Shown: positions 1 through 64,000 of the stretch, piece after piece
Position numbering within the stretch: position 1 is the stretch's first letter
How the letters are laid out: each line of letters opens with the position of its first letter
Source: a virus
IMG/VR virus record: IMGVR_UViG_3300032285_002244
Coordinates: 6,777 to 70,776 of that record
Direction: 5' to 3' (one strand)
DNA length: 64,000 nucleotides
Position numbers and translations under genes: made by a program
The notes under the pieces: model-generated
The model's database searches: none
Told to the model about the DNA's origin: nothing
What the model saw: the letters and a program-made list of their open reading frames with translations, nothing else

Positions 1-1692
1 TGCCTTGGTTACTAAAGATTCACGCATTGAAGCTTCGGCTTGTTTTTCCATATTAGCCATTTGCTCTTGTGCTGGGTCCTTAACGTTTTCGTCAGTTTGA
101 GGACCTTCAATTCCATCTCCCATTACATCGCCATCACCTAGCTCAGTTGGCTGCATTGGGATAGCAGAGTTGCCATCTGGTCCTGGCATCATGCCAGTCA
201 TATCCATAATAGCTTTTTGAATTTGAATCTTAACAAGTTGTAGAGCGCCGTCTGCAGTTGCATCAGCGATAAGCTCTTGACGAATTTCGTCTAGCTTTTC
301 TTCTGGGAATTCCTCGCCCAGCGTACGCAGGGCTCCTTCCTTGGACTCTAGGCCCATACCCAATTTTGTTTGGATTTCATTAAGAACAATAAGTTTGTCT
401 AATGGAAGAGGAGGTGGGAACTGTACATAATTTTGGTATGTGATTGGGTCGTTAGGGTCTAAACGGTCTAACTGACCATCTTTAATAGGACCATCTACAT
501 CTGGATTGTAAATAAAGGTTTCGGGTTCTTTTACTGCAAGAGTACGAATTGCAATCTCGTTTATCTTCTCTAAACCTTTACCGTATTGCGCTACCTTTTG
601 TGAATAGCGATTCATTAATGGTTGATACTGAATAGAGAGTGCAACACCTGAAGTGTTAGAAATAGGTTGAACTTGTCCCAGTGCGGTTTCTGGAATGTTC
701 ATGATTTCATGCATTGAGCGCTTTAGTAGTTCTAGGTACTTCAGGGCTCCGTCAATACCTGATGCACCACCTTCAAGGTTGAAGACTTGAGCATCTTTTG
801 GAAGACCGCCCCAAACCTTCTTAGCGCCTTTTTCTAGGTTAGAGGCTTTAGCACCCACGATTACCGTTACTGGTGATGCGTGGTAATTAATGATGTCAGC
901 AACATCAGTGCTAATTTCGTTATATGCGCGGTTGATAGTGATGATGTCGTGTGCGTCTGCGAGACCCCACGGTGAACCTGAAACAGGAACGTTAGGAATA
1001 TGAACTACAGGAACAATACCCAATGGATTAGGGCGTGAGTCAATTAGCTCATCATTGATATACTCTTCAATCATGTCGTCAGTAAGGATTTCAGTGTAAG
1101 TAAACACTTGGCGTGTTCCTTCTAATGAAGTTCCCCAGAAACGATACTTTTGTTTAAAACGTAATAAACGTGTGCGGTCATGTGGGTGGAATTCAGGAAA
1201 ACAGAATGATGAGTTAAGAGGAAGAATACGAACACGACCTGGGTGTGTTAATCCAGTGGTATCTGTCCAAGCTTCTTCATAAGCAATCTTTACAAATACG
1301 TCGCCAGTAATTCCGCCTTGTTGTCCCATTTCAAGAAGGACACGCATCTTGTCGTTGTCAATTTCCCAAATGCGCTCTAAACGGTCAGGGATAATAGCTT
1401 CAGTTGCTTTTGGAGAACGGAAGTGAACTCCACGACCAAATGTAAAACGTGAAAGATAATCGTTAAATGCGCGGTAGTAGTTAACCGCAATTTGCATTTC
1501 GCCTTGTTCACGGCGATAACCCCAGTGATGACCAAGGTACATTGCCCAGTTTAATGAATAACGGTTTAGGCGAGGACCGTGTACTTCAAATTCTTCATCT
1601 GCAAGTTCTACTAATCCCAATGGGGAAATAGAAATAGTTAAGTCAGATGATGCCGCTCTATATGACGGCGGACTAAAGTCCAGAAATGACAT
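1..1692 (-). CDS. Phage portal protein (3' end runs off the window)
   Basis: Not in ORF track; ATG at 1692 overlaps the upstream stop (TAATG); reads MSFLDFSPPSYRAASSDLTISISPLGLVELADEEFEVHGPRLNRYSLNWAMYLGHHW...; long frame just downstream of terL, SPP1 gp6-like size and position. Confidence 0.8.
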   Translation of the reverse strand, partial: MSFLDFSPPSYRAASSDLTISISPLGLVELADEEFEVHGPRLNRYSLNWAMYLGHHWGYRREQGEMQIAVNYYRAFNDYLSRFTFGRGVHFRSPKATEAIIPDRLERIWEIDNDKMRVLLEMGQQGGITGDVFVKIAYEEAWTDTTGLTHPGRVRILPLNSSFCFPEFHPHDRTRLLRFKQKYRFWGTSLEGTRQVFTYTEILTDDMIEEYINDELIDSRPNPLGIVPVVHIPNVPVSGSPWGLADAHDIITINRAYNEISTDVADIINYHASPVTVIVGAKASNLEKGAKKVWGGLPKDAQVFNLEGGASGIDGALKYLELLKRSMHEIMNIPETALGQVQPISNTSGVALSIQYQPLMNRYSQKVAQYGKGLEKINEIAIRTLAVKEPETFIYNPDVDGPIKDGQLDRLDPNDPITYQNYVQFPPPLPLDKLIVLNEIQTKLGMGLESKEGALRTLGEEFPEEKLDEIRQELIADATADGALQLVKIQIQKAIMDMTGMMPGPDGNSAIPMQPTELGDGDVMGDGIEGPQTDENVKDPAQEQMANMEKQAEASMRESLVTKA

Positions 1693-1955
1693 TACTTCTT
1701 GCCTTTATCCTTTTTGGAAGATTTTGTATCTTCCTTCTTTTCTTCTATATGTTTTTTCTTTTTAGCTTCAAATTTCTTTTTTTCAATTCCTCGTTTGCGG
1801 TCTACTTCAGTAGTTTCAATAAACTTTCCACCGCTCTCTACATAACGCTTATGCACCCAGTGACTAGCACCTGGGTTTGGGTAAGTAGAATATTTGGCTT
1901 TAGCCTGTGCAACAATCATGTTGTACAACTTAATATTAGCTGGCTTACTTGCCAT
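1692..1955 (-). CDS. Small Lys-rich hypothetical protein
   Basis: ATG at 1955 (MASKPANIKLY) preceded by GGAG; coupled to portal. Confidence 0.7.
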   Translation of the reverse strand: MASKPANIKLYNMIVAQAKAKYSTYPNPGASHWVHKRYVESGGKFIETTEVDRKRGIEKKKFEAKKKKHIEEKKEDTKSSKKDKGKK

Positions 1956-2026
1956 GTTTATCTCCTCCGAAATATAAGCCGATAGCCCCCACACTAATGT
2001 GAGGGCGTATCGGTGTCTGTACTAAC

Positions 2027-2422
2027 TTAGTCGTTTACTACAGTTGCAGATTGACGTTGTGTACGTCCACCTGAACGAGCGACTGTCTCAATCTTTGCTG
2101 CTGAGTTATCGCCGTATGTTCCGTGAGCGAATTCGCCTAGGAATGTTGGGGCTTCTACCCATGCTGCTGAACCAACGTGAGCACGCTCTGAGAGAGTTTC
2201 CTCTGCAGGCTTTTGCCACACTGGTGCATTACGATTTGGACGACCAGGTGCAGTTGCTGCTCCTGACATCATTCCTTTTTGGAAATCGTTTGGCACGTCT
2301 GTGTCAGTTGCGATTCCTTCTTCAAAGCGAAGTGGACCACGGCGTGTTACGTTGTCAGCGCCTTTGCGCTCGTAAACTTGTGGTGCACGCTCTGGGAATT
2401 GAGGTGCTGGTGAGATTGTCAT
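2027..2422 (-). CDS. Hypothetical protein between terL and portal
   Basis: 131-aa ORF with AAGGAG RBS. Confidence 0.7.
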   Translation of the reverse strand: MTISPAPQFPERAPQVYERKGADNVTRRGPLRFEEGIATDTDVPNDFQKGMMSGAATAPGRPNRNAPVWQKPAEETLSERAHVGSAAWVEAPTFLGEFAHGTYGDNSAAKIETVARSGGRTQRQSATVVND

Positions 2423-2499
2423 TCTTACTCCTTAAGGATGTATTGGAAGGCCATTCCAGGTAATAGTTTCCTACCTTTTGGCCTTCTTGTGTTGTTCAA

Positions 2500-4083
2500 C
2501 TAGAAAAAAGGATTACTGGAAGCTACTACTTCTGGCATGACCAAATCCTGGGTTAAAGAACAAGCTATAGACAAGGAGTCCACAAAGTCGTCATGAGCAT
2601 AGGTTTCATCAGGGGCAGCTACTAAAAAGTTAGGTCCTTTGAAGGTAACTTCGGCATCCACCATTTGTTGAAAAAACCTTTTCCAAGTACGCAATCTGCG
2701 TGTTTTTGCATGTGCAGGCCAAGAAATCATTTCTCTTTGTATCAGCGCTTGTAGATGTTTCCATCTCTTTGACTGTTCACTTGGGCTAGAAGTTAATGGC
2801 ATAACCTCTGCTCTAGGTAATAGAAGTTTTAATCTTTGGGCGACAGCATCACCAACACCATTAGCATCAACGCCCACAGCAAGTACATCATAGTTCTCCA
2901 AAAAGTTTACTATTTGAAAGTACTGTTCTTCCCAGTCATCGCCTTGCATCTCTAACCAGTTTAATACACGGTGGTCAAAATAACCGAACTCGTCTGGCCT
3001 ATCCCAGTCAACCCATACAACCGTAACAACAGTTGAGTCAGTTTTTCGTGCTGGGTCAATACCCACTACTACTGGTGTCTTATGCCAAGACTTAACCATC
3101 TCTTGAGATGTATCTCCAAGTTTTTCCATTACAGAAGAAGTAACAAACATTCCGCGCTCAAGTAACCATTTGCAGTTGTATGACATTTGGAATTCGTCAG
3201 AATCTTCACCAATACGAAGCATTTCTTTTCGTACGAACTTTTCGTAGTTAGAATTAAACTTAGATACTTCTTTCCAATCCCATTGGAAATGGTTTTGTCT
3301 ATTACCTTTAGTAGTTTGTTTACGTCTGTTTAACTGAATTGCACGATAGAAGTTGTTCTTACTAGTTGTAGGAGTTCCAGTCTTAACCATTGTTCCTGCG
3401 TAGTATGCAAGCATAGGAGCAATAGATTTTGATACAACAAAGTCATCTGCTTCTTGACATTCATCGATAACAATCAAATGGAAAGACTTAGATTCAATCT
3501 TTGCGCGAGGGTTTGCTGTCATCATCGTAATAGTAGAACCAGAGTTCTTTAATTTAATTTGGCGTGTAACTCCACCAACACGTGCAGTAACATCATCAAT
3601 TTCTGGGTCTCCCATAATCTCAAGAGCACGTTCTGAAGTTAAGCGGGTTACAGCACGACCAAATAGTGTTTCTGCCTGTCCCTCTGTAGGAGCAAACAAC
3701 CCAACCCATAAGCCATCTTTAAATTTTCCAAGCAAATCTGGGTACAGCTTTGCAAGGCGTGGAAGCAAAACCATTAAGGTAGCTACTGTATCTGCAACTG
3801 TTTCTGACTTGCCTGACTGACGAGAAGCAAGAGCTGTAATTTCTTCACCATCGTTGATGATTACAGATTCAATTATTCTTCTCGCTAAAGGTTTTTGGTA
3901 TGGGTGCAAATCATGACCAACAAGAACTTTTAGAAAATCCATTATCTTGTCGATTAGTTTGTTTACAAACTCCTGAGATAGTTCATCTAGTTGCTCGTCA
4001 ACCTGTTCTTCTACAGGTTGTTCTTCCTGAAGATAAAATTCAGGACTTATCTCTTCAAATTTGTCTTCGTTAAAGTTTTCCAT
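2500..4083 (-). CDS. terL: Terminase large subunit
   Basis: Walker A ASRQSGKS, Walker B IVIDE, coupling motif TGTP, nuclease VGIDPA and HDDFVDS. Confidence 0.93.
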   Translation of the reverse strand: MENFNEDKFEEISPEFYLQEEQPVEEQVDEQLDELSQEFVNKLIDKIMDFLKVLVGHDLHPYQKPLARRIIESVIINDGEEITALASRQSGKSETVADTVATLMVLLPRLAKLYPDLLGKFKDGLWVGLFAPTEGQAETLFGRAVTRLTSERALEIMGDPEIDDVTARVGGVTRQIKLKNSGSTITMMTANPRAKIESKSFHLIVIDECQEADDFVVSKSIAPMLAYYAGTMVKTGTPTTSKNNFYRAIQLNRRKQTTKGNRQNHFQWDWKEVSKFNSNYEKFVRKEMLRIGEDSDEFQMSYNCKWLLERGMFVTSSVMEKLGDTSQEMVKSWHKTPVVVGIDPARKTDSTVVTVVWVDWDRPDEFGYFDHRVLNWLEMQGDDWEEQYFQIVNFLENYDVLAVGVDANGVGDAVAQRLKLLLPRAEVMPLTSSPSEQSKRWKHLQALIQREMISWPAHAKTRRLRTWKRFFQQMVDAEVTFKGPNFLVAAPDETYAHDDFVDSLSIACSLTQDLVMPEVVASSNPFF

Positions 4084-4158
4084 AATTACCTAACAATAGC
4101 GAAGACCCACCTAATTGGTGGGTCAACGCCAGACCTGTAGAGAGGTGAAGCATAAAAA

Positions 4159-4401
4159 TCATATCACAGACGATGAACGTTTTTTTAACTCTTTTGCAAT
4201 TGCAAAAAAAGCTTCAGAACCTAACAAAACCTCTTCTAAATCTGCATCACTCTGAAGTTTTTGCCATGCTGTCAGATGTTTGCCAATCGTGTACATCGAT
4301 TGCTCCATCCATGAAATTAAATCTGGAGTAGAGATTGTTGCTACTCGCTTCTCTATTCGAGTCTGAGGCTGGTGTCCAACCTGCTTCTTCCGTAAAATCA
4401 T
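4159..4401 (-). CDS. Hypothetical protein
   Basis: 80-aa ORF overlapping the 3' part of 4247..4642. Confidence 0.45.
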   Translation of the reverse strand: MILRKKQVGHQPQTRIEKRVATISTPDLISWMEQSMYTIGKHLTAWQKLQSDADLEEVLLGSEAFFAIAKELKKRSSSVI

Positions 4402-4642
4402 CGTATGTTACTTCCCGTGTCTCTAGTGCGCCTTGTAATGCTTCTTCTTCTTGTCTTAATCCAGTCCATCGACCAAATACTAACGCTTTAAATTTTGGCA
4501 ATCGTACTATAAAAGGATTAGAGGTTCTAAATGGTTCTTCTATTTCTTGCGTCCAACCACGGACAATAAACTTTTTTTCCCAGTTATAAGGAAATTTAGT
4601 TACTTGTACGAATACTGGTCCGATGTTATGCACCTTGGGCAT
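4247..4642 (-). CDS. Hypothetical protein
   Basis: ORF with GAGG RBS in the minus-strand operon. Confidence 0.55.
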   Translation of the reverse strand: MPKVHNIGPVFVQVTKFPYNWEKKFIVRGWTQEIEEPFRTSNPFIVRLPKFKALVFGRWTGLRQEEEALQGALETREVTYDDFTEEAGWTPASDSNREASSNNLYSRFNFMDGAIDVHDWQTSDSMAKTSE

Positions 4643-4645
4643 TTA

Positions 4646-5362
4646 CTACCTCTTTTTTTGTTTGTTGTTTTGTCCCATAGTTTTGTATTTAGTACTTGTT
4701 TGACCTTTTTCTTTTCCACCACGGTGAATTTGAGCGCTACGACTAAACATGTAGTATGCCTTTCTAGCAGCTTTAGAAGCGCTAGTGTCATTAGCAGGTC
4801 CACGAGGCTTGAAGTCAAGCATCCGATAAATAATAGCACCTTTAGAACGGTTTGCTTTAAACGCTTTCCATTCATTTTCACTTACTTCGTAATAGTTATA
4901 GAAAGTTCCATCACGGAATACTACGGTTAGTTTTTCTTCTTCAGCATCGTAACCTGCAGCTACCGTACGGGGACGAGCAGGATTAGTTGTAGATGTTGGA
5001 ATTAAAGTTAGTTCTGCTGGAGATGTGTCTTCATCACTTTGAGGACCAACCATTCCAGGAATAGTAGCTTTTGCTATTCCTTCTGTTACATCTTCAAATT
5101 GACGCGTGTAAGATGATGCAGGGTCTTGACCAGCTCTGTTTTCATAGTCATAACCAGATTCGTCAAAAAGAAAATAATCTAAAGATTGGCTTTTATCAGA
5201 CATGATGTCTGTAATGGCATTGTATTCTGCCTTAGAAGAAGCAACAGGTGCTCCTGTAAAACCTTTACCAAAAGTACTTGTTCCCAGAATGTTCATCAAC
5301 TCCTGAGAAGACGGCAAAACCGCCCGTTTACTACGGGCGGTTCCACCTGTTGGTCTTACCAT
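4646..5362 (-). CDS. KTSC-domain protein
   Basis: AAGYDAEEEKLTVVFRDGTFYNYYEVSENEWKAFKANRSKG matches the KTSC pattern. Confidence 0.75.
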   Translation of the reverse strand: MVRPTGGTARSKRAVLPSSQELMNILGTSTFGKGFTGAPVASSKAEYNAITDIMSDKSQSLDYFLFDESGYDYENRAGQDPASSYTRQFEDVTEGIAKATIPGMVGPQSDEDTSPAELTLIPTSTTNPARPRTVAAGYDAEEEKLTVVFRDGTFYNYYEVSENEWKAFKANRSKGAIIYRMLDFKPRGPANDTSASKAARKAYYMFSRSAQIHRGGKEKGQTSTKYKTMGQNNKQKKR

Positions 5363-5369
5363 TTCTTAA

Positions 5370-6068
5370 TTAGTCTCCGAAGTAACGGACGTGGACTCCT
5401 GTGTATTCATCCACAATCATTCCTGGTGAGTAATTGTCACGCTGCATTGTGATTACGTTTACAAGGTTATTACCTGCGTACACTGTTCCATCTGCTGATG
5501 TGTTGAAATCAAGTGCTGGGTCAAATGCTTCAGAAACCTTAATTTCAAACCAACTAGCGCTTCCGTCGTTGTTGATTGCTGTGACCTTAGAGTTGTTAGG
5601 AAGTGAAAGAGGGTCTCCATCGTAGTTAACAGAGAGGTTCACTTCATCACCTTCACGAAGACCGATAAGGCCTGCGTTTGAGTAGCCTCCACCCCAGTTG
5701 TTGAACTGTGTGTCGTAAGCATAAACACGAACAGTTGTACCTGTTGATTCAATGTGTTGGATGCTTAGGTTGTGAGCAACTGAGAACAAGTCAAGATTTA
5801 CTGCGTCAACTGCAGCGCTTGCTTGTGCAAGTGTCTTACGTACAAGGTTAGGAATTACTGCTTCAAGTCCTGAGTCTTCATCGCCCCAGTAGTTAGGGAT
5901 AAATCCTGGGAAGTTAGAGTATCCAGTTGTAGCAATGATATGGTTATCAAGTGCTGGGTCAAGTGTTGCGCTTTGGCCTTCGCCACCGCGGTCGTCATCT
6001 GGTTGCATCGGTAGGTTTCCCCACACGAAGTCAACAACAACGTTTCCGCTATCGTCACGATGTGTCAT
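5370..6068 (-). CDS. DFxWGNxPMQP-family protein (paralog 1), PASTA-like segment
   Basis: VDFVWGNLPMQPDDDRG...LDNHIIATTGY..FP followed by VIPNLVRKTLAQA. Confidence 0.7.
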   Translation of the reverse strand: MTHRDDSGNVVVDFVWGNLPMQPDDDRGGEGQSATLDPALDNHIIATTGYSNFPGFIPNYWGDEDSGLEAVIPNLVRKTLAQASAAVDAVNLDLFSVAHNLSIQHIESTGTTVRVYAYDTQFNNWGGGYSNAGLIGLREGDEVNLSVNYDGDPLSLPNNSKVTAINNDGSASWFEIKVSEAFDPALDFNTSADGTVYAGNNLVNVITMQRDNYSPGMIVDEYTGVHVRYFGD

Positions 6069-6119
6069 TTTTTCTACTTTCTATAGATAGTTTGTACATC
6101 CCTTACGTCTAAGGGAATA

Positions 6120-6866
6120 TTAGTTCTTTGTCCAAGTTCCGCCTGTAGCAGTAGTGCTACCGCCAAATGAGCCAGAAACAAGGGTTAACTTAACAGAGGT
6201 TCCACCCGTGTTATAAGAGTTGTTATCTCCAACAGCGGCTACAACCCAAGGTACGTTAAATGCTGTAACGCCTGTTCCTGCAAGAGTAATTGTGTCTCCA
6301 ACAGTTGGCTTAACTGTGCGACCTATTACATACATGACTACTTGGTTACCATTTAAAGTGCCGCCGAGTTCGGCTTGCGCAGTTCTGTTAATTCCAGCAA
6401 TAGGGCCTGTTGTTGCTGGAGCAGGGGCTACGTAAGCATACTTAACAAGTGCTACAGAGGCGCCTGTGTTAACAACTGTTCCTGCTGCAGGAGTTTGAGT
6501 TTTAACTTTGCCATCATTAAGTGCAGTTGCACCAGCAGCATTGTTAGCGGTTGTAACCGCTCCCTTAACAAGACCTGCGTTTGTCAAAGCAGTCGTTGCA
6601 GCACTTTCAGTAAGAGCAACTACGTTTGGTACTACAGCGTTAGCAACAGTGTCGTCGTAAGGAGCGCCCTGAATAAATGATGGGAATCCTTCATAAGAAG
6701 TTGTTGCAATAATGTGGCTATCTAGAGCAGAGTCAAGAGTTGCTTCACCACGGTCATCATCAGGCTGCATCGGGATATTGCCCCAAGCAAAGTCAACACG
6801 GACCTGTTGGTCTATGTAAGAGTCTGTGAACGCATCGTAGCGTCCTGTGTCACGTGGATTGCTCAT
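6120..6866 (-). CDS. DFxWGNxPMQP-family protein (paralog 2) with PASTA domain
   Basis: Start MSNPRDTG at 6866; VDFAWGNIPMQPDDDRG...; VVPNVVALTESAATTALTNAGL...GKVKTQTPAAGTVV is a typical PASTA repeat. Confidence 0.75.
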   Translation of the reverse strand: MSNPRDTGRYDAFTDSYIDQQVRVDFAWGNIPMQPDDDRGEATLDSALDSHIIATTSYEGFPSFIQGAPYDDTVANAVVPNVVALTESAATTALTNAGLVKGAVTTANNAAGATALNDGKVKTQTPAAGTVVNTGASVALVKYAYVAPAPATTGPIAGINRTAQAELGGTLNGNQVVMYVIGRTVKPTVGDTITLAGTGVTAFNVPWVVAAVGDNNSYNTGGTSVKLTLVSGSFGGSTTATGGTWTKN

Positions 6867-7018
6867 TACTTCTTCTCCCAAGATGCTGCTGCTTGAGTGC
6901 GAGAAAGGTTAAATACCTTTATTTGTTTTTTGCACACATCGCATGAGTCAGGGATGTCTTTCCAGACATCAGTTGGTGATGGACGGTCTCCGCAATCACA
7001 TGAAAGTTGTAGTGCCAT
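6866..7018 (-). CDS. Small Cys-containing protein
   Basis: MALQLSCDCGDRP...CDVCKK; GAGG RBS; stop overlaps next start. Confidence 0.55.
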   Translation of the reverse strand: MALQLSCDCGDRPSPTDVWKDIPDSCDVCKKQIKVFNLSRTQAAASWEKK

Positions 7019-7030
7019 GATTATCCTCTC

Positions 7031-7795
7031 TTAATTCCACCACTGGAATGAATCTTTAGTTGGGTCTGTTGTATTAATTACTACAAATGAGTGCCAATAA
7101 GAAAAATAATTTGGCTCATATTCACCAACAGGAACTGCTTCTGATGGGTAAAAGTCTGTATCTAAAACCATTCCTTCTGACTCTTTTGCAAGCCAAGGAC
7201 GACCATCCCAGTGTGTACCAATTTCATCGTTTGGTTCGTAGTAACGATAAAAGATTACTCCTGGGTTATCTGCACCTGGAGCATTGATTGGGTCGTAGTA
7301 AGTATCTGTTCCAGAGTCATAGCCAATGTACTTAAACTCATCTGGTGCATCAAACTCCATAGGTACAAGAAGTGCTGGGTTTACACCGCACTCTTTAAGT
7401 TGTTTAATTGCTTCTGCTTCAGAAACACCGACAATGTTTGGGTATTGATAAGCAGGAACAACATCCCACCAATCAACAGTTAATGCATATCCTAAATCAC
7501 CATCAGTACTAGCCTCTGGGTAATGCTTCCAATGACGCATTGCAATTACGTGGCTATCAAGTGCTTGAAGTTGATTTGAAATTCCTGGGATATTAGGACC
7601 CATAGTTGGAACGCCGTTAATGCTGCGAGCATAGGACGCATCCGCACCTACGTAATACTCCGCCATTCCATCGCCTGGGTATGGTGACATGCTCCAACGA
7701 GCATAGTCGCCTGCTCCATCGCCATGGTTTGGTTGCATTGGCATATTGCCCCATGCAAAATCAATACGGGCGTTACCGTTATCGTCAACTGCCAT
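7031..7795 (-). CDS. DFxWGNxPMQP-family protein (paralog 3), PASTA-like segment
   Basis: IDFAWGNMPMQP...LDSHVIA...YPNIVGVSEAEAIKQLKECG. Confidence 0.7.
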   Translation of the reverse strand: MAVDDNGNARIDFAWGNMPMQPNHGDGAGDYARWSMSPYPGDGMAEYYVGADASYARSINGVPTMGPNIPGISNQLQALDSHVIAMRHWKHYPEASTDGDLGYALTVDWWDVVPAYQYPNIVGVSEAEAIKQLKECGVNPALLVPMEFDAPDEFKYIGYDSGTDTYYDPINAPGADNPGVIFYRYYEPNDEIGTHWDGRPWLAKESEGMVLDTDFYPSEAVPVGEYEPNYFSYWHSFVVINTTDPTKDSFQWWN

Positions 7796-8029
7796 TTACT
7801 CTTCCTCACATTCGTGGGTGTCTAGTTCGTTCTCTAATAAAACTTCTTCGCAGTCTTTACATTTAAAGAAGCGAACATCATCTAGTCCCACGTGTAAGGA
7901 GTCCGAATGGTATTCATCAACAGTCATTTCTGGCTGTGCCAAAACTTCTGGAGGAAAAGGTCCTCTAGGGCTATGTACTACAGATGGTACAGCATGACCC
8001 TGTACTGCGAACTTGCGAATTAGAGGCAT
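7796..8029 (-). CDS. Small Zn-finger protein
   Basis: CKDC...HEC motif. Confidence 0.6.
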   Translation of the reverse strand: MPLIRKFAVQGHAVPSVVHSPRGPFPPEVLAQPEMTVDEYHSDSLHVGLDDVRFFKCKDCEEVLLENELDTHECEEE

Positions 8030-8031
8030 TT

Positions 8032-8322
8032 TTATTTAGCCGTCTTTTTAGTTGTTTTCTTCTTTACAGGCTTAGGGGCTATCTCTTGGACTTCTAGCTC
8101 TTCTGTAATTTCTGGTTCTTCTGCTACTTCAGGCACGTTAGAAAGTGCGCTTAGAGCAGACGCTTGGTCAATAGCATATTGTTCTGTGCGCTTTAATAAC
8201 CCAGCGCGTTTTCTTTCTTCTAGAAAACGTGGTAAATGTTTACCACAATAAAGTACAGACGTTTTCTGTGTGATTTCATACACATATGATGCTTCGTTAG
8301 TACAGTTTGAACAAGTACTCAT
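8032..8322 (-). CDS. Zn-finger protein with basic tail
   Basis: CSNC...CGKH. Confidence 0.6.
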   Translation of the reverse strand: MSTCSNCTNEASYVYEITQKTSVLYCGKHLPRFLEERKRAGLLKRTEQYAIDQASALSALSNVPEVAEEPEITEELEVQEIAPKPVKKKTTKKTAK

Positions 8323-8332
8323 TTATGCCCCA

Positions 8333-8845
8333 TTACTTTTTCTTTTTAGAAGAAGCTTTCTTTTTTGGTGTTAGAGGAACTTGTGGTGTGTCATGATATC
8401 CAGTTATTGTTCCTCGCTCATTGCGGTGTGCATACTTTTTAGGTTTTTCAGTAGGAACTACAGGAGCTACAGGAACAGGTTGTTGTTTTTCTTTAGGTTT
8501 TTCCTTTGTGTATGAAGCACTAACGCCATTTCCAAGGCTAACTTGAATTGGTGTTCCAGCTTCTGCCGAACCATGAAATGTTTTGTGAAGTTCAAGTGCT
8601 CTACCGTGACCAGCGTTAGCTGCTTCTTCTGAACGAGAGTGTGCACTCTCTGCTGCGATTTCTCCAAGCTCGTGCTGACGTTCTAAGTGACGCATTACGC
8701 CTTCATGATGTAGTTGGTTAAGAACCATAGCGTGGCGTAGGTGCATACCTCCAGCGCTGACTTTGCCTAGAGCATTAGATGCAGCAGCAAATGGATTGCC
8801 TGAAGTATTGTATTGGTCAAAACTCATAGGTACATCATCCCTCAT
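8333..8845 (-). CDS. His-rich hypothetical protein
   Basis: ORF in operon, Lys-rich C-terminus; start uncertain. Confidence 0.6.
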   Translation of the reverse strand: MRDDVPMSFDQYNTSGNPFAAASNALGKVSAGGMHLRHAMVLNQLHHEGVMRHLERQHELGEIAAESAHSRSEEAANAGHGRALELHKTFHGSAEAGTPIQVSLGNGVSASYTKEKPKEKQQPVPVAPVVPTEKPKKYAHRNERGTITGYHDTPQVPLTPKKKASSKKKK

Positions 8846-9197
8846 TTTCTAAAGTTTGAGGGTCTTTAGTTAAACAATTTTCTATGGAAATTAAACGTTC
8901 TCCCATTTCTACAAAAGCTTCCATAAGGATTCCTTGGTTCTTGTAGAGTTTGTCTACCTTATCTTTGGTAGTGCTTCCACCGTTGTTGCTAAGCTCCCCG
9001 TCTAGCTTATTAAGTCTCTCCATAACACCAGGAACACGGTCACGACCTGGTTCTTCCTCTTCGCCTTCCCAATCACGCATAAAGCGTTCCATCCAACTTG
9101 CCCAACGTTTTACCTTCTTTCTAAGAGGGTTTAGTAAAACTCCAAGGCTTATGAGAGCACCAGCGACAACGCCGATAGTTGTAAATAACATAGTCAC
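8835..9197 (-). CDS. Single-pass membrane protein (lysis-cassette type)
   Basis: N-terminal hydrophobic helix; GEEEEPGRDRVPGVMERL...LSNNGGST pattern typical of actinophage lysis-region genes. Confidence 0.6.
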   Translation of the reverse strand: MTMLFTTIGVVAGALISLGVLLNPLRKKVKRWASWMERFMRDWEGEEEEPGRDRVPGVMERLNKLDGELSNNGGSTTKDKVDKLYKNQGILMEAFVEMGERLISIENCLTKDPQTLENEG

Positions 9198-9214
9198 TGG
9201 TGCTACTCCTTATT

Positions 9215-9406
9215 TTACTTCTTGCCGAAACCGTATGATGGGTCTTTTGGATTTACGAACTTTGCTGCTGGGCCGATAAGACCTGCAATAAAAGCATTAA
9301 GCAGAGTCTTTGGGTCTGTGATACCGCTCATGTACATAGCGGCAACGGCAGCAGCCGAAGCGCGTAGCCATGTGGCTCCTGCAGACTTAAGTGTATTGAT
9401 ATCCAT
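9215..9406 (-). CDS. Putative holin
   Basis: 63 aa, two hydrophobic segments, C-terminal NPKDPSYG. Confidence 0.55.
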   Translation of the reverse strand: MDINTLKSAGATWLRASAAAVAAMYMSGITDPKTLLNAFIAGLIGPAAKFVNPKDPSYGFGKK

Positions 9407-9444
9407 ATTTCTCCTAACTAGTCGCCCTCAGAACTAATTGTTTA

Positions 9445-9624
9445 TTATTCTTTTGGGTTGCGCAGTCTAAGCGTAATAATCCACACAATAAAGGACGCTA
9501 AAGTTACTTTTCCAATAACGGTTTTAGCACTTCCTGTTAAGACTAACCATGCGGAAAAAAGACCAACAAAGGTCCAAATTTCGCTAAAGAAGTCTGCTGA
9601 GATATCTTTAAAGAATTGTTTCAT
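9445..9624 (-). CDS. Small two-TM membrane protein
   Basis: [59 protein letters not shown]; coupled to the upstream stop. Confidence 0.65.
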   Translation of the reverse strand: MKQFFKDISADFFSEIWTFVGLFSAWLVLTGSAKTVIGKVTLASFIVWIITLRLRNPKE

Positions 9625-11417
9625 TATTCTCCAAATTTCCTTCTAAACAAAACGCCTCCAACAATTGTTGCTACCAAGATTTTCTTTGCTTTCTGCCTTG
9701 TGATAGGGGACATGTCATTACCGATATTTTGCAAATCGTTGAATGCAGCTCCAAGTGCTTGGATTGCTACATCTGCGCCAGGTATTGCGTCGAGTGCTGC
9801 TGGTAGAAATGTGCATTGTTCTATTGGGTGTTGATTCCCGTCCAAATCAACATGCACATCATTACCGTTATCGTCTTTTACCGTTTTACAAACATAAGTC
9901 ATCGCTACAGGCACGGCAATATCTGGAGCGTTAAAAGTTGTACCACCTGGTTGTCCAATAAAGGTTTCGGTTGTTGTAATCGCGCCTTCAGGAATTGGTA
10001 ATCCAGAACCTGGAGGAGGTGGAGGAGGAGTAAGGTTACCGTCTTCACCTACAACTTGAGGTTGTGATTTAGTTCCAAAGAATTCAATGCCGCCATTTTC
10101 AACACCAGCTTTATCTTCTTGAACATGTGGAACAAGAACTTCTTCTGGTGCTTCTTTTGGAATATCAGTTGGAAGTTGGTCTGGGTTGTTTGGTTCTAAC
10201 CCATCTACAACAGGCTCTGGCTCTGGAGCTGGTTCAGGAGCAATCTCTGGTTCTGGTGCTAGAGCTGGTGCAGGCTCAGGTTCTGCAATAGGTTCAGGTG
10301 CAGGTTCTGGAGCAGGTTCAATAACGGGTTCTGGTTCTGGCGCTGGTTCTGGCGCTGGTTCAACAACAGGTTCTGGAGCTGGTTCTGGAACTACGACAGG
10401 TTCAGGTGCAGGGTCTGGTATCACAATTGGTGTGTCAATAATAACTGGAGGTGTAGGAGGTTGTGGTGGTGGTGTTGGGTCTGGGTGTGTTACAGGACCG
10501 CACACGGGTGGACAAACTTGTGGTACTAATATTGGGTCTGGTATTACAACTGGTGGTGTAGGTGATGGAATTGGAGTTGGTTCTATTGTTGGTAGCGGTG
10601 TTGGTTCTGGCGTTGGTTCTACTGTTGGTGTCGGTGTCGGTGTTGGAGTTGGTTCGGGTGTTGGCTCTACTGTCGGTGTTGGAGTTGGAGTTGGTTCAGG
10701 AGTCGGTTCCACAGTGGGTGTTGGACTCGGAGTTGGCTCAACAGGTATCACTGTACCGCCTGCATCAGGAGCTAATGTTGGAGGAGTCTCTACTTGAACA
10801 ACACCGTACTGCTCTAGAGTAACAATTGAACCATCATTTAATCTAACGCCTGTTCTTGTTTGTCCTTCATAAGTAGGACCAGTAACTGAATAAGCGATAG
10901 CTACAGTTCCATCCGTGTTAATTGCGGCAGTAATAGTCACATTTGTTGGGTCAGTTACGTTGTAGTTTCCATAAGGACGAGCAGATAAGTCTACTTGAAA
11001 GCCACCATCACTTGAGTTGATAATTAAATGTTCATCTGGATGTCTACCAGGAATAATTAACCAATCCATTGAGTATAAAGAAATAGAAGGTGTTCTTGGG
11101 TAATCCCAATAAGTGCCATCAGCAGTTCCAAAAGTAATTACAGAGTTTGTAGTTGCAAAGACACTACTGTAAACAACACCATCAAATAAAACGGTAGTTG
11201 TAATTGGGATTTGATAACCAATGTCATCTCCACCACATGTTTCTAACGTGGTAACTGTTGGTGTTTCACCTGCAGGTGTAGGAGCAGCAGCCGCAGCTGT
11301 GGCTGCAGCTTGGGTTTGGTTTACGCAAGATGCGTATGCATTGTCTGTAAATAATGTAGGAAATAAAGCGCTGTATAGTAAAACGGATAGTGCTGCGGTT
11401 AATCGCAGTTTATTCAA
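9624..11417 (-). CDS. Secreted/membrane-anchored Pro-rich surface protein
   Basis: Signal peptide ending AYA, beta-rich N-domain, long PT/PEP repeat stalk, C-terminal hydrophobic helix plus RRK. Confidence 0.75.
10205..10745 (-). repeat. Coding PEPAPEP / [12 protein letters not shown] tandem repeats
   Basis: Degenerate tandem repeats visible in DNA and protein. Confidence 0.85.
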
Positions 11418-11457
11418 GTATTCCCCTCGGAATTCTTAATGCCCCTCAGAAATTAAA

Positions 11458-11673
11458 TTATAACGGCTTTCGTCTTTTATTTATAATAAACTTATCAGCA
11501 GTATTTTGAGAGTTGTAACTTTCTCCTTCAACACCTTTACCTGGTGAACGCCATGTAACTACAGACGGCTGTGCATCTGATTTGTAACCAAGAACAGGAT
11601 TAAAACCAAATTCTTGTTTTACACTTGTTCTGTTATTTATTTTTAAAGGTTTACGATTTAGTTGTTTACTCAT
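11458..11673 (-). CDS. Hypothetical protein
   Basis: Overlapping start/stop with neighbour. Confidence 0.55.
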   Translation of the reverse strand: MSKQLNRKPLKINNRTSVKQEFGFNPVLGYKSDAQPSVVTWRSPGKGVEGESYNSQNTADKFIINKRRKPL

Positions 11674-11987
11674 GACCCAAGACCTCCTACATAACCAGCA
11701 GCTGTTCCACCAAAGCTTGAACCGTCTGTAGCAGAAGCAGACTCTCCCATGTTTTCAGAAAGATTACCGTGTTGTTCTGCAGCTTCTTGTTCTGGTGTTT
11801 CCCCTTTTTCGTGTTGGGCAGTTTCGTCTTTACCGCCTGTTCCCATAGCACCGTACATATAAGGGTAGTTTGAATACCAGTAACCGTTGCCTACGTAACC
11901 GCTCTCGTGTTTACGTTTAAAGCGACGACGTTGTTGCGCCTCAATATCAAACGCTTCATCAAATTGTGCTGAGTTTAAATTACTCAC
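11670..11987 (-). CDS. Hypothetical protein, N-terminus MSNLNSAQF
   Basis: ORF coupled to neighbours. Confidence 0.6.
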   Translation of the reverse strand: MSNLNSAQFDEAFDIEAQQRRRFKRKHESGYVGNGYWYSNYPYMYGAMGTGGKDETAQHEKGETPEQEAAEQHGNLSENMGESASATDGSSFGGTAAGYVGGLGS

Positions 11988-12180
11988 CTGTTTGCCTCTG
12001 TCTTGGTCTCTTCATATCAAGTGGTTTTACGTTAGGCCCATATGAATAACGACCATAGGTTCCACTAGGTCCACCAAACATTCCATGACCTATTTGATAA
12101 AACGATTGTTCGTTAAATCTATTGTCAGGATGACTGTTACCAAAGTAGTACTGAACGGTTGTTAGTGGAGGATTAAGCAT
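11980..12180 (-). CDS. Hypothetical protein
   Basis: Coupled ORF. Confidence 0.5.
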   Translation of the reverse strand: MLNPPLTTVQYYFGNSHPDNRFNEQSFYQIGHGMFGGPSGTYGRYSYGPNVKPLDMKRPRQRQTGE

Positions 12181-12373
12181 CGTAAACTAATCCTTCTGGG
12201 TCATACATTGTCACAGCTTTTTCTTTTAACATAGGGATACTTTCACGCAGATGATGTCCGCAGAAAAGAAGTTCTCCATTTAAAAAAGTCGCTCTTGCCT
12301 TAGCTGCAGCTCCACAACGGTCACAACGGTCAGCTAACGTAATCGGAGTGTCAGATGCCATCAAGGTCATCAT
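12173..12373 (-). CDS. Actinobacterial-type small Zn-finger protein
   Basis: DRCDRCGAAA...LLFCGHH. Confidence 0.7.
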   Translation of the reverse strand: MMTLMASDTPITLADRCDRCGAAAKARATFLNGELLFCGHHLRESIPMLKEKAVTMYDPEGLVYDA

Positions 12374-12707
12374 GAGTCAAAGCCTGGTTTTGGAAGTGGT
12401 GTGTGAGCATTTGCTGAAAACTTATTCTGAGAACCAGAAACTTCTAATCCTCCTGGACCATCAAATTTACTTGTTTCAGGCATAGCTTGCTTACTTACTG
12501 TCATTGCCTGGGAACCAAACTCCGTTTGTGAAATCATGACTCTATTTTGCCCTCTTTCTTGGTTTGTGTACGGGCATAATACTTGCATTAACGCCTACGA
12601 CCAAACGTTCTTTTGTTCCTTTTGTGGAACCCAATTTGTAGTTGCCTCATTAGCAAGGTATTGTGAGGAAAAGCATAGGGTTACCTACGCGGAGCGAAAG
12701 GCACAGG

Positions 12708-13184
12708 ATGAAGACTTGCAATAGATGTGGCGTGGAAAAACCGTTAATAGAGTTTAATAAAAAACGTGAGAGTGGACCTCAGCCTTACTGCAAACCTTGT
12801 CAAAGTGATTACCAAAAAGATTTCTACGAAGGTAATCGTATAACTAACTTAGAAGGTATTTACAAAAGCCGTAAAAAACGTAAGGTAGATGTTAGACGAT
12901 TTTTAGCCGAATTCTATGAAACTCACCCATGTGTAGATTGTGGGGAAACTGACATTCTGGTGTTAGAGTTTGACCATGTTACTGGTAAAGAATTTGGAAT
13001 TAATCAAGCAATTAGAGATGTTATTCCTATACATCGTATTATAGAAGAACTTAAAAGGGGAGAAGTAAGGTGTGCTAATTGCCACCGCAGATTAACAGCA
13101 GAAAATGGCAACAGTTGGAGATGGCGTTATAAGAATGGCATCGACTTAGGAGAAGAGCGGGAGTACGAAGATGGAACTAATTAA
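12708..13184 (+). CDS. HNH-type endonuclease
   Basis: Start MKTCNRCGVEK at 12708; HPCVDCGETDILVLEFDHV...VRCANCHR. Confidence 0.8.
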   Translation: MKTCNRCGVEKPLIEFNKKRESGPQPYCKPCQSDYQKDFYEGNRITNLEGIYKSRKKRKVDVRRFLAEFYETHPCVDCGETDILVLEFDHVTGKEFGINQAIRDVIPIHRIIEELKRGEVRCANCHRRLTAENGNSWRWRYKNGIDLGEEREYEDGTN

Positions 13185-13701
13185 ACTAAATGAGGAACAA
13201 ATGATTCGAGCTTTTACCGCTGGAATTAAACGTCAGTCTAGACACCGTGACCCAATTACTGGAGAACGTGGTTCTACACACAGATTCGTACCGCATGACC
13301 CTGCCTTTATTGGAGATATCTACGGATGCCTTATTGAGATGGCAGTATCCATTTATTTTGGCACTACTTGGAACAGCGAAGATTGGGATTTGAAAGAACA
13401 CAGCCAACATAAAGCTACTTCAGATGTAGAACCTCATTTTGAAGTAAGACGTGCTAGAAGCATTAAGGGTGAACTAACAATTCGCAATACAGATGCTGAC
13501 CACAAAGTAGCAGTATTGGGTACGCTAGGAACTGAAATTGTAAGCGGTAAAGAGTTCCCAAGAGAAAATTTAGTTATTCTTCTAGGAGCTATAACTGTTG
13601 CAGAAGCTCGTCAAAAGTTTACGCCAAGTGAAAATGGCAATTTGTATGTTCCAGTATCCGCTCTTTATCCAGTAAAGGATTTTGTTTTAACAAATGCCTA
13701 A
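13171..13701 (+). CDS. Hypothetical protein (possible nuclease-like fold)
   Basis: 176-aa ORF with GxxxE, SDV and FEVR motifs. Confidence 0.55.
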   Translation: MELIKLNEEQMIRAFTAGIKRQSRHRDPITGERGSTHRFVPHDPAFIGDIYGCLIEMAVSIYFGTTWNSEDWDLKEHSQHKATSDVEPHFEVRRARSIKGELTIRNTDADHKVAVLGTLGTEIVSGKEFPRENLVILLGAITVAEARQKFTPSENGNLYVPVSALYPVKDFVLTNA

Positions 13702-13870
13702 TTACGAATACGCTTGTATCCAGTGCGACATTGATTACGAAAAAGAGCGTAGCATCCATGAAGCAGAACCTGAATATTTCTGCGACAAGTGTGGCTACGC
13801 TCTTCAACGAGTGTTCTCACCCTTTGGCCTTCAATTTAAAGGCTCAGGGTTTTATTCAACTGGTAATTAG
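13694..13870 (+). CDS. FmdB-family zinc-ribbon protein
   Basis: MPNYEYACIQC...CDKCGYALQRVFSPFGLQFKGSGFYSTGN (below ORF-track cutoff). Confidence 0.85.
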   Translation: MPNYEYACIQCDIDYEKERSIHEAEPEYFCDKCGYALQRVFSPFGLQFKGSGFYSTGN

Positions 13871-14208
13871 TTGTAGTCTGGGTCGTCTGTTTTAGCTGGA
13901 GCTGTCTTTGCAGCTGCATCTGCTGCTTGACGCTCTTCAACTTTTACATCTGCGACTGTCTTTGCACCCTTATCAACTGTAGCAAATGCTGCGTTGATTT
14001 CATCAAGGGTAAGCTTTCCATCGTCCATAAACGCACGGGCTAGCTTTTCAATTACGGCTGCTACTGCTGTAAGTCCAGCAACAAGCATTGCTTTAGCGAC
14101 TGAGATACCAGCAACTGCACCAGCACCAATTACGCCAAGACCGCTTGCTGCAAACACTGCAACAATACGCATTAATACGTTATTTAAACTCTTCATTAGA
14201 TTCCTCAT
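13867..14208 (-). CDS. Holin-like membrane protein
   Basis: Two hydrophobic helices then DDGKLTLDEINAAF. Confidence 0.55.
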   Translation of the reverse strand: MRNLMKSLNNVLMRIVAVFAASGLGVIGAGAVAGISVAKAMLVAGLTAVAAVIEKLARAFMDDGKLTLDEINAAFATVDKGAKTVADVKVEERQAADAAAKTAPAKTDDPDYN

Positions 14209-14237
14209 TGATGTCCTTTGCGGTCTTATGCACGATG

Positions 14238-14699
14238 TCAGTTAACTTTTTTTGCGTCTATTCCCTCACTACGGAACATTCTAACATTCTTCTTCTTATC
14301 ATCATAGGCTTTCTTGATATCAAAGTTAGGTAAAACCTCATTTTTTAAAAGGTCTTTCTTAACGACCTTATCTTTACGGTCGTCATCTATTGGGCGCATA
14401 AATAGGCTGTCGTAGGGTATTCCGTGTTCATGTAACCAAGTCTTGGTGTCTTTGCGGTAATGAGCAGAACGGGCAGTAAGGATTACTACATCTCGTCCTT
14501 TTGATTTTGCTTTACGAACTTTTTCCACCATTTTTGGGACAGCGTCAGCGCCAGCAGCATGACTACGAAAGCCTTCATGATTCTTTTTATGATTTGCATT
14601 TGGGTCATTTGTATCCGCCAAGGTTCCATCTAAATCAAAAAGTACAGCTTTGTTACTTCTTTTGTTTTTGCCAGTCTCAAAGGTGTTGTTCTTACTCAT
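14238..14699 (-). CDS. HAD phosphatase (polynucleotide kinase 3'-phosphatase type)
   Basis: FDLDGTLAD, LTAR, LFMRP..D.RKD..VK, YDD motifs. Confidence 0.85.
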   Translation of the reverse strand: MSKNNTFETGKNKRSNKAVLFDLDGTLADTNDPNANHKKNHEGFRSHAAGADAVPKMVEKVRKAKSKGRDVVILTARSAHYRKDTKTWLHEHGIPYDSLFMRPIDDDRKDKVVKKDLLKNEVLPNFDIKKAYDDKKKNVRMFRSEGIDAKKVN

Positions 14700-15019
14700 T
14701 CCTCAATTATGACGTTATTTTCAGGATTCGTCTCTAGAACCGATGGGTCAACTCCACGGACTATAAGAGTTGTTAACGGAGTGTTAGATTGGACAACAGC
14801 ATTAAGACGGTGCTGACCGTTAAGAAGACGACCATTGGAATCAAATATGAGTGCTTTTCCGTTGAGTTTCCATTTGCCATCTTGCATCTCCTTTATGTAC
14901 TCGTCTACTTTCTTTTGCTTTACCTTACGGTGCATAGCATTGTTCTTAAGATATGCCTCTGCTTCTGAGGGATTAACTACCTCAATTGATACTTCTAAAC
15001 CAAACTCATTTGGATTCAT
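14696..15019 (-). CDS. ParB/Srx-like N-terminal domain protein
   Basis: GRLLNGQHRLNAVV. Confidence 0.7.
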   Translation of the reverse strand: MNPNEFGLEVSIEVVNPSEAEAYLKNNAMHRKVKQKKVDEYIKEMQDGKWKLNGKALIFDSNGRLLNGQHRLNAVVQSNTPLTTLIVRGVDPSVLETNPENNVIIEE

Positions 15020-15278
15020 TTACTTTTTCCATTCGTTTTAAATACTCGTCTTTTTTGCTCATTAAGAACTCTTCAATATCTTTTTGGCGGTCTTTCATAG
15101 ACTGCTGTAATTGCGCCCAATGTTCAGTCTTCTCAAGTTCTTCTTGATGTTCTTCTATCTCAGCAACGGCTATATCAAGCATCTGTTGCATAAGAGCAGC
15201 TTTCATCTGTGCTTCATTCCAAAGCGTCTCTGCGTGCTCAGTAATTCGTTCTTGTTTCTTATCCTGTGTCTTACTCAT
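15006..15278 (-). CDS. Coiled-coil hypothetical protein
   Basis: ORF; TAAGGT 6 nt before ATG suggests leaderless start. Confidence 0.6.
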   Translation of the reverse strand: MSKTQDKKQERITEHAETLWNEAQMKAALMQQMLDIAVAEIEEHQEELEKTEHWAQLQQSMKDRQKDIEEFLMSKKDEYLKRMEKVNESK

Positions 15279-15294
15279 GCCCCCACCTTATCAG

Positions 15295-15843
15295 TTACTT
15301 ATATTGCTCCATAATCAGGATTGGCCCTGAACTATTAACATCTACTTTACATGCATGTTCTACAGCTTCTTCTGGGGTAGCTCCTGCAAGTAACGCCCCC
15401 ATAGCGTAGGGAGAACCAGAGCCTACCCCATAAATTCCAAGTTCAGAACGACAAACTGACAAATCGTCAGCAACGTCAAAGAGTTCGCCACCTACTGCAA
15501 TAAGGAAATTAAATCTAGTGTCATCTGCTTTTCCATCGCCCTTACCTTCGTTAAAGTCATAACCATTATCAGTTAAACATTTACGCAGAGAAGCCATAAC
15601 TTTAACAATCATAAACTTATAAAGGTCTGCTCTATCTTTTGCAGTTAACTTTGGTGGTTGCCAAATCTGTTGCACAACATCACATGGTTGTACTTCGCCA
15701 CTTCCTGCAATTAAAAACTCACCACGTTCTGCAATCTTTTTCATGTCGGGATGGTTGTAACGGCGTCCGCTATCACCAGTTACCTGATTGTCAGCAGCTA
15801 TTACACACTTATCCTCGTATTGAACCCCAACGATTGTAGTCAT
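15295..15843 (-). CDS. Proteasome beta/HslV-like Ntn protease
   Basis: N-terminal MTTIVG, AAD..VT, MKKI, GVGSGSPYAMGAL. Confidence 0.85.
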   Translation of the reverse strand: MTTIVGVQYEDKCVIAADNQVTGDSGRRYNHPDMKKIAERGEFLIAGSGEVQPCDVVQQIWQPPKLTAKDRADLYKFMIVKVMASLRKCLTDNGYDFNEGKGDGKADDTRFNFLIAVGGELFDVADDLSVCRSELGIYGVGSGSPYAMGALLAGATPEEAVEHACKVDVNSSGPILIMEQYK

Positions 15844-15918
15844 GTCTCTCCTTCCAAAGAAGAACCCCCCTAGAATACCAGATGGTTTCCTAGAGGGGTT
15901 GGGGTCAAGGCGTCCTTA

Positions 15919-16665
15919 TTATAGGAGTTTGACCAGCTCCGCCCAAGTCTTAGGCCCAATGATTCCATTGGAGTCTACGATATCGTGGTTATCTTGGAAA
16001 GCAATTACTGCCTTCTTTGTAGCTGGACCATAGTCCCCATCTTCAACTAGGGTTAAAGCGTGCTGTACGAGCTTTACAGCCTCTCCCTGGTCTCCTGGTG
16101 TAATTCGACCTGGGAACTCTGGTGTGGAGCTTACAGGGACGTCTGACTCGACTTCATTGCCTTTGTAATTAGGGCGTCCAAAGCCTTCGATGAATACTGG
16201 AATACCCTTTGGGTTCTTCTTGTACGCACGAATCTTCTTAACGCATTCTCCACCATTGGCTTGTGAACCTGACTTTTTCTTATCTCCTGCAGTATTACCT
16301 TCTACAGTAGTTACTGTACCATCGCCATTATCTTTGATAACAATACCAACGTGCTCAATTGGAGCGCCACCTGCCATAAAGTCAAAGTAAACAATGTCTC
16401 CTGGTTCTGGCTTTGCCTTAGCAGCATCTGTCCATGTGCCCATCTTCTTAAATGAAGCAGCACCTGCCATAGTTGCAACGGTGTTAGGAATCTTAACTCC
16501 TGCTTCATTTGCTACCCACATGCAGAAAGAACCGCACCATGGAAGGAAATTAGCCTTAGTAAATTTACCGTACTTGGTTTCGTTGTCCTTTGGACCCTCT
16601 ACATAACCAACTTCTGCGAGAGCAACTTCTACCATCTTTGCTGCTGTACCTTTTGCTGCTGCCAT
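15919..16665 (-). CDS. Endolysin: CHAP domain plus peptidoglycan-binding domain
   Basis: PWCGSF, PGDIVYF, HVGIV, TVEGNT; C-terminal DGDYGPATKKAVIAFQ...GIIGPKTW. Confidence 0.9.
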   Translation of the reverse strand: MAAAKGTAAKMVEVALAEVGYVEGPKDNETKYGKFTKANFLPWCGSFCMWVANEAGVKIPNTVATMAGAASFKKMGTWTDAAKAKPEPGDIVYFDFMAGGAPIEHVGIVIKDNGDGTVTTVEGNTAGDKKKSGSQANGGECVKKIRAYKKNPKGIPVFIEGFGRPNYKGNEVESDVPVSSTPEFPGRITPGDQGEAVKLVQHALTLVEDGDYGPATKKAVIAFQDNHDIVDSNGIIGPKTWAELVKLL

Positions 16666-16853
16666 TACTTAACCTTCTTTTCTGGTCTCTTTGCAATACG
16701 AACTGTGGCGTTACGTTGTGCATCTTCTTTTTCTAACTTGTCTTTGTTAAAAGCACGTGTTTCTCTAGCAATCTTGTTTTTCTTGTCTCTACGGGCTTCA
16801 GGATTTCCAAGCAGTCTTGGTTTTTGCGGTCCTATTTTACTGCTTTTAGCCAT
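16665..16853 (-). CDS. Small basic protein
   Basis: Coupled ORF (TAATG junctions). Confidence 0.55.
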   Translation of the reverse strand: MAKSSKIGPQKPRLLGNPEARRDKKNKIARETRAFNKDKLEKEDAQRNATVRIAKRPEKKVK

Positions 16854-17164
16854 TATTTTTTCTTCTTTCTATGTTGGTTACCTTTACCAATATTTTTTGA
16901 AGCATCCATAACTTGTAAGTTCTTAGAGCTTTCATTCTTTTTGTTATTGTCTTTATGGTCAACGTGTTTGCTTTTTGGCAACTTATGACCTAATTCTTTT
17001 TCTTTCTTATTACGAGCTGCGTTTTGGCTGCCCATCTTTCCTGTTTCAGAGTTATAGACAACTACAGTCTTACGTCCACCATTTTGTTTAGACCCCTTGT
17101 AAGGGCCATAAACTTTGGTACCAGAGACTTTCTCATTTTTCTTAGTCATTAGTGTTGTTGCCAA
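16853..17164 (-). CDS. Small HNH-motif protein
   Basis: HVDHKDNNKKNESSKNLQV; start probably about 17149. Confidence 0.6.
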   Translation of the reverse strand: MATTLMTKKNEKVSGTKVYGPYKGSKQNGGRKTVVVYNSETGKMGSQNAARNKKEKELGHKLPKSKHVDHKDNNKKNESSKNLQVMDASKNIGKGNQHRKKKK

Positions 17165-17745
17165 TCTATAGCCATGAACTGCTTAGGGTTAATGTTTCTC
17201 ATTGCTGCCAAACGGTGGTGTCCTTCGTACACGTTCATACTACGAAGAGTTACTGGACGATTATTGGTTCCAAGTTTATAAAGAGCTGCTGTACTTTCAA
17301 GAAGTGGAAATGAACCTTTAAATCCTTCTTTTGAAATGTTCTCGTGTAAAGAGGGTAGAGATGAACTGCGTACTTCTTCTCCGTTATGTATTGCCCAACC
17401 AGATTGGTGTTCTTTACGAGTATGACTGTTTCTAAGTGTTCCAGTCTTACTTTCTTTTAACTTTCTTGCCATAACGTACTTTTCTTTGTTTACTTGGCTC
17501 TGTGGTTTCTCATCGCCTATGTAATTTTGATTGTACATTCCAGCATCAGCTAAATTTGCGTGTTTAACTACCTCACCTGCAGTCATAAACATAGGACGAT
17601 TGCCCTCTACTAACTCTTGTTTAAGACCCTTTTTCTTTGCAGGCTTTTCTTTTGCAACCTCTGTTTCAGGTTTAGCGGGTTTTTGTCTTAATTTCTTAAC
17701 ACTAGCGCTACTAAAGCCAGGAAGTGAGGGTTGAATAGCTCCCAT
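17149..17745 (-). CDS. ParB/Srx-fold protein, MFMT family (paralog 1)
   Basis: PMFMTAGEV...KLKESK...SLHENISKEG...YEGHHRLAAM. Confidence 0.7.
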   Translation of the reverse strand: MGAIQPSLPGFSSASVKKLRQKPAKPETEVAKEKPAKKKGLKQELVEGNRPMFMTAGEVVKHANLADAGMYNQNYIGDEKPQSQVNKEKYVMARKLKESKTGTLRNSHTRKEHQSGWAIHNGEEVRSSSLPSLHENISKEGFKGSFPLLESTAALYKLGTNNRPVTLRSMNVYEGHHRLAAMRNINPKQFMAIDWQQH

Positions 17746-17828
17746 TACGCCTCACAGATGCATTTGCAGGTGTCAACATTGCAAATACCATGGTCTAGCT
17801 CATGGTCGCAGAGTTTACACTTAGTCAT
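17745..17828 (-). CDS. 27-aa Cys-rich microprotein
   Basis: MTKCKLCDHELDHGICNVDTCKCICEA; CACAAT 6 nt upstream; stop overlaps next ATG. Confidence 0.45.
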   Translation of the reverse strand: MTKCKLCDHELDHGICNVDTCKCICEA

Positions 17829-17865
17829 TCGCATATTGTGACAGTTATGCGGTTAAATTACGACC

Positions 17866-18084
17866 CTAACTATTCCAAAGTCTCTCTTCTTCGGCGAGAA
17901 GTTTTTCAATATCAACTTGTTTGTTCTTTGTGAGGTCGTTTTTCATACCCTTGAAGGGCAACTCATCTTGCTTCCAATACTTTGAGCCATATCTCTCAGG
18001 ATTTTTATGAGACATCTCGTCATTGGACGTCTTAGCTTTCTTGTTACGTGCTGGCGCTTCACCCGAATTTTTTAATTTGTACAC
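17866..18084 (-). CDS. Small hypothetical protein ending EERLWNS
   Basis: ORF with GGGG RBS. Confidence 0.55.
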   Translation of the reverse strand: MYKLKNSGEAPARNKKAKTSNDEMSHKNPERYGSKYWKQDELPFKGMKNDLTKNKQVDIEKLLAEEERLWNS

Positions 18085-18299
18085 GCAAAACCCCTATTTT
18101 TCTTCTAGTTCCCAGAAATAGTCACCAACTACGTGGTCATCGCAAGCGAATGTCTCATCTAGCACGATGCAATAGTAGAGGGCCTGCTTGTCGCAGGAGC
18201 TGCACTTCACCATTTTCTTTCCTCTCAGTAACGGCTCACTTCATCAGAAGGCTACTGCCTGGAGGGGGAAATGCAAAATCTTATCTGCTAGGGGAGGTA

Positions 18300-18689
18300 T
18301 TACTTAAAAGGTCGAGGTTTGTTTGTAATTGGGTCACGATGCTTGCGAGCACCTAGGTCAGGGTTTAGCACAGAGGCTACTTGGCCCTTTACTACAAAGC
18401 CCTTCTTAGATACAACGGTATTCTTATCACCTAGCAATTCAGGATTATCTGATTGCACCGCATCTGCAGGAAGTGGTTCTACTTCATAGATGTTACCGTG
18501 ATGAGGGTGTTGTCCTGTTGAGCTAAAACCTAATCCGCTGGAGATTCTATCTGTGGTGTGCTTCTGAGCATAGTCGAAGCTCTTAGTTGCCCAGACATTC
18601 TTACCCTCTTCAAGTGGCTTAATTACCGCCCCTGGCTTTAGGGTTTCAATAGTCCCGTGGAATAATTGATGCGATAGTGGAGAGCTCAT
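18300..18689 (-). CDS. Arr-like ADP-ribosyltransferase-fold protein
   Basis: LFHGT...LKPG...VWAT...A......IYEVEP pattern of Arr/H-Y-class ARTs. Confidence 0.65.
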   Translation of the reverse strand: MSSPLSHQLFHGTIETLKPGAVIKPLEEGKNVWATKSFDYAQKHTTDRISSGLGFSSTGQHPHHGNIYEVEPLPADAVQSDNPELLGDKNTVVSKKGFVVKGQVASVLNPDLGARKHRDPITNKPRPFK

Positions 18690-18841
18690 GCTTTGCTACC
18701 ACTTGCTGTTGTGTTGAAGTCAGCTATCCCTGTCTTTTCGACATCGGAACGTTCTTTAGCCATCTGCTCTGTGAACTGAGTGCTAGATGCGTATGGGCTT
18801 ATACCGTATAGAGTCCAACCGAATTGGTCTTGTTTGCTCAT
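18686..18841 (-). CDS. Small hypothetical protein
   Basis: MSKQDQFGWTLYG...; overlaps both neighbours (TAATG, ATGA). Confidence 0.55.
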   Translation of the reverse strand: MSKQDQFGWTLYGISPYASSTQFTEQMAKERSDVEKTGIADFNTTASGSKA

Positions 18842-19212
18842 TAGTAATCACTGTGTTCTACTGGGATTAGCATTTTTGGGTCAATGTCGTAAGCTGCTGC
18901 CACTCTATGGTGACCCTCTGATAGAGAGTAACCTTTTTTACTAAATTTTGTATTTTTGGTATTACGTTGTAACTCTACAGGTTTCTGTACGCCCTTTTCT
19001 TTTACTGATTCATAAAGAGAATTGCCTTTGCGCTTGCGAGTAGGAACGTATCTAGCGTTACGTACTGCTCCAGTTTTTGACTCATAAAGTTTTTGATGCC
19101 ATAGGCCTTCCATATCATGCCCACCTGGGTCAGCAGAAGAGTTAACTTTGCTCTTTATCTCTTCAGCGGTCATGAACATAGCTAATTGCTCATGTGATAG
19201 TGGATTACTCAT
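18841..19212 (-). CDS. ParB/Srx-fold protein, MFMT family (paralog 2)
   Basis: QLAMFMTAEEI...LWHQKLYESK...SLYESVKEKGVQKPV...LSEGHHRVAAA. Confidence 0.75.
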   Translation of the reverse strand: MSNPLSHEQLAMFMTAEEIKSKVNSSADPGGHDMEGLWHQKLYESKTGAVRNARYVPTRKRKGNSLYESVKEKGVQKPVELQRNTKNTKFSKKGYSLSEGHHRVAAAYDIDPKMLIPVEHSDY

Positions 19213-19742
19213 TGGTTCTTAAAGTCAATCATGCCGCGCATCTGGCGAGCAGATAGGAATCTGCTTACTGGTGGAACTTCACCGCCGACTTTCTTAGCCC
19301 AAGAATCTCCTGCGCGGGTGCGAGAGGTTGAGTGTACTGGTGCTGGTACTGCTGGATAATCTTGTGCGTGTTGCTGTGCTTCAGTCCACAACTTAGTTGC
19401 TAATCCTTGGCGGCGATGCTGTGGGTGTGTCTCAACTGCATCAACTCTGCCTTCTCTATTGAGCACCATGTTAGAGAGATACTTACCTGATTGCTTATCA
19501 CTGAGAATGTAGAGATGTGGGTGAGCAGGTGTGAGGTTTGGATGATACTCAACCCTATGTTCACCAGATTCCCACGCCGCAGGTGGTGAACTATCTGGGT
19601 GCGCTGAACGAATATGTGCAGCATGACGTTCATCAGAGAAGAAAGATGCAGGACAAGCGTGACATCCTAAAGCAGGATACTTAGTTGTACTACCCTCTTC
19701 ACGAGGTAGGTCTCCACCGTACTTATCTGTTGGGGCGCTCAT
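19209..19742 (-). CDS. C2H2 Zn finger plus GNAT acetyltransferase
   Basis: CHAC...H....H; acetyl-CoA motif VETHPQHRRQGLATKL. Confidence 0.75.
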   Translation of the reverse strand: MSAPTDKYGGDLPREEGSTTKYPALGCHACPASFFSDERHAAHIRSAHPDSSPPAAWESGEHRVEYHPNLTPAHPHLYILSDKQSGKYLSNMVLNREGRVDAVETHPQHRRQGLATKLWTEAQQHAQDYPAVPAPVHSTSRTRAGDSWAKKVGGEVPPVSRFLSARQMRGMIDFKNQ

Positions 19743-19815
19743 AGATAAATAATAAAGCTACTGCCTAGCTTTTACTGGATAAAAAAATATTTCATAGGGG
19801 TGGTAGGCTCTTTAT

Positions 19816-20463
19816 ATGGGAATCGAGAGGTCTATAGAAGCTGGCAAAAAGAACTTTGCTGAAGCCAATGCTAGAAGAAGAGCAGCGAGTGCTCCTAGAC
19901 GTGCTGCTGAAGCATTAACTAAAGAAGAGCGTCAACGTCGCATACTTATCAAAAGACTTATGAAAGCTATAAAGCGTTATGCCAAAGCTAGGGAGAGAGA
20001 ACTACTCAATAACCAACACGGCGTTATCGTAGGAGATTACAGTCGTTGTAAGAGGAATAACGGAACTGCATGTGAGCCTTGCAAGGCTATCGCTGCTAAA
20101 TATGTGAGTGATAAGTGGGCAACTGACCCTAAGTACAAAGCCAGGGAAAAAGAGTGGTACAAGAATAACCCCCATAAGCGTCCACCCAAAAGTAGAGACC
20201 GTGCCCGTAGAACGGGAGCAAAGCGTAGTTATTACACCCGTCAACAGGTATTTGACCGTGATGGCTATGATTGTTATATCTGCCATACGACAGTTGATTT
20301 AACTGCAACACATATCCAAGGGCAACCTGGTTGGGAAACCTACCCGCATATTGAGCATGTAATCCCCCTGTCTCTAGGTGGGGACGATACCCTCGAAAAC
20401 GTCAAAATAGCTCACGCCAAGTGCAACATCGATAAAGGCACCAATCTTCTGGCTACTGCCTAA
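19816..20463 (+). CDS. HNH endonuclease
   Basis: RDGYDCYIC...IEHVIPLSLGGDDTLENVKIAHAKCN. Confidence 0.88.
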   Translation: MGIERSIEAGKKNFAEANARRRAASAPRRAAEALTKEERQRRILIKRLMKAIKRYAKARERELLNNQHGVIVGDYSRCKRNNGTACEPCKAIAAKYVSDKWATDPKYKAREKEWYKNNPHKRPPKSRDRARRTGAKRSYYTRQQVFDRDGYDCYICHTTVDLTATHIQGQPGWETYPHIEHVIPLSLGGDDTLENVKIAHAKCNIDKGTNLLATA

Positions 20464-21285
20464 CCTCCACACCCTCAACCATGTCTCCAACCTGGACGTA
20501 CTGTGGGGAAATTTGACCTAACTATGGGTGGGTGTCGTAACTTCTTTATCAATTACATTTACTACTTGTTTATTTAACTTGTATTTATTGTTCTATTTAC
20601 GCACGAATAGTTACACAATTAAATAGTTTGATAGCGGAATTGATAGCGAGATTAAATTACTTTCGGCTACTGCTATTTAATTGTTATTTAATGCTGCGAA
20701 TAACACCAGCCTTACAGCCACCTTGCCTTGTTGTTATCAACTATTACACACGCATATAACTATTGTTATTCACTTACTATTTACAATATGAAACACATAT
20801 CATTTACTAAGTATTGTTAAGTAGTTATGTATCAATAGTTATATGTATTCATATTCAATAACCACAACACATAGTTATCTCTTATCTATTCTCTCTCTCT
20901 CTTTAGTTATTAGTAATCATTATTTATTTATATCTAAGGGGGCTACGCCCCCTATAACCCCCGACCTTCTTTACTATTAGTTTTATACGCTAACTATTTA
21001 ATTATGTAAATCAGATGCTATTAACAATAACTATTTAACTAAATAAGTTATGTAACTTCTTTTACTACATAACTAAATAGTTATTACAAACTACTTATCT
21101 TCTTATTACTTATATATAAATATCATTACTGAATAAAATAAATGCGCAATTAAATTCTTTTGGCTCTTTTGTCGGTGGCGGTGGCTAGGGTCTATCTATG
21201 GTCAAAATTTGCCCCTGCTCACGCTCAAAACACGCACACTTTTGCCTACTTGCGTATCGGGTAGGAGTTCGACTACAATTTCGCT
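20464..21285. other. AT-rich non-coding region, candidate genome terminus/entry end
   Basis: No ORF of 60 aa or more; abrupt composition change at about 20520. Confidence 0.5.
21250..21279 (+). promoter_or_regulatory. Sigma70/SigA-type early promoter
   Basis: TTGCGT (21250)-N18-TACAAT (21274). Confidence 0.6.
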
Positions 21286-21625
21286 ATCGGTTAGCCCTTC
21301 GGTCTTTGAACAGGTTAATGAATAAAAAACAAAAATTGTTTTTGGTATTCATATAAATTATTTTTGTAATTGTTAATCGCGCACTTGCGCTAAATAAATG
21401 ATTAACGATTATATAAAAATAAATATCTAACGCTTTTATTAAGGTAACAAGTTACTTAGGACTAACCGAATTGGGCAGACAAACTTCTGCTAGTAAATAA
21501 CTTCCGCGAAACCAACGCAATTAGTTATTACTACTACTACGGATTAACAATTAAATACTTTCTATCGCTCACTTGTTGTTACTTGTTATGAGCAAGTAAT
21601 GACAAGTGAGTGGTGGTGAGTAGTT
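21286..21625 (+). ncRNA. Putative structured RNA / long 5' leader
   Basis: Nested stems with G-U wobbles on the + strand; begins about 7 nt after the -10 box. Confidence 0.55.
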
Positions 21626-21670
21626 AAACTTCTTTAACACTCAACAACAACTAATGAAACGGAGTAACAA

Positions 21671-21958
21671 ATGACAACAACAACAACACGCAACACAGAA
21701 AATATCGTTACACGCAATCGCCGTTATCAAAACGCAAAAGAACGCGCAGACAAAGTAAATAAATCACTTGCGTATTTCTCAGAAGTAGTTGGTGTTCAAC
21801 TTACTGATGAACAAGTTGAAAAAATTGTCAATCACAGTAGCAGTTTCGCGTTACTAACACAGTTCGCTGATAGTTCTTATGCGTTGTATTCAGACTTTTG
21901 CGAACAACACAATTACAAAGAAAAAGATATTACTTACCTTTATCCATACATACACTAA
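21671..21958 (+). CDS. Early hypothetical protein
   Basis: GGAG RBS; first gene of the plus-strand operon. Confidence 0.75.
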   Translation: MTTTTTRNTENIVTRNRRYQNAKERADKVNKSLAYFSEVVGVQLTDEQVEKIVNHSSSFALLTQFADSSYALYSDFCEQHNYKEKDITYLYPYIH

Positions 21959-21968
21959 GGAGTAACAA

Positions 21969-22145
21969 ATGACTAACAAAATTAAATTAACAAATCGTGG
22001 CAAGTGGGTTGTTGGAATAACAATCGCAATCATTACTTATTTAATCTTTAGTTGGTTGTATGAAATAACAACTCCCGATACTTGTAAAGTGCCGATAGAT
22101 GAAATGTCGCACTTTTGTATTGACCTTCTTTATCCGCACTCATAA
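21969..22145 (+). CDS. Small membrane protein
   Basis: MTNKIKLTNRGKWVVGITIAIITYLIFSWLY...; AAGGAG RBS. Confidence 0.7.
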   Translation: MTNKIKLTNRGKWVVGITIAIITYLIFSWLYEITTPDTCKVPIDEMSHFCIDLLYPHS

Positions 22146-22169
22146 CAACAAATAGAAACGGAGTAACAA

Positions 22170-22277
22170 ATGACAATCGCAACAATAGATGAACAAGGCA
22201 TAACACTTCTCGTAGATGATGATGTAACTAATTACTCGCAACTCGTATCTTTACTGAATAAAAAGGAGAATAAATAA
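22170..22277 (+). CDS. 35-aa microprotein
   Basis: Same GAAACGGAGTAACAAATG leader as 21671. Confidence 0.55.
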   Translation: MTIATIDEQGITLLVDDDVTNYSQLVSLLNKKENK

Positions 22278-22543
22278 TGAAGGTTAAATTGCGTAAAAAA
22301 AACAAGTTAGATATACAAAACAATCTCGCAGTAACTATCGAGATTAAAAACGCATTGGAGTTTATTCACCCTGAATTAACTCCTGATGAAGTAAAAGATA
22401 AGTTGGTCTTTCTCCTAGCGACTATCGCTGACCCAACACTTCTTAAATACCTAAACAATCAATACCTAGAAAAAGCAAATACAAAAGTTGATGAAGTTAC
22501 GGAACTTTATTCAACCTTTTTTAGCGATACCGAAAACAACTAA
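22277..22543 (+). CDS. Early hypothetical protein
   Basis: AAGGAG RBS. Confidence 0.7.
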   Translation: MKVKLRKKNKLDIQNNLAVTIEIKNALEFIHPELTPDEVKDKLVFLLATIADPTLLKYLNNQYLEKANTKVDEVTELYSTFFSDTENN

Positions 22544-22570
22544 CAACAACTAACAGAAACGGAAAACAAA

Positions 22571-23887
22571 ATGTCTTACTCAATACTAATTAGCGCAACA
22601 ACAAACAACGCAGATGTAATACAGCAACACTTGTTAATCGAACACAATGGTAAGAAAACTATTTGGTCAAGGGAAACCAATGGTGGTCGTGGTGAAGTTA
22701 ATGCGTGGTCATTACAGGATTACGCAGATATAACAACACGCAATAGTGCGAACTTTATTATCGGTGAAGTTCTTTCCTCTCCACTAACCGAAGTTGATAT
22801 TGACGCAGTAGAAAATAATTACAAGCCAAATGTTTTGATACAAAAACTTTCAAAACAATATGGACTACGCCATAAAGAAGTTAGCACTCAAACACTAGGA
22901 GAAGTAATGACAGAAGTTACGGCACTAATTGATAGCGACTCACAACAACTAGAGAAGTATCGGTCAGACGGCAGAAGCGACAAACAAGCCACCACCCCGA
23001 AAAAATCTGACCCACAAGTTGTTGAACCAATTATAGAAATCGTAAGACAACAACCAATAACAACTTCACAAGAAGTTATTGGTAATTATGTAATTCATAT
23101 TCCAACAAAAGATGAAGTTGGAAATTATATTCCGCGAGTATTTGACGGAATAACAGAAAAGAAGTTTTGGGATTACGCAATCAATCACAAAGCCAATGTT
23201 CTTTTAGAAGGCGGTGCTGGCACAGGTAAAACTTCTAGCCCGTTACACGATAGTTATTTGCGACAACAAGGTTGTGTGTTAGTCGGTTGTTCAGTAGGAC
23301 TTGAAGTAAGTCATCTACTTGGCAAAGTTGTTATTGACCCAACAAGTGGAAAACCAACTTGGGTTGATGGCGTATTAACACAAGCGATGAAAAATGGAGA
23401 CAGAATTATTTTTGATGAAGTGGATTTTGCGCACCCTAAAGTGTTACAACGAATTCAAGATGTAGCACAAAATCGCAAACTAACACTTATTGAAAATGGT
23501 GGTGAAGTTGTTGTAGCACACCCACACTTCTCTTTAGTCGCTACTTACAATAACGGCTATCGTCATAGCAACAAATTAAACGAAGCGTTCTTAGATAGAT
23601 TTACAAAGGTTCGCTTTGATTACGACAACGATATTGAAAAGCAGATTATTAAATCAACAACACTTCTACAACTCGCAAACCAAATGAGAGCAGACAGTAT
23701 TAGTGGTTTATATTCGACACCAATATCACTTCGTATTCTCAATCGCTTTCAACAACAAGCACAAGAACTTAACTTCGAGTTCGCTTCAACTTCTTTTGTA
23801 ATGAACTTTACAGATGAGGAACGCTCAAGTGTGAAACTTCTTTTGGAAGCACACCGCACACAACTTGAACAAGAACTATCAAACTAA
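22571..23887 (+). CDS. MoxR/CobS-like AAA+ ATPase
   Basis: GGAGTGKT, WVDGVLTQAM, IIFDEVD, ATYN, LNEAFLDRF. Confidence 0.88.
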   Translation: MSYSILISATTNNADVIQQHLLIEHNGKKTIWSRETNGGRGEVNAWSLQDYADITTRNSANFIIGEVLSSPLTEVDIDAVENNYKPNVLIQKLSKQYGLRHKEVSTQTLGEVMTEVTALIDSDSQQLEKYRSDGRSDKQATTPKKSDPQVVEPIIEIVRQQPITTSQEVIGNYVIHIPTKDEVGNYIPRVFDGITEKKFWDYAINHKANVLLEGGAGTGKTSSPLHDSYLRQQGCVLVGCSVGLEVSHLLGKVVIDPTSGKPTWVDGVLTQAMKNGDRIIFDEVDFAHPKVLQRIQDVAQNRKLTLIENGGEVVVAHPHFSLVATYNNGYRHSNKLNEAFLDRFTKVRFDYDNDIEKQIIKSTTLLQLANQMRADSISGLYSTPISLRILNRFQQQAQELNFEFASTSFVMNFTDEERSSVKLLLEAHRTQLEQELSN

Positions 23888-23922
23888 GGCTCAACACGAA
23901 AAACTAACAGAAGGGAAATAAA

Positions 23923-25842
23923 ATGTTTTTACAAGAGCAAACAGATGAACGACAAAAAGCACTAGCAATTAAACACAATCGCGTAACAAAGTTAGCAAGC
24001 ATATTTGCGAGAGCAAATAGTGTGCTGACAGGAAAACGAATTGCGGTTAATGTTGTAAATCAAGAACACCAAAAATCTCCTGCTTGGTCAAGCACAAATG
24101 AACTCTGGTTGAACCTTGCGGAGATTAAAGATGATTTAACTGCTCAAAGTATTTTGTCTTATCAAGGCTTAAATTTCCACGAACTTAGTCATATCAAGTT
24201 TTCACCCCGTAATGGAAGCGAACTTGTTAAGTGGGTTAAGGAAAACAATTTATGGCAAGCGTTTAATTGTTTAGAGGACAACCGAATTGAAAACCTTATG
24301 GTTGCCTATCTACCAACAGTTTCAAATTGGCTGACCGCAACAATTACTGATTACTTGATGTGTAATGATGAAGCAATTAAAACTGCTTATCCACTTGTTA
24401 CAGGTCGCAGATACTTACCAATCGAAATGCGCAATCTAGCAAAAGATAATTATGCTAGACCGCAAGATGTTGATGAGTTGTATTCAATCGTTGATGAATA
24501 TATAGGTTTAATTTTTGAAGGCAATCCTTCTGCTACCGAACAAGCAAAACCACTTCTTACACGCTTTAACGAATTGTTAGAGCAACTTCCACCAATACCA
24601 AATCCAAATGGTGGAGAAGGTGGAGAAGGTGGCACAACAGTTATCTATCGTGTTCATAATCCTAATGGTCATAATCACCGACCAACAGAAGGATACGAAA
24701 GCAGTAGCAATCGCCCTGCTGGTAAATCTCAACAAGAACAATTTAGAGATAAGTCAAAAGCGAAAGATACTTCTAAAGAAAAAGTAATTGTTATAGATGT
24801 TCGTAACGATACAAAAGAAGGTAGCGATACTTCTGCTGGCGAGTCAAAAGAACAATCACTAAATCAATCAAGTGGAAATGATTTTAGTGATTTTAATTTT
24901 GATGAGCAATCTCCTAGTGATTTAGAAGGTGGAGAGTCTGCTGGTAATCAAGAAGGAACAACAGGAGATAATCAACAAGTAACCGAAACTCTTGACGGCA
25001 TTATGAAAGATATTGTTAAAGAACTTTCAAAAGACATTAACCAAATTGCGAAGCAACTAGGAATTAGTGTTGATTTAGAAGGTGGCAATATCGAAACACC
25101 TACTCGCGCACACTACAAAGATGTAACCGCTAATCCTGAATTGGTGCTTATATCTAAAGCGTTTGGAAAAGAGTTAGAGCGTTTGCGTTCTAACTACGAA
25201 CCTTATTGGGAAACAGAAGTGGATAATGGTCGCTTAAATGTTACTCGGTATCTTGACGGCAACGACTTCGATACAGTTTTTGATGAGTGGCAAGAAGGCA
25301 AAGATGATGTTACTTCTATTGAAGCAGTTATTCTTTTAGATAAAAGTGGCTCAATGAGTGGAGAAAATTCTGACAATGCTTACAAGTCAATGTGGGCTAT
25401 CAAGAAGGCACTTGAACAAGTAGAAGCACGAACAACAGTTTGTTTGTTCGATAGCAGAACAACACTTCTTTATAGTGCTGATGAAAGAGCAGGAAGCACT
25501 ATTAGAGATAGTGGTGCTAGTGGTGGCACTAATCCTTGCGACAGTTTGTTATACGCAAAGAAGGTCTTAGCAGATACAGATAAGAAAATTCGTATCTTGT
25601 TTATGATTACTGACGGCGCGTGGGAAACAGAAGCAGGAGAAAAAGCCATTACTGAAATGCGCAACGCTGGTGTTCTTACTTGCCAAGCGTATTTAGATAG
25701 TGGAGAAGCAAGGAAAGAATACCTAGAGAAATTGCGCCATAGTTTTGAGTTACTAACTCATATCAAATCCGCAAAAGATATTGCGATACTTGGTAAAGAG
25801 TTAGTTCGGTTAGCAATCGCTCGCAATCTAATCAATCACTAA
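23923..25842 (+). CDS. CobT-like VWA protein with N-terminal HExxH domain
   Basis: FHELSH...FNCLEDNRIE; acidic linker; MIDAS LLDKSGSM, GGT, ITDG. Confidence 0.85.
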   Translation: MFLQEQTDERQKALAIKHNRVTKLASIFARANSVLTGKRIAVNVVNQEHQKSPAWSSTNELWLNLAEIKDDLTAQSILSYQGLNFHELSHIKFSPRNGSELVKWVKENNLWQAFNCLEDNRIENLMVAYLPTVSNWLTATITDYLMCNDEAIKTAYPLVTGRRYLPIEMRNLAKDNYARPQDVDELYSIVDEYIGLIFEGNPSATEQAKPLLTRFNELLEQLPPIPNPNGGEGGEGGTTVIYRVHNPNGHNHRPTEGYESSSNRPAGKSQQEQFRDKSKAKDTSKEKVIVIDVRNDTKEGSDTSAGESKEQSLNQSSGNDFSDFNFDEQSPSDLEGGESAGNQEGTTGDNQQVTETLDGIMKDIVKELSKDINQIAKQLGISVDLEGGNIETPTRAHYKDVTANPELVLISKAFGKELERLRSNYEPYWETEVDNGRLNVTRYLDGNDFDTVFDEWQEGKDDVTSIEAVILLDKSGSMSGENSDNAYKSMWAIKKALEQVEARTTVCLFDSRTTLLYSADERAGSTIRDSGASGGTNPCDSLLYAKKVLADTDKKIRILFMITDGAWETEAGEKAITEMRNAGVLTCQAYLDSGEARKEYLEKLRHSFELLTHIKSAKDIAILGKELVRLAIARNLINH

Positions 25843-25850
25843 AGAAGTTA

Positions 25851-25878
25851 TGAGGGCAGATAAATAAATCTGCCCTCA
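25851..25878 (+). promoter_or_regulatory. Intergenic stem-loop without U-tract
   Basis: TGAGGGCAGAT-loop-ATCTGCCCTCA. Confidence 0.55.
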
Positions 25879-25920
25879 ACACGAAAAACTTACAATCAAC
25901 TAATAGAAACGGAAAACAAA

Positions 25921-26508
25921 ATGAAGCATAGTGAATTAAATGTTGGTGTTGAATACGCAGTAATTCCTAGTTGGACTTACTCGTCAAAGAGTGCTATGGA
26001 TATAGACAAAGTTAGAGAAAATGATGTTGTAAAAGCAGTTCTACTTTCTGCTGATAAGTATGAGTATGAAGCAAGTCAAAGAAGTTCTGACCCAACTTCT
26101 TTTAAGAAAGCAGAAGCAGGTAATAGAAGTGTTGGTGTTCTTGTAAAGGCAACAGATAAAAATGGTAGTGATGTTTATTGGACTTCACGCCTTACTCATA
26201 TTGTTGCGCCTTACGCAGTATTAGAACCTAAGTGGCAAAAAGCAAAGCAAGATGAGGAAGCAAAAGAACGCGAACAAAACGAGATACGAAACAGGGTTAA
26301 GGAACACCAGGCGCGTGTGAGTGCGGAAGTTGAACGCTCTCGTAATTCAGTAATCAATACTGCTAAAGAACTCTTAGGGGCAACAAGTGATGTAGAAGTT
26401 GATACTAGGGGTTACGAATTGGAATATCGCGGTGTTGTAAATTTATCAATCTCCGAGTTTGAGTTACTTGTCGAACTCGCTTATCAAGGAAAGAGTGCGG
26501 TGGCTTAA
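25921..26508 (+). CDS. Early hypothetical protein
   Basis: 195-aa ORF with repeated leader. Confidence 0.75.
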   Translation: MKHSELNVGVEYAVIPSWTYSSKSAMDIDKVRENDVVKAVLLSADKYEYEASQRSSDPTSFKKAEAGNRSVGVLVKATDKNGSDVYWTSRLTHIVAPYAVLEPKWQKAKQDEEAKEREQNEIRNRVKEHQARVSAEVERSRNSVINTAKELLGATSDVEVDTRGYELEYRGVVNLSISEFELLVELAYQGKSAVA

Positions 26509-26761
26509 ATGATTATCGAACTATCAAATGACCAACTCGCATTACTTCTAAAGGTGCTTGGTAAAGAAAAGGCTTATCTAAATGCTGGTGGGTTCTACGC
26601 AAGTGCGCACTTAGTTAGTGCGTTACAAGAACACTTAAAGAACAATGCTAAAGAAGGTGTGTAATGAACTTATGGAATTGGTTTATGGAAACACCCGAAA
26701 AAGTATTGATACTAATAATCGTAATACCAATAGCGGTTTATGTAATCGCAGATAGGAATAA

Positions 26762-27145
26762 ATGATGTTAATAGATGAAGCACTAACAACCCGTTATGAG
26801 AAAAAACCTAGAGTTTATTATTTCGTAGAAGCAAGTAATGGGGGCAGGTTAATTCGCGGTTCTTGGCGTGATATGTATTCACACGCGGTTATCGCTTGCC
26901 CTAAAGAACTTAACTATGAAAACGAAATATCTTATGGTTCTTTCCATAGCAGTAAGCAGTTAGCAGAACGCTCTAAGAAGTCTTGGGAAAACTATCAAAA
27001 GAAGGCTGGTAGTAATTACGAAGGTATGACTTGGGAAGTAGTGGAAGTAAAAAAGATTACTGCTAAAGAAGCAAGACAATTAAAGAACGCAGATAGAAAA
27101 GCATTAAAGGCTTGGAGAGAAAAACAGGTGCTAGTAAATAACTAG
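26762..27145 (+). CDS. Early hypothetical protein
   Basis: ORF with AGGA RBS. Confidence 0.7.
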   Translation: MMLIDEALTTRYEKKPRVYYFVEASNGGRLIRGSWRDMYSHAVIACPKELNYENEISYGSFHSSKQLAERSKKSWENYQKKAGSNYEGMTWEVVEVKKITAKEARQLKNADRKALKAWREKQVLVNN

Positions 27146-27164
27146 CCTTCAACACGAAAAAGAA

Positions 27165-27887
27165 ATGGAAAACAAAATGACTACAAATACAAAACGCAGA
27201 ACTGGTGGTGCGAAAGGTGCTAATGGTTATGGCGAATACAAAGTTAGATACGCAAGTGAAAGACAGACCTATTTCATAAAGAAGTTACTGGCTCAAAAGA
27301 AGCACAACTACGGAGAGTTAGATTTAACAACTCTTAATGTTCAAGGTGCTGGAGATGTAATCAATGAACTATTAAAGTGTCCTGATAAAGAAGGTTATGT
27401 AGAAGCACCAACAGAAAAACAACTTTCTTTTGCCCAATCTTTAATTACCAATAAAGAAGGTGGCACAGAACTTCTTAATAAGTTACTTAGTTCTCACAAC
27501 GCAACTTCTTTAGACCAACTTAGTAAGCAAGTAGTGTCTGGGATTATCAACACGCTAAAACTAGCAAAAGAAGTTCCACTATCAATAACCGAAGTAGGCG
27601 CGTATTTGAAAGACGCAACTATTTACTCAATTCGCAAAAGTAAAGAAAGCACAGTATTTCAAGTGTGGTCTTACAACAAAGATATGAATAAGTATCTTAG
27701 AGAACCAAACAACAATAAAGAAAAAGAGTTACTAAAGACATTACAACCAACAGACAGACTTACTTTAGAACTCGCAATTAGATACTCGGCTCAAACAGGA
27801 ATATGTGTCCATTGTGGGCGCACTCTTACGCTATTAAAGAGTGTGGCTGGCGGTATGGGTGCGGTATGCGCTAAGAGGTATCGCTAA
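27165..27887 (+). CDS. DUF6011-like Zn-finger protein
   Basis: ASERQ/PTEKQ repeats; C-terminal CVHCGRTLT...S...GMGAVCAKR; start probably 27177. Confidence 0.7.
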   Translation: MENKMTTNTKRRTGGAKGANGYGEYKVRYASERQTYFIKKLLAQKKHNYGELDLTTLNVQGAGDVINELLKCPDKEGYVEAPTEKQLSFAQSLITNKEGGTELLNKLLSSHNATSLDQLSKQVVSGIINTLKLAKEVPLSITEVGAYLKDATIYSIRKSKESTVFQVWSYNKDMNKYLREPNNNKEKELLKTLQPTDRLTLELAIRYSAQTGICVHCGRTLTLLKSVAGGMGAVCAKRYR

Positions 27888-28213
27888 TGTTAATTACTGC
27901 TAAAGAACTTAAAGCGTATATTGATAAGTGGTATGGACACGATTTAGACCAACCATTGTTCTTTATATGTATGGATAAAGGCGAATTACATAACTATCAA
28001 TTTGAACAACTATCGCAATACCAAACTGCTAATGACTTACCAATAGATTTAGTGGAAAAAGTATTTGACCAAATTAGTGAATACGATAGTTTTTGGGATA
28101 CCTTAAAAGACACTATCGAATACGAAGTTGATAATTGGGTAGTTAAACAAGACACAACCGAAATAGAAAACTTAGATAAAGAACTATGGGGAGATACAAA
28201 TGAAAGTAAGTGA
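27887..28213 (+). CDS. Acidic hypothetical protein ending KELWGDTNESK
   Basis: Coupled ORF. Confidence 0.7.
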   Translation: MLITAKELKAYIDKWYGHDLDQPLFFICMDKGELHNYQFEQLSQYQTANDLPIDLVEKVFDQISEYDSFWDTLKDTIEYEVDNWVVKQDTTEIENLDKELWGDTNESK

Positions 28214-28532
28214 GTTACAAGAACTGCTAAAGAAGTATGAACCTGATACGCAAGTAATTGTTGCGATATGGGATAAAGAGTGCTTCAAGGCTATGGACAC
28301 AGAGGAAAGATTAGTTACGGATAAAGAGTGGGATTATGTAGCAGAAAAGTTTAATGTTGGACTACACGATTTAACTCTTGGTGCTTCAATCCGTAATGTA
28401 TTAGAAAACGAAATAGAAATACAAAATAAAAAAACAGACGAGTTTATATCTGACTATATGGCTAGTTATCTAGCAGGAGTAACAGATGAACAACTATGGG
28501 ATAGCCCCACAACGAAAAAAGGAGAACAGTAA
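28200..28532 (+). CDS. Acidic hypothetical protein (possible paralog of 27887)
   Basis: MKVSELQELL; EQLWD near C-terminus. Confidence 0.7.
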   Translation: MKVSELQELLKKYEPDTQVIVAIWDKECFKAMDTEERLVTDKEWDYVAEKFNVGLHDLTLGASIRNVLENEIEIQNKKTDEFISDYMASYLAGVTDEQLWDSPTTKKGEQ

Positions 28533-29119
28533 TGGCAACACAGAAAGTCGTAGTAGGCAATAAGCAAAAGAAATCTCACTTAACACTTCCAAAAGAAACT
28601 GCGGAAATCCTAAAGAACTTAGCCTTCAAAGAACGCAAAGCGTATGCTGAAGCGTTATGTAACAAAGGCTGGACTTATCAAAGTATCGCTGATGTATTGG
28701 GTCTTAGCAGACAAGCAATAGAGCAATATGTTAAATCCAATTCGGTAAAGAGTGGAGAAGTAAGAGCGCAGATTATTGACTTGCCTATTCCTGAATTACC
28801 TACTACACCAATCTATAAGTCGCAGATAGTAGAAGCAGACCCACAAGTAATCGCAGAACTAAAAGAACTTCACTCCAAAGCAAAATTAGTTAGGGGTAAA
28901 GGTAAGGCTTATCGAAAGGAAGCAGAGTTATTTACTAAGTTGGCTTGGGAACAATGCCAAAATGGTATAACTATTTATTCTTTAGCAAAGTCTTTAGGTA
29001 TAACCAATGGCGCATTAACTTTTAGATTTGTGCGTTATGGATATATGAAATCAAATGGAAAAGCAAAGGTCTTTAGACAACTAACAAATAGGGAGAGTTT
29101 AGATGAGCGCAGTAATTGA
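28532..29119 (+). CDS. Tandem HTH DNA-binding protein
   Basis: GWTYQSIADVLGLSRQAIEQY and GITIYSLAKSLGITNGAL. Confidence 0.75.
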   Translation: MATQKVVVGNKQKKSHLTLPKETAEILKNLAFKERKAYAEALCNKGWTYQSIADVLGLSRQAIEQYVKSNSVKSGEVRAQIIDLPIPELPTTPIYKSQIVEADPQVIAELKELHSKAKLVRGKGKAYRKEAELFTKLAWEQCQNGITIYSLAKSLGITNGALTFRFVRYGYMKSNGKAKVFRQLTNRESLDERSN

Positions 29120-29546
29120 AAGAACAGAGTCAAAAGTTGATAACTACCACCAATTAGAGTGTCAAGTAACGCTTTCTGACTTAGAACAAATCGTAATCAA
29201 AGCACCTAAATACGCAGGATATAAACTTGTAAATGGAAGTTGGGTTGCCAATCAACCCGAACTTCGTAAGTATCGTGTTACAAGACTTTTTTATTCTTTA
29301 ACAGAGGATAAAGATAATCCAAATGGTGTTATCAAAATACATAGGATAGACGGCAATTACTTCAACAAAGGAAGCAATCGTATTGGTGTTAGAACCACTT
29401 GGTTAAATCCTACAAAAGAAGTTATAGAACAGTTGCCAGACTCAATTCACGATAGGGCTAGAGCCAACTTTCAAAATGTAGTAACACCATTACTACAAAG
29501 CGTGTTAGAAAAAGGGCTAGTAATAGGAGAATATACAAATGCCTAA
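29103..29546 (+). CDS. Early hypothetical protein
   Basis: GGAG RBS. Confidence 0.65.
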   Translation: MSAVIERTESKVDNYHQLECQVTLSDLEQIVIKAPKYAGYKLVNGSWVANQPELRKYRVTRLFYSLTEDKDNPNGVIKIHRIDGNYFNKGSNRIGVRTTWLNPTKEVIEQLPDSIHDRARANFQNVVTPLLQSVLEKGLVIGEYTNA

Positions 29547-30189
29547 TTGGACAAGTAATTATTTAACAGTTAGCGGAAATCCAAAACAGTTAAATAAGTT
29601 TCTTAAAGAAGTTGAACGGACTTCAACAGAAGCAGACAACCATTACTCACAAAGCAAATTGGCTTTCAATCGCATTATTCCAATGCCTGATGAACTTCTT
29701 GTAGGAGAGGCTTGGTATGGTTGGCGTAATGCGAACTGGAATACGAAGTGGGAAGCCCGTATTGATTACGAAACAACAGACCAATGGGAAAGTGGAGAAG
29801 TCTTTTTTGAGTTCTCAACCGCTTGGTCTGCGCCAATTCCTATTATTGAAAAGTTAATTACAAGTTATCCGCAATTAACTTTTAACTTTAAGTGTTGGGA
29901 AGAAAGTTACGAATTTTGGGGAGATTTTACAGGCTCTAAAGGAGAGTTAATTTGTAACTATTACGGCGAGTTTCGTAATTGTGATGATTACAACCAATTT
30001 CAACTAATTCACCACTCTTGCCAAGTATGTAACAATAGTGTTGAGTGTGATGAAGCAAATAGCACAGAGCAAGAAGTAACTTGTAATGAGTGTGATAAAG
30101 AAGTTAGCCAACACGAAAAAGAACTATGGGGGGATACAAATGAAGTTAAAGAAGCACCCGACTCAGAAACAATGTTACTTAACTCTTGA
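29539..30189 (+). CDS. DUF1281/YubB ferredoxin-like protein
   Basis: MPNW.SN.L, F..IIPMP, WY.WR..NW.TKW, F.TAWS.P. Confidence 0.75.
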   Translation: MPNWTSNYLTVSGNPKQLNKFLKEVERTSTEADNHYSQSKLAFNRIIPMPDELLVGEAWYGWRNANWNTKWEARIDYETTDQWESGEVFFEFSTAWSAPIPIIEKLITSYPQLTFNFKCWEESYEFWGDFTGSKGELICNYYGEFRNCDDYNQFQLIHHSCQVCNNSVECDEANSTEQEVTCNECDKEVSQHEKELWGDTNEVKEAPDSETMLLNS

Positions 30190-30367
30190 CGATAGGTTCA
30201 AGATAGTTAAGACAGATGAAAACAAGTGGGCGTGGTTTGAACTAGACGGCAAAGGAAACTACCACCGATACGATACAAAAGAATATAGGACAAGAAGTTG
30301 GTGTGAAATGGAAATCATAAATGCCAACGCTCAAGTAGAAACAGAGGAAGCACTATGGAACGACTAA
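30140..30367 (+). CDS. Hypothetical protein ending EEALWND
   Basis: Likely ATG at 30140 after G-rich RBS. Confidence 0.6.
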   Translation: MKLKKHPTQKQCYLTLDDRFKIVKTDENKWAWFELDGKGNYHRYDTKEYRTRSWCEMEIINANAQVETEEALWND

Positions 30368-30689
30368 ACGAACTGATTAACGGGTTGTGCGGTATTGAAG
30401 CAAAACCCAAAGATGTTGAAGCAATAAATAAAGTAATTGATTTTTTAACAACTTTACGAGAAAGAGAGAACAATAAATGACTATGAGTAGTTACTTGTAT
30501 GAGTTAATAGAACTAGAAAAGGAACAAAAACTATGGGATATGTAGAGATAGAACCTATTGGTAATCGCAAGTTAGATGTATGCGATAACTGCCAACAACA
30601 AGGTGTCTACGAAAATGGCAAGGAAATCAAAGACAGTTACGAACAAGTCGTAATGTGGTTCTGCGTTAATTGCGCTAGACGGGTTCTTA

Positions 30690-31331
30690 GTGGCAACAAG
30701 AACTAAAGTATGTATTGGGTGCTTTTACCCATTACCCCTATCAAAATTTAATAAATACGATATGGGTAAATATGGAGTAAGAGCAAGATGTAAAAAGTGT
30801 TTTGCGATACACCGCAAGGGAAGCGCAAAGCGCGTAGCAAAGCGCAAAAAATTAGAGGCTAAAGGCTTACGACCTTGCGCTGGTTGTGGCAAAGCAAAAC
30901 CCTTCTCACAATTTCAAGAAAAGACACAGGCAAATGGTAAAGAAGGTTGGGAAGGGAAATGTAAGCCTTGTGTTTCTATTCGGCAAAGACATAGCAACTT
31001 GAATAGGAATAAAGAAGCAAGACACTATGTTTTTGAGTTCTTAAAGAAGCACCCTTGTATTGATTGTGGCGAAACAAATGTATTAGCACTTGAATTCGAC
31101 CACACTCATAGCAAGAAGTTTGATATTGGTAACGCGCTAAATAGTAATGTTCATATCACGCTCTTAAAGAAAGAAATGAAAAAGTGTGTGATTAGATGTT
31201 CAAGTTGCCACAGAGTTAAAACGCATATCGAGAGAGATACTTGGAGATACCGACTCTCTTTACAAGACAAAGCAACTAATCGTAAGACTAGAAATACAAA
31301 GCAATTCAAAGCCTTAAAGAAGGTTAGTTAA
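30690..31331 (+). CDS. HNH-type endonuclease (paralog of 12708..13184)
   Basis: HPCIDCGETNVLALEFDH...IRCSSCHR; duplicated N-terminal CxxC modules. Confidence 0.8.
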   Translation: MATRTKVCIGCFYPLPLSKFNKYDMGKYGVRARCKKCFAIHRKGSAKRVAKRKKLEAKGLRPCAGCGKAKPFSQFQEKTQANGKEGWEGKCKPCVSIRQRHSNLNRNKEARHYVFEFLKKHPCIDCGETNVLALEFDHTHSKKFDIGNALNSNVHITLLKKEMKKCVIRCSSCHRVKTHIERDTWRYRLSLQDKATNRKTRNTKQFKALKKVS

Positions 31332-31344
31332 ACTTCTTTATCAT

Positions 31345-31382
31345 AGGGGCAGGTAGCCAATCGGCTATCTGCCCCTTTTTTT
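31345..31382 (+). terminator. Rho-independent terminator ending the early operon
   Basis: AGGGGCAGGTAGCC-AATC-GGCTATCTGCCCCT followed by T-run. Confidence 0.85.
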
Positions 31383-31449
31383 ATGCCTTTTTTGTAAGTT
31401 ACTCGCCAGTAGGGTATTGTGTGGTCTAGTTCACACAGGGGGGTCTGAT

Positions 31450-32763
31450 ATGGCGTATGTAATTAAGCGTGGAAATCGCTACACAGGCTATTACCGAGCA
31501 GAGGGCAAAGCCAAATCGGTAGGCACTTTCGATAGCAGGTCTAAAGCCTTGTCTGCGGGTCTTATGGCAGAGGAAGGCGTATTCAATGCCCTGCCCGAAC
31601 AACAGGACACCCTTGCCACATATACCCAAAACTTAATACTTAGAACAGATGTTCGACTAAGCACAAAGCGACATTATTTAATCCTCTTAAAGAAGTATGC
31701 CCTACCCAAATTAGGTAACAAAAAGTTATCAACCATAAAGAAGCAAGATATACGGCAGTTACTAGCCGAACTCCAAAGCGAAGGCGCAAGCCTATCCACT
31801 CTCTCACACCTCAAAACGGCATTAGGTTATCTATTTAGACAAGCCGTAGATGATGAGGTAATCCCAACCAACCCAACTCACAATATCAAGACCAAAGTTC
31901 CTAAGCCAGACCCCACTTACACCCTTGACCCTAAAGACTTTCATAAAGTCTTAAAGAAGTTACCCACAGACGGGGCTAAATTGTTTGCCAGATTTCTTAT
32001 AGGTTCGGGTTGTCGCTATGGCGAAGCAACAGAACTACGCGTTAAAGACATTAACTTTAACTCTAAAGAAGTTTATATTGTAAGAACAGTAAGTGATGTT
32101 GGTAGAAAGTTAAACAATGGAGAAAGATTCCAAGTAGTATCCGCCACAAAAAATGGACACAAGCGCACAGTAGTCCTATCGGCGGCACTCATAGCAGAGC
32201 TTCGAGCTTTTGTAACAGCAAAAGCCTTATCAAAAGAAGAGTTAATCTTCTCTAAGCACTTAGTCTTAGAAGAAGATAAACTAGGAAGCCCTAGTGAAAG
32301 CCAAAAGCCATACACGAAGGGAAGCAAGACCTTTAGCCACGCTACGGCATATTCGTATAATGTAGGTGGTTGTAGGTGTAGCCAATGTAAGGAAGCGGTA
32401 AAGGATTACCGCAATCAATACAGAAAGGACAAAGCGAAGGCAAAAGTAGAAAGCCATAGCAGAAGCCATAGCAGAAGCCTTACCAAAAGCCAAAGCCATA
32501 GCAAAAGCAATGATTATCTACCCCGTGACAGGTGGCGAGCCACTTGGAACAAAGCCATAGAACAGTCAGGTATTGGTTGGTATCCAAAAACGCACGACCT
32601 TAGACACGCCAATGCGACTCTACTTCTAACAAAGGGAGTTGATGTGAATGAGGTTAAAGAGCGATTAGGACATCAGTCAATCACAACGACGGAGAGGTAT
32701 TTACACCGAATCCGTCACCAGCAATCAAAGGCTGCCGAGGTAGCCAATGATTATTTGGAGTAG
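31450..32763 (+). CDS. int: Tyrosine recombinase/integrase with Zn-binding insertion
   Basis: GCRYGEA, TKNG, HDLRH, LGH, TERY catalytic set; start MAYVIKRG at 31450. Confidence 0.88.
   Translation: MAYVIKRGNRYTGYYRAEGKAKSVGTFDSRSKALSAGLMAEEGVFNALPEQQDTLATYTQNLILRTDVRLSTKRHYLILLKKYALPKLGNKKLSTIKKQDIRQLLAELQSEGASLSTLSHLKTALGYLFRQAVDDEVIPTNPTHNIKTKVPKPDPTYTLDPKDFHKVLKKLPTDGAKLFARFLIGSGCRYGEATELRVKDINFNSKEVYIVRTVSDVGRKLNNGERFQVVSATKNGHKRTVVLSAALIAELRAFVTAKALSKEELIFSKHLVLEEDKLGSPSESQKPYTKGSKTFSHATAYSYNVGGCRCSQCKEAVKDYRNQYRKDKAKAKVESHSRSHSRSLTKSQSHSKSNDYLPRDRWRATWNKAIEQSGIGWYPKTHDLRHANATLLLTKGVDVNEVKERLGHQSITTTERYLHRIRHQQSKAAEVANDYLE
32451..32510 (+). repeat. 12-bp AAGCCATAGCAG-type tandem repeat (array 1)
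   Basis: Units at 32451, 32463, 32475, 32493. Confidence 0.75.
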
Positions 32764-33389
32764 TGAAAGATATGAAACTAACAAAAAGAGGAAAAGTAGT
32801 CTTTGGAACGTTATTTTTGGTAGCGTTTTTGGCAAGCGAGTTGGTTTTAGGAATTCCAAAAGCCTTCTCTCCTACCAAAGCCGAAGCACTAGTAATCCAC
32901 AAACAAGCAATAATGCACACGCTAGATAAGTATAAAAACGCAGACCAACTCAACGACAGCCAGTTGATTGAGTTACTAGGCGCAGTTGGCTTCAAAGGCA
33001 AAGCCTTAGAAGAAGCGTGGGCAATATCAAAGAAAGAATCACATGGTAGCCCTCTAGCCCATAATGGGAACCGAAAGACAGGAGATAACTCTTATGGGTT
33101 ATTTCAAGTCAATATGTTGGACTCCCTAGGCGTAGACAGAAGGGAACAATTCGGTTTAGCGTCTAACGCTGAACTGCTAAACCCTGTGGTCAATGCCCAA
33201 ATCGCTTATTACATGAGCGAAGGTGGCAAAGATTGGAGTGCGTGGAAAGGAGCACACCAAGCAGTAGTAAAGGCTTGGTTAAAGAAGTATCCTCACAAAA
33301 CGACAACCACAAAGGCGCACAAAGCAAAGGTGAAAGCCAAAGCAAAAGCAAAAGCCGTAGCAAAAGCAAAGCCTACGCAGAAGCAATAG
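32763..33389 (+). CDS. Membrane-anchored lytic transglycosylase (SLT-like)
   Basis: N-terminal TM; AISKKES, SYGLFQVN, NPVVNA.IA, WSAW; AK-rich tail. Confidence 0.85.
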   Translation: MKDMKLTKRGKVVFGTLFLVAFLASELVLGIPKAFSPTKAEALVIHKQAIMHTLDKYKNADQLNDSQLIELLGAVGFKGKALEEAWAISKKESHGSPLAHNGNRKTGDNSYGLFQVNMLDSLGVDRREQFGLASNAELLNPVVNAQIAYYMSEGGKDWSAWKGAHQAVVKAWLKKYPHKTTTTKAHKAKVKAKAKAKAVAKAKPTQKQ

Positions 33390-33404
33390 CAGAAGCGATA
33401 GCAA
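33334..33404 (+). repeat. 12-bp AAGCNNTAGCAR-type tandem repeat (array 2)
   Basis: Units at 33352, 33369, 33381, 33393; continue past the stop codon. Confidence 0.7.
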
Positions 33405-33439
33405 AAGACCCCCTAGCCATTTTGGTTAGGGGGTCTTTT
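33403..33439. terminator. Bidirectional terminator between convergent operons
   Basis: AAAAGACCCCCTAGCCA-loop-TGGTTAGGGGGTCTTTT. Confidence 0.85.
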
Positions 33440-33454
33440 ATTGTTCTTTATAAG

Positions 33455-35470
33455 TTATTGGTTATCTTTAATGAGCTTTACTTCACAAGCATCGGTGGTG
33501 CAGTAAGCCTCACCAATAGCGTCTGAGGCCATACCAGCATAAACACCACTAAAGTCTATTGGGAAGAGTTGCATTGTGTAACCCTCATATTCTTCAGCAG
33601 TAATCTGAGTGTAAGGCATTTGAGGATAAACTTGGTTACCCATAGGTAAGAAACTAATCGTCTTTAACTGACCGTCATACATGTGTAAGACTGATTCAAT
33701 ATCGTCTGCTTCCTTCTCAGCATCAAAAGTAACAGTTACTGATACAGAGTTATCTGACCAGTATCTCTGAGCAGCAGCCGCTAGTGCTACCTTCTCATAG
33801 ATAGTTACTTCCTTCTCTGCTCTTTTAGCATTAGTCTCTACAGGGAAAAATACAACACTCGTAGTTTCGGGCGATTCTGCTGCAGGTTCGATTCTATATT
33901 GCGCCATTTGAAATAGCGGAAGCATTGGGTCGTTGTTAGCAAAACGGATAGCACGAAGAAAGTGTTTACCACCAGAAGCCCAGTGAACTCCAGGAGATTC
34001 ACCAGCAAGGATTGAAACAGTTCCTGATGGCTTCACAGTTGTAGTCTTTATAGACTCACGGATACCAAGCCATTCTGAGTAGTTGATGTCGTGGGCTTTA
34101 ATGACTTTGTAACCTTCATCCATCCAAGTGCGAAGTTCAGACCAACCGTTATTGTCAGCAAAGTTAGCAACACCAGAGATTGAAGTTCCAATACGGCGAT
34201 TGCGTTGCATGATTGCGTTGGTCTCTTGCCAATGAGTTGGAATAAGAGTTACGGTCTTTGCGTAAAGGTAAGCAAATTTCAAAGTGCGTTTGAAGTCATC
34301 TATGTTGTCATGGCGATTCAAGTAAGTCTCTACCAGTGTGCAACATTCGTATGATTCCAAAGATTGTTCTGCACAAGGGTTGTACCCAGCAATACGCCAA
34401 TCTTTGTTATTGATTGGGTCAGCAAGACGACCATATTGACGAGACACATCCATCCAAATAACTCCAGGCTCACCGTTGCGGGCAATACCATCGATGATTG
34501 GTGACAGGTCTTGTCCGACAGATACCTCAACAGAGTTGTTAGACATCCAACCATGTGCCATACGTTCAGGATACTTCTCATAGTTCTTTAGGTTTAGAAA
34601 GTCTTCGTCATCCAAACGACCCATAAGTAGTTCTGCTGAACGACGAACGTTTCCTGATACAACACAGACACCAATCATGTTTCCAATGTCAGCAATATCT
34701 CTGCGGGTCAGCTTCTTACCAGCACGACCAGCAAACATCTGACAGAGGTATTGGTGTAACTTCTCTAACGGCTCATGTCCTGCTGCGGTTCCACCAAAGG
34801 TTTTAATTGGCGTACCTGCTGGGCGGATTTCTTTGTAATCAAATACTGGAGCCTTGCAATCTGGCTTGAGGAAGGCATTGATGAGGGTCGCTGTTGATTC
34901 GACCCACCCTTCGCGGGTGTCGGGGATGACATAGGTTTCTCCTTGTTGTGGTTCGTAAATAGTGAAGTCTTTATCGGCACCCTTATCGTCAAAGCCAACG
35001 CCTACCCCAAGCATTGAGGCTTCCATTAGAAAAGCGAATGGTTTGGCAGGGTCTGTCTTGTTCATAGAGCCCGTTGATACAAAGGCACAGTTCTGCAATG
35101 CTGCGGAATTACGTTGTTCGTTTACTAGTGGAGTTCCCATAACCCATAGGCCTCTTCCAGGTGGAGTCCACTTCAAGTTAAAAAGACGGTCAAAAGCTTC
35201 TTTAGCAGAAGCGGCGGCTTTAGCATCTGACCATGGAAGACGGTTTAATTTTGCGTGGTCTTTCTGCAATGAGTACATACCGTTGATGACTCGTTGGCAA
35301 ACGTCTACCCAAGTTTCTTTAGTACCATCTGCCTTCAACCGAGAATAGGTTCTTAAAAAAGTAATTTCACCAACAGAGTTACCTGCGGCATCTTGATAAC
35401 CAAATGGGGCCTTCTTCCCCTTGTAAGAGTCCACAAACTCAGTTGCTAATTCGAATGAAAACAATCCCAT
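33455..35470 (-). CDS. nrdJ: Class II (B12-dependent, monomeric RTPR-type) ribonucleotide reductase
   Basis: PPGRGLW, ALQNCAF, GNVRRSAE, NPCAEQ.L, TVKPSGT, C-terminal CTTDAC. Confidence 0.93.
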   Translation of the reverse strand: MGLFSFELATEFVDSYKGKKAPFGYQDAAGNSVGEITFLRTYSRLKADGTKETWVDVCQRVINGMYSLQKDHAKLNRLPWSDAKAAASAKEAFDRLFNLKWTPPGRGLWVMGTPLVNEQRNSAALQNCAFVSTGSMNKTDPAKPFAFLMEASMLGVGVGFDDKGADKDFTIYEPQQGETYVIPDTREGWVESTATLINAFLKPDCKAPVFDYKEIRPAGTPIKTFGGTAAGHEPLEKLHQYLCQMFAGRAGKKLTRRDIADIGNMIGVCVVSGNVRRSAELLMGRLDDEDFLNLKNYEKYPERMAHGWMSNNSVEVSVGQDLSPIIDGIARNGEPGVIWMDVSRQYGRLADPINNKDWRIAGYNPCAEQSLESYECCTLVETYLNRHDNIDDFKRTLKFAYLYAKTVTLIPTHWQETNAIMQRNRRIGTSISGVANFADNNGWSELRTWMDEGYKVIKAHDINYSEWLGIRESIKTTTVKPSGTVSILAGESPGVHWASGGKHFLRAIRFANNDPMLPLFQMAQYRIEPAAESPETTSVVFFPVETNAKRAEKEVTIYEKVALAAAAQRYWSDNSVSVTVTFDAEKEADDIESVLHMYDGQLKTISFLPMGNQVYPQMPYTQITAEEYEGYTMQLFPIDFSGVYAGMASDAIGEAYCTTDACEVKLIKDNQ

Positions 35471-35653
35471 TTATACTCACCATTTCTATGTTTAATTAAA
35501 TACCCCTCAATAGGAGGACCTATTGTGATGGGCGGAAACCTATCATGCACTTGTTAACTTTGTTTACTTAGAAGTCATGGTAAGACAGGCTAAACTACAC
35601 TCCACCTTCTACCACCTTGTTCCACTCCCCTCCCTTTGATGTTATCAGATAAC

Positions 35654-37159
35654 TTATTCCTCTATAGAGGATTGAATAATCTTAGTAACCGTATCTTCTT
35701 TTAGGGTTTCAGGAAGTTCTTTCAAAGCTTGAGCTCTGTCTCCAAAGATAGCAGAAAGGACTCCACCTGAAGATTGCCTCTGAGCTGTAATCTGAATGAA
35801 CTCTTTGTCTGAGTTCATATCGTTAACTTCTTTAACCATTTTGATAAGGCGGTCAACTTCTTGAGACACGTTAGGGTCTGCATAACCACCATTCATTTCT
35901 TCAGCAAAACGCATAAAAGCAACTCTTTGGCCCTGCATTTCAATCATTGAAACCATAAGAGCCTTCAGTTGGTCTTTAGTTTTTACTTCAATTGGAAGAT
36001 TAAAAGCACACGTATTTTGAGGTTTGAATGCGGGACAGTTCGCAGCTACAAAGCATGTATCACATTGTCTTAAAGAAGATTGTTGGGTGTGAACAACGGG
36101 TACATCTTTGAGTACGTCCTTTCCGTTGTCATCTGTATCTACTATGGTCTTCATCTTGTAACCAAAAACAGGTAAGTTTTGTACCTCTGAAGGGTCTCTT
36201 TGGACTAGTTCAGTGGGCTCATTTTTCCGTATCTCGACCTCACTGTTATCAGAAAGGTACCCCCCTAATTCCCCTAAACCTGATAGTAATGGGGTATCGC
36301 TGTTATCAGATACTTTGGGTTCTTTACCACCGTTGATGATGTGAAAGTTAGGGCTTTTCTTGTCCATAGATTCCTCTAATCGCTTGTATGACCAGACCGC
36401 TACCCTAGTTGCTTCTAGGGTACTATCTTGGCTAAACGCCAAATAGTCTAGTCCTGCTTTTTCCACTACGGACTTGTAGCGGGGTCTTGCTTGGTCTTTC
36501 ATTCTCTTAGGGTAACGCTTTATTTGCGACCCATCCCAAACGATTGTCTCTCCTCTACGCATAGGGGATAACCACGACAATGTGCTTGCAGTGGCAAATG
36601 GTATCTGTCTAAGGTTGTCAGGCTTGGCACATCCAAGAGCGTGGTAACGGGTTCCGTATTGTCTCTCATAGGCTCTTGTAAGGGCTGAGAGGTTGGTTAG
36701 AGCCTCTATCTCGGCGTTGGGTATAACGACGTTCTGATGGGCTTCAGACATGGCTTTGAGGGCGGGTAACCCGTACTCTTGATGCCAGACTACCCACAGT
36801 TTAGGGTCGTTACTGAAAAAAGGTCTTTGTTCTTTTATCCAGTCTTCGCCCAAAATTTGAGAGTCAAACTCTAGAAAGGCTGAAGCTCGTTCAGCGTTGT
36901 CTACAAGAAACTCTTGGTAATCAGCGGCTAAAGAAGTTAACTCTTCTTTAGACAGTCCAGCCTTGTCTGCCTGCTGTGCTCCAGACTCTATGACGACTAA
37001 AGTGTCTGAGTCAAAATGGTCAGAGATTAGCCACTTCTTTGTTTTGGGCAATCCACGTTTACGGAGGCCCCAATAATTGAGTCCCATTGACTCAACTTTC
37101 ATGCCTTCTAGAAGGGTGCGGTTAGACCCTACTTCAACACCGCTAAATATGATGCGCAT
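35654..37159 (-). CDS. TGT/DpdA-like domain (apparently degenerate) fused to Cys-rich C-terminal domain
   Basis: VIESGA (cf. DSG), EFD, YHALG, PFATASTLSW (cf. SVDSTSW); CDTC....NCP....C. Confidence 0.5.
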   Translation of the reverse strand: MRIIFSGVEVGSNRTLLEGMKVESMGLNYWGLRKRGLPKTKKWLISDHFDSDTLVVIESGAQQADKAGLSKEELTSLAADYQEFLVDNAERASAFLEFDSQILGEDWIKEQRPFFSNDPKLWVVWHQEYGLPALKAMSEAHQNVVIPNAEIEALTNLSALTRAYERQYGTRYHALGCAKPDNLRQIPFATASTLSWLSPMRRGETIVWDGSQIKRYPKRMKDQARPRYKSVVEKAGLDYLAFSQDSTLEATRVAVWSYKRLEESMDKKSPNFHIINGGKEPKVSDNSDTPLLSGLGELGGYLSDNSEVEIRKNEPTELVQRDPSEVQNLPVFGYKMKTIVDTDDNGKDVLKDVPVVHTQQSSLRQCDTCFVAANCPAFKPQNTCAFNLPIEVKTKDQLKALMVSMIEMQGQRVAFMRFAEEMNGGYADPNVSQEVDRLIKMVKEVNDMNSDKEFIQITAQRQSSGGVLSAIFGDRAQALKELPETLKEDTVTKIIQSSIEE

Positions 37160-37644
37160 TAGTCAGACCAAAACTCTAATTCATCTGACCCGTATGCCTT
37201 TGATTTGGCTATGTTTACTCTTGTAACGGCTTCTTCAATCTCAGACCATGCTCTAATCTTCTTTGGGGCATCTGGACGATTTTCTACCCGTGCATAAGAA
37301 GGATGGGTAAACAATAAAGAAGGTACGTTTTGTATTTCGAATGCCCAACTAACCATAGCTGGGTCTGCATCTACATACAGCTCAATTGGGGCCCTGGAAC
37401 GAGATACAACAAATTGTCTCTTCTTTAAGTCCTCACCTTCAAGGGCAAAAGAAGAATCAATAAGGTCATCATAGTTAATAATGCCATGGGACTGAAGCCA
37501 ATGTTCTGCATCCGCTTTATCTCTGGATGTAGCAATGGCTACTCTGTTGTTGATGTTTAGCGCGTAATAAATGGCTACGCCTGCTCGGATTGGTTCTCCT
37601 GAGTCCGAACTGAGTACGCCGTCTAATGTTAGTAGTATGTTCAA
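37159..37644 (-). CDS. HAD-like protein with first Asp replaced
   Basis: LLTLDGVL, ATSR, WLQSHG, YVDADP. Confidence 0.6.
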   Translation of the reverse strand: MNILLTLDGVLSSDSGEPIRAGVAIYYALNINNRVAIATSRDKADAEHWLQSHGIINYDDLIDSSFALEGEDLKKRQFVVSRSRAPIELYVDADPAMVSWAFEIQNVPSLLFTHPSYARVENRPDAPKKIRAWSEIEEAVTRVNIAKSKAYGSDELEFWSD

Positions 37645-37654
37645 GTATTATTCC

Positions 37655-38107
37655 TTAATAATGGTCTTTTAGTTGATGCCTTGCTTCGTGTATGTTGTCG
37701 TAATGTACTATTGGAAAAAGATGGTTAGGGTGTTCTTCTGCTCCAACTGCAACTCTGTGATGACCACCTAAAACTTCTTTAGATTCAAAATTTACAGGTA
37801 TACGTGGTGCTTTAAACCCTTCATGGGCAATGTCTTCAGCTAAATTGCTGTACTTATCATCGTGAATAGCTCCATCGTCTTCATGGTGAGTAATTGACTC
37901 ATTGTATTTCCTAGACCACATTTCTTTGTCAGTTTCTGGACGTCGTTTTTTTCCTCCCCATTCTTCTGGGTCAGGTTCATTTGTACTGACTCTTTGACGG
38001 TCGTTATCAAAGGGTTTTAAATGTGCCTGTATTTCTTTACCTGTCATAAACATAGGTATTTGACCAGCAGCAATGTGCTGAGATAGAGACATGTTGCGTG
38101 CGCTCAT
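37655..38107 (-). CDS. ParB/Srx-fold protein, MFMT family (paralog 3)
   Basis: QIPMFMTGKEI...MWSRKYNES...LAEDIAHEG...VLGGHHRVAV. Confidence 0.75.
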   Translation of the reverse strand: MSARNMSLSQHIAAGQIPMFMTGKEIQAHLKPFDNDRQRVSTNEPDPEEWGGKKRRPETDKEMWSRKYNESITHHEDDGAIHDDKYSNLAEDIAHEGFKAPRIPVNFESKEVLGGHHRVAVGAEEHPNHLFPIVHYDNIHEARHQLKDHY

Positions 38108-39036
38108 CCCTTGCTCCTGTATGTTGCTGCTCTGCGAATTAGGGTCTGAGTATCTGGCAGTTCAATGCCATAAGTTTCGTCTGCTTGTTGTGCTTTGTAT
38201 GCTGACCAGTACTCAGACATCTTTCGCAATGCAGGTACTGTTCCGTACTTTTTCCCTGCTTGCCAACGGTAGTTGAAGTAGTCTGCGTATCCCTTGCCAG
38301 TTGTACTGAACGCGAGCTTTCTTCCGTAATGAATATCCTCAAATAGCGCAGAACCCTGCATTAGTGCAGATTGCATAGCAAACTCTGCATTACGACGAGC
38401 AGCGTCATTAGTTGCGCTTTGTAACTTAGTTATGGCTTGTGTGTAACGAGAAACAATGTCTGTTGCTTTTGTTAAATCAATTTTTGCTAGCTCATCCCAG
38501 ACGTTCATATGTGGTGCACCTTCTTTAGAGGGAACTACAGTCCACTCATTGTGAGTAAGGTCATAGGCTGCATAAGGATTGATTGTCTTTATGTCTGTGG
38601 CACCAGGATTAACGTAGAATGTAACTTCAAATCCATTCCAGTTCTCTGTGTCAGGCTGTAAGTGTTCACGAAAATCTTCGTTTAACATTTTACTAATTTC
38701 AACATCAGACAAACCTGAATACTCTGGGTGTGCTCTGCGGAATTGAATGTAATCAACTCCAATAAGTACGTCTAAATCACCTGGTTCACGTGCTGCTTCC
38801 CATTGATAGGAAACTGCTGAACCAGCAATCCATACATGGGCCCACAAATCAGGGTGGCGGTAGGTTTCATTCAAAAACCCAAACAACAACTGCTGGATAC
38901 CATTACGAACCCAACCTTTTAAGTTCAACCCATCAAATAGTGTTGGGTCTAACTCTTGTGAGGGTGGTGAAAAATAGGACGTAGACCCACCCTGAATGTT
39001 TACAGGTTGAGCGTTTATTCCTAGGTTCCTAAACAT
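38104..39036 (-). CDS. Pol-beta-superfamily nucleotidyltransferase
   Basis: IAGSAVSYQW.....GDLDVLI (GS...DxD). Confidence 0.75.
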   Translation of the reverse strand: MFRNLGINAQPVNIQGGSTSYFSPPSQELDPTLFDGLNLKGWVRNGIQQLLFGFLNETYRHPDLWAHVWIAGSAVSYQWEAAREPGDLDVLIGVDYIQFRRAHPEYSGLSDVEISKMLNEDFREHLQPDTENWNGFEVTFYVNPGATDIKTINPYAAYDLTHNEWTVVPSKEGAPHMNVWDELAKIDLTKATDIVSRYTQAITKLQSATNDAARRNAEFAMQSALMQGSALFEDIHYGRKLAFSTTGKGYADYFNYRWQAGKKYGTVPALRKMSEYWSAYKAQQADETYGIELPDTQTLIRRAATYRSKG

Positions 39037-39055
39037 GGTATTAGTTTAGGGGTTA

Positions 39056-39340
39056 TTAGTCTTTAGAGGTGTCTATGCCTCGGTCAGAAAGTGCATCAAT
39101 TATCTTTGCTTTGATATCTGCAGCATTGTCTTTTGGCTGCAATTGAGAAACCACTGCTTGCGCTACGCGGTCAGCCAGTATTCTGCTCTCAATGTCAGAG
39201 GTTAGTTCTCTGCTTGTTTGATAGATGTCAAAAGTGTTTGCTTGACGTTCTACTAACTCTCCTGCCTCTTTCGAAACAGTAGATATGGAACCATCCATAT
39301 GGATAAAGACGGTATACGATGCTTGGACTTTGTCGCTCAT
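39056..39340 (-). CDS. Hypothetical protein
   Basis: Coupled ORF. Confidence 0.65.
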   Translation of the reverse strand: MSDKVQASYTVFIHMDGSISTVSKEAGELVERQANTFDIYQTSRELTSDIESRILADRVAQAVVSQLQPKDNAADIKAKIIDALSDRGIDTSKD

Positions 39341-39891
39341 TATTTCATTCCTAACAGTTTTTGTTTACGTTGGGCTACTCCGATTGCTACTGGACAGAAA
39401 TCACATAGGTATGTTTTTGGGCCAGCTTCATCTTGATAACGTGCCATACCTTCTGCTTTACGTTCTTTTACAGTCTTAGGGATTAACAACTTGGTCTTAT
39501 CGTGCCAATCAGCACAACCGTCTTTAGGCTTGTTATGACGACCATAACATTCCATTGCACCTTCCATAAATGTGGAACGTGAGTCATAAAATGAGTCATC
39601 AATTTCTGCTAAACCAGCAGAACCTCCGCCTTTAATTTGACGAATAATTTCTTTCTTTGATTCAGGCTTTGCCCATGCTCTCAGGGGAAGGGAGAACAGT
39701 TTGCCTTTGTGTGGTTCACCTGATGGGAAAACGTGTGGTTCACACGCAATTTCTAATAAGGTGTCTAACTTTGGGTCACCATCATATGGCGGTAACTCTT
39801 CTAAGGTTTGGCAGACAAGACAATACAACAACCGAAACATAGGTTCATTTGATGGCGACTCTTTTTGTCCAAGTAAAGGTATGTTACTCAT
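39340..39891 (-). CDS. Cys/His-rich Zn-binding protein
   Basis: CLVC, H, C...H....C, LCDFCP. Confidence 0.65.
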   Translation of the reverse strand: MSNIPLLGQKESPSNEPMFRLLYCLVCQTLEELPPYDGDPKLDTLLEIACEPHVFPSGEPHKGKLFSLPLRAWAKPESKKEIIRQIKGGGSAGLAEIDDSFYDSRSTFMEGAMECYGRHNKPKDGCADWHDKTKLLIPKTVKERKAEGMARYQDEAGPKTYLCDFCPVAIGVAQRKQKLLGMK

Positions 39892-39926
39892 TGTGCTCCT
39901 TATAGTAGTCCGATTATCTTAACAGA

Positions 39927-41624
39927 TTATGAATTCCAGAGTGCCTGTTCTTTTGCTGTAGTTTGTTTTGCTGCACGCTTGGCTGCTCGTGCTTCCATCT
40001 TTTTGTCTCTTTCGCTTTTTACACCAATTGCTTGACGAACGATTGACTGATGACGACCAGTGGATGGGCTATGTGAAACATCTGGGTAAATCCATCCACC
40101 CTCATGGTGAACGGCAATAGGGGTGTTGTATGATTTAACGTGGTAGTCAGTTGTGTTTGCTACTTCTTCAAGTTGCTTTGAAAATTGAGTACCAGACAAC
40201 CAACCGTGTGATGATGGTGCGCCCTTGACGCCTTCCATGTTTGAACCTTTGAATTCTTCTCGTCCTTGAATTAAAGGTGTTGCCTTTGTGTTTGATGTGC
40301 GTTTAGCCATTAGAATCTGTCCTTACCTTTTGCTTGATGTAGACGAGTTCCTCCAGGTACATCTGGATATTTTATAGCCATTTTGTCGTTCCAATCTGAG
40401 TATTGTTTACGAGTCATAGGCTTTTGACTGCCCGCTTTAAATTTACGTTTTGGGTCATCTCCACGGTCTGGAACACCTTTTCCAGAGTAACGTGGGTTTT
40501 GGTAACGAGAAGTTGGGTCTCCTTCTTCACCTGACGCAGTTACAGCATTAGCCATGATTATTTACCCATCGCTTTCTTATGCGCTTTACGTGCACATTTT
40601 CCGCAAACTGTTCCAGAAAAATAACCAAGTGCATCTTCGTGACCACACTTAGCAACCATGCTTGGTGACTCAGGAGTTAAATTACGACCGTCTTTACGGT
40701 CTGGAACATCTGCCATGATTACTTACCTGAATCTTCTTTATGTAATTTCATTGCTGCTTTTTTGGAGTAACCCATGTATTGTTTAGATTTTAGTATTCCA
40801 TCTTCAAAATGAGAAATTCGGTATGCGCCTGATGGTTTTACTTTTTCTACTGACATATCAGAGTATTTAACTTTTTTAGCCATGATTATTTGTAATTCCG
40901 TCCTTTAACACGACGTTTTCCTCTTGGAGCAAACGCCATGTTCTTAACATTGTCAGCGTGTAACTTTACGGCTTTTTCTGCTGAATCAGTTTGGTAATAG
41001 GCCCCACCAACGTCATTTCGGTCGTTGGTTGCTTCAACATGAATGCCTTTTTCAGTTTTTCTAGTAACAAATTTACGACGGTCGTTAAATTCCATGATTA
41101 CTTACTTGGGTTTACCTTAGATGGGTATTCAGAGGTTAGAAAACCATAACCCCAAAATGGGTTTAGTGATTGACGGTTGTCTACAGTTGCTTCGTCACCT
41201 AGACCAGGAATAACTTCTGTATCTGGACGAGCCTTGCGGTACTTACCATCGGTTGCACCATTGTTTAGTGATGCGTTCATTGAACGTGAAGAGTTAACTG
41301 CCATGATTATTTACCTTTTTTCTTTTTGTTTTTTGGAACATCAATAGAGATTTCTGTCTCTCCTGTGGATGCTGCGTGACGATTCCAAGCTTTTAATTCT
41401 CCAGGTTGGTTTTCATAGTAGTCTTGTGTATCTGCGCCACGACGATACGCTTCTTTTCTCCCCATAAAATTCCAACGGGTTAAATTACGATTAATGTCTT
41501 CTGTAGCAAATCTCTTAACATTTTGACGGCTTTTAGTATCTGGTTTGTAACCTTTAGGAGCAAGACTTGGACCAGTAGCAGCCTTGAGTGCACGCTTATC
41601 TGCGCGACGGTCGTTGAACAACAT
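39927..41624 (-). CDS. Array of seven small basic ORFs (39927-40310, 40310-40555, 40558-40716, 40719-40883, 40886-41095, 41098-41304, 41307-41624)
   Basis: Contiguous ORFs, five joined by TAATCATGG junctions. Confidence 0.7.
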
Positions 41625-42607
41625 TAGTTACCTTCTCTCTCAGAACGAATTCTTGCCATACGTTCATCTCGTGCTTTTTTCTGGCTTGCTGTTCTGCCCG
41701 AAGCAGCGTCCATACCAAGCTTAATTCTGTCACCTGAAGCTTGTTTTGCCATGGTTAATGCCTTAGCAGAATCTGGATGGTGTGGGTTTAGTACTGCGTG
41801 GTGCGCAATACCCAAAATAGTTCCTAGGCTGTGGTCGTAGGCAGCTATTTTTGCATGTACTTCGTTGAAATTTGTGTGGTGTGTATTGAAATCTTCAGTG
41901 CCATGAGTTCTTACCATACGTCCTAGATGACCCCATGCTTCATTAACATGGCTCTTTAATCTTGCATGGTCTTCTGAGTTGGCTGTAGAAAATCCTTGTA
42001 GTGCATCTCTTCCAGTTGGAAGTTCATACCTTGGGCGTTCTTTTTCAGGTCCTACTGTTGGTAGAACTGTAGTTACCTTCTCTTTAATAGCTTGGTCTAC
42101 GTTGCTGGAATCAACCTTGGCTAACTTTCCACCTATTTTTGCAATTTGGCCAATTTTAGGTTTGCTAATTTGTCCTTCTGCGTTTAACTTTTTACCAGTT
42201 CTAGTCGTTTTCTTTGCTACTCTTTTTTTCTTTACTGGCTTGTCTAAGGTAACAGCCATTACTCCGCGCTTTATTTCACGTGTTGTTGCAGGACGCATAC
42301 CTCGTTGGCGTAACTTCTTTCCAGGAGTTACTAACGGCCCTTTTATTTTTGGCTTAGGTGCAGCAGAAGGTCCTTTTTCTTCTCCTGCTAAACGAATTTC
42401 TCCAACTCCTGCTATATCAACTTTTGGAAAACTTGTTTCTTCTTTTTTATCGGCTTCTCTTTTTTCCTGTACACGTCGTTGTAAGTCTTTGTTGTATTCT
42501 CGACTAGGAACACGACGTTTAATTGGGCTGTCACCAACGCCACCCATTTCACGAATCTTTTTTAATTCTTCTGGTGTTTTTATTTTATCGTTTTTCTTTT
42601 TAGCCAT
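41624..42607 (-). CDS. Highly basic hypothetical protein with His-rich helical C-terminus
   Basis: 327-aa ORF, TAATG-coupled. Confidence 0.7.
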   Translation of the reverse strand: MAKKKNDKIKTPEELKKIREMGGVGDSPIKRRVPSREYNKDLQRRVQEKREADKKEETSFPKVDIAGVGEIRLAGEEKGPSAAPKPKIKGPLVTPGKKLRQRGMRPATTREIKRGVMAVTLDKPVKKKRVAKKTTRTGKKLNAEGQISKPKIGQIAKIGGKLAKVDSSNVDQAIKEKVTTVLPTVGPEKERPRYELPTGRDALQGFSTANSEDHARLKSHVNEAWGHLGRMVRTHGTEDFNTHHTNFNEVHAKIAAYDHSLGTILGIAHHAVLNPHHPDSAKALTMAKQASGDRIKLGMDAASGRTASQKKARDERMARIRSEREGN

Positions 42608-42816
42608 TAGCGCACCATATTATTCTTTGCTAATTTAGCTTTCATTTGGGTAACGCAAGACAGACAATGTCCTTTACTAGCCATAAATTCAATTGGGTTC
42701 ATAATTACACCGCATGTTGGGCAAGGTGCAGAACCGTTGTATTTCATTGCATTTTCTGCAATTTGCTTGGCTTGCCATTCCATTGGCTCATTGCCATCAC
42801 CATAATTACCTGACAT
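42607..42816 (-). CDS. Small Zn-ribbon protein
   Basis: CPTC...CLSC. Confidence 0.65.
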   Translation of the reverse strand: MSGNYGDGNEPMEWQAKQIAENAMKYNGSAPCPTCGVIMNPIEFMASKGHCLSCVTQMKAKLAKNNMVR

Positions 42817-42973
42817 TAGTTACCACCGCTTTTTGTTTTGTGTTCCATCGCTAATGCGCGGTTTGGAACTGGCTTAGATAAAGGTGCTTGAGCATGTTGT
42901 TTTTGGCTTAACATAAACGCACGGATAGGTGCTCGTAAGTAACTTCTCTGTATGGTGCTTAATGCTTTTATCA

Positions 42974-43345
42974 TTAAATACCTCCTAAAGAGTTAGTTGA
43001 TGATGCGCCATAACCAGCAACTCCACCAGAGAACCAGGATACACGTGGTTCGTGGTAGTTACGGTCAATAGTTACAACATCTTCAATACCAGGTTGTGGT
43101 CGTTCACCAAACCCAAAACGGTCTGGAAACAAACGAATCTGAGGAAGTGGTGGTCTAACCATTGCTTGAATGTCTTTACCAGGAATATTCATAACCATTA
43201 GTGCTTGTGATGTTAGGCGCTCCATGTTTGTTGCCCATGGGCCGTTATATTGCCAACGCTTTGCTACTTGGTCTGGCTGTATTGGTGCACGCCACGGCTT
43301 AGTGTGGTCGTACACTCCGTCAACTGGTTGTGTCATTATTTCCAC
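42974..43345 (-). CDS. Hypothetical protein
   Basis: ORF in operon. Confidence 0.65.
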   Translation of the reverse strand: MEIMTQPVDGVYDHTKPWRAPIQPDQVAKRWQYNGPWATNMERLTSQALMVMNIPGKDIQAMVRPPLPQIRLFPDRFGFGERPQPGIEDVVTIDRNYHEPRVSWFSGGVAGYGASSTNSLGGI

Positions 43346-43869
43346 GCTGGTTTCAAATAAGCCATCATTGATTGACGGCGTGCGTTAATTTCACCTGGTT
43401 GGTCTGCACGCATATTAGACTTTCCATCGTTTACTAAGTGTGGAGCAGGAGTTAATTGCATTTGAGGAGCACTGCGCTCTGATATGTAAACGTTAACTCC
43501 GTTAACATTCTGCAAAGTAGCTTTCATTTGTCGTTCAATACCAGTCATATCTGTCATACCCATAGGCCAGAAATACATAGATGGCTCAATGCGTTCACCT
43601 TTGTGAACACCGCGTTGGTATGCTTTTTGATTTACGCGGTTCTTTACTGAATCTAATAAACGGTCATCACGACGTGACCGAATAGTTCCTAAATAACCAT
43701 CAGGATATTCTGCAGAGGGAACACGACCAACACCAATACGGCTGGCATCCATCTCATCACGAGCAATTGATGTTCCTGAGCCACCTTGGTTGTTATAACC
43801 AGCAAACCCACCGCCACCCAGAGACTGCCAGTTCTGGGATGGAGACATGTTGTTTACTCCACCTGCCAT
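43336..43869 (-). CDS. Hypothetical phage protein
   Basis: EYPDGYLGTIRSRRDDRL...YQRGVHKGERI. Confidence 0.7.
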   Translation of the reverse strand: MAGGVNNMSPSQNWQSLGGGGFAGYNNQGGSGTSIARDEMDASRIGVGRVPSAEYPDGYLGTIRSRRDDRLLDSVKNRVNQKAYQRGVHKGERIEPSMYFWPMGMTDMTGIERQMKATLQNVNGVNVYISERSAPQMQLTPAPHLVNDGKSNMRADQPGEINARRQSMMAYLKPAWK

Positions 43870-44423
43870 TAGTTTTCCTTTGGAGGACGAGGTTCAGTTA
43901 TGCCGTGACGCTTACGTGCTGCTTCATTGCGGATGTTACGCATGTTGTGCATATTCCAAACAGCATCTTCGTTACGACTAATCATTTTCTTTTCTGCAGT
44001 TCTTTGATACTTATGTCCAGTAGACAAATCAATTTGAACGCCTTTTTCTTTTGCTTTAGAGTCAACCCAGCTACCCATCATTGCTTTAGGGTCCGATGTC
44101 TGTCCCTTTAACCGAACAAAGTGAGATGCAAATTGTTTTGCGGAAATTCTAGGATTGCTTTCTCCAACACTTTCGTAGTGTGTTGGAACGGGGTAACCGC
44201 TGCGTTGTGACGGTTCTTTACCTACTAAAAATAGTTTGTCCCCAGGTTTTGCTACTTTACCCTCAGAAAGGCTCATAGATGCACCACCAAAATTATTGGT
44301 GCTATTGATAAACTCTTGGGCGCCCTTTGGGTTGCTGGCTAGTGTACGTACTTCGTCTTTAGTGTAATCTGGACGACCACTCTCCGCTATTGCGGATACA
44401 ATTTCTTTAGGTGTCTTAGCCAT
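43869..44423 (-). CDS. Hypothetical protein
   Basis: ORF in operon. Confidence 0.65.
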   Translation of the reverse strand: MAKTPKEIVSAIAESGRPDYTKDEVRTLASNPKGAQEFINSTNNFGGASMSLSEGKVAKPGDKLFLVGKEPSQRSGYPVPTHYESVGESNPRISAKQFASHFVRLKGQTSDPKAMMGSWVDSKAKEKGVQIDLSTGHKYQRTAEKKMISRNEDAVWNMHNMRNIRNEAARKRHGITEPRPPKEN

Positions 44424-44473
44424 GTTACTATTTTCCTTCTTAGAACCTTAATTGTCTGTATAAAGGAGCCAAA

Positions 44474-44635
44474 ATGTCAGTCGATGTTGTTGCTGTAGGG
44501 CTAAACCCAATTGCTTGGGCAGTTTATTGCGAACTATGCATTGCTTATATTGGCGAACCAACACAGGACGAAGATTTTATTGACCAGATGTATGAAGAAC
44601 ATTGCCTTAGTCATGGGTTAACCCCAGAAAACTAA
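44474..44635 (+). CDS. Lone plus-strand small C2H2-like protein
   Basis: AAAGGAG RBS; CELC...EEHCLSH. Confidence 0.55.
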   Translation: MSVDVVAVGLNPIAWAVYCELCIAYIGEPTQDEDFIDQMYEEHCLSHGLTPEN

Positions 44636-44868
44636 TCTCTTCCAACACCCTTATCTGCCGATGGCAAAGATGGTTTTGAATCATCGTCCCAGTTTAAGGT
44701 TGTTCCACGAGTTCTCGAAGAGTACGCCGTTGGACGTGAGCCTTCGTTACTACGCCAAGATGTGCGTTGTGCAATAGAACCAGTGGTTGATTTACCCAAC
44801 GATAAAGGTGCAGACACATCGTGTTGTGCAGCACTTAGTGCTCCACCGTAGCTTGGTATATCAGCCAT
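44632..44868 (-). CDS. Hypothetical protein
   Basis: ORF in operon. Confidence 0.55.
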   Translation of the reverse strand: MADIPSYGGALSAAQHDVSAPLSLGKSTTGSIAQRTSWRSNEGSRPTAYSSRTRGTTLNWDDDSKPSLPSADKGVGRD

Positions 44869-44869
44869 T

Positions 44870-45325
44870 TTAGTAAGAAGAGCTCATTCCATCACCAAAG
44901 TTTGGTGAGTTCTTTCCTGAAACAGAACGAACTGTGCGTGCGTTGCCCATTGTTGCGCCAAGTTCTGATTGGTGAACTGCTGGGAATGTTGCACCTATTA
45001 CATAACGTGCACCCATACGCTCAGACTGAACTGCATTTCCTGCAGAAACATTTTTGCGATTTGCTTTGTTAGCAATTGTTGGGTCTCCTGCTTGTGTATT
45101 CTTCTTTGCAACAAGTGTTCCTTTTAATGGAGAACCGCTTGTGTTTGCAACGCCTAGAACTTGACCAACGTATTTACGTGGGCTGTTAGCGTGTTCTGCA
45201 GAAGCAATAACTTCTTCTGGTGTTAAATTTGTACGTGCCATTGATTTGCCTGCCGCTTCTAGATGGGATGAAGGTGCACCCATGCGACGACGCATTGCGT
45301 GACCTAATGATGTCCAAGATGCCAT
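44870..45325 (-). CDS. Hypothetical protein
   Basis: AAGGAG RBS. Confidence 0.65.
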   Translation of the reverse strand: MASWTSLGHAMRRRMGAPSSHLEAAGKSMARTNLTPEEVIASAEHANSPRKYVGQVLGVANTSGSPLKGTLVAKKNTQAGDPTIANKANRKNVSAGNAVQSERMGARYVIGATFPAVHQSELGATMGNARTVRSVSGKNSPNFGDGMSSSY

Positions 45326-45362
45326 GATGACTCCTTACTCTGTGTCTAAGGATAGAACTTAT

Positions 45363-45653
45363 TTAGAAGGTATTAATGCTAAAAACAATTGCTGAGATTT
45401 CTCCATCACGGCTTTCAATGGTGGTAAATCCAGGAATAAAGTAGAGACGCATACCTCTTGGGGCAACATATCCACTTGCTATAGCCATTGCTTTTACCGC
45501 TTGGTTTACCGCTCCAGCACCTACAGCGCGTAGTTTTACTTCGCTTCTGTCGTAAATTGCATGTGCGATTGCAGACGCAACGCTTTGAGGGTTAGAACCT
45601 GCGCTAACTCGTAAAAACGGTTCTTCAGCAGGTAGTTCTGGGGTTGTAGTCAA
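45363..45653 (-). CDS. spoVS: SpoVS-family protein
   Basis: LRVSAGSNPQSVASAIA...AVGAGAVNQAVKAMAIA.GYVAP.G...IPGF...ISAIVF. Confidence 0.9.
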   Translation of the reverse strand: MTTTPELPAEEPFLRVSAGSNPQSVASAIAHAIYDRSEVKLRAVGAGAVNQAVKAMAIASGYVAPRGMRLYFIPGFTTIESRDGEISAIVFSINTF

Positions 45654-45706
45654 TTTTTAGTCCTTTGGTTCGAGTTGGTGTGCCACTCCAGACCTAAAGG
45701 GTAGGG

Positions 45707-46300
45707 CTAAATCCGTGGTTGGTCTCGGTATTTAGCATCTTTCATTTGTTCCACAATAGCTTTTTCTATGGCATCAGAATGAATACCTGCAACTAATCGA
45801 GCTAATCCGTAAGAATCTGCAGCATTGTCATCGTTAAACTCAACGCCCCATCTTTTGTACATCTGTAACAACATCTCTTGTTTTTTGGCATTTCCCTTAC
45901 CTGATGCGTATTTCTTCAGTGTCATTGGCGGAATTTTTAATGGGAATCTACGGTCATCGCCATCTTCAAAAAAATCAAATATTGTTAAACGAACCGTTGC
46001 TGAAAGTTCTCCTAAAACCAATGCAGCATGGCTAGCAAGAACTGTTCCTTCCATTGCAATGTCTTGTATGGTCCAAAATTCTTCGCAATAATTTAAGGTG
46101 TCAGTTAACCACTGACGAATATCAGCTAATCGTTCTATGCCAAAATAAATAGATTTGTATACCCAAGTAATTGATTGCAATGGGTCTTTTACATTTAACA
46201 CAGTAAATGCAAATCCAGTTAACGATTGGTCTATACCAATTGCTACTACGGAATCTTTATCAATAGTTCCGTCTATTAGTTTAGTTGGCATTGAGGGCAA
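45707..46300 (-). CDS. RuvC-like Holliday junction resolvase
   Basis: IGIDQSLTG, IAMEG, LKKYASGKGNAKK, DNAADSYGLA. Confidence 0.85.
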   Translation of the reverse strand: MPSMPTKLIDGTIDKDSVVAIGIDQSLTGFAFTVLNVKDPLQSITWVYKSIYFGIERLADIRQWLTDTLNYCEEFWTIQDIAMEGTVLASHAALVLGELSATVRLTIFDFFEDGDDRRFPLKIPPMTLKKYASGKGNAKKQEMLLQMYKRWGVEFNDDNAADSYGLARLVAGIHSDAIEKAIVEQMKDAKYRDQPRI

Positions 46301-46820
46301 GCTCCATACGATTGCGGACCTTTGTTGTTAAGTCCTCTAAAGTACCCTCATTACTTAGTATCTGGTCAAATTTGTATCCATCTAAATCTTTTTCTGATAT
46401 ATGTGAATTAACAGCTTCTACACCAGGGCGTTTAACTCTCCATAAATGTCCATTTATATCTCTAATAGCATTAGCTTCATTTTCAAATCTAACATCTGTA
46501 AAAACGTAATTACCTTCTTTGTTAGTTTGCATTAGTGCTTCTTTAATCCAAAACTCATCTCCAAATAGTTGACGAACCCCAAGACCTGTGTTTTGCAGTA
46601 ATACCCTTACGGCAGGAACCTTCTTAATCTCATCCCAACCACGATGGTTTACAGCATGTTTAATATCGCTAGCCAATTCATTTACTACTGGGTTTACTTC
46701 GTACAATAAATTACGAACAGCATCAGCAAACGCAACACGAGTAAACTCGTATTCATTTACAAGAATCTTTGCTATCTCGTCTTTACCAGACCCTGCATAT
46801 CCAGAAAGTCCAATAATCAT
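46281..46820 (-). CDS. Deoxynucleoside monophosphate kinase
   Basis: IIGLSGYAGSGKD, AFAD, LLQ..G, DVRFENE, H.SE. Confidence 0.88.
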   Translation of the reverse strand: MIIGLSGYAGSGKDEIAKILVNEYEFTRVAFADAVRNLLYEVNPVVNELASDIKHAVNHRGWDEIKKVPAVRVLLQNTGLGVRQLFGDEFWIKEALMQTNKEGNYVFTDVRFENEANAIRDINGHLWRVKRPGVEAVNSHISEKDLDGYKFDQILSNEGTLEDLTTKVRNRMELALNAN

Positions 46821-47305
46821 ATTGAGTATTTGTCCTTTCGGTTTGAACGGAAGTCACTAGTACGTCTCGTAATTTCACGAGAAACTAAAGAAACATCACG
46901 TTCAAAATTGTTGGCTACAACTTCCAACATCTTTCTGTATGCATAGGTTGCCATTAACTTTTCTTCTAAGTCCATAATCATTGGGTCAGAGGCAACTTGA
47001 GCTTTTATTAGTGTTACTCGTTCTCCTTTTATCTTGCTTGTATCTTTTGCAAGAAAGAGTTGGGCTTCTGAACTTGCTAACTTCTTCTCTAAAAATTTCT
47101 CATCTACTTGGGCTGCTGCATATTGGCCTGCAATAAAGTTAGACCATGCAGTTAATTTAGTAAACAACTCGCTGAGTTCTTCGCTATCTAATACTGATAT
47201 GTCTTTTGGCATAACTGGTTGTTGAGATTGTTCAGGCCACATATTGATGTTTTGGTCTTTCATCATCTTTACTGCGCCTGCAGATGCTGGTCCTAAATTT
47301 AACAT
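46817..47305 (-). CDS. Coiled-coil protein, possibly UvsY-like recombination mediator
   Basis: Helical 162 aa ending VSREITRR; lies in recombination cluster. Confidence 0.45.
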   Translation of the reverse strand: MLNLGPASAGAVKMMKDQNINMWPEQSQQPVMPKDISVLDSEELSELFTKLTAWSNFIAGQYAAAQVDEKFLEKKLASSEAQLFLAKDTSKIKGERVTLIKAQVASDPMIMDLEEKLMATYAYRKMLEVVANNFERDVSLVSREITRRTSDFRSNRKDKYSI

Positions 47306-48144
47306 TATGCTCCAATCGTTTTACATGACTTGCAACCACTTGGGTCAACATTACACTCAGGCATAACTCCAACTTCAATAGCTTTTAATACCTTTTCTAC
47401 AGAAAAGAAAACTCTATCTACGATTTCGTAATCTGCTTTTACTGTGAATTCTTTATAATCTTGGTCTGCTTTTAACTCATACAAGAAAACAATTTCTTTT
47501 GGCGCTTCATCTCCAAACATACGGTGAGCCAATTCTAAATACATTTGACCCTGCAACAAGTGGCTACGAAATGGACGGCGAATCTTCTTCCAAGCTTTAG
47601 TTAAGTCTCCATCAGCATCGTAAAGAAGTTCAGGAGCTTCAAAACGAAGTGTTCCTGCTCCAATAGACTTGATTTCAATTAAACAATCTTCTTTTATGCC
47701 TTTTATCCATCCGTCAGTGTGACCTGCAATACGAAGTCTTTCGTCTACAAGAGTGACTTCTTTATACTCCATAACATCAACACGTCCGCATTTTTCGCAA
47801 ACAGGAGATATGCCTGTAGTAGATACTAAACAAGATGTACACTCAAAACGACCGTAAAGAACTCCCATTTCTTGAAAACGCTTTTGCCATTTAGCATGAA
47901 TAGCGTGTCCTTCATCAAAAATGTTTTGCAATCTAAGATTAGGCTTATCCTTTTTAGGAGTACCACCAGTCATTAGGTAGTAAGAGTAACGATGGCAGAA
48001 GTCTGGTTTGATTATTTCAGACGGGTGGAACACTGTAGTAGAACGGTCGTCTAAAGGACGGCGCATTAAATGCCGCTCAACATCGCCTATTAAACGAGTC
48101 TCTGTTTTCTTAGCGTCTAAGAACTTCTGTAAATCGTTTCCCAT
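47305..48144 (-). CDS. Cas4-like PD-(D/E)XK exonuclease
   Basis: HPSE...C, G..IH, GHTDG, IEIKS, Q..MY, C-terminal Cys cluster. Confidence 0.8.
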   Translation of the reverse strand: MGNDLQKFLDAKKTETRLIGDVERHLMRRPLDDRSTTVFHPSEIIKPDFCHRYSYYLMTGGTPKKDKPNLRLQNIFDEGHAIHAKWQKRFQEMGVLYGRFECTSCLVSTTGISPVCEKCGRVDVMEYKEVTLVDERLRIAGHTDGWIKGIKEDCLIEIKSIGAGTLRFEAPELLYDADGDLTKAWKKIRRPFRSHLLQGQMYLELAHRMFGDEAPKEIVFLYELKADQDYKEFTVKADYEIVDRVFFSVEKVLKAIEVGVMPECNVDPSGCKSCKTIGA

Positions 48145-48146
48145 TT

Positions 48147-48461
48147 TTATTCCTTCGTTAGGATGAACTCTTCTAAAGTCATCTTCTTTTTATACGACTT
48201 ATTCCACTTGCGGACTAATGCATTGCGTTCTCTGTGGCTTAAACCACCCCAAATGCCATGCGGTTCATCTCTCTTGACTGCATCCCATAAGCATTCTTTT
48301 TGAACTGGGCAAACACTTTTCTTGTTTTCCCCATAGCAAAAAGCTTTCGCTTGTTCTGCAATGATTCGGTATTGCTCTTTGTCACGTGGTGGGTAAAACA
48401 AATCAGTGTCTTCTCCTCGACACCTTGCTTCATACCGCCAAGCGTACTCTGGTTCATCCAT
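48147..48461 (-). CDS. whiB: WhiB-family transcription factor
   Basis: WRYEARC, LFY, AKAFC, CPVQKECL, GIWGGLS..ER. Confidence 0.92.
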   Translation of the reverse strand: MDEPEYAWRYEARCRGEDTDLFYPPRDKEQYRIIAEQAKAFCYGENKKSVCPVQKECLWDAVKRDEPHGIWGGLSHRERNALVRKWNKSYKKKMTLEEFILTKE

Positions 48462-48464
48462 ATG

Positions 48465-48782
48465 TTATTCATCCTTGAGTTTGTCTCGCAGTTCTAGGAA
48501 ATCGTCCTCAAGCAGAATTACATAATTCTCTCCATCTAAATGGATACCAAGTACTGGCATTCTTCCATCCATAATGGCCTCTCCAGTTATCTTCTTTAAT
48601 ACATCGGACTTGATAGTTGTTTGTTTCTTGCCCGTGTATTTATGTTCTATCAGCAGGTCGTCTGAACGAACATCGCCTTTTCTAGACCAAAACGCTCCAG
48701 ATGCAGCAGTACGAGAACCGTTAACTTTTTTTGCTAAACGGTCCTCGTGTTTTCTAGATTGCTTTTGTCCTTCAGTCTTCAT
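48465..48782 (-). CDS. Hjc-like PD-(D/E)XK nuclease
   Basis: HE..LA, SGA, KGDV, IEHK. Confidence 0.7.
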   Translation of the reverse strand: MKTEGQKQSRKHEDRLAKKVNGSRTAASGAFWSRKGDVRSDDLLIEHKYTGKKQTTIKSDVLKKITGEAIMDGRMPVLGIHLDGENYVILLEDDFLELRDKLKDE

Positions 48783-49815
48783 CAGCCGCTAACGGAAGTT
48801 CGTGTGATTCGAACACGGCTTTCTGAAGTTCTTCTTTTAGTTCTATCTCCTCACGGATACTAGCAATAACAGATTCAATACCCTGCCATTTGCGTTCGTT
48901 GTGATAGAACCAACCACCTTTTCTTTCTATGATTCCCATAACTACAGCAAGTGATGCAACTTCTTTTGCAAAGTCAAACTCACCTGGGGCGCAGTTACCT
49001 CCTTCTGCAAAATAAAAATCAAAATAAGCAACACGTTGTGGTGGTGCAGTTTTGTTTTTCAAAGTTCTTACCTTTATGCGTTGTCCTACTCGAACCTTGT
49101 TTGTTCCAGTACCAACTTCAATCCATTCGTCGCGTTTTACTTCACAACGGGTAAAGAATGCATAATTCTTTCCTTCTCCTCCTGGAGTAGTTCTAGGGTC
49201 TCCATGCATTACGCCAATTTTCATACGGTATTGGTTAATAATTAAACCCAAAACAGGGCGCTCATCTTCTACAAGCGAACGCTTCATGGCTGTACCAACT
49301 ACACGGAAGAACTTGTTAGTCAATAACGCACCACGACCAACAGTTGCTTCGCTCATATCCTTCTCCATTTCAGGAGCAGGAGATAATGCTGGCAAAGAGT
49401 CAATAACAATCGCATCAACGGCTTTAGATTCAGCAAATTGAATAACGGCTTGGTATGCCTCTTCCATAATAGATGTTTCAATAACTATAATTCTGCTGGT
49501 ATCTACTCCACACATTTCTGCGTACTCAGGAACCCATTGTTCTGCTGCAACCCACACTGTTGTGTGCTCTGGGTTTGTTAATTGGTTTGCTGCAATAGTT
49601 TTTAACGCTAACGCTGTCTTACCGTGTGAAGGTTCTCCAATTAACTCGTTCCATTGGTTTCCTGGAAATCCTCCTCCAAGGACGTAATCCAATGTAGTAG
49701 AGCCAGAGGTAATACGAGGAATAAGGTCGCTCCTAATGTCAGAAGCAAGGACAACCACATTATCGCCGAACCTCTTGTTGAGCTGGGCCATAACTTTACG
49801 CGCTTCATCATTCAC
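48772..49815 (-). CDS. recA: RecA/UvsX recombinase
   Basis: GSTTLDYVLGGG, GEPSHGKT, IVIDS, INQ.R.KIG...GDP.TTPGG. Confidence 0.92.
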   Translation of the reverse strand: MNDEARKVMAQLNKRFGDNVVVLASDIRSDLIPRITSGSTTLDYVLGGGFPGNQWNELIGEPSHGKTALALKTIAANQLTNPEHTTVWVAAEQWVPEYAEMCGVDTSRIIVIETSIMEEAYQAVIQFAESKAVDAIVIDSLPALSPAPEMEKDMSEATVGRGALLTNKFFRVVGTAMKRSLVEDERPVLGLIINQYRMKIGVMHGDPRTTPGGEGKNYAFFTRCEVKRDEWIEVGTGTNKVRVGQRIKVRTLKNKTAPPQRVAYFDFYFAEGGNCAPGEFDFAKEVASLAVVMGIIERKGGWFYHNERKWQGIESVIASIREEIELKEELQKAVFESHELPLAADED

Positions 49816-50205
49816 TTAATTTACCCTTCCAATAATTCCTTGCGGATTCCAATTGCTTGCTGTGTCATTTCCCATTGCGCCTTTTGCACTTCCTTCAACT
49901 TTAGCTCCAGTTAAAGAACCATAACGAGAACCTGCTTGATTTATTGGATAGCCACAGTCATAACAACGTGGTGCTGCATTTTGAATTGCCATGTAATTGT
50001 TGCTTCCGCATTCAGGACAAGATTGTGTTTGTGCTGCACTTTGTGCTTTAGAAACTGGCTGTTGCGGTTGTGGCGGTGCGTACTGAGTCATAGGTTGTTG
50101 CGATGGAGCAACTGGCATGTTTTGTTCACGCGGTTGTTGCACAGGTGCTTGCCCACCTAGTTGTTTTGCCCACCAATCTGCATTACTCACTTTGCTTCTC
50201 CCCAC
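49816..50205 (-). CDS. Zn-ribbon protein
   Basis: CPECGS...RCYDCGYP. Confidence 0.65.
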   Translation of the reverse strand: MGRSKVSNADWWAKQLGGQAPVQQPREQNMPVAPSQQPMTQYAPPQPQQPVSKAQSAAQTQSCPECGSNNYMAIQNAAPRCYDCGYPINQAGSRYGSLTGAKVEGSAKGAMGNDTASNWNPQGIIGRVN

Positions 50206-52184
50206 TTGTTTACAATTTTTACATCAGCAATAAGAGGAACAGTAATCTCTGGCAATGTAATTCCTTCCATTGATATCCGAATTGCTTCGGCTGCTTCTTC
50301 AGCTAAATCTTCACGTGCAACTGTAACAAGTTCATCGTGCACAGTCAAAACGACATTTACATCAGGTTCGTCAATGAAACAAGAATGTGCCCTAACAATG
50401 GCTAATTTCATAATATCTGCAGCAGAACCTTGAATTACGGTGTTAAATGCTTGTCTTTCTGCTCTTGATTTAAGGCCCATTTCTCTGCTTTTTAAATCAG
50501 GTATGTATCTACGACGACCAAATATGGTCTCTACATATGGGACAGGACTTTGACCAGCACCTTGACGAACTACTTTTGCTTTGTACTTAGAAATGTCGTG
50601 GAATTGTTGCGTAAAGTTATTTAATAGTTCTTTTGCTTCAGTAACTGTGCAACCAATTTGTTGTGCAATCTTGTCTGGACCTACACCATAAGCAATGGAA
50701 AGAACAAGAACTTTTCCAGCTTTTCGGTCAACCCCCATTGTATCGCCGATTGTCGTATAGATGTCTTTACCTTGTAGGTAGTTATCGACCATAATAGGGT
50801 CGCCTGAAAGTGCTGCAATTACTCGTGGCTCAATCTGTGAATAGTCAGCAACCACTAACTTGTAGCCTTCAGGCGCTATAAACAAATTACGAATTAACTT
50901 TCCGTATTGTCCACTACTAGGGATGTTCTGTAAGTTTGGGTCACTACTGGAAAAACGTCCTGTTTCTGCTCCATGCGCTTTAAAGTTTGTGTGAACCTTG
51001 CCGTTAATTAACAAACTCTTTTTGTCAACAATACGTGATTTGCCTGAAGTAGTTCGTGTTATCTCTCCACCTAAGTAAGGCATTACATATGTTGTCATAA
51101 GTTTATTTAAATCTTGGTAATCTAAAATAGCATTTACTAACTCATCCTTTTTGCGGTAAAACTCTAATGCTTCAGAAGATACTGAAAAGTGGCTTATGTT
51201 TAACTCTCCACCAGCAGCAGCAATATCTTGACCCTTAGATGTTAGAGCAATCTTTATCCGAACATTTGGTCGGATTCCCCGTCCTTCAGGTTTTGGTGAA
51301 AATAACAACTCTTGTTTTTCTTTTATTGAGTTCATAGAAAAAGCTTTACCTGCAAGTTTCCATGCTCTAGCTTTTGTTTCGTCAATGTCTATTTCTAATT
51401 GTTTCTTAAGTTTTGTTAACTCTACTACATCAATATTTGCGCCAGTTAATTCCATATCGCACAAAGATGCAATGACGTCCATCTCTAATGCCCACACTCG
51501 CTTTAAACGACCATCCATCTTGTCTTTAAAGAAGTGGTACAACTGCCAAGTAGCATCAGCATCTAAACCTGAATAGTGTGCAACCTCTGAAAACGAATGC
51601 ACTTCTACCTTTGCTCCAACACCTTTTTTAACCTCTAACTTTAAAAAACGTGCTGAACAGTCTTTTAACCCAAGTTGATTACGATTTCTATTGTCAGTAA
51701 TAAATGCTGCCATCATTGTGTCAAAGAAAGGTTTAGAAGGAACAACTCCTCGGTAATACTTAGCAATTGATTTAAGGTCAAACTTAATGTTGTGACCAAC
51801 CTTTAACTGGTCACTAAAGAACAAAGGCTTTAATGCTTTAAACACATCTCCTGGAAGCAATTGTGCTGGTGGAGCATCAAACACTGGAGTCCACTTTGTT
51901 TCATTCTTTGAAAAATCTGTGTCTTTTAATTCTTTACCAGCAGCAAGTTTGCGTTGTCCGCTAAGTAACATCTCCTTGTCCCAATGAAGAAACTCACCAT
52001 TTGGATGACCCATTGGTATGACGTCAACACGTCCATCTGTTGCTAATGAAATCCAAAGCACATCATTGACTACGGGTTGGATTCTGTTTTCTCCAACAGT
52101 TTCTACGTCAAATGCAAATCCATCTACCTTGGAGTAAAACTTCACAAGGTCTTCTAGCTGTTCTTTTGTTGTAATTATGTTCAT
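50187..52184 (-). CDS. polA: Family A DNA polymerase (3'-5' exo plus pol, no 5'-3' exo)
   Basis: FDVET, HNIKFD, TGRFSSSDPNLQNIP, DYSQIEPR, IQGSAADI, VHDE. Confidence 0.95.
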   Translation of the reverse strand: MNIITTKEQLEDLVKFYSKVDGFAFDVETVGENRIQPVVNDVLWISLATDGRVDVIPMGHPNGEFLHWDKEMLLSGQRKLAAGKELKDTDFSKNETKWTPVFDAPPAQLLPGDVFKALKPLFFSDQLKVGHNIKFDLKSIAKYYRGVVPSKPFFDTMMAAFITDNRNRNQLGLKDCSARFLKLEVKKGVGAKVEVHSFSEVAHYSGLDADATWQLYHFFKDKMDGRLKRVWALEMDVIASLCDMELTGANIDVVELTKLKKQLEIDIDETKARAWKLAGKAFSMNSIKEKQELLFSPKPEGRGIRPNVRIKIALTSKGQDIAAAGGELNISHFSVSSEALEFYRKKDELVNAILDYQDLNKLMTTYVMPYLGGEITRTTSGKSRIVDKKSLLINGKVHTNFKAHGAETGRFSSSDPNLQNIPSSGQYGKLIRNLFIAPEGYKLVVADYSQIEPRVIAALSGDPIMVDNYLQGKDIYTTIGDTMGVDRKAGKVLVLSIAYGVGPDKIAQQIGCTVTEAKELLNNFTQQFHDISKYKAKVVRQGAGQSPVPYVETIFGRRRYIPDLKSREMGLKSRAERQAFNTVIQGSAADIMKLAIVRAHSCFIDEPDVNVVLTVHDELVTVAREDLAEEAAEAIRISMEGITLPEITVPLIADVKIVNKWGEAK

Positions 52185-52210
52185 TCTAATCCCCTCAGAT
52201 TGTTAGTGTA

Positions 52211-52243
52211 AGAGGGCCTGGAAACGGAAATAAACAGGCCCTC
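52211..52243. terminator. Intergenic stem-loop after SSB gene
   Basis: GAGGGCCTG...CAGGCCCTC. Confidence 0.45.
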
Positions 52244-52258
52244 CTACGGTGGAAGTTA

Positions 52259-52966
52259 CTACGCTAGAGAGCGAGCAATTTCTAGTAGTTCAGAGCGAGG
52301 GGTCTCACGGACTACTTCATCTGCAGTGAAGGGAACGGCAGTTGCTTCTAACCCTTTAACGGTTTCTAAATCTAACTTCCATTCCTCACCAAGGTCACGA
52401 CCGCGAACAAAATTCAGTGTGTACTGAGTTGTTGGTCCTGTACCTAGACGAGAAAGCTCCCAGTACTCGCGGTCAATAGGTCCCTTACGTTCATCGTCAT
52501 GGGCCTTCTTGATTTGGCGAGCAAGTGATGGTGGTGCAGTTAGTACTTGTACTGATTGGTCATCGCCAGTCAAAACAAGAATGTTGAAAGCAAATTTTCC
52601 GCGAGGCTTGTCTCCAAGAATTTCGCAGAGTGGGCATCCATCGCCTTGGCAAACAAAAGATTTCTTACCCTTTGGGCGTTCAATCCAGTGTTGCTCGTAA
52701 GTGGCAAATGGCTTGTCTTGAAGAAACTTAACTAGAACAGGTTCTTCAGAAAAACGGAAGTCTGTTGGAAACTCAGTTGACTTTGAATCAAGCATTGCTT
52801 CAACTGCGCCCCAACCTTCTTGTACGGTTGTTCCAACTTTTGGTTGGATATCGGCACTATCTTCTTCAAGATAGTCTTCTGCTTCTACTGCTGGTTTGGT
52901 AATCGGCATTTCTTTCCTTTTGGTAATGAGGCCTATTGGCTCTCTGTGGATGTGATGTCCTTCCAA
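52259..52966 (-). CDS. Putative single-stranded DNA-binding protein (gp32-like)
   Basis: QHW, C....CPLC, R.GTG..TQY; position upstream of polA; start probably MPITKP. Confidence 0.65.
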   Translation of the reverse strand: MEGHHIHREPIGLITKRKEMPITKPAVEAEDYLEEDSADIQPKVGTTVQEGWGAVEAMLDSKSTEFPTDFRFSEEPVLVKFLQDKPFATYEQHWIERPKGKKSFVCQGDGCPLCEILGDKPRGKFAFNILVLTGDDQSVQVLTAPPSLARQIKKAHDDERKGPIDREYWELSRLGTGPTTQYTLNFVRGRDLGEEWKLDLETVKGLEATAVPFTADEVVRETPRSELLEIARSLA

Positions 52967-53409
52967 CGCTTTACTAAAGCAGTTGTCAGGTCTTCATGTT
53001 GGCTCCACTCTACACGAGCGGAACCTAGCAGCCCACGATTGGAAAACTCATCAATCGTTGCTTCTATGAGCGGTCTGGTGTACACCCGATTTCCCCCAGT
53101 CTTTTGACCCTTTAAGGTCTTAGCCCGAAGTCGGTATGGTGCACGTGGTATGTACCCTTTACGCTCCCATAAGCGTACAGTAACAATTTGTTTTTCCAAA
53201 GCTTGCGCAAGAGCACCAATGGTAAAAACTTCTGTTTCCTTTCCGCCTAATGTTTTAATGATTGGATTTTCATCCCAACCATTTGTTTCTCCCACCTTAC
53301 GGCGGGAAACCTTTGGGTCTGGTTCACGGCGTTTACGTTTTGAGCCAGGGATGTATTCCAAATCAGCAAATGCTTTTTCGATTTCATCATCCCCACGCAA
53401 ACCAGGCAT
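52933..53409 (-). CDS. MerR-like HTH DNA-binding protein
   Basis: FTIGALAQAL....VTVRLWERKGYIP...R.YT. Confidence 0.75.
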   Translation of the reverse strand: MPGLRGDDEIEKAFADLEYIPGSKRKRREPDPKVSRRKVGETNGWDENPIIKTLGGKETEVFTIGALAQALEKQIVTVRLWERKGYIPRAPYRLRAKTLKGQKTGGNRVYTRPLIEATIDEFSNRGLLGSARVEWSQHEDLTTALVKRWKDITSTESQ

Positions 53410-53415
53410 TTTGTA

Positions 53416-53856
53416 TTACCTCTTGTTCATTACTAGTGCCCACGTAATGGTTTGTGGGTACATTTTTTCAACTTCTTCTTCAGTAAGTGCATCGCTGTAC
53501 AAAGCAGCCATTAAAGCGTCTTCATCAATAACACGAATTGTTTTGTATAAACTTTCTTCTAAACCTTTTTCTAAGATTATTTCTTCAGCAGCGGTTTCAT
53601 CAACTTTACGTGTTACACGTCGTTGTTTTGTAATAGCAACAAAACCATCAACTTCTTCAGGTAGTTCTATTACAAGGTTACCTTTTGAATCGGCTTCACC
53701 GTCTGTATCAAGAACTTCAAACAAATCTGCACGTAGTGCTTTTTGTTCTTTTTCTAAGTAATCAAGTTGTGATTTTAAGAAAGCATATTTCTTTGCTCTT
53801 GCAATCAAGTCTGTTTCGTCTGAATTGCGTAACTCTGCTGGTGCTACTTTTGCCAT
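53416..53856 (-). CDS. Hypothetical protein
   Basis: GAGG RBS; coiled-coil N-terminus. Confidence 0.65.
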   Translation of the reverse strand: MAKVAPAELRNSDETDLIARAKKYAFLKSQLDYLEKEQKALRADLFEVLDTDGEADSKGNLVIELPEEVDGFVAITKQRRVTRKVDETAAEEIILEKGLEESLYKTIRVIDEDALMAALYSDALTEEEVEKMYPQTITWALVMNKR

Positions 53857-53866
53857 AGTTTCCCTC

Positions 53867-55453
53867 CTATGCTTTATTCTCTTGGATAAATCCCAAAAGA
53901 CTTCCTACTGTTAAATCTACACCACCTCTGGTGTTTATGCCTTCACCATCAATTACTGCATCTGCTACAGCGTTTTTTTGGTTAAGCATTTGGTGCTGTC
54001 TTTCTTCGATAGAGCCTAGCACAAGAAAGTCCTGAATCATAACGTGGGACCAAGTACTAGAAGCGCGTCTAATACGAGAGTTTCTCTGTACTGCAGTACC
54101 TGATGACCAAGGAAGGTCATAGTTAACCAGCAGGTTTGCTTGGGGCAAATCTACGCCGTAGCCGCCAGCATCGCTGGATATCAATACCCTAACTTCTTTA
54201 GAAGTTTGAAACTCAGTCTTAGCAATTTCTTTTTGGTTGGCATTCATTTGTCCTGAATAAACTCTGCTTTCAAACTTCTTTTGAGCTAAAGCTTCCTGTA
54301 TTAAAGGCAACATTCCTAGGTAACACGTGAATATAACTACCTTGGCATTTTCATCAATCTCAAGGTGGTCTGTTACATATTCAATAACCATGTCTAACTT
54401 AGTTGATTTGGTAAGACCATCTAACAGACCCTCAGAAACAAGCTGAGCCGCGTATACAGACCCCTGACCTTCTTCTAAGGCAAACTTATCAGAACTGTTC
54501 TGTAAAAGCTGTGGGTGGTCGCACAGCATTCTTAGGGCAGTTATCTTGGACATTATGGAACCACGTAAAGCGTCTGCTGGTCCTCCTTGTTGGTATCCCT
54601 GTCCATAATGCGCTTCTAAAGAAAAAGAAGAACCCAATAGTTGTTGCGCCTCTAATAATTCGTTTAATAGGTCTGTAGAAACACGTTTATAAAGGGCGGA
54701 AGATTTCTTATCCATTTGAACAAGTATTGGGTCGTAGTGAATTGTTTCAGGGAGATATGGAGCAACGTCTGGGTCTTTTTGTGTTTTACGAACAGATGAG
54801 TCTTTCATACGTTCGTGAAAAATAGGTAAATTACGGTATCTCTGAACTCCACCAAAATGATTTCGTACAATAAAGGTTTGGTCAAACAAATCAAATCTTC
54901 CCAATACTTTTGGGTCTACAAATTGCATAATGCTATAAAGCTCTTCAGGTCTACCGTTCTCTATTGGAGTTCCTGTTAATGCAAAACGAATTGGTACATC
55001 TGCTGACAGCTTCTTAACTGCCTTAGAGCGTTTTGATTTAAACGATTTAATTGCAGTTGCTTCATCACAGATAATGGCTCCCCAATCAGTGTCTTTTATT
55101 AAATCCCAATCGTTTACAACAGATTCGTAATTACAAATTACGTAGTCGCCACCTTTGTCCCACATAAGTGTTCTTGTAGATTTAGAACCGTCAACAACTA
55201 CGGTGCTTGAGTTAGAGAACTTTTGTATTTCCTTTTCCCATTGGTACTTTAAACTGGATAACGCAATAACTAGTACGGGTTTAGTTAAAGTACCTTCATC
55301 TTTAAGGTTTTCTATTGCAGCAATTGTCATGCAAGTTTTACCTAATCCCATTTCGTATGCAACCAACATCTTTTTACGAACAACCATTCGGTCAACTGCT
55401 TCAGGTTGGTATGGAAATAGCGTTCCTTTAAAGCTCATTAAACTCAACCCCAT
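53867..55453 (-). CDS. SNF2-family helicase
   Basis: EMGLGKT, DEAT, LTGTPIEN, GYGVDL, QRNSRIRR. Confidence 0.9.
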   Translation of the reverse strand: MGLSLMSFKGTLFPYQPEAVDRMVVRKKMLVAYEMGLGKTCMTIAAIENLKDEGTLTKPVLVIALSSLKYQWEKEIQKFSNSSTVVVDGSKSTRTLMWDKGGDYVICNYESVVNDWDLIKDTDWGAIICDEATAIKSFKSKRSKAVKKLSADVPIRFALTGTPIENGRPEELYSIMQFVDPKVLGRFDLFDQTFIVRNHFGGVQRYRNLPIFHERMKDSSVRKTQKDPDVAPYLPETIHYDPILVQMDKKSSALYKRVSTDLLNELLEAQQLLGSSFSLEAHYGQGYQQGGPADALRGSIMSKITALRMLCDHPQLLQNSSDKFALEEGQGSVYAAQLVSEGLLDGLTKSTKLDMVIEYVTDHLEIDENAKVVIFTCYLGMLPLIQEALAQKKFESRVYSGQMNANQKEIAKTEFQTSKEVRVLISSDAGGYGVDLPQANLLVNYDLPWSSGTAVQRNSRIRRASSTWSHVMIQDFLVLGSIEERQHQMLNQKNAVADAVIDGEGINTRGGVDLTVGSLLGFIQENKA

Positions 55454-55616
55454 CTACAGGAGTAGGAACAGTTAATAAAGTTCCACAATCGTCACATTCG
55501 CCATCGGTAAACCAAAGGCTAATATTGCTATCTTCAAACATTGCTTTTATTTTAAAAACCAAATGTCCGCAAGCTGGACAAGCGTGAGTAGGAACTCCAC
55601 GAGCATCTAAGACCAT
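55428..55616 (-). CDS. Small Zn-ribbon protein
   Basis: G.PTHACPACG...ECDDCG...T.PTP.D. Confidence 0.7.
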   Translation of the reverse strand: MVLDARGVPTHACPACGHLVFKIKAMFEDSNISLWFTDGECDDCGTLLTVPTPVDGVEFNEL

Positions 55617-56545
55617 GTAAAAGCTTCTTTTCCCTGAACCATGTGACGAGCAGTTTCAATGCCACGATGAATCTCTGCCTCTGTCATATCTCCTGGGTCT
55701 TTTACATCAATCCCTGTGTAATTAAAATACGATAAATCTAAACCGTACTTTCGAGCATAACCTCGCATTTGTTCGTTAGCTACTTTTCCTGCATCGTCTT
55801 TGTCTAAGGCAGCAATGACTCTCTTTGCTCTACGCATAATCTTTGCTTGTTCTTCACTAATGATTGCTCCGTATGTTGATATAGCACCGTCAACACCTGC
55901 AGCAGTTAGTCTGACAACATCAAGTGGAGATTCAACAACCACTAAGACATCGTCGCTCATTGTCTCTACACCAAAGACTGTTCTTGACTTTTTGACTCCT
56001 TGCGGTTGGTTACGAAAGAAACGACCTGTTGCCCCTTTTTCTTGCCATCCCCAGAGACTGTAATCGTTAGGGTCGCGGATTGGGAGAATCCAGGCCTTGT
56101 TGTTGTTATCCCATAAGACACCGTGATGCTTTGCTGATTCTCCATTTATAAACCTCTTTCGTAGTTCGTTAGCTGGTGGTTCTGTAAATATTGCAAGTCG
56201 TGCTTCAGACATCCCAATTGGTTCTTCTGCTGAAATGTATTGAGGAAGTTCCTTAATGCGTTTCATTAAAGAATCTAATGGGAATTCTTCGTTGCTGTTT
56301 ATCCAGTCTTTGGCATCGTAGTAATCCATGCCTTTTACATCTGCAACTAGCGTGTAAACATTCCCCTTGTAACCACAAGAAAAACATATGTGTGCACCAG
56401 TCTCAGAGTTAATCCACCAAGATGGATTGTGGTCTTCTTTTCCTGTGCGCTTTTTGTGCATTGGGCATAAGCCCTGAACTTCTACACCGCGTTGTGCAAC
56501 AAGTGGAATATCTAAAGAAAGTAAAACTTTCTCTACATCAATCAT
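55607..56545 (-). CDS. DNA primase (Zn finger plus TOPRIM)
   Basis: CPMH...CFSC; VVESPLD; LDKDDAG; KDPGD. Confidence 0.88.
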   Translation of the reverse strand: MIDVEKVLLSLDIPLVAQRGVEVQGLCPMHKKRTGKEDHNPSWWINSETGAHICFSCGYKGNVYTLVADVKGMDYYDAKDWINSNEEFPLDSLMKRIKELPQYISAEEPIGMSEARLAIFTEPPANELRKRFINGESAKHHGVLWDNNNKAWILPIRDPNDYSLWGWQEKGATGRFFRNQPQGVKKSRTVFGVETMSDDVLVVVESPLDVVRLTAAGVDGAISTYGAIISEEQAKIMRRAKRVIAALDKDDAGKVANEQMRGYARKYGLDLSYFNYTGIDVKDPGDMTEAEIHRGIETARHMVQGKEAFTWS

Positions 56546-57792
56546 CTACTGACCCATGAGGAACAGTAGGTGCACTTCATTGCTAGTGACTCATCGTGGA
56601 AACAACCCGTATCCCATCGCCATGTTAAAGCTGTCTCTGCAGGACCACAGTTACGAGACGCAACAACCTTTAGTAGACGCATGTTCTCGTCTTCCTCTAA
56701 CGGCTCTAAACCTAAAATAACATCTGAATCTTGGAAGAAAGAAGATGAGTAACCAATTGAATCGGCAGTTACTTTTCCTGCTCTCATTTTCCAAAGCAAA
56801 GTCTGAGTAGTAATAATTATTGGTTTGTCTATCTTTTGTGCTAAACGTTTCATTGCACGAGTAACGTTGGTAATAGATTGTGGAGTGTTCATTTCTCCAG
56901 TTACTTCATCCATCATCAAATAAACACCGTCTACAAACACGATGTCTGGTTTTGTTTGTTCAATTTTTGCAGCAAGAGCAGAGACCGTAATACCGTTTAC
57001 GGCATCGATAAGGTGAAAAGATTGCTCCTTTTCCATATCGTTTAGCGTATCGATATAACGGCTCTCCTCCGCTGGTAACAACTTTCCACGACGTAGTCGA
57101 CCGTGGTCAATGTGAGCACGCATCGCATCGTGGCGTTGTTGTTGCTCGTGGTTGTTCATTTCGAACGACTGGAACATCGGCATATAACCCTGACGATGAA
57201 TGTTGATTGCAACTTGTAATGCAATCTGTGACTTACCAGTTTTAGGTGGAGCAATAATTGTTATTAATTGACCGCCTTGTAGTCCTGCGGTTGCTTCATC
57301 AATTTTTTCAAAACCAGTTGGTATTCCTAAAAACTGTTTGTTCTGTAACGCTTGGTATTCCTTGTAGCGCTCTTCAGTATTCTTAGTAAGGTCAATCTCG
57401 TGTGTACCAAGTACACCTTGCTCGTTAACTCTTGTAATGGTGTGTTCCATCGCAAGAAGTGCAGCGTTGTGGTCATTTAACTGCAGATTCTCAACTGCTG
57501 CTTCTAAACCTTGTCGAGTGATTAAGTTACGGCGGAAATCCACCATTGTGTCTAATAAATATTCAACAGAGTCTTGTACATCTAAAACTTTGTAATTTGG
57601 GTAATGGTCTTTAATAATTACAGCAGTAGGAACTTCGTTGTACTCACCATAATGCTTTCTTACAAAAGCCCAAACTTTTCTGTTGTCTTCATCTAGAAAC
57701 CAGTTATCAGCAACACCGCGTTGCAAGGCAGGAGTTATCTCCCTTTCTTTTATGACCTTACTAACTAAACGATGTTCATTATCTGCTGACAA
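56542..57792 (-). CDS. dnaB: DnaB-like replicative helicase
   Basis: IPTGF..ID, APPKTGKS, SFEM, VFVDG, QDSD. Confidence 0.9.
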   Translation of the reverse strand: MSADNEHRLVSKVIKEREITPALQRGVADNWFLDEDNRKVWAFVRKHYGEYNEVPTAVIIKDHYPNYKVLDVQDSVEYLLDTMVDFRRNLITRQGLEAAVENLQLNDHNAALLAMEHTITRVNEQGVLGTHEIDLTKNTEERYKEYQALQNKQFLGIPTGFEKIDEATAGLQGGQLITIIAPPKTGKSQIALQVAINIHRQGYMPMFQSFEMNNHEQQQRHDAMRAHIDHGRLRRGKLLPAEESRYIDTLNDMEKEQSFHLIDAVNGITVSALAAKIEQTKPDIVFVDGVYLMMDEVTGEMNTPQSITNVTRAMKRLAQKIDKPIIITTQTLLWKMRAGKVTADSIGYSSSFFQDSDVILGLEPLEEDENMRLLKVVASRNCGPAETALTWRWDTGCFHDESLAMKCTYCSSWVSR

Positions 57793-57909
57793 TTATTTCC
57801 ACCTCTCCCCACATGACTGACACTGTAAATAAGAATTACCGTTTACCCAAATGCGCTCTATGTTATGAGCATGACACATTGGACAATTTGTGTTTGCAAT
57901 ACCGAACAT
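57793..57909 (-). CDS. Small Zn-ribbon protein
   Basis: MFGIANTNCPMCH...CQSCGERWK; GGAGG RBS. Confidence 0.55.
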   Translation of the reverse strand: MFGIANTNCPMCHAHNIERIWVNGNSYLQCQSCGERWK

Positions 57910-57927
57910 AATGCCCTCCCTCAAGGA

Positions 57928-58344
57928 CTATAAGTTGTCTAGTTCTACTCCTGCTGAGCCATATCTTGCAACTCGACCTGGAACATCAACTACTCCCTTT
58001 AGGTTAGCACGATAAGGCAGAACTCCCAAAAGCTCCTCTATGTTCTCGTACAACTCAGCGTAGTTAAATGGGTTTACAACACGCCGTTCTAACTTTTGCA
58101 TTAATTTCTCAAGAAGCTCATCAGTCCAACCGTCTTCTTCGTAACCAGCCAGCTCTAAAGAAACCCCATATTCATTAGAAAGTTTCCAAAGACGATTGGC
58201 TGCTAATACATTTACTTCGCCAATCTTCTTTACTGTTTTAGCTCTAAATACTCCGCCTTCTTTTTCCTCAACTAAAGTTGCAATAACATCTGCTAGTACA
58301 GTTACTTGAGGAGAAGAAAGGTTAGAGATGTCTCCACCTTTCAC
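57928..58344 (-). CDS. Hypothetical protein
   Basis: Coupled ORF. Confidence 0.65.
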   Translation of the reverse strand: MKGGDISNLSSPQVTVLADVIATLVEEKEGGVFRAKTVKKIGEVNVLAANRLWKLSNEYGVSLELAGYEEDGWTDELLEKLMQKLERRVVNPFNYAELYENIEELLGVLPYRANLKGVVDVPGRVARYGSAGVELDNL

Positions 58345-58649
58345 AGCACCTCAATCTTGGCGTATTTCAAAACAAATTCACGGAATTTTTCTGGGTCATC
58401 ATTAGCCTCAATAGCCATGTCTTCAGGAACTTCATTTGGAACAAGAATTGAGTAATGACCTTTGTTTAACTTCATTCGCATATTTACAAAAGTAGTGTGC
58501 TTACAGGAGTCCCGTTTAATAAACACAGGGCAAGAACATCTAGTTTCTTTTGTTTCAGTATCAACTTCAACCTCAAACACTCCAGCATTTTGAGCGGATA
58601 AGAACACTTGCACCGTTCTCCACGGTGATTCCATTCTCATCTCCTTCAC
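58341..58649 (-). CDS. SWIM Zn-finger protein
   Basis: CSCP......CKH. Confidence 0.75.
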   Translation of the reverse strand: MKEMRMESPWRTVQVFLSAQNAGVFEVEVDTETKETRCSCPVFIKRDSCKHTTFVNMRMKLNKGHYSILVPNEVPEDMAIEANDDPEKFREFVLKYAKIEVL

Positions 58650-59368
58650 TGTGCGCCTCGTAGGTCGTTACCGATAATAGGGACTCTCACAAATGCTTCT
58701 TGGGCGAATGATGCCATTGCCTCTGAGTACTGTGATTCCCAGTTCTCAAGTCTAACATTTGTAGTAACAATTGTGGGTAAACTCTTGTCATATCTCAAGC
58801 GCAAAATTTCGTCAAAAGAAGTATCGTCATACTTTGAGCCGTACTCTTTGCCTAAATCATCTATCACCAAAATACGGACGTTTAAAAAATCTAACTTGCA
58901 ACGACCGTGAAAACCATCTAGTTCGTAAACCATGTTTTGTTTGTCAGAACCCTCTGAATCGAAGGTTGATTTTTTGCGAGATAAAAATTCGGGGTAAGTC
59001 AGGTAGTAAACAGGGCGTGCACTCATGCCGTAATCTGACTGGCTCATACCCAAAGTATGTGCAGCAGCAATGTCTTCATCAGAAAGTCTACGAACAACTT
59101 CCATAGCTGCAACAACTGCGTGAGTTGTTTTACCAATTCCAGGACCACCATCAAACAAAAGACCAACACCATTAGTGCCAATCTTCCCAACTTGTTTGAT
59201 TACGTGACCATCTACAACATCATCAATCCAGTTCGTAACCTCTTCAGGAAACGCACCAGCACGTTCTACTATGTCTTGCGGTTCTAACCCTAAAAAGCGT
59301 CCAGGAATATTAGATGTCCTAAGTAACCAGTGACGCTTTAAGGTAGTTAACTCCGATAATTCGTACAA
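58646..59368 (-). CDS. DnaC/IstB-like helicase-loader ATPase
   Basis: GGPGIGKT, LVIDDLGKE, RYD..LPTIVTTN, G.DLR. Confidence 0.85.
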   Translation of the reverse strand: MYELSELTTLKRHWLLRTSNIPGRFLGLEPQDIVERAGAFPEEVTNWIDDVVDGHVIKQVGKIGTNGVGLLFDGGPGIGKTTHAVVAAMEVVRRLSDEDIAAAHTLGMSQSDYGMSARPVYYLTYPEFLSRKKSTFDSEGSDKQNMVYELDGFHGRCKLDFLNVRILVIDDLGKEYGSKYDDTSFDEILRLRYDKSLPTIVTTNVRLENWESQYSEAMASFAQEAFVRVPIIGNDLRGAQ

Positions 59369-59390
59369 AGTCCCCCCTTAGTGTTTATGT

Positions 59391-59699
59391 TTATGCAGCG
59401 TCTGTCTTAAACTCAAGCAATCCTGCAAATGCAGTTGGCTTTTCATTTGCGCCAACCTTTGTTGGTGCCATCTTAACGCTCTTACGAGGTGTGTGCTTTA
59501 ACACCATTGACTTAACCCAACGCTTTGCTGCGGATGCGTTCTTCCAAGAAGAGTATTCGCTAATACCTTCTGCTGGTTGAATTGAGTTAATACTTGTGCC
59601 TGCTTCTCTTTGAACGCTAACGATTGCTAACCAACCGCCTGCTTTTTCAGGATTTAGTTCAATAGTTGCAACGAACTTTGCTGCTACTTTTTTTGCCAT
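59391..59699 (-). CDS. Hypothetical protein
   Basis: GGAG RBS. Confidence 0.65.
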   Translation of the reverse strand: MAKKVAAKFVATIELNPEKAGGWLAIVSVQREAGTSINSIQPAEGISEYSSWKNASAAKRWVKSMVLKHTPRKSVKMAPTKVGANEKPTAFAGLLEFKTDAA

Positions 59700-59709
59700 T
59701 TTGCTTCTC

Positions 59710-59910
59710 CTAGTCTTTGTCGGTACTTGTTAATGTGACACTAACGATATTTCCATTAATGTCAAAGTGAACTACTGCATCTGCGTCAAATGACTCTGTA
59801 ACAATTCCACCATGTTCAAAATAGATGGTTACATCATGTTCATCTGATTCAATTACGCAATTTTGAGATTCTGCTGGAATCATTCCAAGCAAGCTTTTTA
59901 ACCAACTCAT
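59710..59910 (-). CDS. Small hypothetical protein
   Basis: Coupled ORF. Confidence 0.5.
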   Translation of the reverse strand: MSWLKSLLGMIPAESQNCVIESDEHDVTIYFEHGGIVTESFDADAVVHFDINGNIVSVTLTSTDKD

Positions 59911-60869
59911 TTTACTGCCCCCTTTAATCGTTGTTCATGTCGTTCTAGTTGCGCCCTACCAGAAAGTGAATTCTGGAAAACACGACCGTCACTTGCTACT
60001 AGCGTAGCAGAGTTTGAGATAGTCTCCTTTGGCGCAGTAATTTTTGCAAGTCCAAGGTTTTCTCGCGCTTGGTTTATGTTTGACTTAAATGAGGCTAAGA
60101 AATTCTTGTAAAGCAGTGGAGCCTCATCGCCAAGACCTTTGAAGTTACGCTCGTTGCCCATAAACAAACGAAGCAACTCAAGCTCAATGAGCGCGTTAGT
60201 TTGGTACTGCGAACGGAACTTGGCTAAAGCTCCTGCGAGTTGTTTAACGTTGACGGTTCCTGGTAAGAGCGGGTACTTGCGACCAACTCTGAAACTAAAT
60301 TCAGCAGCGACATCCATCGGACTCCACTCATGTTCTGGTCGCTTACCGCGAGTTCGTGGGTCAGACTTTCTGATTTTAGGCTGAGGTGCGTCTCGTTCTT
60401 CGACGAGTCCAAAGCCTGCCAGGTTATCTCCATCATCCTCATAGTTTCTCATAGGAACTTTAATCTCCTTTGTGAAAACAACTTTGTTGTTTTCTATATC
60501 TTTTAATTTATAACTATCTTGGCTATTAGGTACTAATGGCTTATTAGCTATTAGGTCAGCTGACTTATAGTCATGTGAGGTGCGGTAATTTTCTACCGCC
60601 TGGGTGCGGTAATTTTTTACCGTAATTTTTAACCGCCCGTTAAAGCCATTTGCCCTACGGGTCTTGGTCAAGGTTATTAGTCCAACAGCTTCCAGACCTT
60701 TCAAGGCGCTACGGACCGTTTTGTCTGATGATTTGTTAGTCTGTACACACAACTCGGCTATGGATGCCTTTAAATGGCCTTCAGAGCCCGCTAAGAGGCA
60801 GATTTGGGCTAGTAGTCGGAACTGGAAATCGGTTATCTTCGCTGAATAGGCTTCCACAGGTATTTGCAC
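59907..60869 (-). CDS. Putative replication initiator with N-terminal winged HTH
   Basis: SIAELC......KTVRSALKGLEAVGLI; upstream of DnaC/DnaB; internal repeats. Confidence 0.6.
   Translation of the reverse strand: MQIPVEAYSAKITDFQFRLLAQICLLAGSEGHLKASIAELCVQTNKSSDKTVRSALKGLEAVGLITLTKTRRANGFNGRLKITVKNYRTQAVENYRTSHDYKSADLIANKPLVPNSQDSYKLKDIENNKVVFTKEIKVPMRNYEDDGDNLAGFGLVEERDAPQPKIRKSDPRTRGKRPEHEWSPMDVAAEFSFRVGRKYPLLPGTVNVKQLAGALAKFRSQYQTNALIELELLRLFMGNERNFKGLGDEAPLLYKNFLASFKSNINQARENLGLAKITAPKETISNSATLVASDGRVFQNSLSGRAQLERHEQRLKGAVK
60579..60635. repeat. Iteron-like repeats, candidate replication origin
   Basis: GGTGCGGTAATTTT(C/T)TACCG at 60579 and 60603, partial third copy at 60621. Confidence 0.6.
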
Positions 60870-60878
60870 GGGCGGAGC

Positions 60879-61463
60879 CTACTCCATATCGTCAAATGGG
60901 GAGACGTCTTTTTGGTCGTCAGATTCTCTTATTTTTTCAGCAACAGCCTCAGTTAGAGAGTCCATAACCACGGAAGCTACAAAAGCTGTCAAGGCGTCTA
61001 CAAACATTCCTAGGCTGGTGTGCATTATCTCGTGTAGGTCTTCGGTAGCGTATTCACCGTCATCAATTTCAATTGGGTCTATGCCATCTGTTATATCCCA
61101 AACATCCAGAGCAAGGTCTTCTACTGAGTGAAGCAGTGTGTGGGCTGGAAGACTGTCATCCCAAGATATTCCAAGAGCGTCATCAGTACCTAGTTGGTGG
61201 ATAACTTCTTGTAATGGGTTTTCTGCAACAACAATCTCGTTAGCTTGTTGAAGCAGGTGCTCTAACCCAGCAGCGTGTGCAATGAAACATACGACATGCA
61301 CTTGGTTTTCAACACATGCCTTTAATACACTTTGTACAAATACTTGGTCTTCGCTCGTTACTGGAAGAAGAATCCTTATATCTTCGTCCTTGTATCTTTC
61401 TAAAAATTCTATTATTGCTTTTTCTGTATTTGCGTTTTTAAACGAGACGATTCCAATATTCAT
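60879..61463 (-). CDS. Acidic hypothetical protein
   Basis: GGGGA RBS. Confidence 0.65.
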   Translation of the reverse strand: MNIGIVSFKNANTEKAIIEFLERYKDEDIRILLPVTSEDQVFVQSVLKACVENQVHVVCFIAHAAGLEHLLQQANEIVVAENPLQEVIHQLGTDDALGISWDDSLPAHTLLHSVEDLALDVWDITDGIDPIEIDDGEYATEDLHEIMHTSLGMFVDALTAFVASVVMDSLTEAVAEKIRESDDQKDVSPFDDME

Positions 61464-61470
61464 GTATCCC

Positions 61471-61746
61471 CTATAGTCCTCGTGTTAGTCGGTTAAAGTT
61501 TGTTACTACTGGTTTGTTTAAATATTGCCCAACTGCTACAGCAATAAAAGTAGCGGCTGGCACTGCGATGATTAGTGTTGTGTCCCAGTGCAGTTGGGAA
61601 AATACCGCACCAAAACTAAGTGGTAATGATAACCATTTGTTTAAAATGGTTTTACCAAAAAATCCTCCGACTAATAGGTCTAAGAATTCAATAGCGTAAG
61701 TTACTGCAAGTCCTGCAAGTATTGTGGTTATAAGTAGGTCAGTCAT
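61471..61746 (-). CDS. Small membrane protein
   Basis: Three hydrophobic segments. Confidence 0.65.
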   Translation of the reverse strand: MTDLLITTILAGLAVTYAIEFLDLLVGGFFGKTILNKWLSLPLSFGAVFSQLHWDTTLIIAVPAATFIAVAVGQYLNKPVVTNFNRLTRGL

Positions 61747-61756
61747 GACCCCGATA

Positions 61757-63697
61757 CTACACGGTTAGAGAGGTGTACTCCACTCCCGCATATGTGCTCA
61801 ACCGCCAAAAAGTATTTGGTGGTACCCAATCTTGAATTGTTTTACCCAACCTAGGGACTTTAGTTGGCTTGTTTGTATAATAGTGGCTATAAGAGTTATT
61901 TGCAGTTCCTTCCCAAACAGCACCAAAATTGCTAGGCAAAGAACCGTCAAAATATTCAGTGGCTTTAACGCCTTTTTCTGCTTGCAAACAGTCTAAGTAA
62001 AAAGTACCTGAACCTCCTGAGAACTGAAGTTCATATGTAACGGTGGTTGTGTCTAGCGCATCTACCAAGTGTGTAACAGAAAACTTAGACCAGTTTGTAA
62101 TTGTTCCTAAGTTAGCTGTTTCAAATGTGTCAGTTATTGTTCCACCGCTATTTCTTCCAATAAGCTTTACAGTCAAACTAGAACTAGCTTTAACGAAACC
62201 AGAAACGGTGTAATACGTACCTGTTGAAATGGGAAAAGTGTTTGAGGTAAAAGTCCAAGAACCCGTACTAACAATTTTTGCGCTTTTAACTCCAGAATAA
62301 GAGATGCTAGACACGTCTGTATCTTGGGTTACGGTTGCAGAACCTGTTTTTGTCCAACTGTCAGTGACGTTTACTTCAAATGATGGGTTTTTAATGTAGT
62401 TAGTCTTTGTAGGGCTTAAAAATACATCTATAGACCTAGCTTCAGTGTAAGATGCTGTAGGACCTGCTTGAACACACACCATGTCAACATAGTAAGTACC
62501 AGCGGCAGACCATGCAATTGTTAATCCTGCGTAACTGGCTGTTGCATCCGTAGTAGCAGTTACAGAAGCAGACTTCCAAGTATTGTTCGCACTTACTGCA
62601 GAGCCAGAGTGTGTAGATGTTAATGTTCCATTTTTATTATAAAATTTTATTGTAGGAGTTATAGAACCAGCACTTGTAGGTGATTTTAGTTTTAGTGACA
62701 TTGTATATTCTGTAGACGAATTTATTGGTACACCTAAAGTTATTGGGCTTGTATTTCCTACAACCATTGAACCCGCAGCTGACGCAACAATCTTGCATGT
62801 GTAAACTGTGTCAACGTTTGTCGTGACAGTTGTGTCTGGTACTAAATCTGTGCTTGCTGTTAAAGTTCCATTAGTAGCAGTCCAGTTACCAACACCGTTA
62901 TAAAATGTAGAATCTTGTCTTGTTAACAGCAAGTTGCTTGATACCGTGATTGTAGGAGCAAACCCAGTTAATGATTCAGCATATGTTTCTAATCCTGATT
63001 TAGTTCCTTTATGGCTGTACATATAGAGGGCTTCACGAATTAAACGTTTTTGGTTTCTTACTGGAAGATTTGGTTCTGGAGTTAAACCTACGTTCCTGTT
63101 TTCCAATGGAATTAAAGAAAAAGGAGTACCAATAGTCGAGTATTTTGGTCTTACTAAGTCTAAAAATGTAAGAAGTTGTTCGTAAGTAAAAGAAAATCCT
63201 TCTATAAAAGCGTATAAAGCAGAGTTTGTGTCTGTAACCGCTAATGGGCTTTGTTCTTTAGTAGAGAATACTTTAGGAATAATATCCATAATTCTTTTTT
63301 GAGCGTCATGGTCAGACGGAACAGTGTCTGTTATTTGTCCTGCTTTTACCCAAGTTTTAGCGTCAGTGAATAAGAACATTGTGTAATAGACAGGTAACCC
63401 AGGAACCATTTGAACTACCTCTAAATTTTCTTCTCCGTCTTTTAAGGTAGTTCTAGATACGGTTCCTTCGGTAGCATATTCTTCCCAAACAATTACTCCA
63501 TCTTCAGCTTCTTCTGGAAATCCGCTTTGATTACGAACTAGTCTAATTCTAGAAAAAGTACCTTTTGGAGAAATCCAAGAAACATAACATTCTCTAAAAG
63601 CAACTACAGTGATACCCATTGGCTCAACTGAAAATTGGAGTTGAGGTGCTTCACCGTAGGTAGCACCACCGTATACGTTATTACTATATCTAGCCAC
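61757..63697 (-). CDS. Baseplate/tail protein with carbohydrate-binding-like domains
   Basis: REALYMYSHKGTKSGL (P2 gpI-like); NYIKNPSFE, YFDGS beta-sandwich repeats. Confidence 0.7.
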   Translation of the reverse strand: MARYSNNVYGGATYGEAPQLQFSVEPMGITVVAFRECYVSWISPKGTFSRIRLVRNQSGFPEEAEDGVIVWEEYATEGTVSRTTLKDGEENLEVVQMVPGLPVYYTMFLFTDAKTWVKAGQITDTVPSDHDAQKRIMDIIPKVFSTKEQSPLAVTDTNSALYAFIEGFSFTYEQLLTFLDLVRPKYSTIGTPFSLIPLENRNVGLTPEPNLPVRNQKRLIREALYMYSHKGTKSGLETYAESLTGFAPTITVSSNLLLTRQDSTFYNGVGNWTATNGTLTASTDLVPDTTVTTNVDTVYTCKIVASAAGSMVVGNTSPITLGVPINSSTEYTMSLKLKSPTSAGSITPTIKFYNKNGTLTSTHSGSAVSANNTWKSASVTATTDATASYAGLTIAWSAAGTYYVDMVCVQAGPTASYTEARSIDVFLSPTKTNYIKNPSFEVNVTDSWTKTGSATVTQDTDVSSISYSGVKSAKIVSTGSWTFTSNTFPISTGTYYTVSGFVKASSSLTVKLIGRNSGGTITDTFETANLGTITNWSKFSVTHLVDALDTTTVTYELQFSGGSGTFYLDCLQAEKGVKATEYFDGSLPSNFGAVWEGTANNSYSHYYTNKPTKVPRLGKTIQDWVPPNTFWRLSTYAGVEYTSLTV

Positions 63698-63710
63698 GAA
63701 TTAATTCTCC

Positions 63711-64000
63711 TTATGCAGACAAATCGCCAGATAATACCCATTCATTTGAAGCAATTTTTATTAATCTTGCTTCTGAATATTGACCCGCCGTTTTTACGTA
63801 GTTTGATTTAGAACGTATAGTTACACCAACAGCACCTGAAAAAGTAATTACTCCAGCTCCTTTTTGAATTACTATAAAGGTTTGACCAATAGTAAAGTTA
63901 ACTGAAGACTCCGCTGGAATTGTAAACGTTATTGAAGAACCATTACTAAACACAAATGCTTTTCCAGCATCAGAAAGAGAGGGGGTGTAAGTAGTTCCCG
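63711..64000 (-). CDS. Tail fiber-associated protein C-terminus (5' truncated)
   Basis: IQKGAG.ITF.GA.GVT...GQYS...LIK...NEWVL.GDL. Confidence 0.65.
   Translation of the reverse strand, partial: GTTYTPSLSDAGKAFVFSNGSSITFTIPAESSVNFTIGQTFIVIQKGAGVITFSGAVGVTIRSKSNYVKTAGQYSEARLIKIASNEWVLSGDLSA

Follow-up and report, generated by a model that had tools for sequence, protein, structure and literature searches.

Within the window, the 64,000-nt stretch of viral DNA analysed here, two divergent gene blocks are divided by a 1.2-kb gap that has no open reading frames (ORFs) and a G+C content of 33%. What is the role of the untranslated leader that lies in this gap, at the head of a rightward operon? 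An earlier note, made from the letters alone, had described a promoter followed by a multi-stem RNA, and had taken the first transcript to be a new non-coding RNA or a switch leader. The observation was confirmed, every feature being found in place, and the interpretation was partly supported. On the evidence of sequence, the leader would be a regulatory RNA outside all described families (Table 1).

Table 1. Positions in the window of the leader, its structural elements and the neighbouring signals (MFE, present in the minimum free energy fold).
Feature	Position	Strand	Remarks
Candidate regulator site, motif CACGCTCA-N3-CACGC	21220-21235	+	Conserved, 5' of promoter
Promoter, sigma-70-type	21250-21279	+	-35 TTGCGT 21250-55, 18-nt spacer, -10 TACAAT 21274-79; predicted start ~21286
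Leader, untranslated	21286-21670 (385 nt)	+	Precedes rightward operon; start predicted
P0, long-range closing helix	21287-94 (UCGGUUAG) / 21462-69 (CUAACCGA)	+	Unconstrained MFE
P1, bulged 5' hairpin GCC-c-UUC-loop-GAA-ca-GGU	21294-21315	+	Shared architecture in relatives
P2, A-run/U-run hairpin	21318-21352	+	MFE
Long arm, A/U-rich	21358-78/21400-22 (21358-21422)	+	Cap GCGC-ACUU-GCGC 21379-90; MFE
Two linker hairpins	21474-91, 21492-532	+	MFE; homologous sequence in related loci L006 and L007
5' flank X (UACUU)	21556-60	+	Pairs with 21618-22 in extended-H1 state
H1, hairpin, 26 bp, 3-nt loop	21562-87/21591-616	+	MFE; 6 G-U pairs
H2, hairpin, 11 bp, abuts H1	21617-21643	+	5' arm is the strand shared by both states
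Translation start region, C/A-rich, unstructured	21644-21673	+	GGAG 21661-64, ATG 21671
Rightward operon	21671 to terminator 31345-76 (~10 kb)		Small ORFs, MoxR-type AAA_5 ATPase, VWA protein

The phage belongs to an uncultured clade of ~100 kb, whose nearest cultured relative stands at 38% in the DNA polymerase. Related loci were found by searching with an alignment of the ATPase, a single ATPase protein as query giving none. Rfam 15 produced no matches at gathering scores over the whole window, in agreement with the earlier note, which had recognised no known family. Between 19700 and 21800 and at E ≤ 10, six Rfam matches were obtained, all far under gathering, the best being a microRNA precursor model on the long hairpin (30.7 bits versus 74). 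The region 20400-21700 had no match among GenBank phages by blastn. In viral contigs, an exact 18-mer from H1 was matched three times, always by chance, and the motif at the H1/H2 junction was found at 73 loci; 5 of these were contigs already known, and none of the 68 others carried the element according to model R1. No published description of the element was found in the literature, as covered by main articles. Among RNA sequencing runs, none containing the sequence was found.

The promoter was missed by a generic promoter scan because TTGCGT equals TTGACA at only three of the six positions. It was kept in the relatives: in an alignment of 14 sequences, each hexamer recurred at one position, the spacers differing in length, and a regular expression found such a promoter 244-443 nt 5' of H1 in the relatives used for the tests of the 5' domain. 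At the upstream motif, several relatives had two copies of CACGCTCA with 11 nt between them; tandem ACGCTCA copies 11 nt apart were seen in loci L014, L018, and L019, and a 29-nt stretch was 93-96% identical in L019, L020, and L010. The block beside the leader (20451-20962), which contains several duplicated motifs, was conserved in sequence without covariation. As a second structured RNA, this block of ~500 nt was rejected, since 2 of its 62 predicted pairs were compensatory and the covariation term was unfavourable (+ strand alignment, as folded).

The leader itself folded on the + strand with an energy of -110.3 kcal/mol, versus -66.7 ± 4.9 kcal/mol for 100 dinucleotide shuffles (z = -8.89), none of which equalled it. 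The closing helix, the hairpin P2 and the capped long arm all appeared in the unconstrained fold, as the earlier note had drawn them, and the helix of H1 could be read off pair by pair: its non-Watson-Crick pairs (21563/615, 21565/613, 21567/611, 21577/601, 21578/600, and 21586/592) were all G-U on the + strand.

P0 encloses a 5' domain of ~180 nt, comprising P1, P2, and the long arm, and linkers and A/U-rich single strand lie between this domain and the H1/H2 cassette. Across the relatives, the 5' domain was 236-437 nt long and highly variable in sequence. Folded alone in 16 relatives, it gave z values of -1.0 to -6.5, with the + strand below the - strand in 15 of them and one tie. A long-range helix resembling P0 started from nt 1-2 of the predicted transcript in the MFE folds of 10 of the 16, each with its own sequence, and in 8 of the 16 the P0 duplex outdid shuffled 12-mers (5% level). 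An outer P1 stem (21290-96/21313-19) is an alternative to P0. The architecture of P1 was recovered in the unconstrained folds of 12 of the 16 relatives versus 14 of 960 shuffles; its 5' bulge was 1 nt long and always C, and its 3' bulge 2 nt long. An A/U hairpin followed P1 in 9 of the 16 by a strict automatic test and in 13 by eye. Contigs ~94% identical carried T21315C, which turns a G-U pair of P1 into G-C, and in P2 of a near relative A21318G and T21352C occurred together, converting the outermost pair from A-U to G-C. A GC-capped hairpin was seen by eye, in the alignment, at the equivalent place of the arm in some relatives. A leader peptide was considered and rejected: the 12-codon ORF 21318-21356 was not kept among relatives and, by our own reading of the ~94% identical contigs, had ATG replaced by GTG, two amino-acid changes and its stop codon lost. 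Neither a ligand pocket nor a leader peptide was conserved in the leader.

At the far end of the leader, H1 and H2 form a module that, in the window, starts 270 nt past the predicted start and ends 28 nt ahead of the start codon. A model of the two hairpins (R2), built solely from rows outside the first seed, matched on the + strand and 5' of the ATPase in 52 of the 80 related loci as well as in the window (E ≤ 0.0015; best - strand match, E 0.0019). These matches were 70-99 nt long, with the two hairpins 0-1 nt apart. Over 39 distinct sequences, 98.9% of the module's cells were paired, a percentage inflated by the fitting of CM alignments to the model structure, and slid controls had 29-51% of cells paired. 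In the same sequences, 20 of the 22 pairs were changed on both sides; the covariation score was 0.848 versus 0.248, and was reached in none of 500 shuffles. H1 exhibited 98.5% standard pairs and compensatory changes in 15 of 16 modelled pairs (39 rows); H2 had all of its cells paired and compensatory changes in 5 of 6 pairs (39 rows). In near-relative contigs, C21562T was paired with G21616A in H1; the H2 region of the near relative was read by hand. The ratio of G-U to A-C was 89:4 in the 39 sequences and 66:1 in 25, bearing out the view that selection acted on RNA rather than on a DNA palindrome. Specific U-G wobbles were retained at the base of H1 (UG in 24 and 27 of the 39 rows), and the most conserved sequence was the H1/H2 junction. 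The loop motif GTTATGAGC was rejected as a repeated genomic signal (14 matches versus 13.0 expected).

The earlier note had also proposed an alternative pairing. One does exist, but the pairing that covaries joins 21556-60 to 21618-22, in competition with H2, and not 21542-53 to 21367-78. The sequence GATTAACAATTA (21542-53) complements 21367-78 without a mismatch, and this duplex was equalled by 2 of 200 shuffles in the window; as a conserved feature it was rejected, since no more than 4 of 16 relatives had an analogous duplex that reached the 5% level. In alignment A9 (39 distinct sequences), flank-H2 columns 3-85 were paired in all 39 rows (CG 18, UA 18) with 19 double changes, as were columns 4-84 (UA 19, GU 11, AU 5) with 17 double changes. 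Columns 85 and 84 of H2 have two partners, namely flank columns 3 and 4 or the 3' arm of H2. The 5' arm of H2 covaries with the 5 nt located 5' of H1, which can therefore grow to ~23 bp, with the loss of H2. By nearest-neighbour prediction, the energy of H1 plus H2 minus that of the extended state averaged -1.41 kcal/mol (-0.1 in the window), and the two states were within 2 kcal/mol of each other in 22 of the 39 rows. Covariation and near-equal predicted energies together show a two-state design of the module, at the level of aligned sequences and modelled folds. The extended helix measured 19-24 bp in 36 of the 39 rows (median 23; outliers: 31 bp in the window and 30 bp in L052), H1 alone having a median of 17 bp, and the length of the extended helix was only slightly more tightly conserved than that of H1.

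The end of the module always lay 15-45 nt ahead of a start codon and was followed by an unstructured, C/A-rich stretch. In locus L009, the same operon contained a second copy of the module, placed between two of its genes and ~25 nt 5' of the following start codon. In 12 relatives, the ORF that follows the leader came from unrelated families and shared 15-25% identity with its counterpart in the window, and the element therefore appears to serve the transcript and not one gene; the cassette would act in cis, affecting what becomes of the operon transcript. The idea that the first ORF encodes an N-like RNA-binding partner was rejected, the 12 relatives having first ORFs that are not homologous. 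In the window, a stretch resembling the C/A-rich start region was found again at 22125-69 and ahead of the ATG at 25922. A scan of the + strand from 20400 to 31344 detected no intrinsic terminators at the leader or inside the operon before 31345. A U tract is absent after H2, where CAACAAC stands instead, and the leader has no G+C-rich hairpin with a U tract of the kind that forms an intrinsic terminator or attenuator. Weak attenuation may nevertheless occur, because P2 consists of A and U alone and has, in some relatives, a tail rich in U.

Tentatively, and at what we judge to be somewhat short of an even chance, we model the whole as a modular leader with a cis-acting cassette for RNase III-type processing and stability. 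A host double-strand-specific RNase of the RNase III type would cut the extended helix (about two helical turns), freeing the coding RNA from the folded 5' domain and leaving a hairpin near the new 5' end of the message. Formation of H2 would trim the helix to ~17 bp and hide the cleavage site, the balance of the two states would set the amount processed, and P0 and P1 would shield the primary 5' end in a similar manner. The extended state has the size of an RNase III substrate, a helix of about two turns (~20 bp or more), and the second copy in L009 counts for the processing cassette, since it is reminiscent of the RNase III sites that T7 has between cistrons. Neither an RNase III nor a dsRBD domain is encoded in the phage record, whose completeness is ~73%. 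The kept wobbles and the conserved junction are more in line with recognition by a particular partner, for example RNA polymerase, than with unspecific cutting of double strands.

The main rival to the processing reading, which we consider rather unlikely, is a processive antiterminator or anti-pausing RNA resembling put, an element that suppresses terminators through the zinc-binding domain of the RNA polymerase beta' subunit. The nascent double hairpin would bind the very host RNA polymerase that transcribed it and keep elongation going through the 10-kb operon, including any terminators or Rho sites in the exchanged genes, with extended H1 as the inactive fold. Two adjoining hairpins of 70-99 nt, at this distance from the predicted start of a ~10-kb operon, are in keeping with such an RNA, and conserved wobbles and junction would suit a contact surface. 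The persistence of the element while downstream genes change also speaks for it; however, the operon contains no predicted terminator to overcome, the two copies per transcription unit in L009 are needless for antitermination, and the predicted helix of H1 is long and regular, unlike stem I of put, which is described as a triplex containing non-canonical pairs.

Improbable, in our view, is a translation control or standby element, in which the two states would alter the single strand 5' of the Shine-Dalgarno sequence and tune initiation of the next gene. The module is always near a start codon and followed by an unstructured stretch, the second L009 copy likewise precedes a start codon, and the ORFs behind the module are unrelated, as this explanation allows. 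No consistent Shine-Dalgarno pairing was found in either state, however; the switch releases merely 5-7 nt, and complementarity between the 3' arm of H2 and GGAG, present in the window group, was absent from the L019 group by our own reading.

It is decidedly improbable that the closed 5' domain or an excised hairpin is released as a trans-acting non-coding RNA, a decoy or inhibitor of host defence or of a host factor. Its place in front of an operon of early type, in which genes turn over rapidly, and the very stable domain closed by P0, would suit this role; the length and sequence variability of that domain would be unusual for an RNA that has to fit a partner, and there is neither a terminator nor a defined 3' end.

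We regard as very unlikely an origin-activating or primer transcript, for which ColE1 RNA II and the origins of T7 and T4 are precedents: the promoter would fire into the A/T-rich region by the repeat block, and the fold would govern an R-loop. The ORF-free gap of low G+C between divergent blocks, the adjoining block with duplicated motifs and the A-run/T-run repeats directly 3' of the promoter agree with such a role, but the best-conserved module lies at the far end of the leader, close to the ribosome site, and is found again between genes in L009, and GC skew, which tracks gene direction, does not mark an origin independently.

That the structure arose by chance in A/T-rich DNA, or reflects protein-bound double-stranded DNA palindromes, is extremely unlikely: the - strand of the leader segment also beats shuffles (-93.7 kcal/mol; z = -5.5) and the region holds many short inverted repeats, but the excess of G-U over A-C, the compensatory changes unmatched in 500 shuffles and the tie of the closing helix to the predicted transcript start all argue against it.

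A broader idea seems possible, if doubtful: that the module represents a new, portable, protein-free class of phage RNA switch, docking through its wobble-rich helix base and junction on conserved host machinery, namely RNA polymerase, in the manner of put, or a nuclease or helicase. The competition between flank and H2 would then serve as a co-transcriptional timer, and the element would insulate the rapidly exchanging early genes of this clade from host termination or decay.

Leaders of phage early operons (nut, put, and RNase III sites) have taught much about antitermination and RNA processing and, to our knowledge, these known leaders all come from a few cultured coliphages. The present leader (~240-440 nt), from an uncultured clade, keeps its architecture while its sequence drifts, and the covariation of its cassette is unusually clean for two competing folds. 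It provides a well-defined new motif, which can be submitted as a family, and a two-state design from nature that brings its own length rule. In addition, it shows where a transcription unit with fast turnover among its first genes has its promoter and start; anti-defence genes tend to occur at such positions.

Among known systems, bistable leaders (attenuators and the expression platforms of riboswitches), of which the c4 leader RNA of phage P1 is an example, resemble the module in having one strand with two exclusive, covarying partners of close energies; they differ in their output, neither a terminator/anti-terminator nor Shine-Dalgarno masking having been found here. In the lambda pL leader, a hairpin sensitive to RNase III lies between nutL and gene N, and the early region of T7 has RNase III sites at R0.3 and between cistrons, with hairpins between genes. 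The present leader is like these in being a long early leader with a small 5' hairpin and a long hairpin just before the first ribosome site; the intergenic copy in L009 recalls the T7 sites, and the extended helix of ~23 bp fits the two-turn size of their substrate. There is no sequence relation, however, and the first gene here is not N-like and varies among relatives. T7 sites have internal loops, whereas the helix here is regular and without them, and the lambda pL and T7 sites are not known to have a conserved three-way covariation by which a two-state switch arises.

As described in two articles, HK022 put measures ~65-70 nt, comprises two stem-loops and occurs in early transcripts; putR lies ~270 nt past its start site, and the effect of put persists for at least 10 kb (PMC9378689, PMC8632103). 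Its stem I is described there as a triplex with non-canonical pairs (PMC9378689). Compared with put by description alone, H1 appears to differ in being regular, with 13-26 bp, and its 98.5% of standard pairs give no hint of a stem I of the put kind; the operon here also differs in having no predicted internal terminators and, in L009, two copies of the module. At 70-99 nt and 244-443 nt past a conserved promoter, the module shares the size and two-stem-loop form of put as given in these articles, and both are double hairpins of similar size in an early nascent transcript, ~270 nt from its start, with a reach or an operon of ~10 kb.

The leader, a predicted untranslated RNA at the head of a rightward operon, is a real, conserved and strand-specific RNA structure. 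Every element listed in the earlier note was found where that note placed it, and the fold was well beyond that of shuffled sequences: on the + strand, the minimum free energy was -110.3 kcal/mol versus -66.7 ± 4.9 kcal/mol for shuffles (z -8.9), with a z of -5.5 for the - strand of the same interval. The note had recognized no known family, and a search of the whole window against Rfam at gathering scores indeed returned zero matches; around the leader site, at E <= 10, only sub-threshold microRNA-precursor look-alikes were obtained, on the long hairpin H1.

The IMG/VR source record (70,776 b, of which the window covers bases 6777-70776) was judged to be ~73% complete. The window encodes structural and packaging proteins (portal, large terminase), replication-type proteins (family-A DNA polymerase, DnaB-type helicase, ribonucleotide reductase), a DpdA-like transglycosylase, and a MoxR-type AAA_5 ATPase with a VWA partner. 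The ATPase matched 249 GenBank phage records, every one at <60% identity, and the best identity of the DNA polymerase to a cultured phage was 38.3%; the phage has no close cultured relative. Homologues of the ATPase were numerous in metagenomes, several of them on ~100 kb contigs, and an alignment of 29 metagenomic homologues, used as a query, yielded 80 IMG/VR loci. The whole gap was DNA-homologous in 52 of these (nhmmer), and all inspected relatives shared one layout: a leftward gene block, a gap of ~1.0-1.3 kb, and a rightward block in which small ORFs precede the ATPase.

Coordinates of the leader and its surroundings, natural variants, and paired columns of alignment A9 (39 distinct sequences)
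Feature	Position	Location	Observation
ORF-free gap	20463-21670	leader = right end of gap	1.2 kb, ~33% G+C
HNH endonuclease gene	19816-20463	left neighbour of gap	
Rightward operon	21671 to 31345-76	right neighbour of gap	ends at strong terminator
Promoter	21250-21279		TTGCGT-N18-TACAAT
Leader	21286-21670		+ strand
P0	21287-94/21462-69	leader	closing helix
P1	21294-21315	leader	bulged 5' hairpin
P2	21318-21352	leader	A-run/U-run hairpin
H1	21562-21616	leader	long hairpin
H2	21617-21643	leader	hairpin
Competing pairs	21556-60 with 21618-22	extended H1	
Variant	A21318G + T21352C	P2 outer pair	A-U to G-C
Variant	C21562T + G21616A	basal H1 pair	C-G to U-A
Variant	G21567A and G21613A		G-U to A-U
Variant	T21315C	P1	G-U to G-C
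A9 columns	1-87		38/39 rows paired
A9 columns	2-86		32/39 rows paired
A9 columns	3-85		39/39 rows paired; CG 18, UA 18
A9 columns	4-84		39/39 rows paired; UA 19, GU 11, AU 5
A9 columns	5-83		34/39 rows paired
A9 columns	6-82		16/39 rows paired

The -35 (consensus near GTTGCR) and -10 (TAYAMT) elements aligned across 14 sequences, with a spacer varying from 16 to 18 nt. In the relatives used in the leader tests, a regular-expression search found a promoter of the same type, with 244-443 nt between it and the long hairpin downstream; a generic promoter scan missed that of the window because its -35 element is weak. A conserved CACGCTCA motif was present upstream of the promoter, in tandem copies with 11-nt spacing in some relatives. 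Just 5' of this motif and the promoter, a G-rich (GGY)n tract (GGTGGCGGTGGC...) was observed on the + strand at 21172-21190; loci L012 and L018 carry one at the equivalent site, that of L018 being much longer. Besides the distal promoter, six loci (L024, L025, L027, L028, L029, and L066) contained a promoter-like TTGCAA-N16-TACATT that stops 10-11 nt short of the H1/H2 cassette's 5' flank and may be a second, proximal start site or a chance occurrence in A/T-rich DNA.

When the 65 nt that follow the predicted start were folded without constraints, an identical bulged P1 architecture came out in 12 of 16 relatives versus 14 of 960 shuffles: outer stem, one bulged C, inner stem (3-5 bp), loop, and a 2-nt bulge on the 3' side. 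The stem sequences changed between relatives. The closing helix described in the earlier note was supported as well: when the stretch between the predicted start and H1 was folded to its minimum free energy, a long-range P0 helix beginning at nucleotide 1 or 2 formed in 10/16 relatives. The sequence of P0 differed from one to the next; its length was, for example, 8 bp in the window, 10 bp in L021, and 11 bp in both L007 and L028. The 5'-end duplex outdid shuffled 12-mers (5% level) in 8/16, with 0/200 shuffles as good in five of those eight. The recurrence of P0 at the first nucleotides of the predicted RNA lends independent support to the start-site assignment. P2 followed P1 in 9/16 relatives by a strict test and in 13/16 by eye. 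Without H1/H2, the 5' domain had z values of -1.0 to -6.5 among the 16 relatives (<= -3.3 in 14), the + strand being lower than the - strand in 15, with one tie (30 shuffles each). The alternative pairing proposed in the note, 21542-53 with 21367-78, was strong in the window (2/200 shuffles as good), but an analogous duplex at that level was found in just 4/16 relatives.

The H1/H2 module was examined with covariance models. Basal H1 showed compensatory changes in 9 of 14 pairs (RNAalifold, 14 sequences). R1, a model built from six relatives, matched 44 sites in the window and the 80 loci: 29 syntenic on the + strand, one other weak + match, and 14 weaker - strand matches, which are images of the same hairpins. 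In the 25 distinct + strand rows (576 cells), 98.1% of the cells held standard pairs and 21/25 pairs had compensatory changes, with 66 G-U versus one A-C, whereas only 29-36% of cells paired in slid controls. With the - strand images included (44 rows), 93.3% of cells were paired, a value reached by 0/500 shuffles, and the unpaired cells clustered at wobble positions. An independent set of 14 + rows outside the seed was 97.4% paired, with double changes in 19/25 pairs. R2, built from these 14 rows, located the element on the + strand in 52/80 loci and the window (E <= 0.0015; two copies in L009) and in three further loci at E <= 0.1; the best - strand score was E 0.0019. Among 39 distinct sequences, 98.9% of cells paired, 20/22 pairs had double changes, the covariation score was 0.848 versus 0.248 (0/500 shuffles reaching it), and G-U outnumbered A-C by 89 to 4, bearing out the note's view that the + strand RNA is what is under selection. 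Because the alignments were fitted to a model, they lean towards pairing, a bias on which neither the slid controls nor the shuffles nor the strand asymmetry depends. A scan of IMG/VR for the junction motif returned 73 loci, five being contigs already in the set and none of the other 68 carrying the element; these are chance matches, and the module is therefore specific to the clade.

The 5-6 nt before H1 are complementary to the 5' arm of H2, and pairing between the two lengthens H1 (127 of 148 cells standard in alignment A5). Columns 84 and 85 of A9 covary with this flank and also with the 3' arm of H2 (AU 19 and UA 16; GC 20 and AU 18), so that a single strand has two alternative partners and has retained its pairing with each. 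In constrained folds, the energy of H1+H2 minus that of the extended state averaged -1.41 kcal/mol (range -5.4 to +1.9), with a gap of <=2 kcal/mol in 22/39 sequences and values of -44.0 and -43.9 for the two states in the window. The extended helix measured 19-24 bp in 36/39 sequences (median 23), H1 by itself mostly 13-19 bp (median 17). These comparisons indicate a two-state cassette that is unusual and well supported.

The natural variants in the table were read from contigs of four DNA runs that share ~94% identity with the leader. T21346A, which disrupts a P2 pair, and G21615T, which disrupts a basal pair of H1, speak against the structure. The 5' arm of H2 (21618-25) also has a new sequence in these contigs, to which the 3' arm has not been adjusted; pairing by hand suggests that the new arm would offer a shifted 4-bp H2, again competing with the base of H1.

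The gap and its edges held further features. Relative to most relatives, the HNH gene is an insertion: in L077, the flanks of its site (window 19748-19805 and 20451-20962) are ~32 nt apart, L007 has the same gene, and the inserts of other relatives differ. The gene resembles that of a free-standing homing endonuclease and sits at the edge of the control region. The most conserved DNA of the gap, 20451-20962 (mean column identity 67% in nine phages whose ATPases are just 44-79% identical), contains duplicated motifs (GGCTACTGC twice, TTGATAGC twice in tandem, CATTGTG..ATCAC twice, GTTATGTA twice) and ends with an invariant hairpin, GGGGGCT(A/T)CGCCCCC, then AACCCCC. Considered as RNA, it had compensatory changes in 2/62 predicted pairs, and it therefore looks like protein-binding DNA (origin, packaging or regulatory site) rather than a structured RNA. 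Window-wide, AACTTCTTTW with <=1 mismatch occurred 102 times versus 26.6 expected (0/100 shuffles reaching 102), mostly on the strand opposite the genes in 22000-62000, sparsely in the structural-gene part (1-19700), and on the + strand of the non-coding gap at 20539, 20964, 21054, 21152, and 21627; codon or peptide bias, or a signal, may account for the excess.

The ORF after the leader (window 21671-21958) was non-homologous among 12 relatives (first ORFs of L006-L031; 15-25% identity, at least five unrelated groups), all beginning with M-T-T-T because the start region is C/A-rich. Gene turnover is concentrated at the head of the operon, the sort of site where anti-defence genes are typically found. 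In L009, the second H1/H2 copy (1627-1702) is intergenic within the operon, ~1 kb further downstream than the leader copy and ~25 nt ahead of the next start. No terminator was predicted inside the operon. After the VWA gene, the stretch 25851-25922 holds an intergenic hairpin (11 bp, G+C-rich) that lacks a U tract, and then a start region, AACTAAT-GAAACGGA-N-ATG, nearly the same as that of the first gene; a third copy of this type is at 22125-69. A 448-aa ORF (31417-32763) had integrase-family matches in two separate stretches and a weak HNH-type match between them, in an otherwise lytic-looking gene set.

Unrelated first ORFs, the intergenic copy in L009, and an operon without a predicted internal terminator point to a transcript-level role rather than control of a single gene. 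Our preferred reading, held tentatively, is a cassette for RNA processing and stability, in which a host RNase III-type enzyme would act on the extended helix (~23 bp), formation of H2 would mask that site, and P0 and P1 would shield the primary 5' end. The phage record (~73% complete) yielded no RNase III or dsRBD domain. The main rival, with a lower probability, is a put-like antiterminator binding RNA polymerase. In its favour are the double-hairpin form, distance from the start, and operon length, which agree with the put features described in PMC8632103 and PMC9378689, and the conserved wobble pairs and junction of the module. Less likely possibilities are control of translation by standby, a released decoy RNA, and a transcript that primes an origin.

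Full-text literature searches, whose results were mostly listings and abstracts, returned no description of the element, and Rfam has no family for it. The leader is a new motif of a kind already known, phage early-leader regulatory RNA, with a predicted function; systems for comparison are the N leader of lambda, the RNase III sites of T7, ColE1 RNA II, and P1 c4.

Follow-up and report, generated by a model that had tools for sequence, protein, structure and literature searches.

Genes and features of the block

The window analysed here, a 64,000-nt stretch of viral DNA (positions 6,777 to 70,776 of IMG/VR record IMGVR_UViG_3300032285_002244), carries a plus-strand block of genes which starts behind an AT-rich leader and runs up to a convergent junction with a ribonucleotide reductase gene. 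The features of the block and its flanks are, in window coordinates:

19816..20463, + strand: HNH endonuclease gene (Pfam HNH, 2.7e-6), abutting the edge of the block from outside
20451..20459, + strand: first GGCTACTGC motif, with ACCTGG at +31; conserved in 16/16 loci
20496..20708, + strand: predicted short direct terminal repeat of ~213 nt, based on motif spacing and the repeats of cultured relatives
20496..21670, + strand: AT-rich non-coding leader of 1.2 kb, the initial ~500 nt conserved across lineages
20665-20673, + strand: second GGCTACTGC motif, inside the predicted repeat, with ACCAG at +32
21671..22543, + strand: small early ORFs of 95, 58 and 88 aa that have a GGAG ribosome-binding leader in common
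22571..23887, + strand: MoxR-type AAA+ ATPase (Pfam AAA_5, 7.9e-22), core gene in 15/15 lineages
23923..25842, + strand: large acidic protein carrying a VWA domain at its C terminus (VWA_2, 3.5e-5, under the Pfam cut-off), core gene in 15/15 lineages
25921..26508, + strand: conserved 195-aa protein (p195), core gene in 15/15 lineages
27165..27887, + strand: conserved protein of 240 aa whose C-terminal part has a Cys/His motif (DUF6011-like; PHROG 636), in 13/15 lineages
27887..28532, + strand: two small, strongly acidic, lineage-specific proteins (108 aa, pI 4.1; 110 aa, pI 4.4)
28532..29119, + strand: helix-turn-helix DNA-binding protein (HTH_3, 2.4e-5), in 11/15 lineages
29539..30189, + strand: acidic protein (pI 4.4) matching the DUF1281_C ferredoxin-like domain
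30690..31331, + strand: HNH endonuclease (PHROG 2255, 7.2e-29; PHROG 5558, 5.9e-12)
31417..32763, + strand: tyrosine recombinase of the integrase family (Phage_integrase, 2.4e-21), 57-73% identical in relatives
32198..35500, no strand: graded recovery zone, the density of the six purged sites climbing back through 4, 8, 14 and 20 per kb
32763..33389, + strand: lytic transglycosylase-like protein (SLT_3, 8.5e-15), final gene of the plus-strand block
33403..33439, no strand: hairpin of 17 pairs where the block meets the convergent ribonucleotide reductase gene
35654..37159, - strand: DpdA-like (tRNA-guanine-transglycosylase-like) gene (PHROG 887, 1.8e-57), adjoining the block

In its initial ~500 nt the leader holds tandem TTGATAGC boxes and AACTATTTAA-type repeats, which are probably promoters for early genes or signals for entry. 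No enrichment of sigma-70-like promoters was seen in it (12 against 41.8 in shuffles, 18-36 kb), which counts against a leading end, and no homologues of the small ORFs within the leader were found in relatives. The hairpin is probably a bidirectional terminator closing the early operon.

For the three small ORFs at 21671..22543 no convincing Pfam or PHROG family was found. The VWA protein, with which 24 related loci were retrieved, is the presumed partner of the AAA+ ATPase. The AF2 model of p195 (pLDDT 89.2) found no Foldseek match in the PDB at E<=0.001, and no PDB match was found for the model of the 240-aa protein (pLDDT 81.5), whose DUF6011 match (5.7e-5) lies under the cut-off. Judged by charge only, the acidic pair at 27887..28532 are candidates for anti-restriction proteins of the DNA-mimic type; no homologue was found in the relatives G001-G004, and one of the two is shared with lineage L022 only. 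The N-terminal part of the HNH protein at 30690..31331 weakly matches a Lar-like restriction-alleviation PHROG. Apart from this, curated thresholds gave no match of a block protein to known anti-restriction families, and Ocr, ArdA and SAMase-type families were not detected in the block.

Selective loss of short recognition sites

Not a single copy of ACGT, AGCT, CATG, GGCC, GTAC or TGCA is present in 20499-32197, as the original prediction, made by reading the sequence, had claimed for 20505-32195; outside the block, the rest of the window holds 165, 165, 159, 41, 165 and 293 copies, respectively. Taken together, the six sites occur 988 times in the window (~19 per kb), and the largest gap in their union spans 11,700 nt (20498 to 32198), the runners-up being 603 and 373 nt long. 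When synonymous codons were permuted 500 times within the ORFs of the block, so that its proteins and codon usage were kept, 152.5±9.7 sites were expected (minimum 121) against the zero observed, which rules out codon or amino-acid usage as the cause of the depletion. Outside the block the purged sites are near neutral, with observed/Markov-expected ratios of 0.59-0.94.

The loss does not extend to all short words. GCGC, CTAG and TCGA are tolerated in the block (29, 30 and 17 copies), as originally noted, and of the 120 non-palindromic 4-mers none is ever missing from any 10-kb window in five genomes from the family. Zero counts were also reached by ten pentamers, whose zero windows all overlap the block; ACSGT, CASTG, GGNCC, GTSAC and CGWCG have no copy in it, and GCWGC, GAWTC, GAAGA and CCWGG are nearly absent from 20499..32197. 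The suspected scarcity of the last two was borne out by 2 copies of GAAGA against 40-50 expected and by a single CCWGG against a scaled expectation of 15.4. The purge of the block is hereby confirmed as real and selective, in that only palindromes and some IIS-like pentamers vanish. GATC and CCGG are likewise missing from the block, and also from the whole 70,776-nt contig, a point absent from the original prediction.

The HNH genes provide an internal control which held on recounting: the gene at 30690-31331 contains none of the six sites, whereas its paralogue at 12663-13184 has two ACGT, two CATG, one GTAC and two TGCA. The HNH gene at 19816..20463 contains 15 copies of the six sites.

The predicted contrast between a sharp left and a graded right edge is evident from the positions of the flanking sites. 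The last ones on the left are CATG 20480, ACGT 20496 and GTAC 20498; on the right, the first to return are AGCT 32198, which falls inside the tyrosine recombinase gene, ACGT 32808, TGCA 32914, CATG 33042, GGCC 33527 and GTAC 34382, and the recovery zone spans the strand switch into the ribonucleotide reductase gene.

A predicted genome end at the proximal edge

The purge coincides at its proximal edge with a conserved non-coding element, in which all 16 of 16 loci have a pair of GGCTACTG motifs at a spacing of 201-227 nt, and between-lineage homology begins at this edge. A genome end was predicted here by homology to three cultured relatives, the Streptomyces phages BRock, Alone3 and GiJojo, whose records carry exact terminal repeats (197, 221 and 197 nt, respectively). 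A [GT]G[AC]TACTG[CT] motif lies 35-36 nt ahead of all six of their repeat boundaries, and a GGCTACTGC motif near the repeat boundary is common to them and to the phage studied here, in which the motif spacing is 214 nt. The cut that creates the left genome end may be directed by the first of the two motifs, a candidate recognition signal. The predicted repeat has a 16-nt identity with that of BRock (score 32; maximum in 300 shuffles, 26); it occurs as a single copy in the assembly, its ~213 nt being inferred.

The genome end is accordingly placed, by prediction from sequence, at window position ~20496, no more than 6 nt from the last purged site, in agreement with the terminus near 20.5 kb that had been anticipated. 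In none of the 16 loci does a purged site begin deeper than 5 nt past the predicted end, and 13 of them have one at most 101 nt outside it. By the same prediction, the HNH gene at 19816..20463 would be the final gene before the other genome end. A contig from the probable source run spans the edge without a break, as would be expected if the assembly had collapsed a short repeat, but also under circular permutation. It further counts against a leading-end reading that the repeat prediction leans on three mutually close cultured phages only distantly related to this family (TerL 53%, DNA polymerase 37-38% and DpdA-like protein 34% identical).

In the cultured phages an equivalent block is shown to be terminal: an opposite-strand small-gene block of 10-12 kb occupies that physical end and adjoins a DpdA-like gene (annotated as dpdA-like in GiJojo), and an HNH gene lies at the opposite end, its similarity to ours being confined to ~30 aa. 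They differ in that their block genes have no detectable homology to ours, in their G + C content (52-57%) and in an ArdA-like gene just outside their block; a search with the AAA_5 protein found no Streptomyces phage carrying it. Like this lack of block-gene homology, it counts against a leading-end reading of ours that no 4-mer purge was seen in their terminal blocks, within the 50.9 kb of Alone3 and 20 kb of BRock examined. The phage studied here is from freshwater, and its purged stretch covers the initial 12 kb from a predicted genome end.

Lineage-specific purging within the family

Of 25 lineages or loci gathered, 15 had enough flanking sequence to assess the purge, and in all of these a syntenic opposite-strand block, with AAA_5, VWA and p195 together, is purged. 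The comparison with related genomes, proposed as a check by the original prediction, thus revealed homologous blocks lacking other, lineage-specific sets of palindromes: absent from the block only are GGCC in 12, ATAT in 11, ACGT in 8, AGCT in 6, GTAC in 5, CATG and TGCA in 2 each, and CCGG in 1 of the 15. GATC is absent everywhere in 15/15, and some lineages avoid AGCT, CGCG or TCGA genome-wide. Genomes of this family are ~90-100 kb in size.

Depending on the lineage, the distal edge of the purge lies between 11.7 and about 21 kb, and the purge of G003 extends 4-7 kb past the block into the convergent genes. Such a soft, lineage-dependent edge fits exposure by order of entry and not a gene module. 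Block proteins are 33-73% identical among relatives, as compared with 77-92% for ribonucleotide reductase and 84-91% for TerL; divergence faster than that of the neighbouring genes is typical of early or anti-defence regions.

Possible origins of the purge

On balance, and in support of the original interpretation, we favour the view that an actinophage with short terminal repeats has its leading end and its early operon in the block, which would be exposed to host restriction until the rest is protected by an early function. A freshwater actinobacterium is the probable host. The genome would be linear and non-permuted, with the block at its leading end: the terminal repeat (~20496-20708) would be followed by the 1.2-kb leader and by one operon read inward from the end, comprising in order small ORFs, the AAA+ ATPase and its VWA partner, conserved unknowns, acidic small proteins, the HTH protein, the HNH/Lar-like protein, the recombinase and the transglycosylase. 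Inside the cell, the DNA of the block would have to survive a phase in which Type II and IIS restriction enzymes of the host are still active, and selection would have removed all targets of these enzymes from it. At least one early product would then safeguard the remaining genome, be it by enzyme inhibition, DNA shielding or gating of later entry, and such early protection would leave sites there nearly neutral. Sites avoided genome-wide (GATC and CCGG here; AGCT, CGCG and TCGA in some lineages) form a second tier and might be the targets of enzymes beyond the reach of the early function. We infer that the virion DNA ends at the edge, that the block end enters the cell first, and that block genes confer protection against restriction. 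Against this reading stand the lack of curated matches between block proteins and anti-restriction families and the fact that we know of no mechanism neutralising many unrelated Type II enzymes.

Alternatively, the virion DNA might be protected by modification, e.g. by a 7-deazaguanine which the DpdA-like enzyme inserts, except for the terminal ~12 kb, which would then be the sole stretch avoiding sites. The DpdA-like gene is kept beside the block at 63-83% identity in the family and also occurs in the cultured relatives, and the two-tier pattern could mirror which sites a modification masks. However, genes for QueC and for N6/N4 or C5 methyltransferases were found in none of five genomes (two rated 100% complete), the DpdA-like protein has no Pfam family or solved-chain match by sequence, and ATAT, absent from the block only in 11/15 assessable lineages, contains neither G nor C. 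As a soft distal edge would moreover demand graded modification, and no mechanism leaving one genome segment unmodified is known to us, we regard this as unlikely.

A still less probable scenario assumes that early nucleases of the phage cut these palindromes to destroy host DNA and that the early region, being present before phage DNA is self-protected, must lack them. While several HNH endonuclease genes in and around the block, as well as the genome-wide absence of GATC and CCGG, would suit a phage nuclease aimed at host DNA, 6-20 specificities differing between close lineages would be needed, and the HNH homing-type genes are sporadic among lineages, not conserved. Later protection of the remaining genome would still be required, so that a step is added and none removed.

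There is very little probability that the block is a module from a phage or element avoiding these sites genome-wide, its composition reflecting history and not current regional selection. The lower G + C content of the block (37.0% vs 42.0%) and its integrase gene would be in line with a mosaic origin, and a 16.8-kb stretch of G001 outside the block (31.0-47.8 kb) is free of TCGA; hence mosaic inheritance of site-free DNA by recombination does occur in the family, which counts against the leading-end reading. However, synteny in 15/15 lineages and a common proximal edge in 16/16 loci are accompanied by differing purged sets, none of five long genomes avoids ACGT, ATAT, GTAC, CATG, TGCA or GGCC genome-wide, no flanking repeats were found when looked for, and the purge of G003 overruns the block.

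Finally, a T5-like long repeat, in which the 11.7-kb block would occur at each end of the virion DNA, collapsed by the assembly and shaped by repeat-specific replication or repair, is scarcely credible despite the similar size of the 10,219-nt repeat which is annotated in the T5 record and holds the first-step-transfer DNA, given that the in-block contig 23828-31869 has a depth of 12.4 vs 13.2-15.9 outside and not twofold (a coarse, contig-level measure from the probable source run), and that the cultured relatives have repeats of 197-221 nt.

Comparison with known early-entry systems

The original prediction had drawn an analogy to T5 and T7, of which the T7-like part fits the short repeats of the cultured relatives, whereas a long repeat of the T5 type does not suit the block, the depth not being doubled. 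As with our leading-end reading, a ~10-kb leading segment of T5 enters first with the pre-early genes and lacks a restriction site found elsewhere in T5, the remaining DNA being insensitive once these genes have acted; the protective function is termed 'elusive' in a passage of PMC8594841. In T5, however, this concerns one 6-bp site (EcoRI, 0 in the repeat vs 4 in 10,220-62,000, scaled expectation 0.8), and all 16 4-bp palindromes are represented (62,000 of 121,750 nt examined), as opposed to six tetramers and ten pentamers at zero here. In addition, the first-step-transfer DNA of T5 lies inside its terminal repeat of 10.2 kb with an annotated injection stop signal, where short repeats are predicted here, and no sequence relationship of the block to T5 genes was seen.

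Like the predicted layout here, the genomes of T7-like phages (Murciavirus with Mme2I; T7 with Ocr) are linear, have short terminal repeats and carry early genes read inward from the entering end. According to PMC12455610, restriction of Murciavirus acts only on the early-injected region, T5 being cited likewise, which provides a precedent for the leading-end reading. Murciavirus differs in that a single Type I motif (Mme2I) is concerned, in podoviruses of ~40 kb, as against many Type II/IIS-like sites of 4-5 bp in genomes of ~90-100 kb. Furthermore, the remaining genome is transcribed toward the block, and therefore entry of the whole genome driven by transcription is unlikely.

The leading DNA of conjugative plasmids enters the cell single-stranded. 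In a survey covering 1751 plasmids (PMC13478746), the leading region was 'not consistently depleted' in 4-8-bp palindromes; depletion in the phage block, in contrast, is total. The block would follow the same concept as the early-entry DNA of T5 and T7, with a far stronger purge; DNA that needs to survive before a phage disables host restriction would here have its clearest sequence signature to date.

A block free of six palindromes

In the virus contig that contains the window (a single sequence of 70,776 nt, rated 73% complete, of which bases 6777-70776 are considered here), the palindromes ACGT, AGCT, CATG, GGCC, GTAC and TGCA do not occur once between window positions 20499 and 32197, and the rest of the window contains 165, 165, 159, 41, 165 and 293 copies of them, respectively. 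Among the 988 occurrences of the six sites in the window a single stretch of 11,700 nt is empty, the gaps next in size measuring 603 and 373 nt, and these figures bear out the original prediction, which had claimed from the sequence by eye that the block is purged of all six. It had also described a sharp left and a graded right edge, and both descriptions hold: on the left the last sites lie at 20480 (CATG), 20496 (ACGT) and 20498 (GTAC) and the last copies of five site types all fall inside 89 nt, whereas on the right AGCT is back at 32198 and GTAC only at 34382, the combined density recovering through 4, 8, 14 and 20 sites per kb. As likewise proposed, the purge is selective, since GCGC, CTAG and TCGA are tolerated in the block; so are the A/T-only palindromes.

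The depletion also withstands a codon-aware null. Permutation of synonymous codons within the block ORFs (500 trials), which retains the proteins and the codon usage of the block, yields an expectation of 152.5 ± 9.7 sites with a minimum of 121, as compared to none observed, and is conservative because that codon usage has already been shaped by the purge. A maximal-order Markov model of the block itself predicts 11.5 to 43.9 copies per site, and outside the block the six sites occur at 0.59 to 0.94 of their Markov expectation and are thus close to neutral. The block proteins contain none of the dipeptides whose codons necessarily create a site (Met-His, Met-Gln, Trp-Pro), which is not decisive as only 4.6 were expected. 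In the five genomes of the family compared over 10-kb windows, none of the 120 non-palindromic tetranucleotides is missing from any window, and a palindrome drops out completely only over the block, the single exception being TCGA in one relative. Sites frequent in the remainder of this genome are therefore missing from the block to an extent beyond composition, and the absence of the six sites is confirmed as real.

The purge is in fact wider than first noted. ACSGT, CASTG, GGNCC, GTSAC and CGWCG are also absent from the block, and CCWGG (1 observed vs 15.4 expected), GCWGC (1 vs 25.7), GAWTC (1 vs 19.8) and CTSAG (2 vs 15.6) are nearly so. Among pentamers with an expectation of at least 8, ten are missing (ACCGT, CACGG, CACTG, CAGTC, CATCC, CATTC, CGTCC, GCTCC, GGACC and GTCAC) and seven more occur at no more than 10% of expectation, including GAAGA (2 vs 40.5), whose scarcity had been suspected along with that of CCWGG; no such zero pentamers are found in any 11.7-kb window clear of the block.

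Relatives and probable host

The minus strand, which carries the genome outside the block, encodes a portal protein, the large terminase (TerL), a family-A DNA polymerase, a DnaB-like helicase, a primase, a UvsX-like recombinase, a Cas4-type exonuclease, a ribonucleotide reductase and a DpdA-like protein. A megablast search of the block against cultured phages gave no match, and the genome has no near cultured relative. The nearest are the Streptomyces phages BRock, Alone3, LuckySocke, GiJojo and pSt2308 (TerL 53% identical, polymerase 37-38%, DpdA-like protein 34%), Bacillus phage BCD7 being more distant.

All five genomes of the family carry a WhiB-family gene (here on the minus strand, window 48147-48461; genome 54992-55216), a mark of actinophages that in the control set was found only in Corynebacterium. 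Two contigs of 17 and 15 kb with a TerL 77-78% identical were found in metagenome-assembled genomes labelled Saccharimonadales and Nanopelagicaceae; both are probably of phage origin and were swept into the bins, and they provide a weak host hint only, as binning can misplace phage contigs. Since, in addition, the runs in which small parts of the sequence occur come from freshwater metagenomes, the phage is most likely an actinophage of freshwater Actinobacteria. The contig starts, at bases 1-200 ahead of the window, in repeats of 9 nt (AGTACCATT and variants of it) that encode, on the other strand, collagen-like Gly-X-Y repeats, probably of a tail fibre, and it is likely because of these repeats that the assembly stopped there.

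The purge across the family

With the VWA-domain protein of the block as query, 24 IMG/VR loci were recovered (48-65% identity; L001-L024), and four long relatives of 98,099, 99,864, 92,874 and 89,243 nt (G001-G004; TerL 84-91% identical) were compared as a whole. Each long relative has one opposite-strand block that is syntenic with that of the window, and identities to the relatives amount to 33-73% for the block proteins, 77-92% for the adjacent reductase and 63-83% for the DpdA-like protein. The sites lost differ between lineages.

Sites purged from the block in related genomes and loci
G001: ACGT, GGCC
G002: GGCC
G003: ATAT, GTAC, GGCC
L024 and L022: ACGT, AGCT, ATAT, GGCC
L008: ACGT, AGCT, ATAT, CATG, CCGG, GGCC

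Fifteen of 25 lineages or loci could be assessed, the other ten having less than 2 kb of flanking sequence, and a block-only absence was scored where the expectation was at least 5. So defined, block-only absence concerns GGCC in 12 of the 15, ATAT in 11, ACGT in 8, AGCT in 6, GTAC in 5, CATG and TGCA in 2 each, and CCGG in 1. As several loci are close kin (L016, L018-L021, L023 and G003 together, and L005 with L006), the number of independent lineages is nearer eight. The block of the window is hence one of a series of syntenic blocks purged of lineage-specific site sets.

A second class of sites is missing altogether. GATC and CCGG do not occur in the entire 70,776-nt contig, although 138.5 and 47.5 copies would be expected from the Markov model outside the block, and of the 24 related loci all lack GATC and 20 lack CCGG. 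In some lineages AGCT, CGCG or TCGA is missing genome-wide, and among the 15 assessable lineages GATC is absent everywhere in 15, AGCT in 9 (all of them without block-only loss of AGCT), and CGCG and TCGA in 5 each. These whole-genome absences are a second tier of avoidance. The TCGA-free exception mentioned above lies in the structural-gene region of G001 (31007-47825; 16.8 kb, in a genome with 113 TCGA), where the 10-kb windows at 31.5-47.5 kb are the only ones outside the block, in any of the five genomes, that lack a palindrome; recombination with a lineage that avoids TCGA may have brought this stretch in.

An origin of the block as a module inherited from a phage that avoids these sites genome-wide fits poorly, because the edge is shared while the site sets differ between lineages and because none of the five long genomes avoids its block-only sites globally. 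Nor does the block resemble an integrated foreign island, as no flanking direct or inverted repeats were found around it and its core genes are present in all 15 lineages; an invertible segment was dropped for want of flanking inverted repeats.

The proximal edge as a predicted genome end

Homology between lineages starts at the left edge of the block, and the DNA to the left of it is unrelated, being an HNH gene in some lineages and other DNA in others. The element at the edge opens with GGCTACTGCC, with ACCTGG at +31, followed by tandem TTGATAGC boxes and a second motif copy, GGCTACTG, with ACCAG at +31/32; the spacing of the two copies is 201-227 nt in all 16 loci. The deposited records of Alone3, BRock and GiJojo each carry an exact repeat at both ends (197, 221 and 197 nt, respectively), and these are taken as physical ends. 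Each of the three phages has GGCTACTGC inside the terminal repeat, exactly 35 nt before its inner boundary, and the variant [GT]G[AC]TACTGT at 36 nt before the outer boundary, so that the motif is found at all six boundaries. The motif has the same orientation relative to the gene block in the three phages and in the window. Their minority-strand block of small genes, 10-12 kb long, starts at the motif end and converges on the genes that include the DpdA-like one, and an HNH gene occupies the opposite end. Around the motif, 16 nt of the window are identical to the BRock repeat, with a score of 32 that none of 300 shuffles reached (maximum 26).

By this 35-36-nt rule, which transfers the end by homology from three mutually related phages, a terminal repeat is predicted at about 20496-20708 of the window, and the last ACGT and GTAC would then lie within the first six bases of the genome. 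In none of the 16 loci does a purged site start deeper than 5 nt from the predicted end into the block, and in 13 of them a purged site is found within 101 nt outside it.

In the probable source run one contig (17711-23855) crosses the edge without a break; no place where molecules start or end was seen in the contigs, which are uninformative on termini. The contig ends of G003 and G004 were dropped as candidate genome ends, as the start of G004 aligns inside G003 at 6092; G003 itself stops about 0.5-0.8 kb short of the conserved edge element. A terminal repeat of about 10 kb as in T5 does not agree with the depth of 12.4 in the block-internal contig (23828-31869) as compared to 13.2-15.9 outside, nor with the repeats of 197-221 nt in the cultured relatives; a collapsed 10-kb repeat should give about twofold depth, and since contig depth is coarse this argument is moderate evidence.

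Gene content of the block

The long ORFs at 21671-33389 are all on the plus strand and form the only long plus-strand run in the genome. The block genes thus read in one direction, inward from the predicted end, as expected of a T7-type early region.

Features of the block operon, in order from the predicted end (plus strand)
Non-coding leader, 1.2 kb
Three small ORFs
MoxR-type AAA+ ATPase (AAA_5, 7.9e-22)
Acidic protein of 639 aa with a VWA domain
Two conserved unknowns, 195 and 240 aa
Two very acidic small proteins (pI 4.1 and 4.4)
HTH protein
Acidic DUF1281_C protein
HNH endonuclease, its N-terminus matching a Lar-like restriction-alleviation PHROG (5.9e-12)
Tyrosine recombinase
SLT-type transglycosylase, the final gene
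Hairpin of 17 pairs at the operon end, facing the convergent reductase gene

No known anti-restriction family was detected among the block ORFs scanned against Pfam and PHROG at curated thresholds, and the same scans gave no Ocr- or SAMase-type gene as in T7; the sole anti-restriction leads are the Lar-like match and the acidic small ORFs. The two conserved unknowns gave confident structural models (pLDDT 89.2 and 81.5 for the 195- and 240-aa proteins), for which Foldseek found no match in the PDB at E ≤ 0.001. When the presence or absence of block genes was compared with AGCT status among the lineages, no clean candidate emerged, the comparison being confounded by clade structure.

Block genes have in common a conserved leader for translation initiation, …AGAAACGGA[GA]…ATG, which includes a ribosome-binding site of the GGAG type (window 21639-21688, 22138-22187, 22539-22588, 25884-25923 and 27140-27179). 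Matches resembling sigma-70-type promoters are under-represented in window 18000-36000 (12 vs 41.8 ± 7.0 in shuffles), which suggests other promoter types in the host or the phage. Rfam gave no match at gathering thresholds, and no tRNA genes were found. Periodic 12-nt repeats within the recombinase gene (32438-32513) and at the C-terminus of the transglycosylase (33327-33419) encode Lys/Ala/Glu-rich tails.

Proposed exposure by order of entry

The distance from the predicted end at which the sites return varies between lineages.

Return of purged sites, measured from the predicted end
Window: 11.7-13.9 kb
L024: 11.7-11.8 kb, GGCC at 14.9 kb
L022: 12.0-13.4 kb
G001: 12.7 kb, GGCC at 15.7 kb
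L006: beyond 13.7 kb
G003: about 18-21 kb, 4-7 kb past the operon and into the convergent genes

Exposure by order of entry would predict such a hard proximal and a soft, lineage-dependent distal limit, whereas with a transcription unit or an acquired module both edges would be sharp. The original reading of the block as a leader that would enter the cell first and unprotected is supported, as far as sequence comparison can tell, by the comparative evidence and by the predicted terminus; its T5 analogy needs correction, the genome appearing to be of the short-repeat type.

A possible alternative is that chemical protection covers the rest of the genome but leaves out the block, by way of the DpdA-like gene that lies beside the block and matches PHROG 887 over its full length (1.8e-57). 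However, as regards preQ0 synthesis, a search for one gene of the pathway, QueC (PF06508), found it in none of the five genomes, with 14 of 14 positive controls recovered; N6/N4 or C5 methyltransferases were found in none of the five either, the DpdA-like protein matches no Pfam family (in particular no Pfam TGT family) and no PDB sequence, and ATAT, which contains neither G nor C, is among the commonest block-only purged sites. The DpdA-like protein itself (501 aa; window 35654-37159, minus strand) is conserved from the family of the window to the Streptomyces phages.

A tentative proposal, which we consider rather doubtful, is that the early operon confers broad-acting protection of a new kind from many unrelated Type II/IIS enzymes, with the AAA+/VWA pair as one candidate. 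This universally conserved pair might control a second stage of DNA entry or screen the DNA, and further specificities could come from the lineage-specific small acidic proteins. On this proposal the site-free zone, 11.7 to about 21 kb long, would show by its length how much DNA lies open until the protection takes effect, and the two tiers of avoided sites would sort the host enzymes into those that the phage can neutralise and those that it cannot.

Should the leader reading be correct, the entering end and the approximate exposed length could be obtained from sequence for uncultured phages, here for ones that appear to infect abundant freshwater Actinobacteria, and the purged set would be a read-out of the restriction repertoire of their hosts. 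Lineages with block-only avoidance and lineages avoiding a site everywhere would offer a genetic handle on the functions that shield late-entering DNA from Type II enzymes, and genome-wide statistics of site avoidance would badly misjudge selection where it is regional.

Comparison with known systems

The idea that restriction acts on the first-injected DNA reportedly originates from work on T5 in 1979. The first-step-transfer DNA is annotated in the T5 record, together with an injection stop signal. The gain of an EcoRI site in this DNA is cited in PMC12455610 as sensitising T5, and the same paper has recently put the idea on an experimental footing again for one Type I motif, Murciaviruses being restricted by a Type I system only where this motif falls within the early-injected region. 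In T5 the function that protects is, according to PMC8594841, still 'elusive'. For plasmids, a survey of 1751 sequences is summarised in PMC13478746 as finding leading regions not consistently depleted of short palindromes. The literature searched, consisting of openly accessible main articles, yielded no account of the present phages or of a regional multi-site purge of this kind, and a search on BRock nothing on its genome ends.

In the T5 repeat the same test finds no 4-bp palindrome missing, and EcoRI sites number 0 in the repeat as compared to 4 in the next 51.8 kb; since the expectation is 0.8, i.e., below 1, this absence is statistically invisible. No purge of palindromes was seen in the terminal blocks of Alone3 and BRock, as far as these were examined, and in Alone3 (9127-9798) and GiJojo (5431-6084) an annotated ArdA-like anti-restriction gene lies between the DpdA-like gene and the terminal block. 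While the sequence signature of the earlier known systems is too weak to be seen and T5 concerns one 6-bp site, the family of the window shows an absolute loss of at least 16 motifs that varies between close lineages. The concept of a leader is already established; what this family adds to it is by far the strongest signature, the two tiers of avoidance and the variation between lineages.
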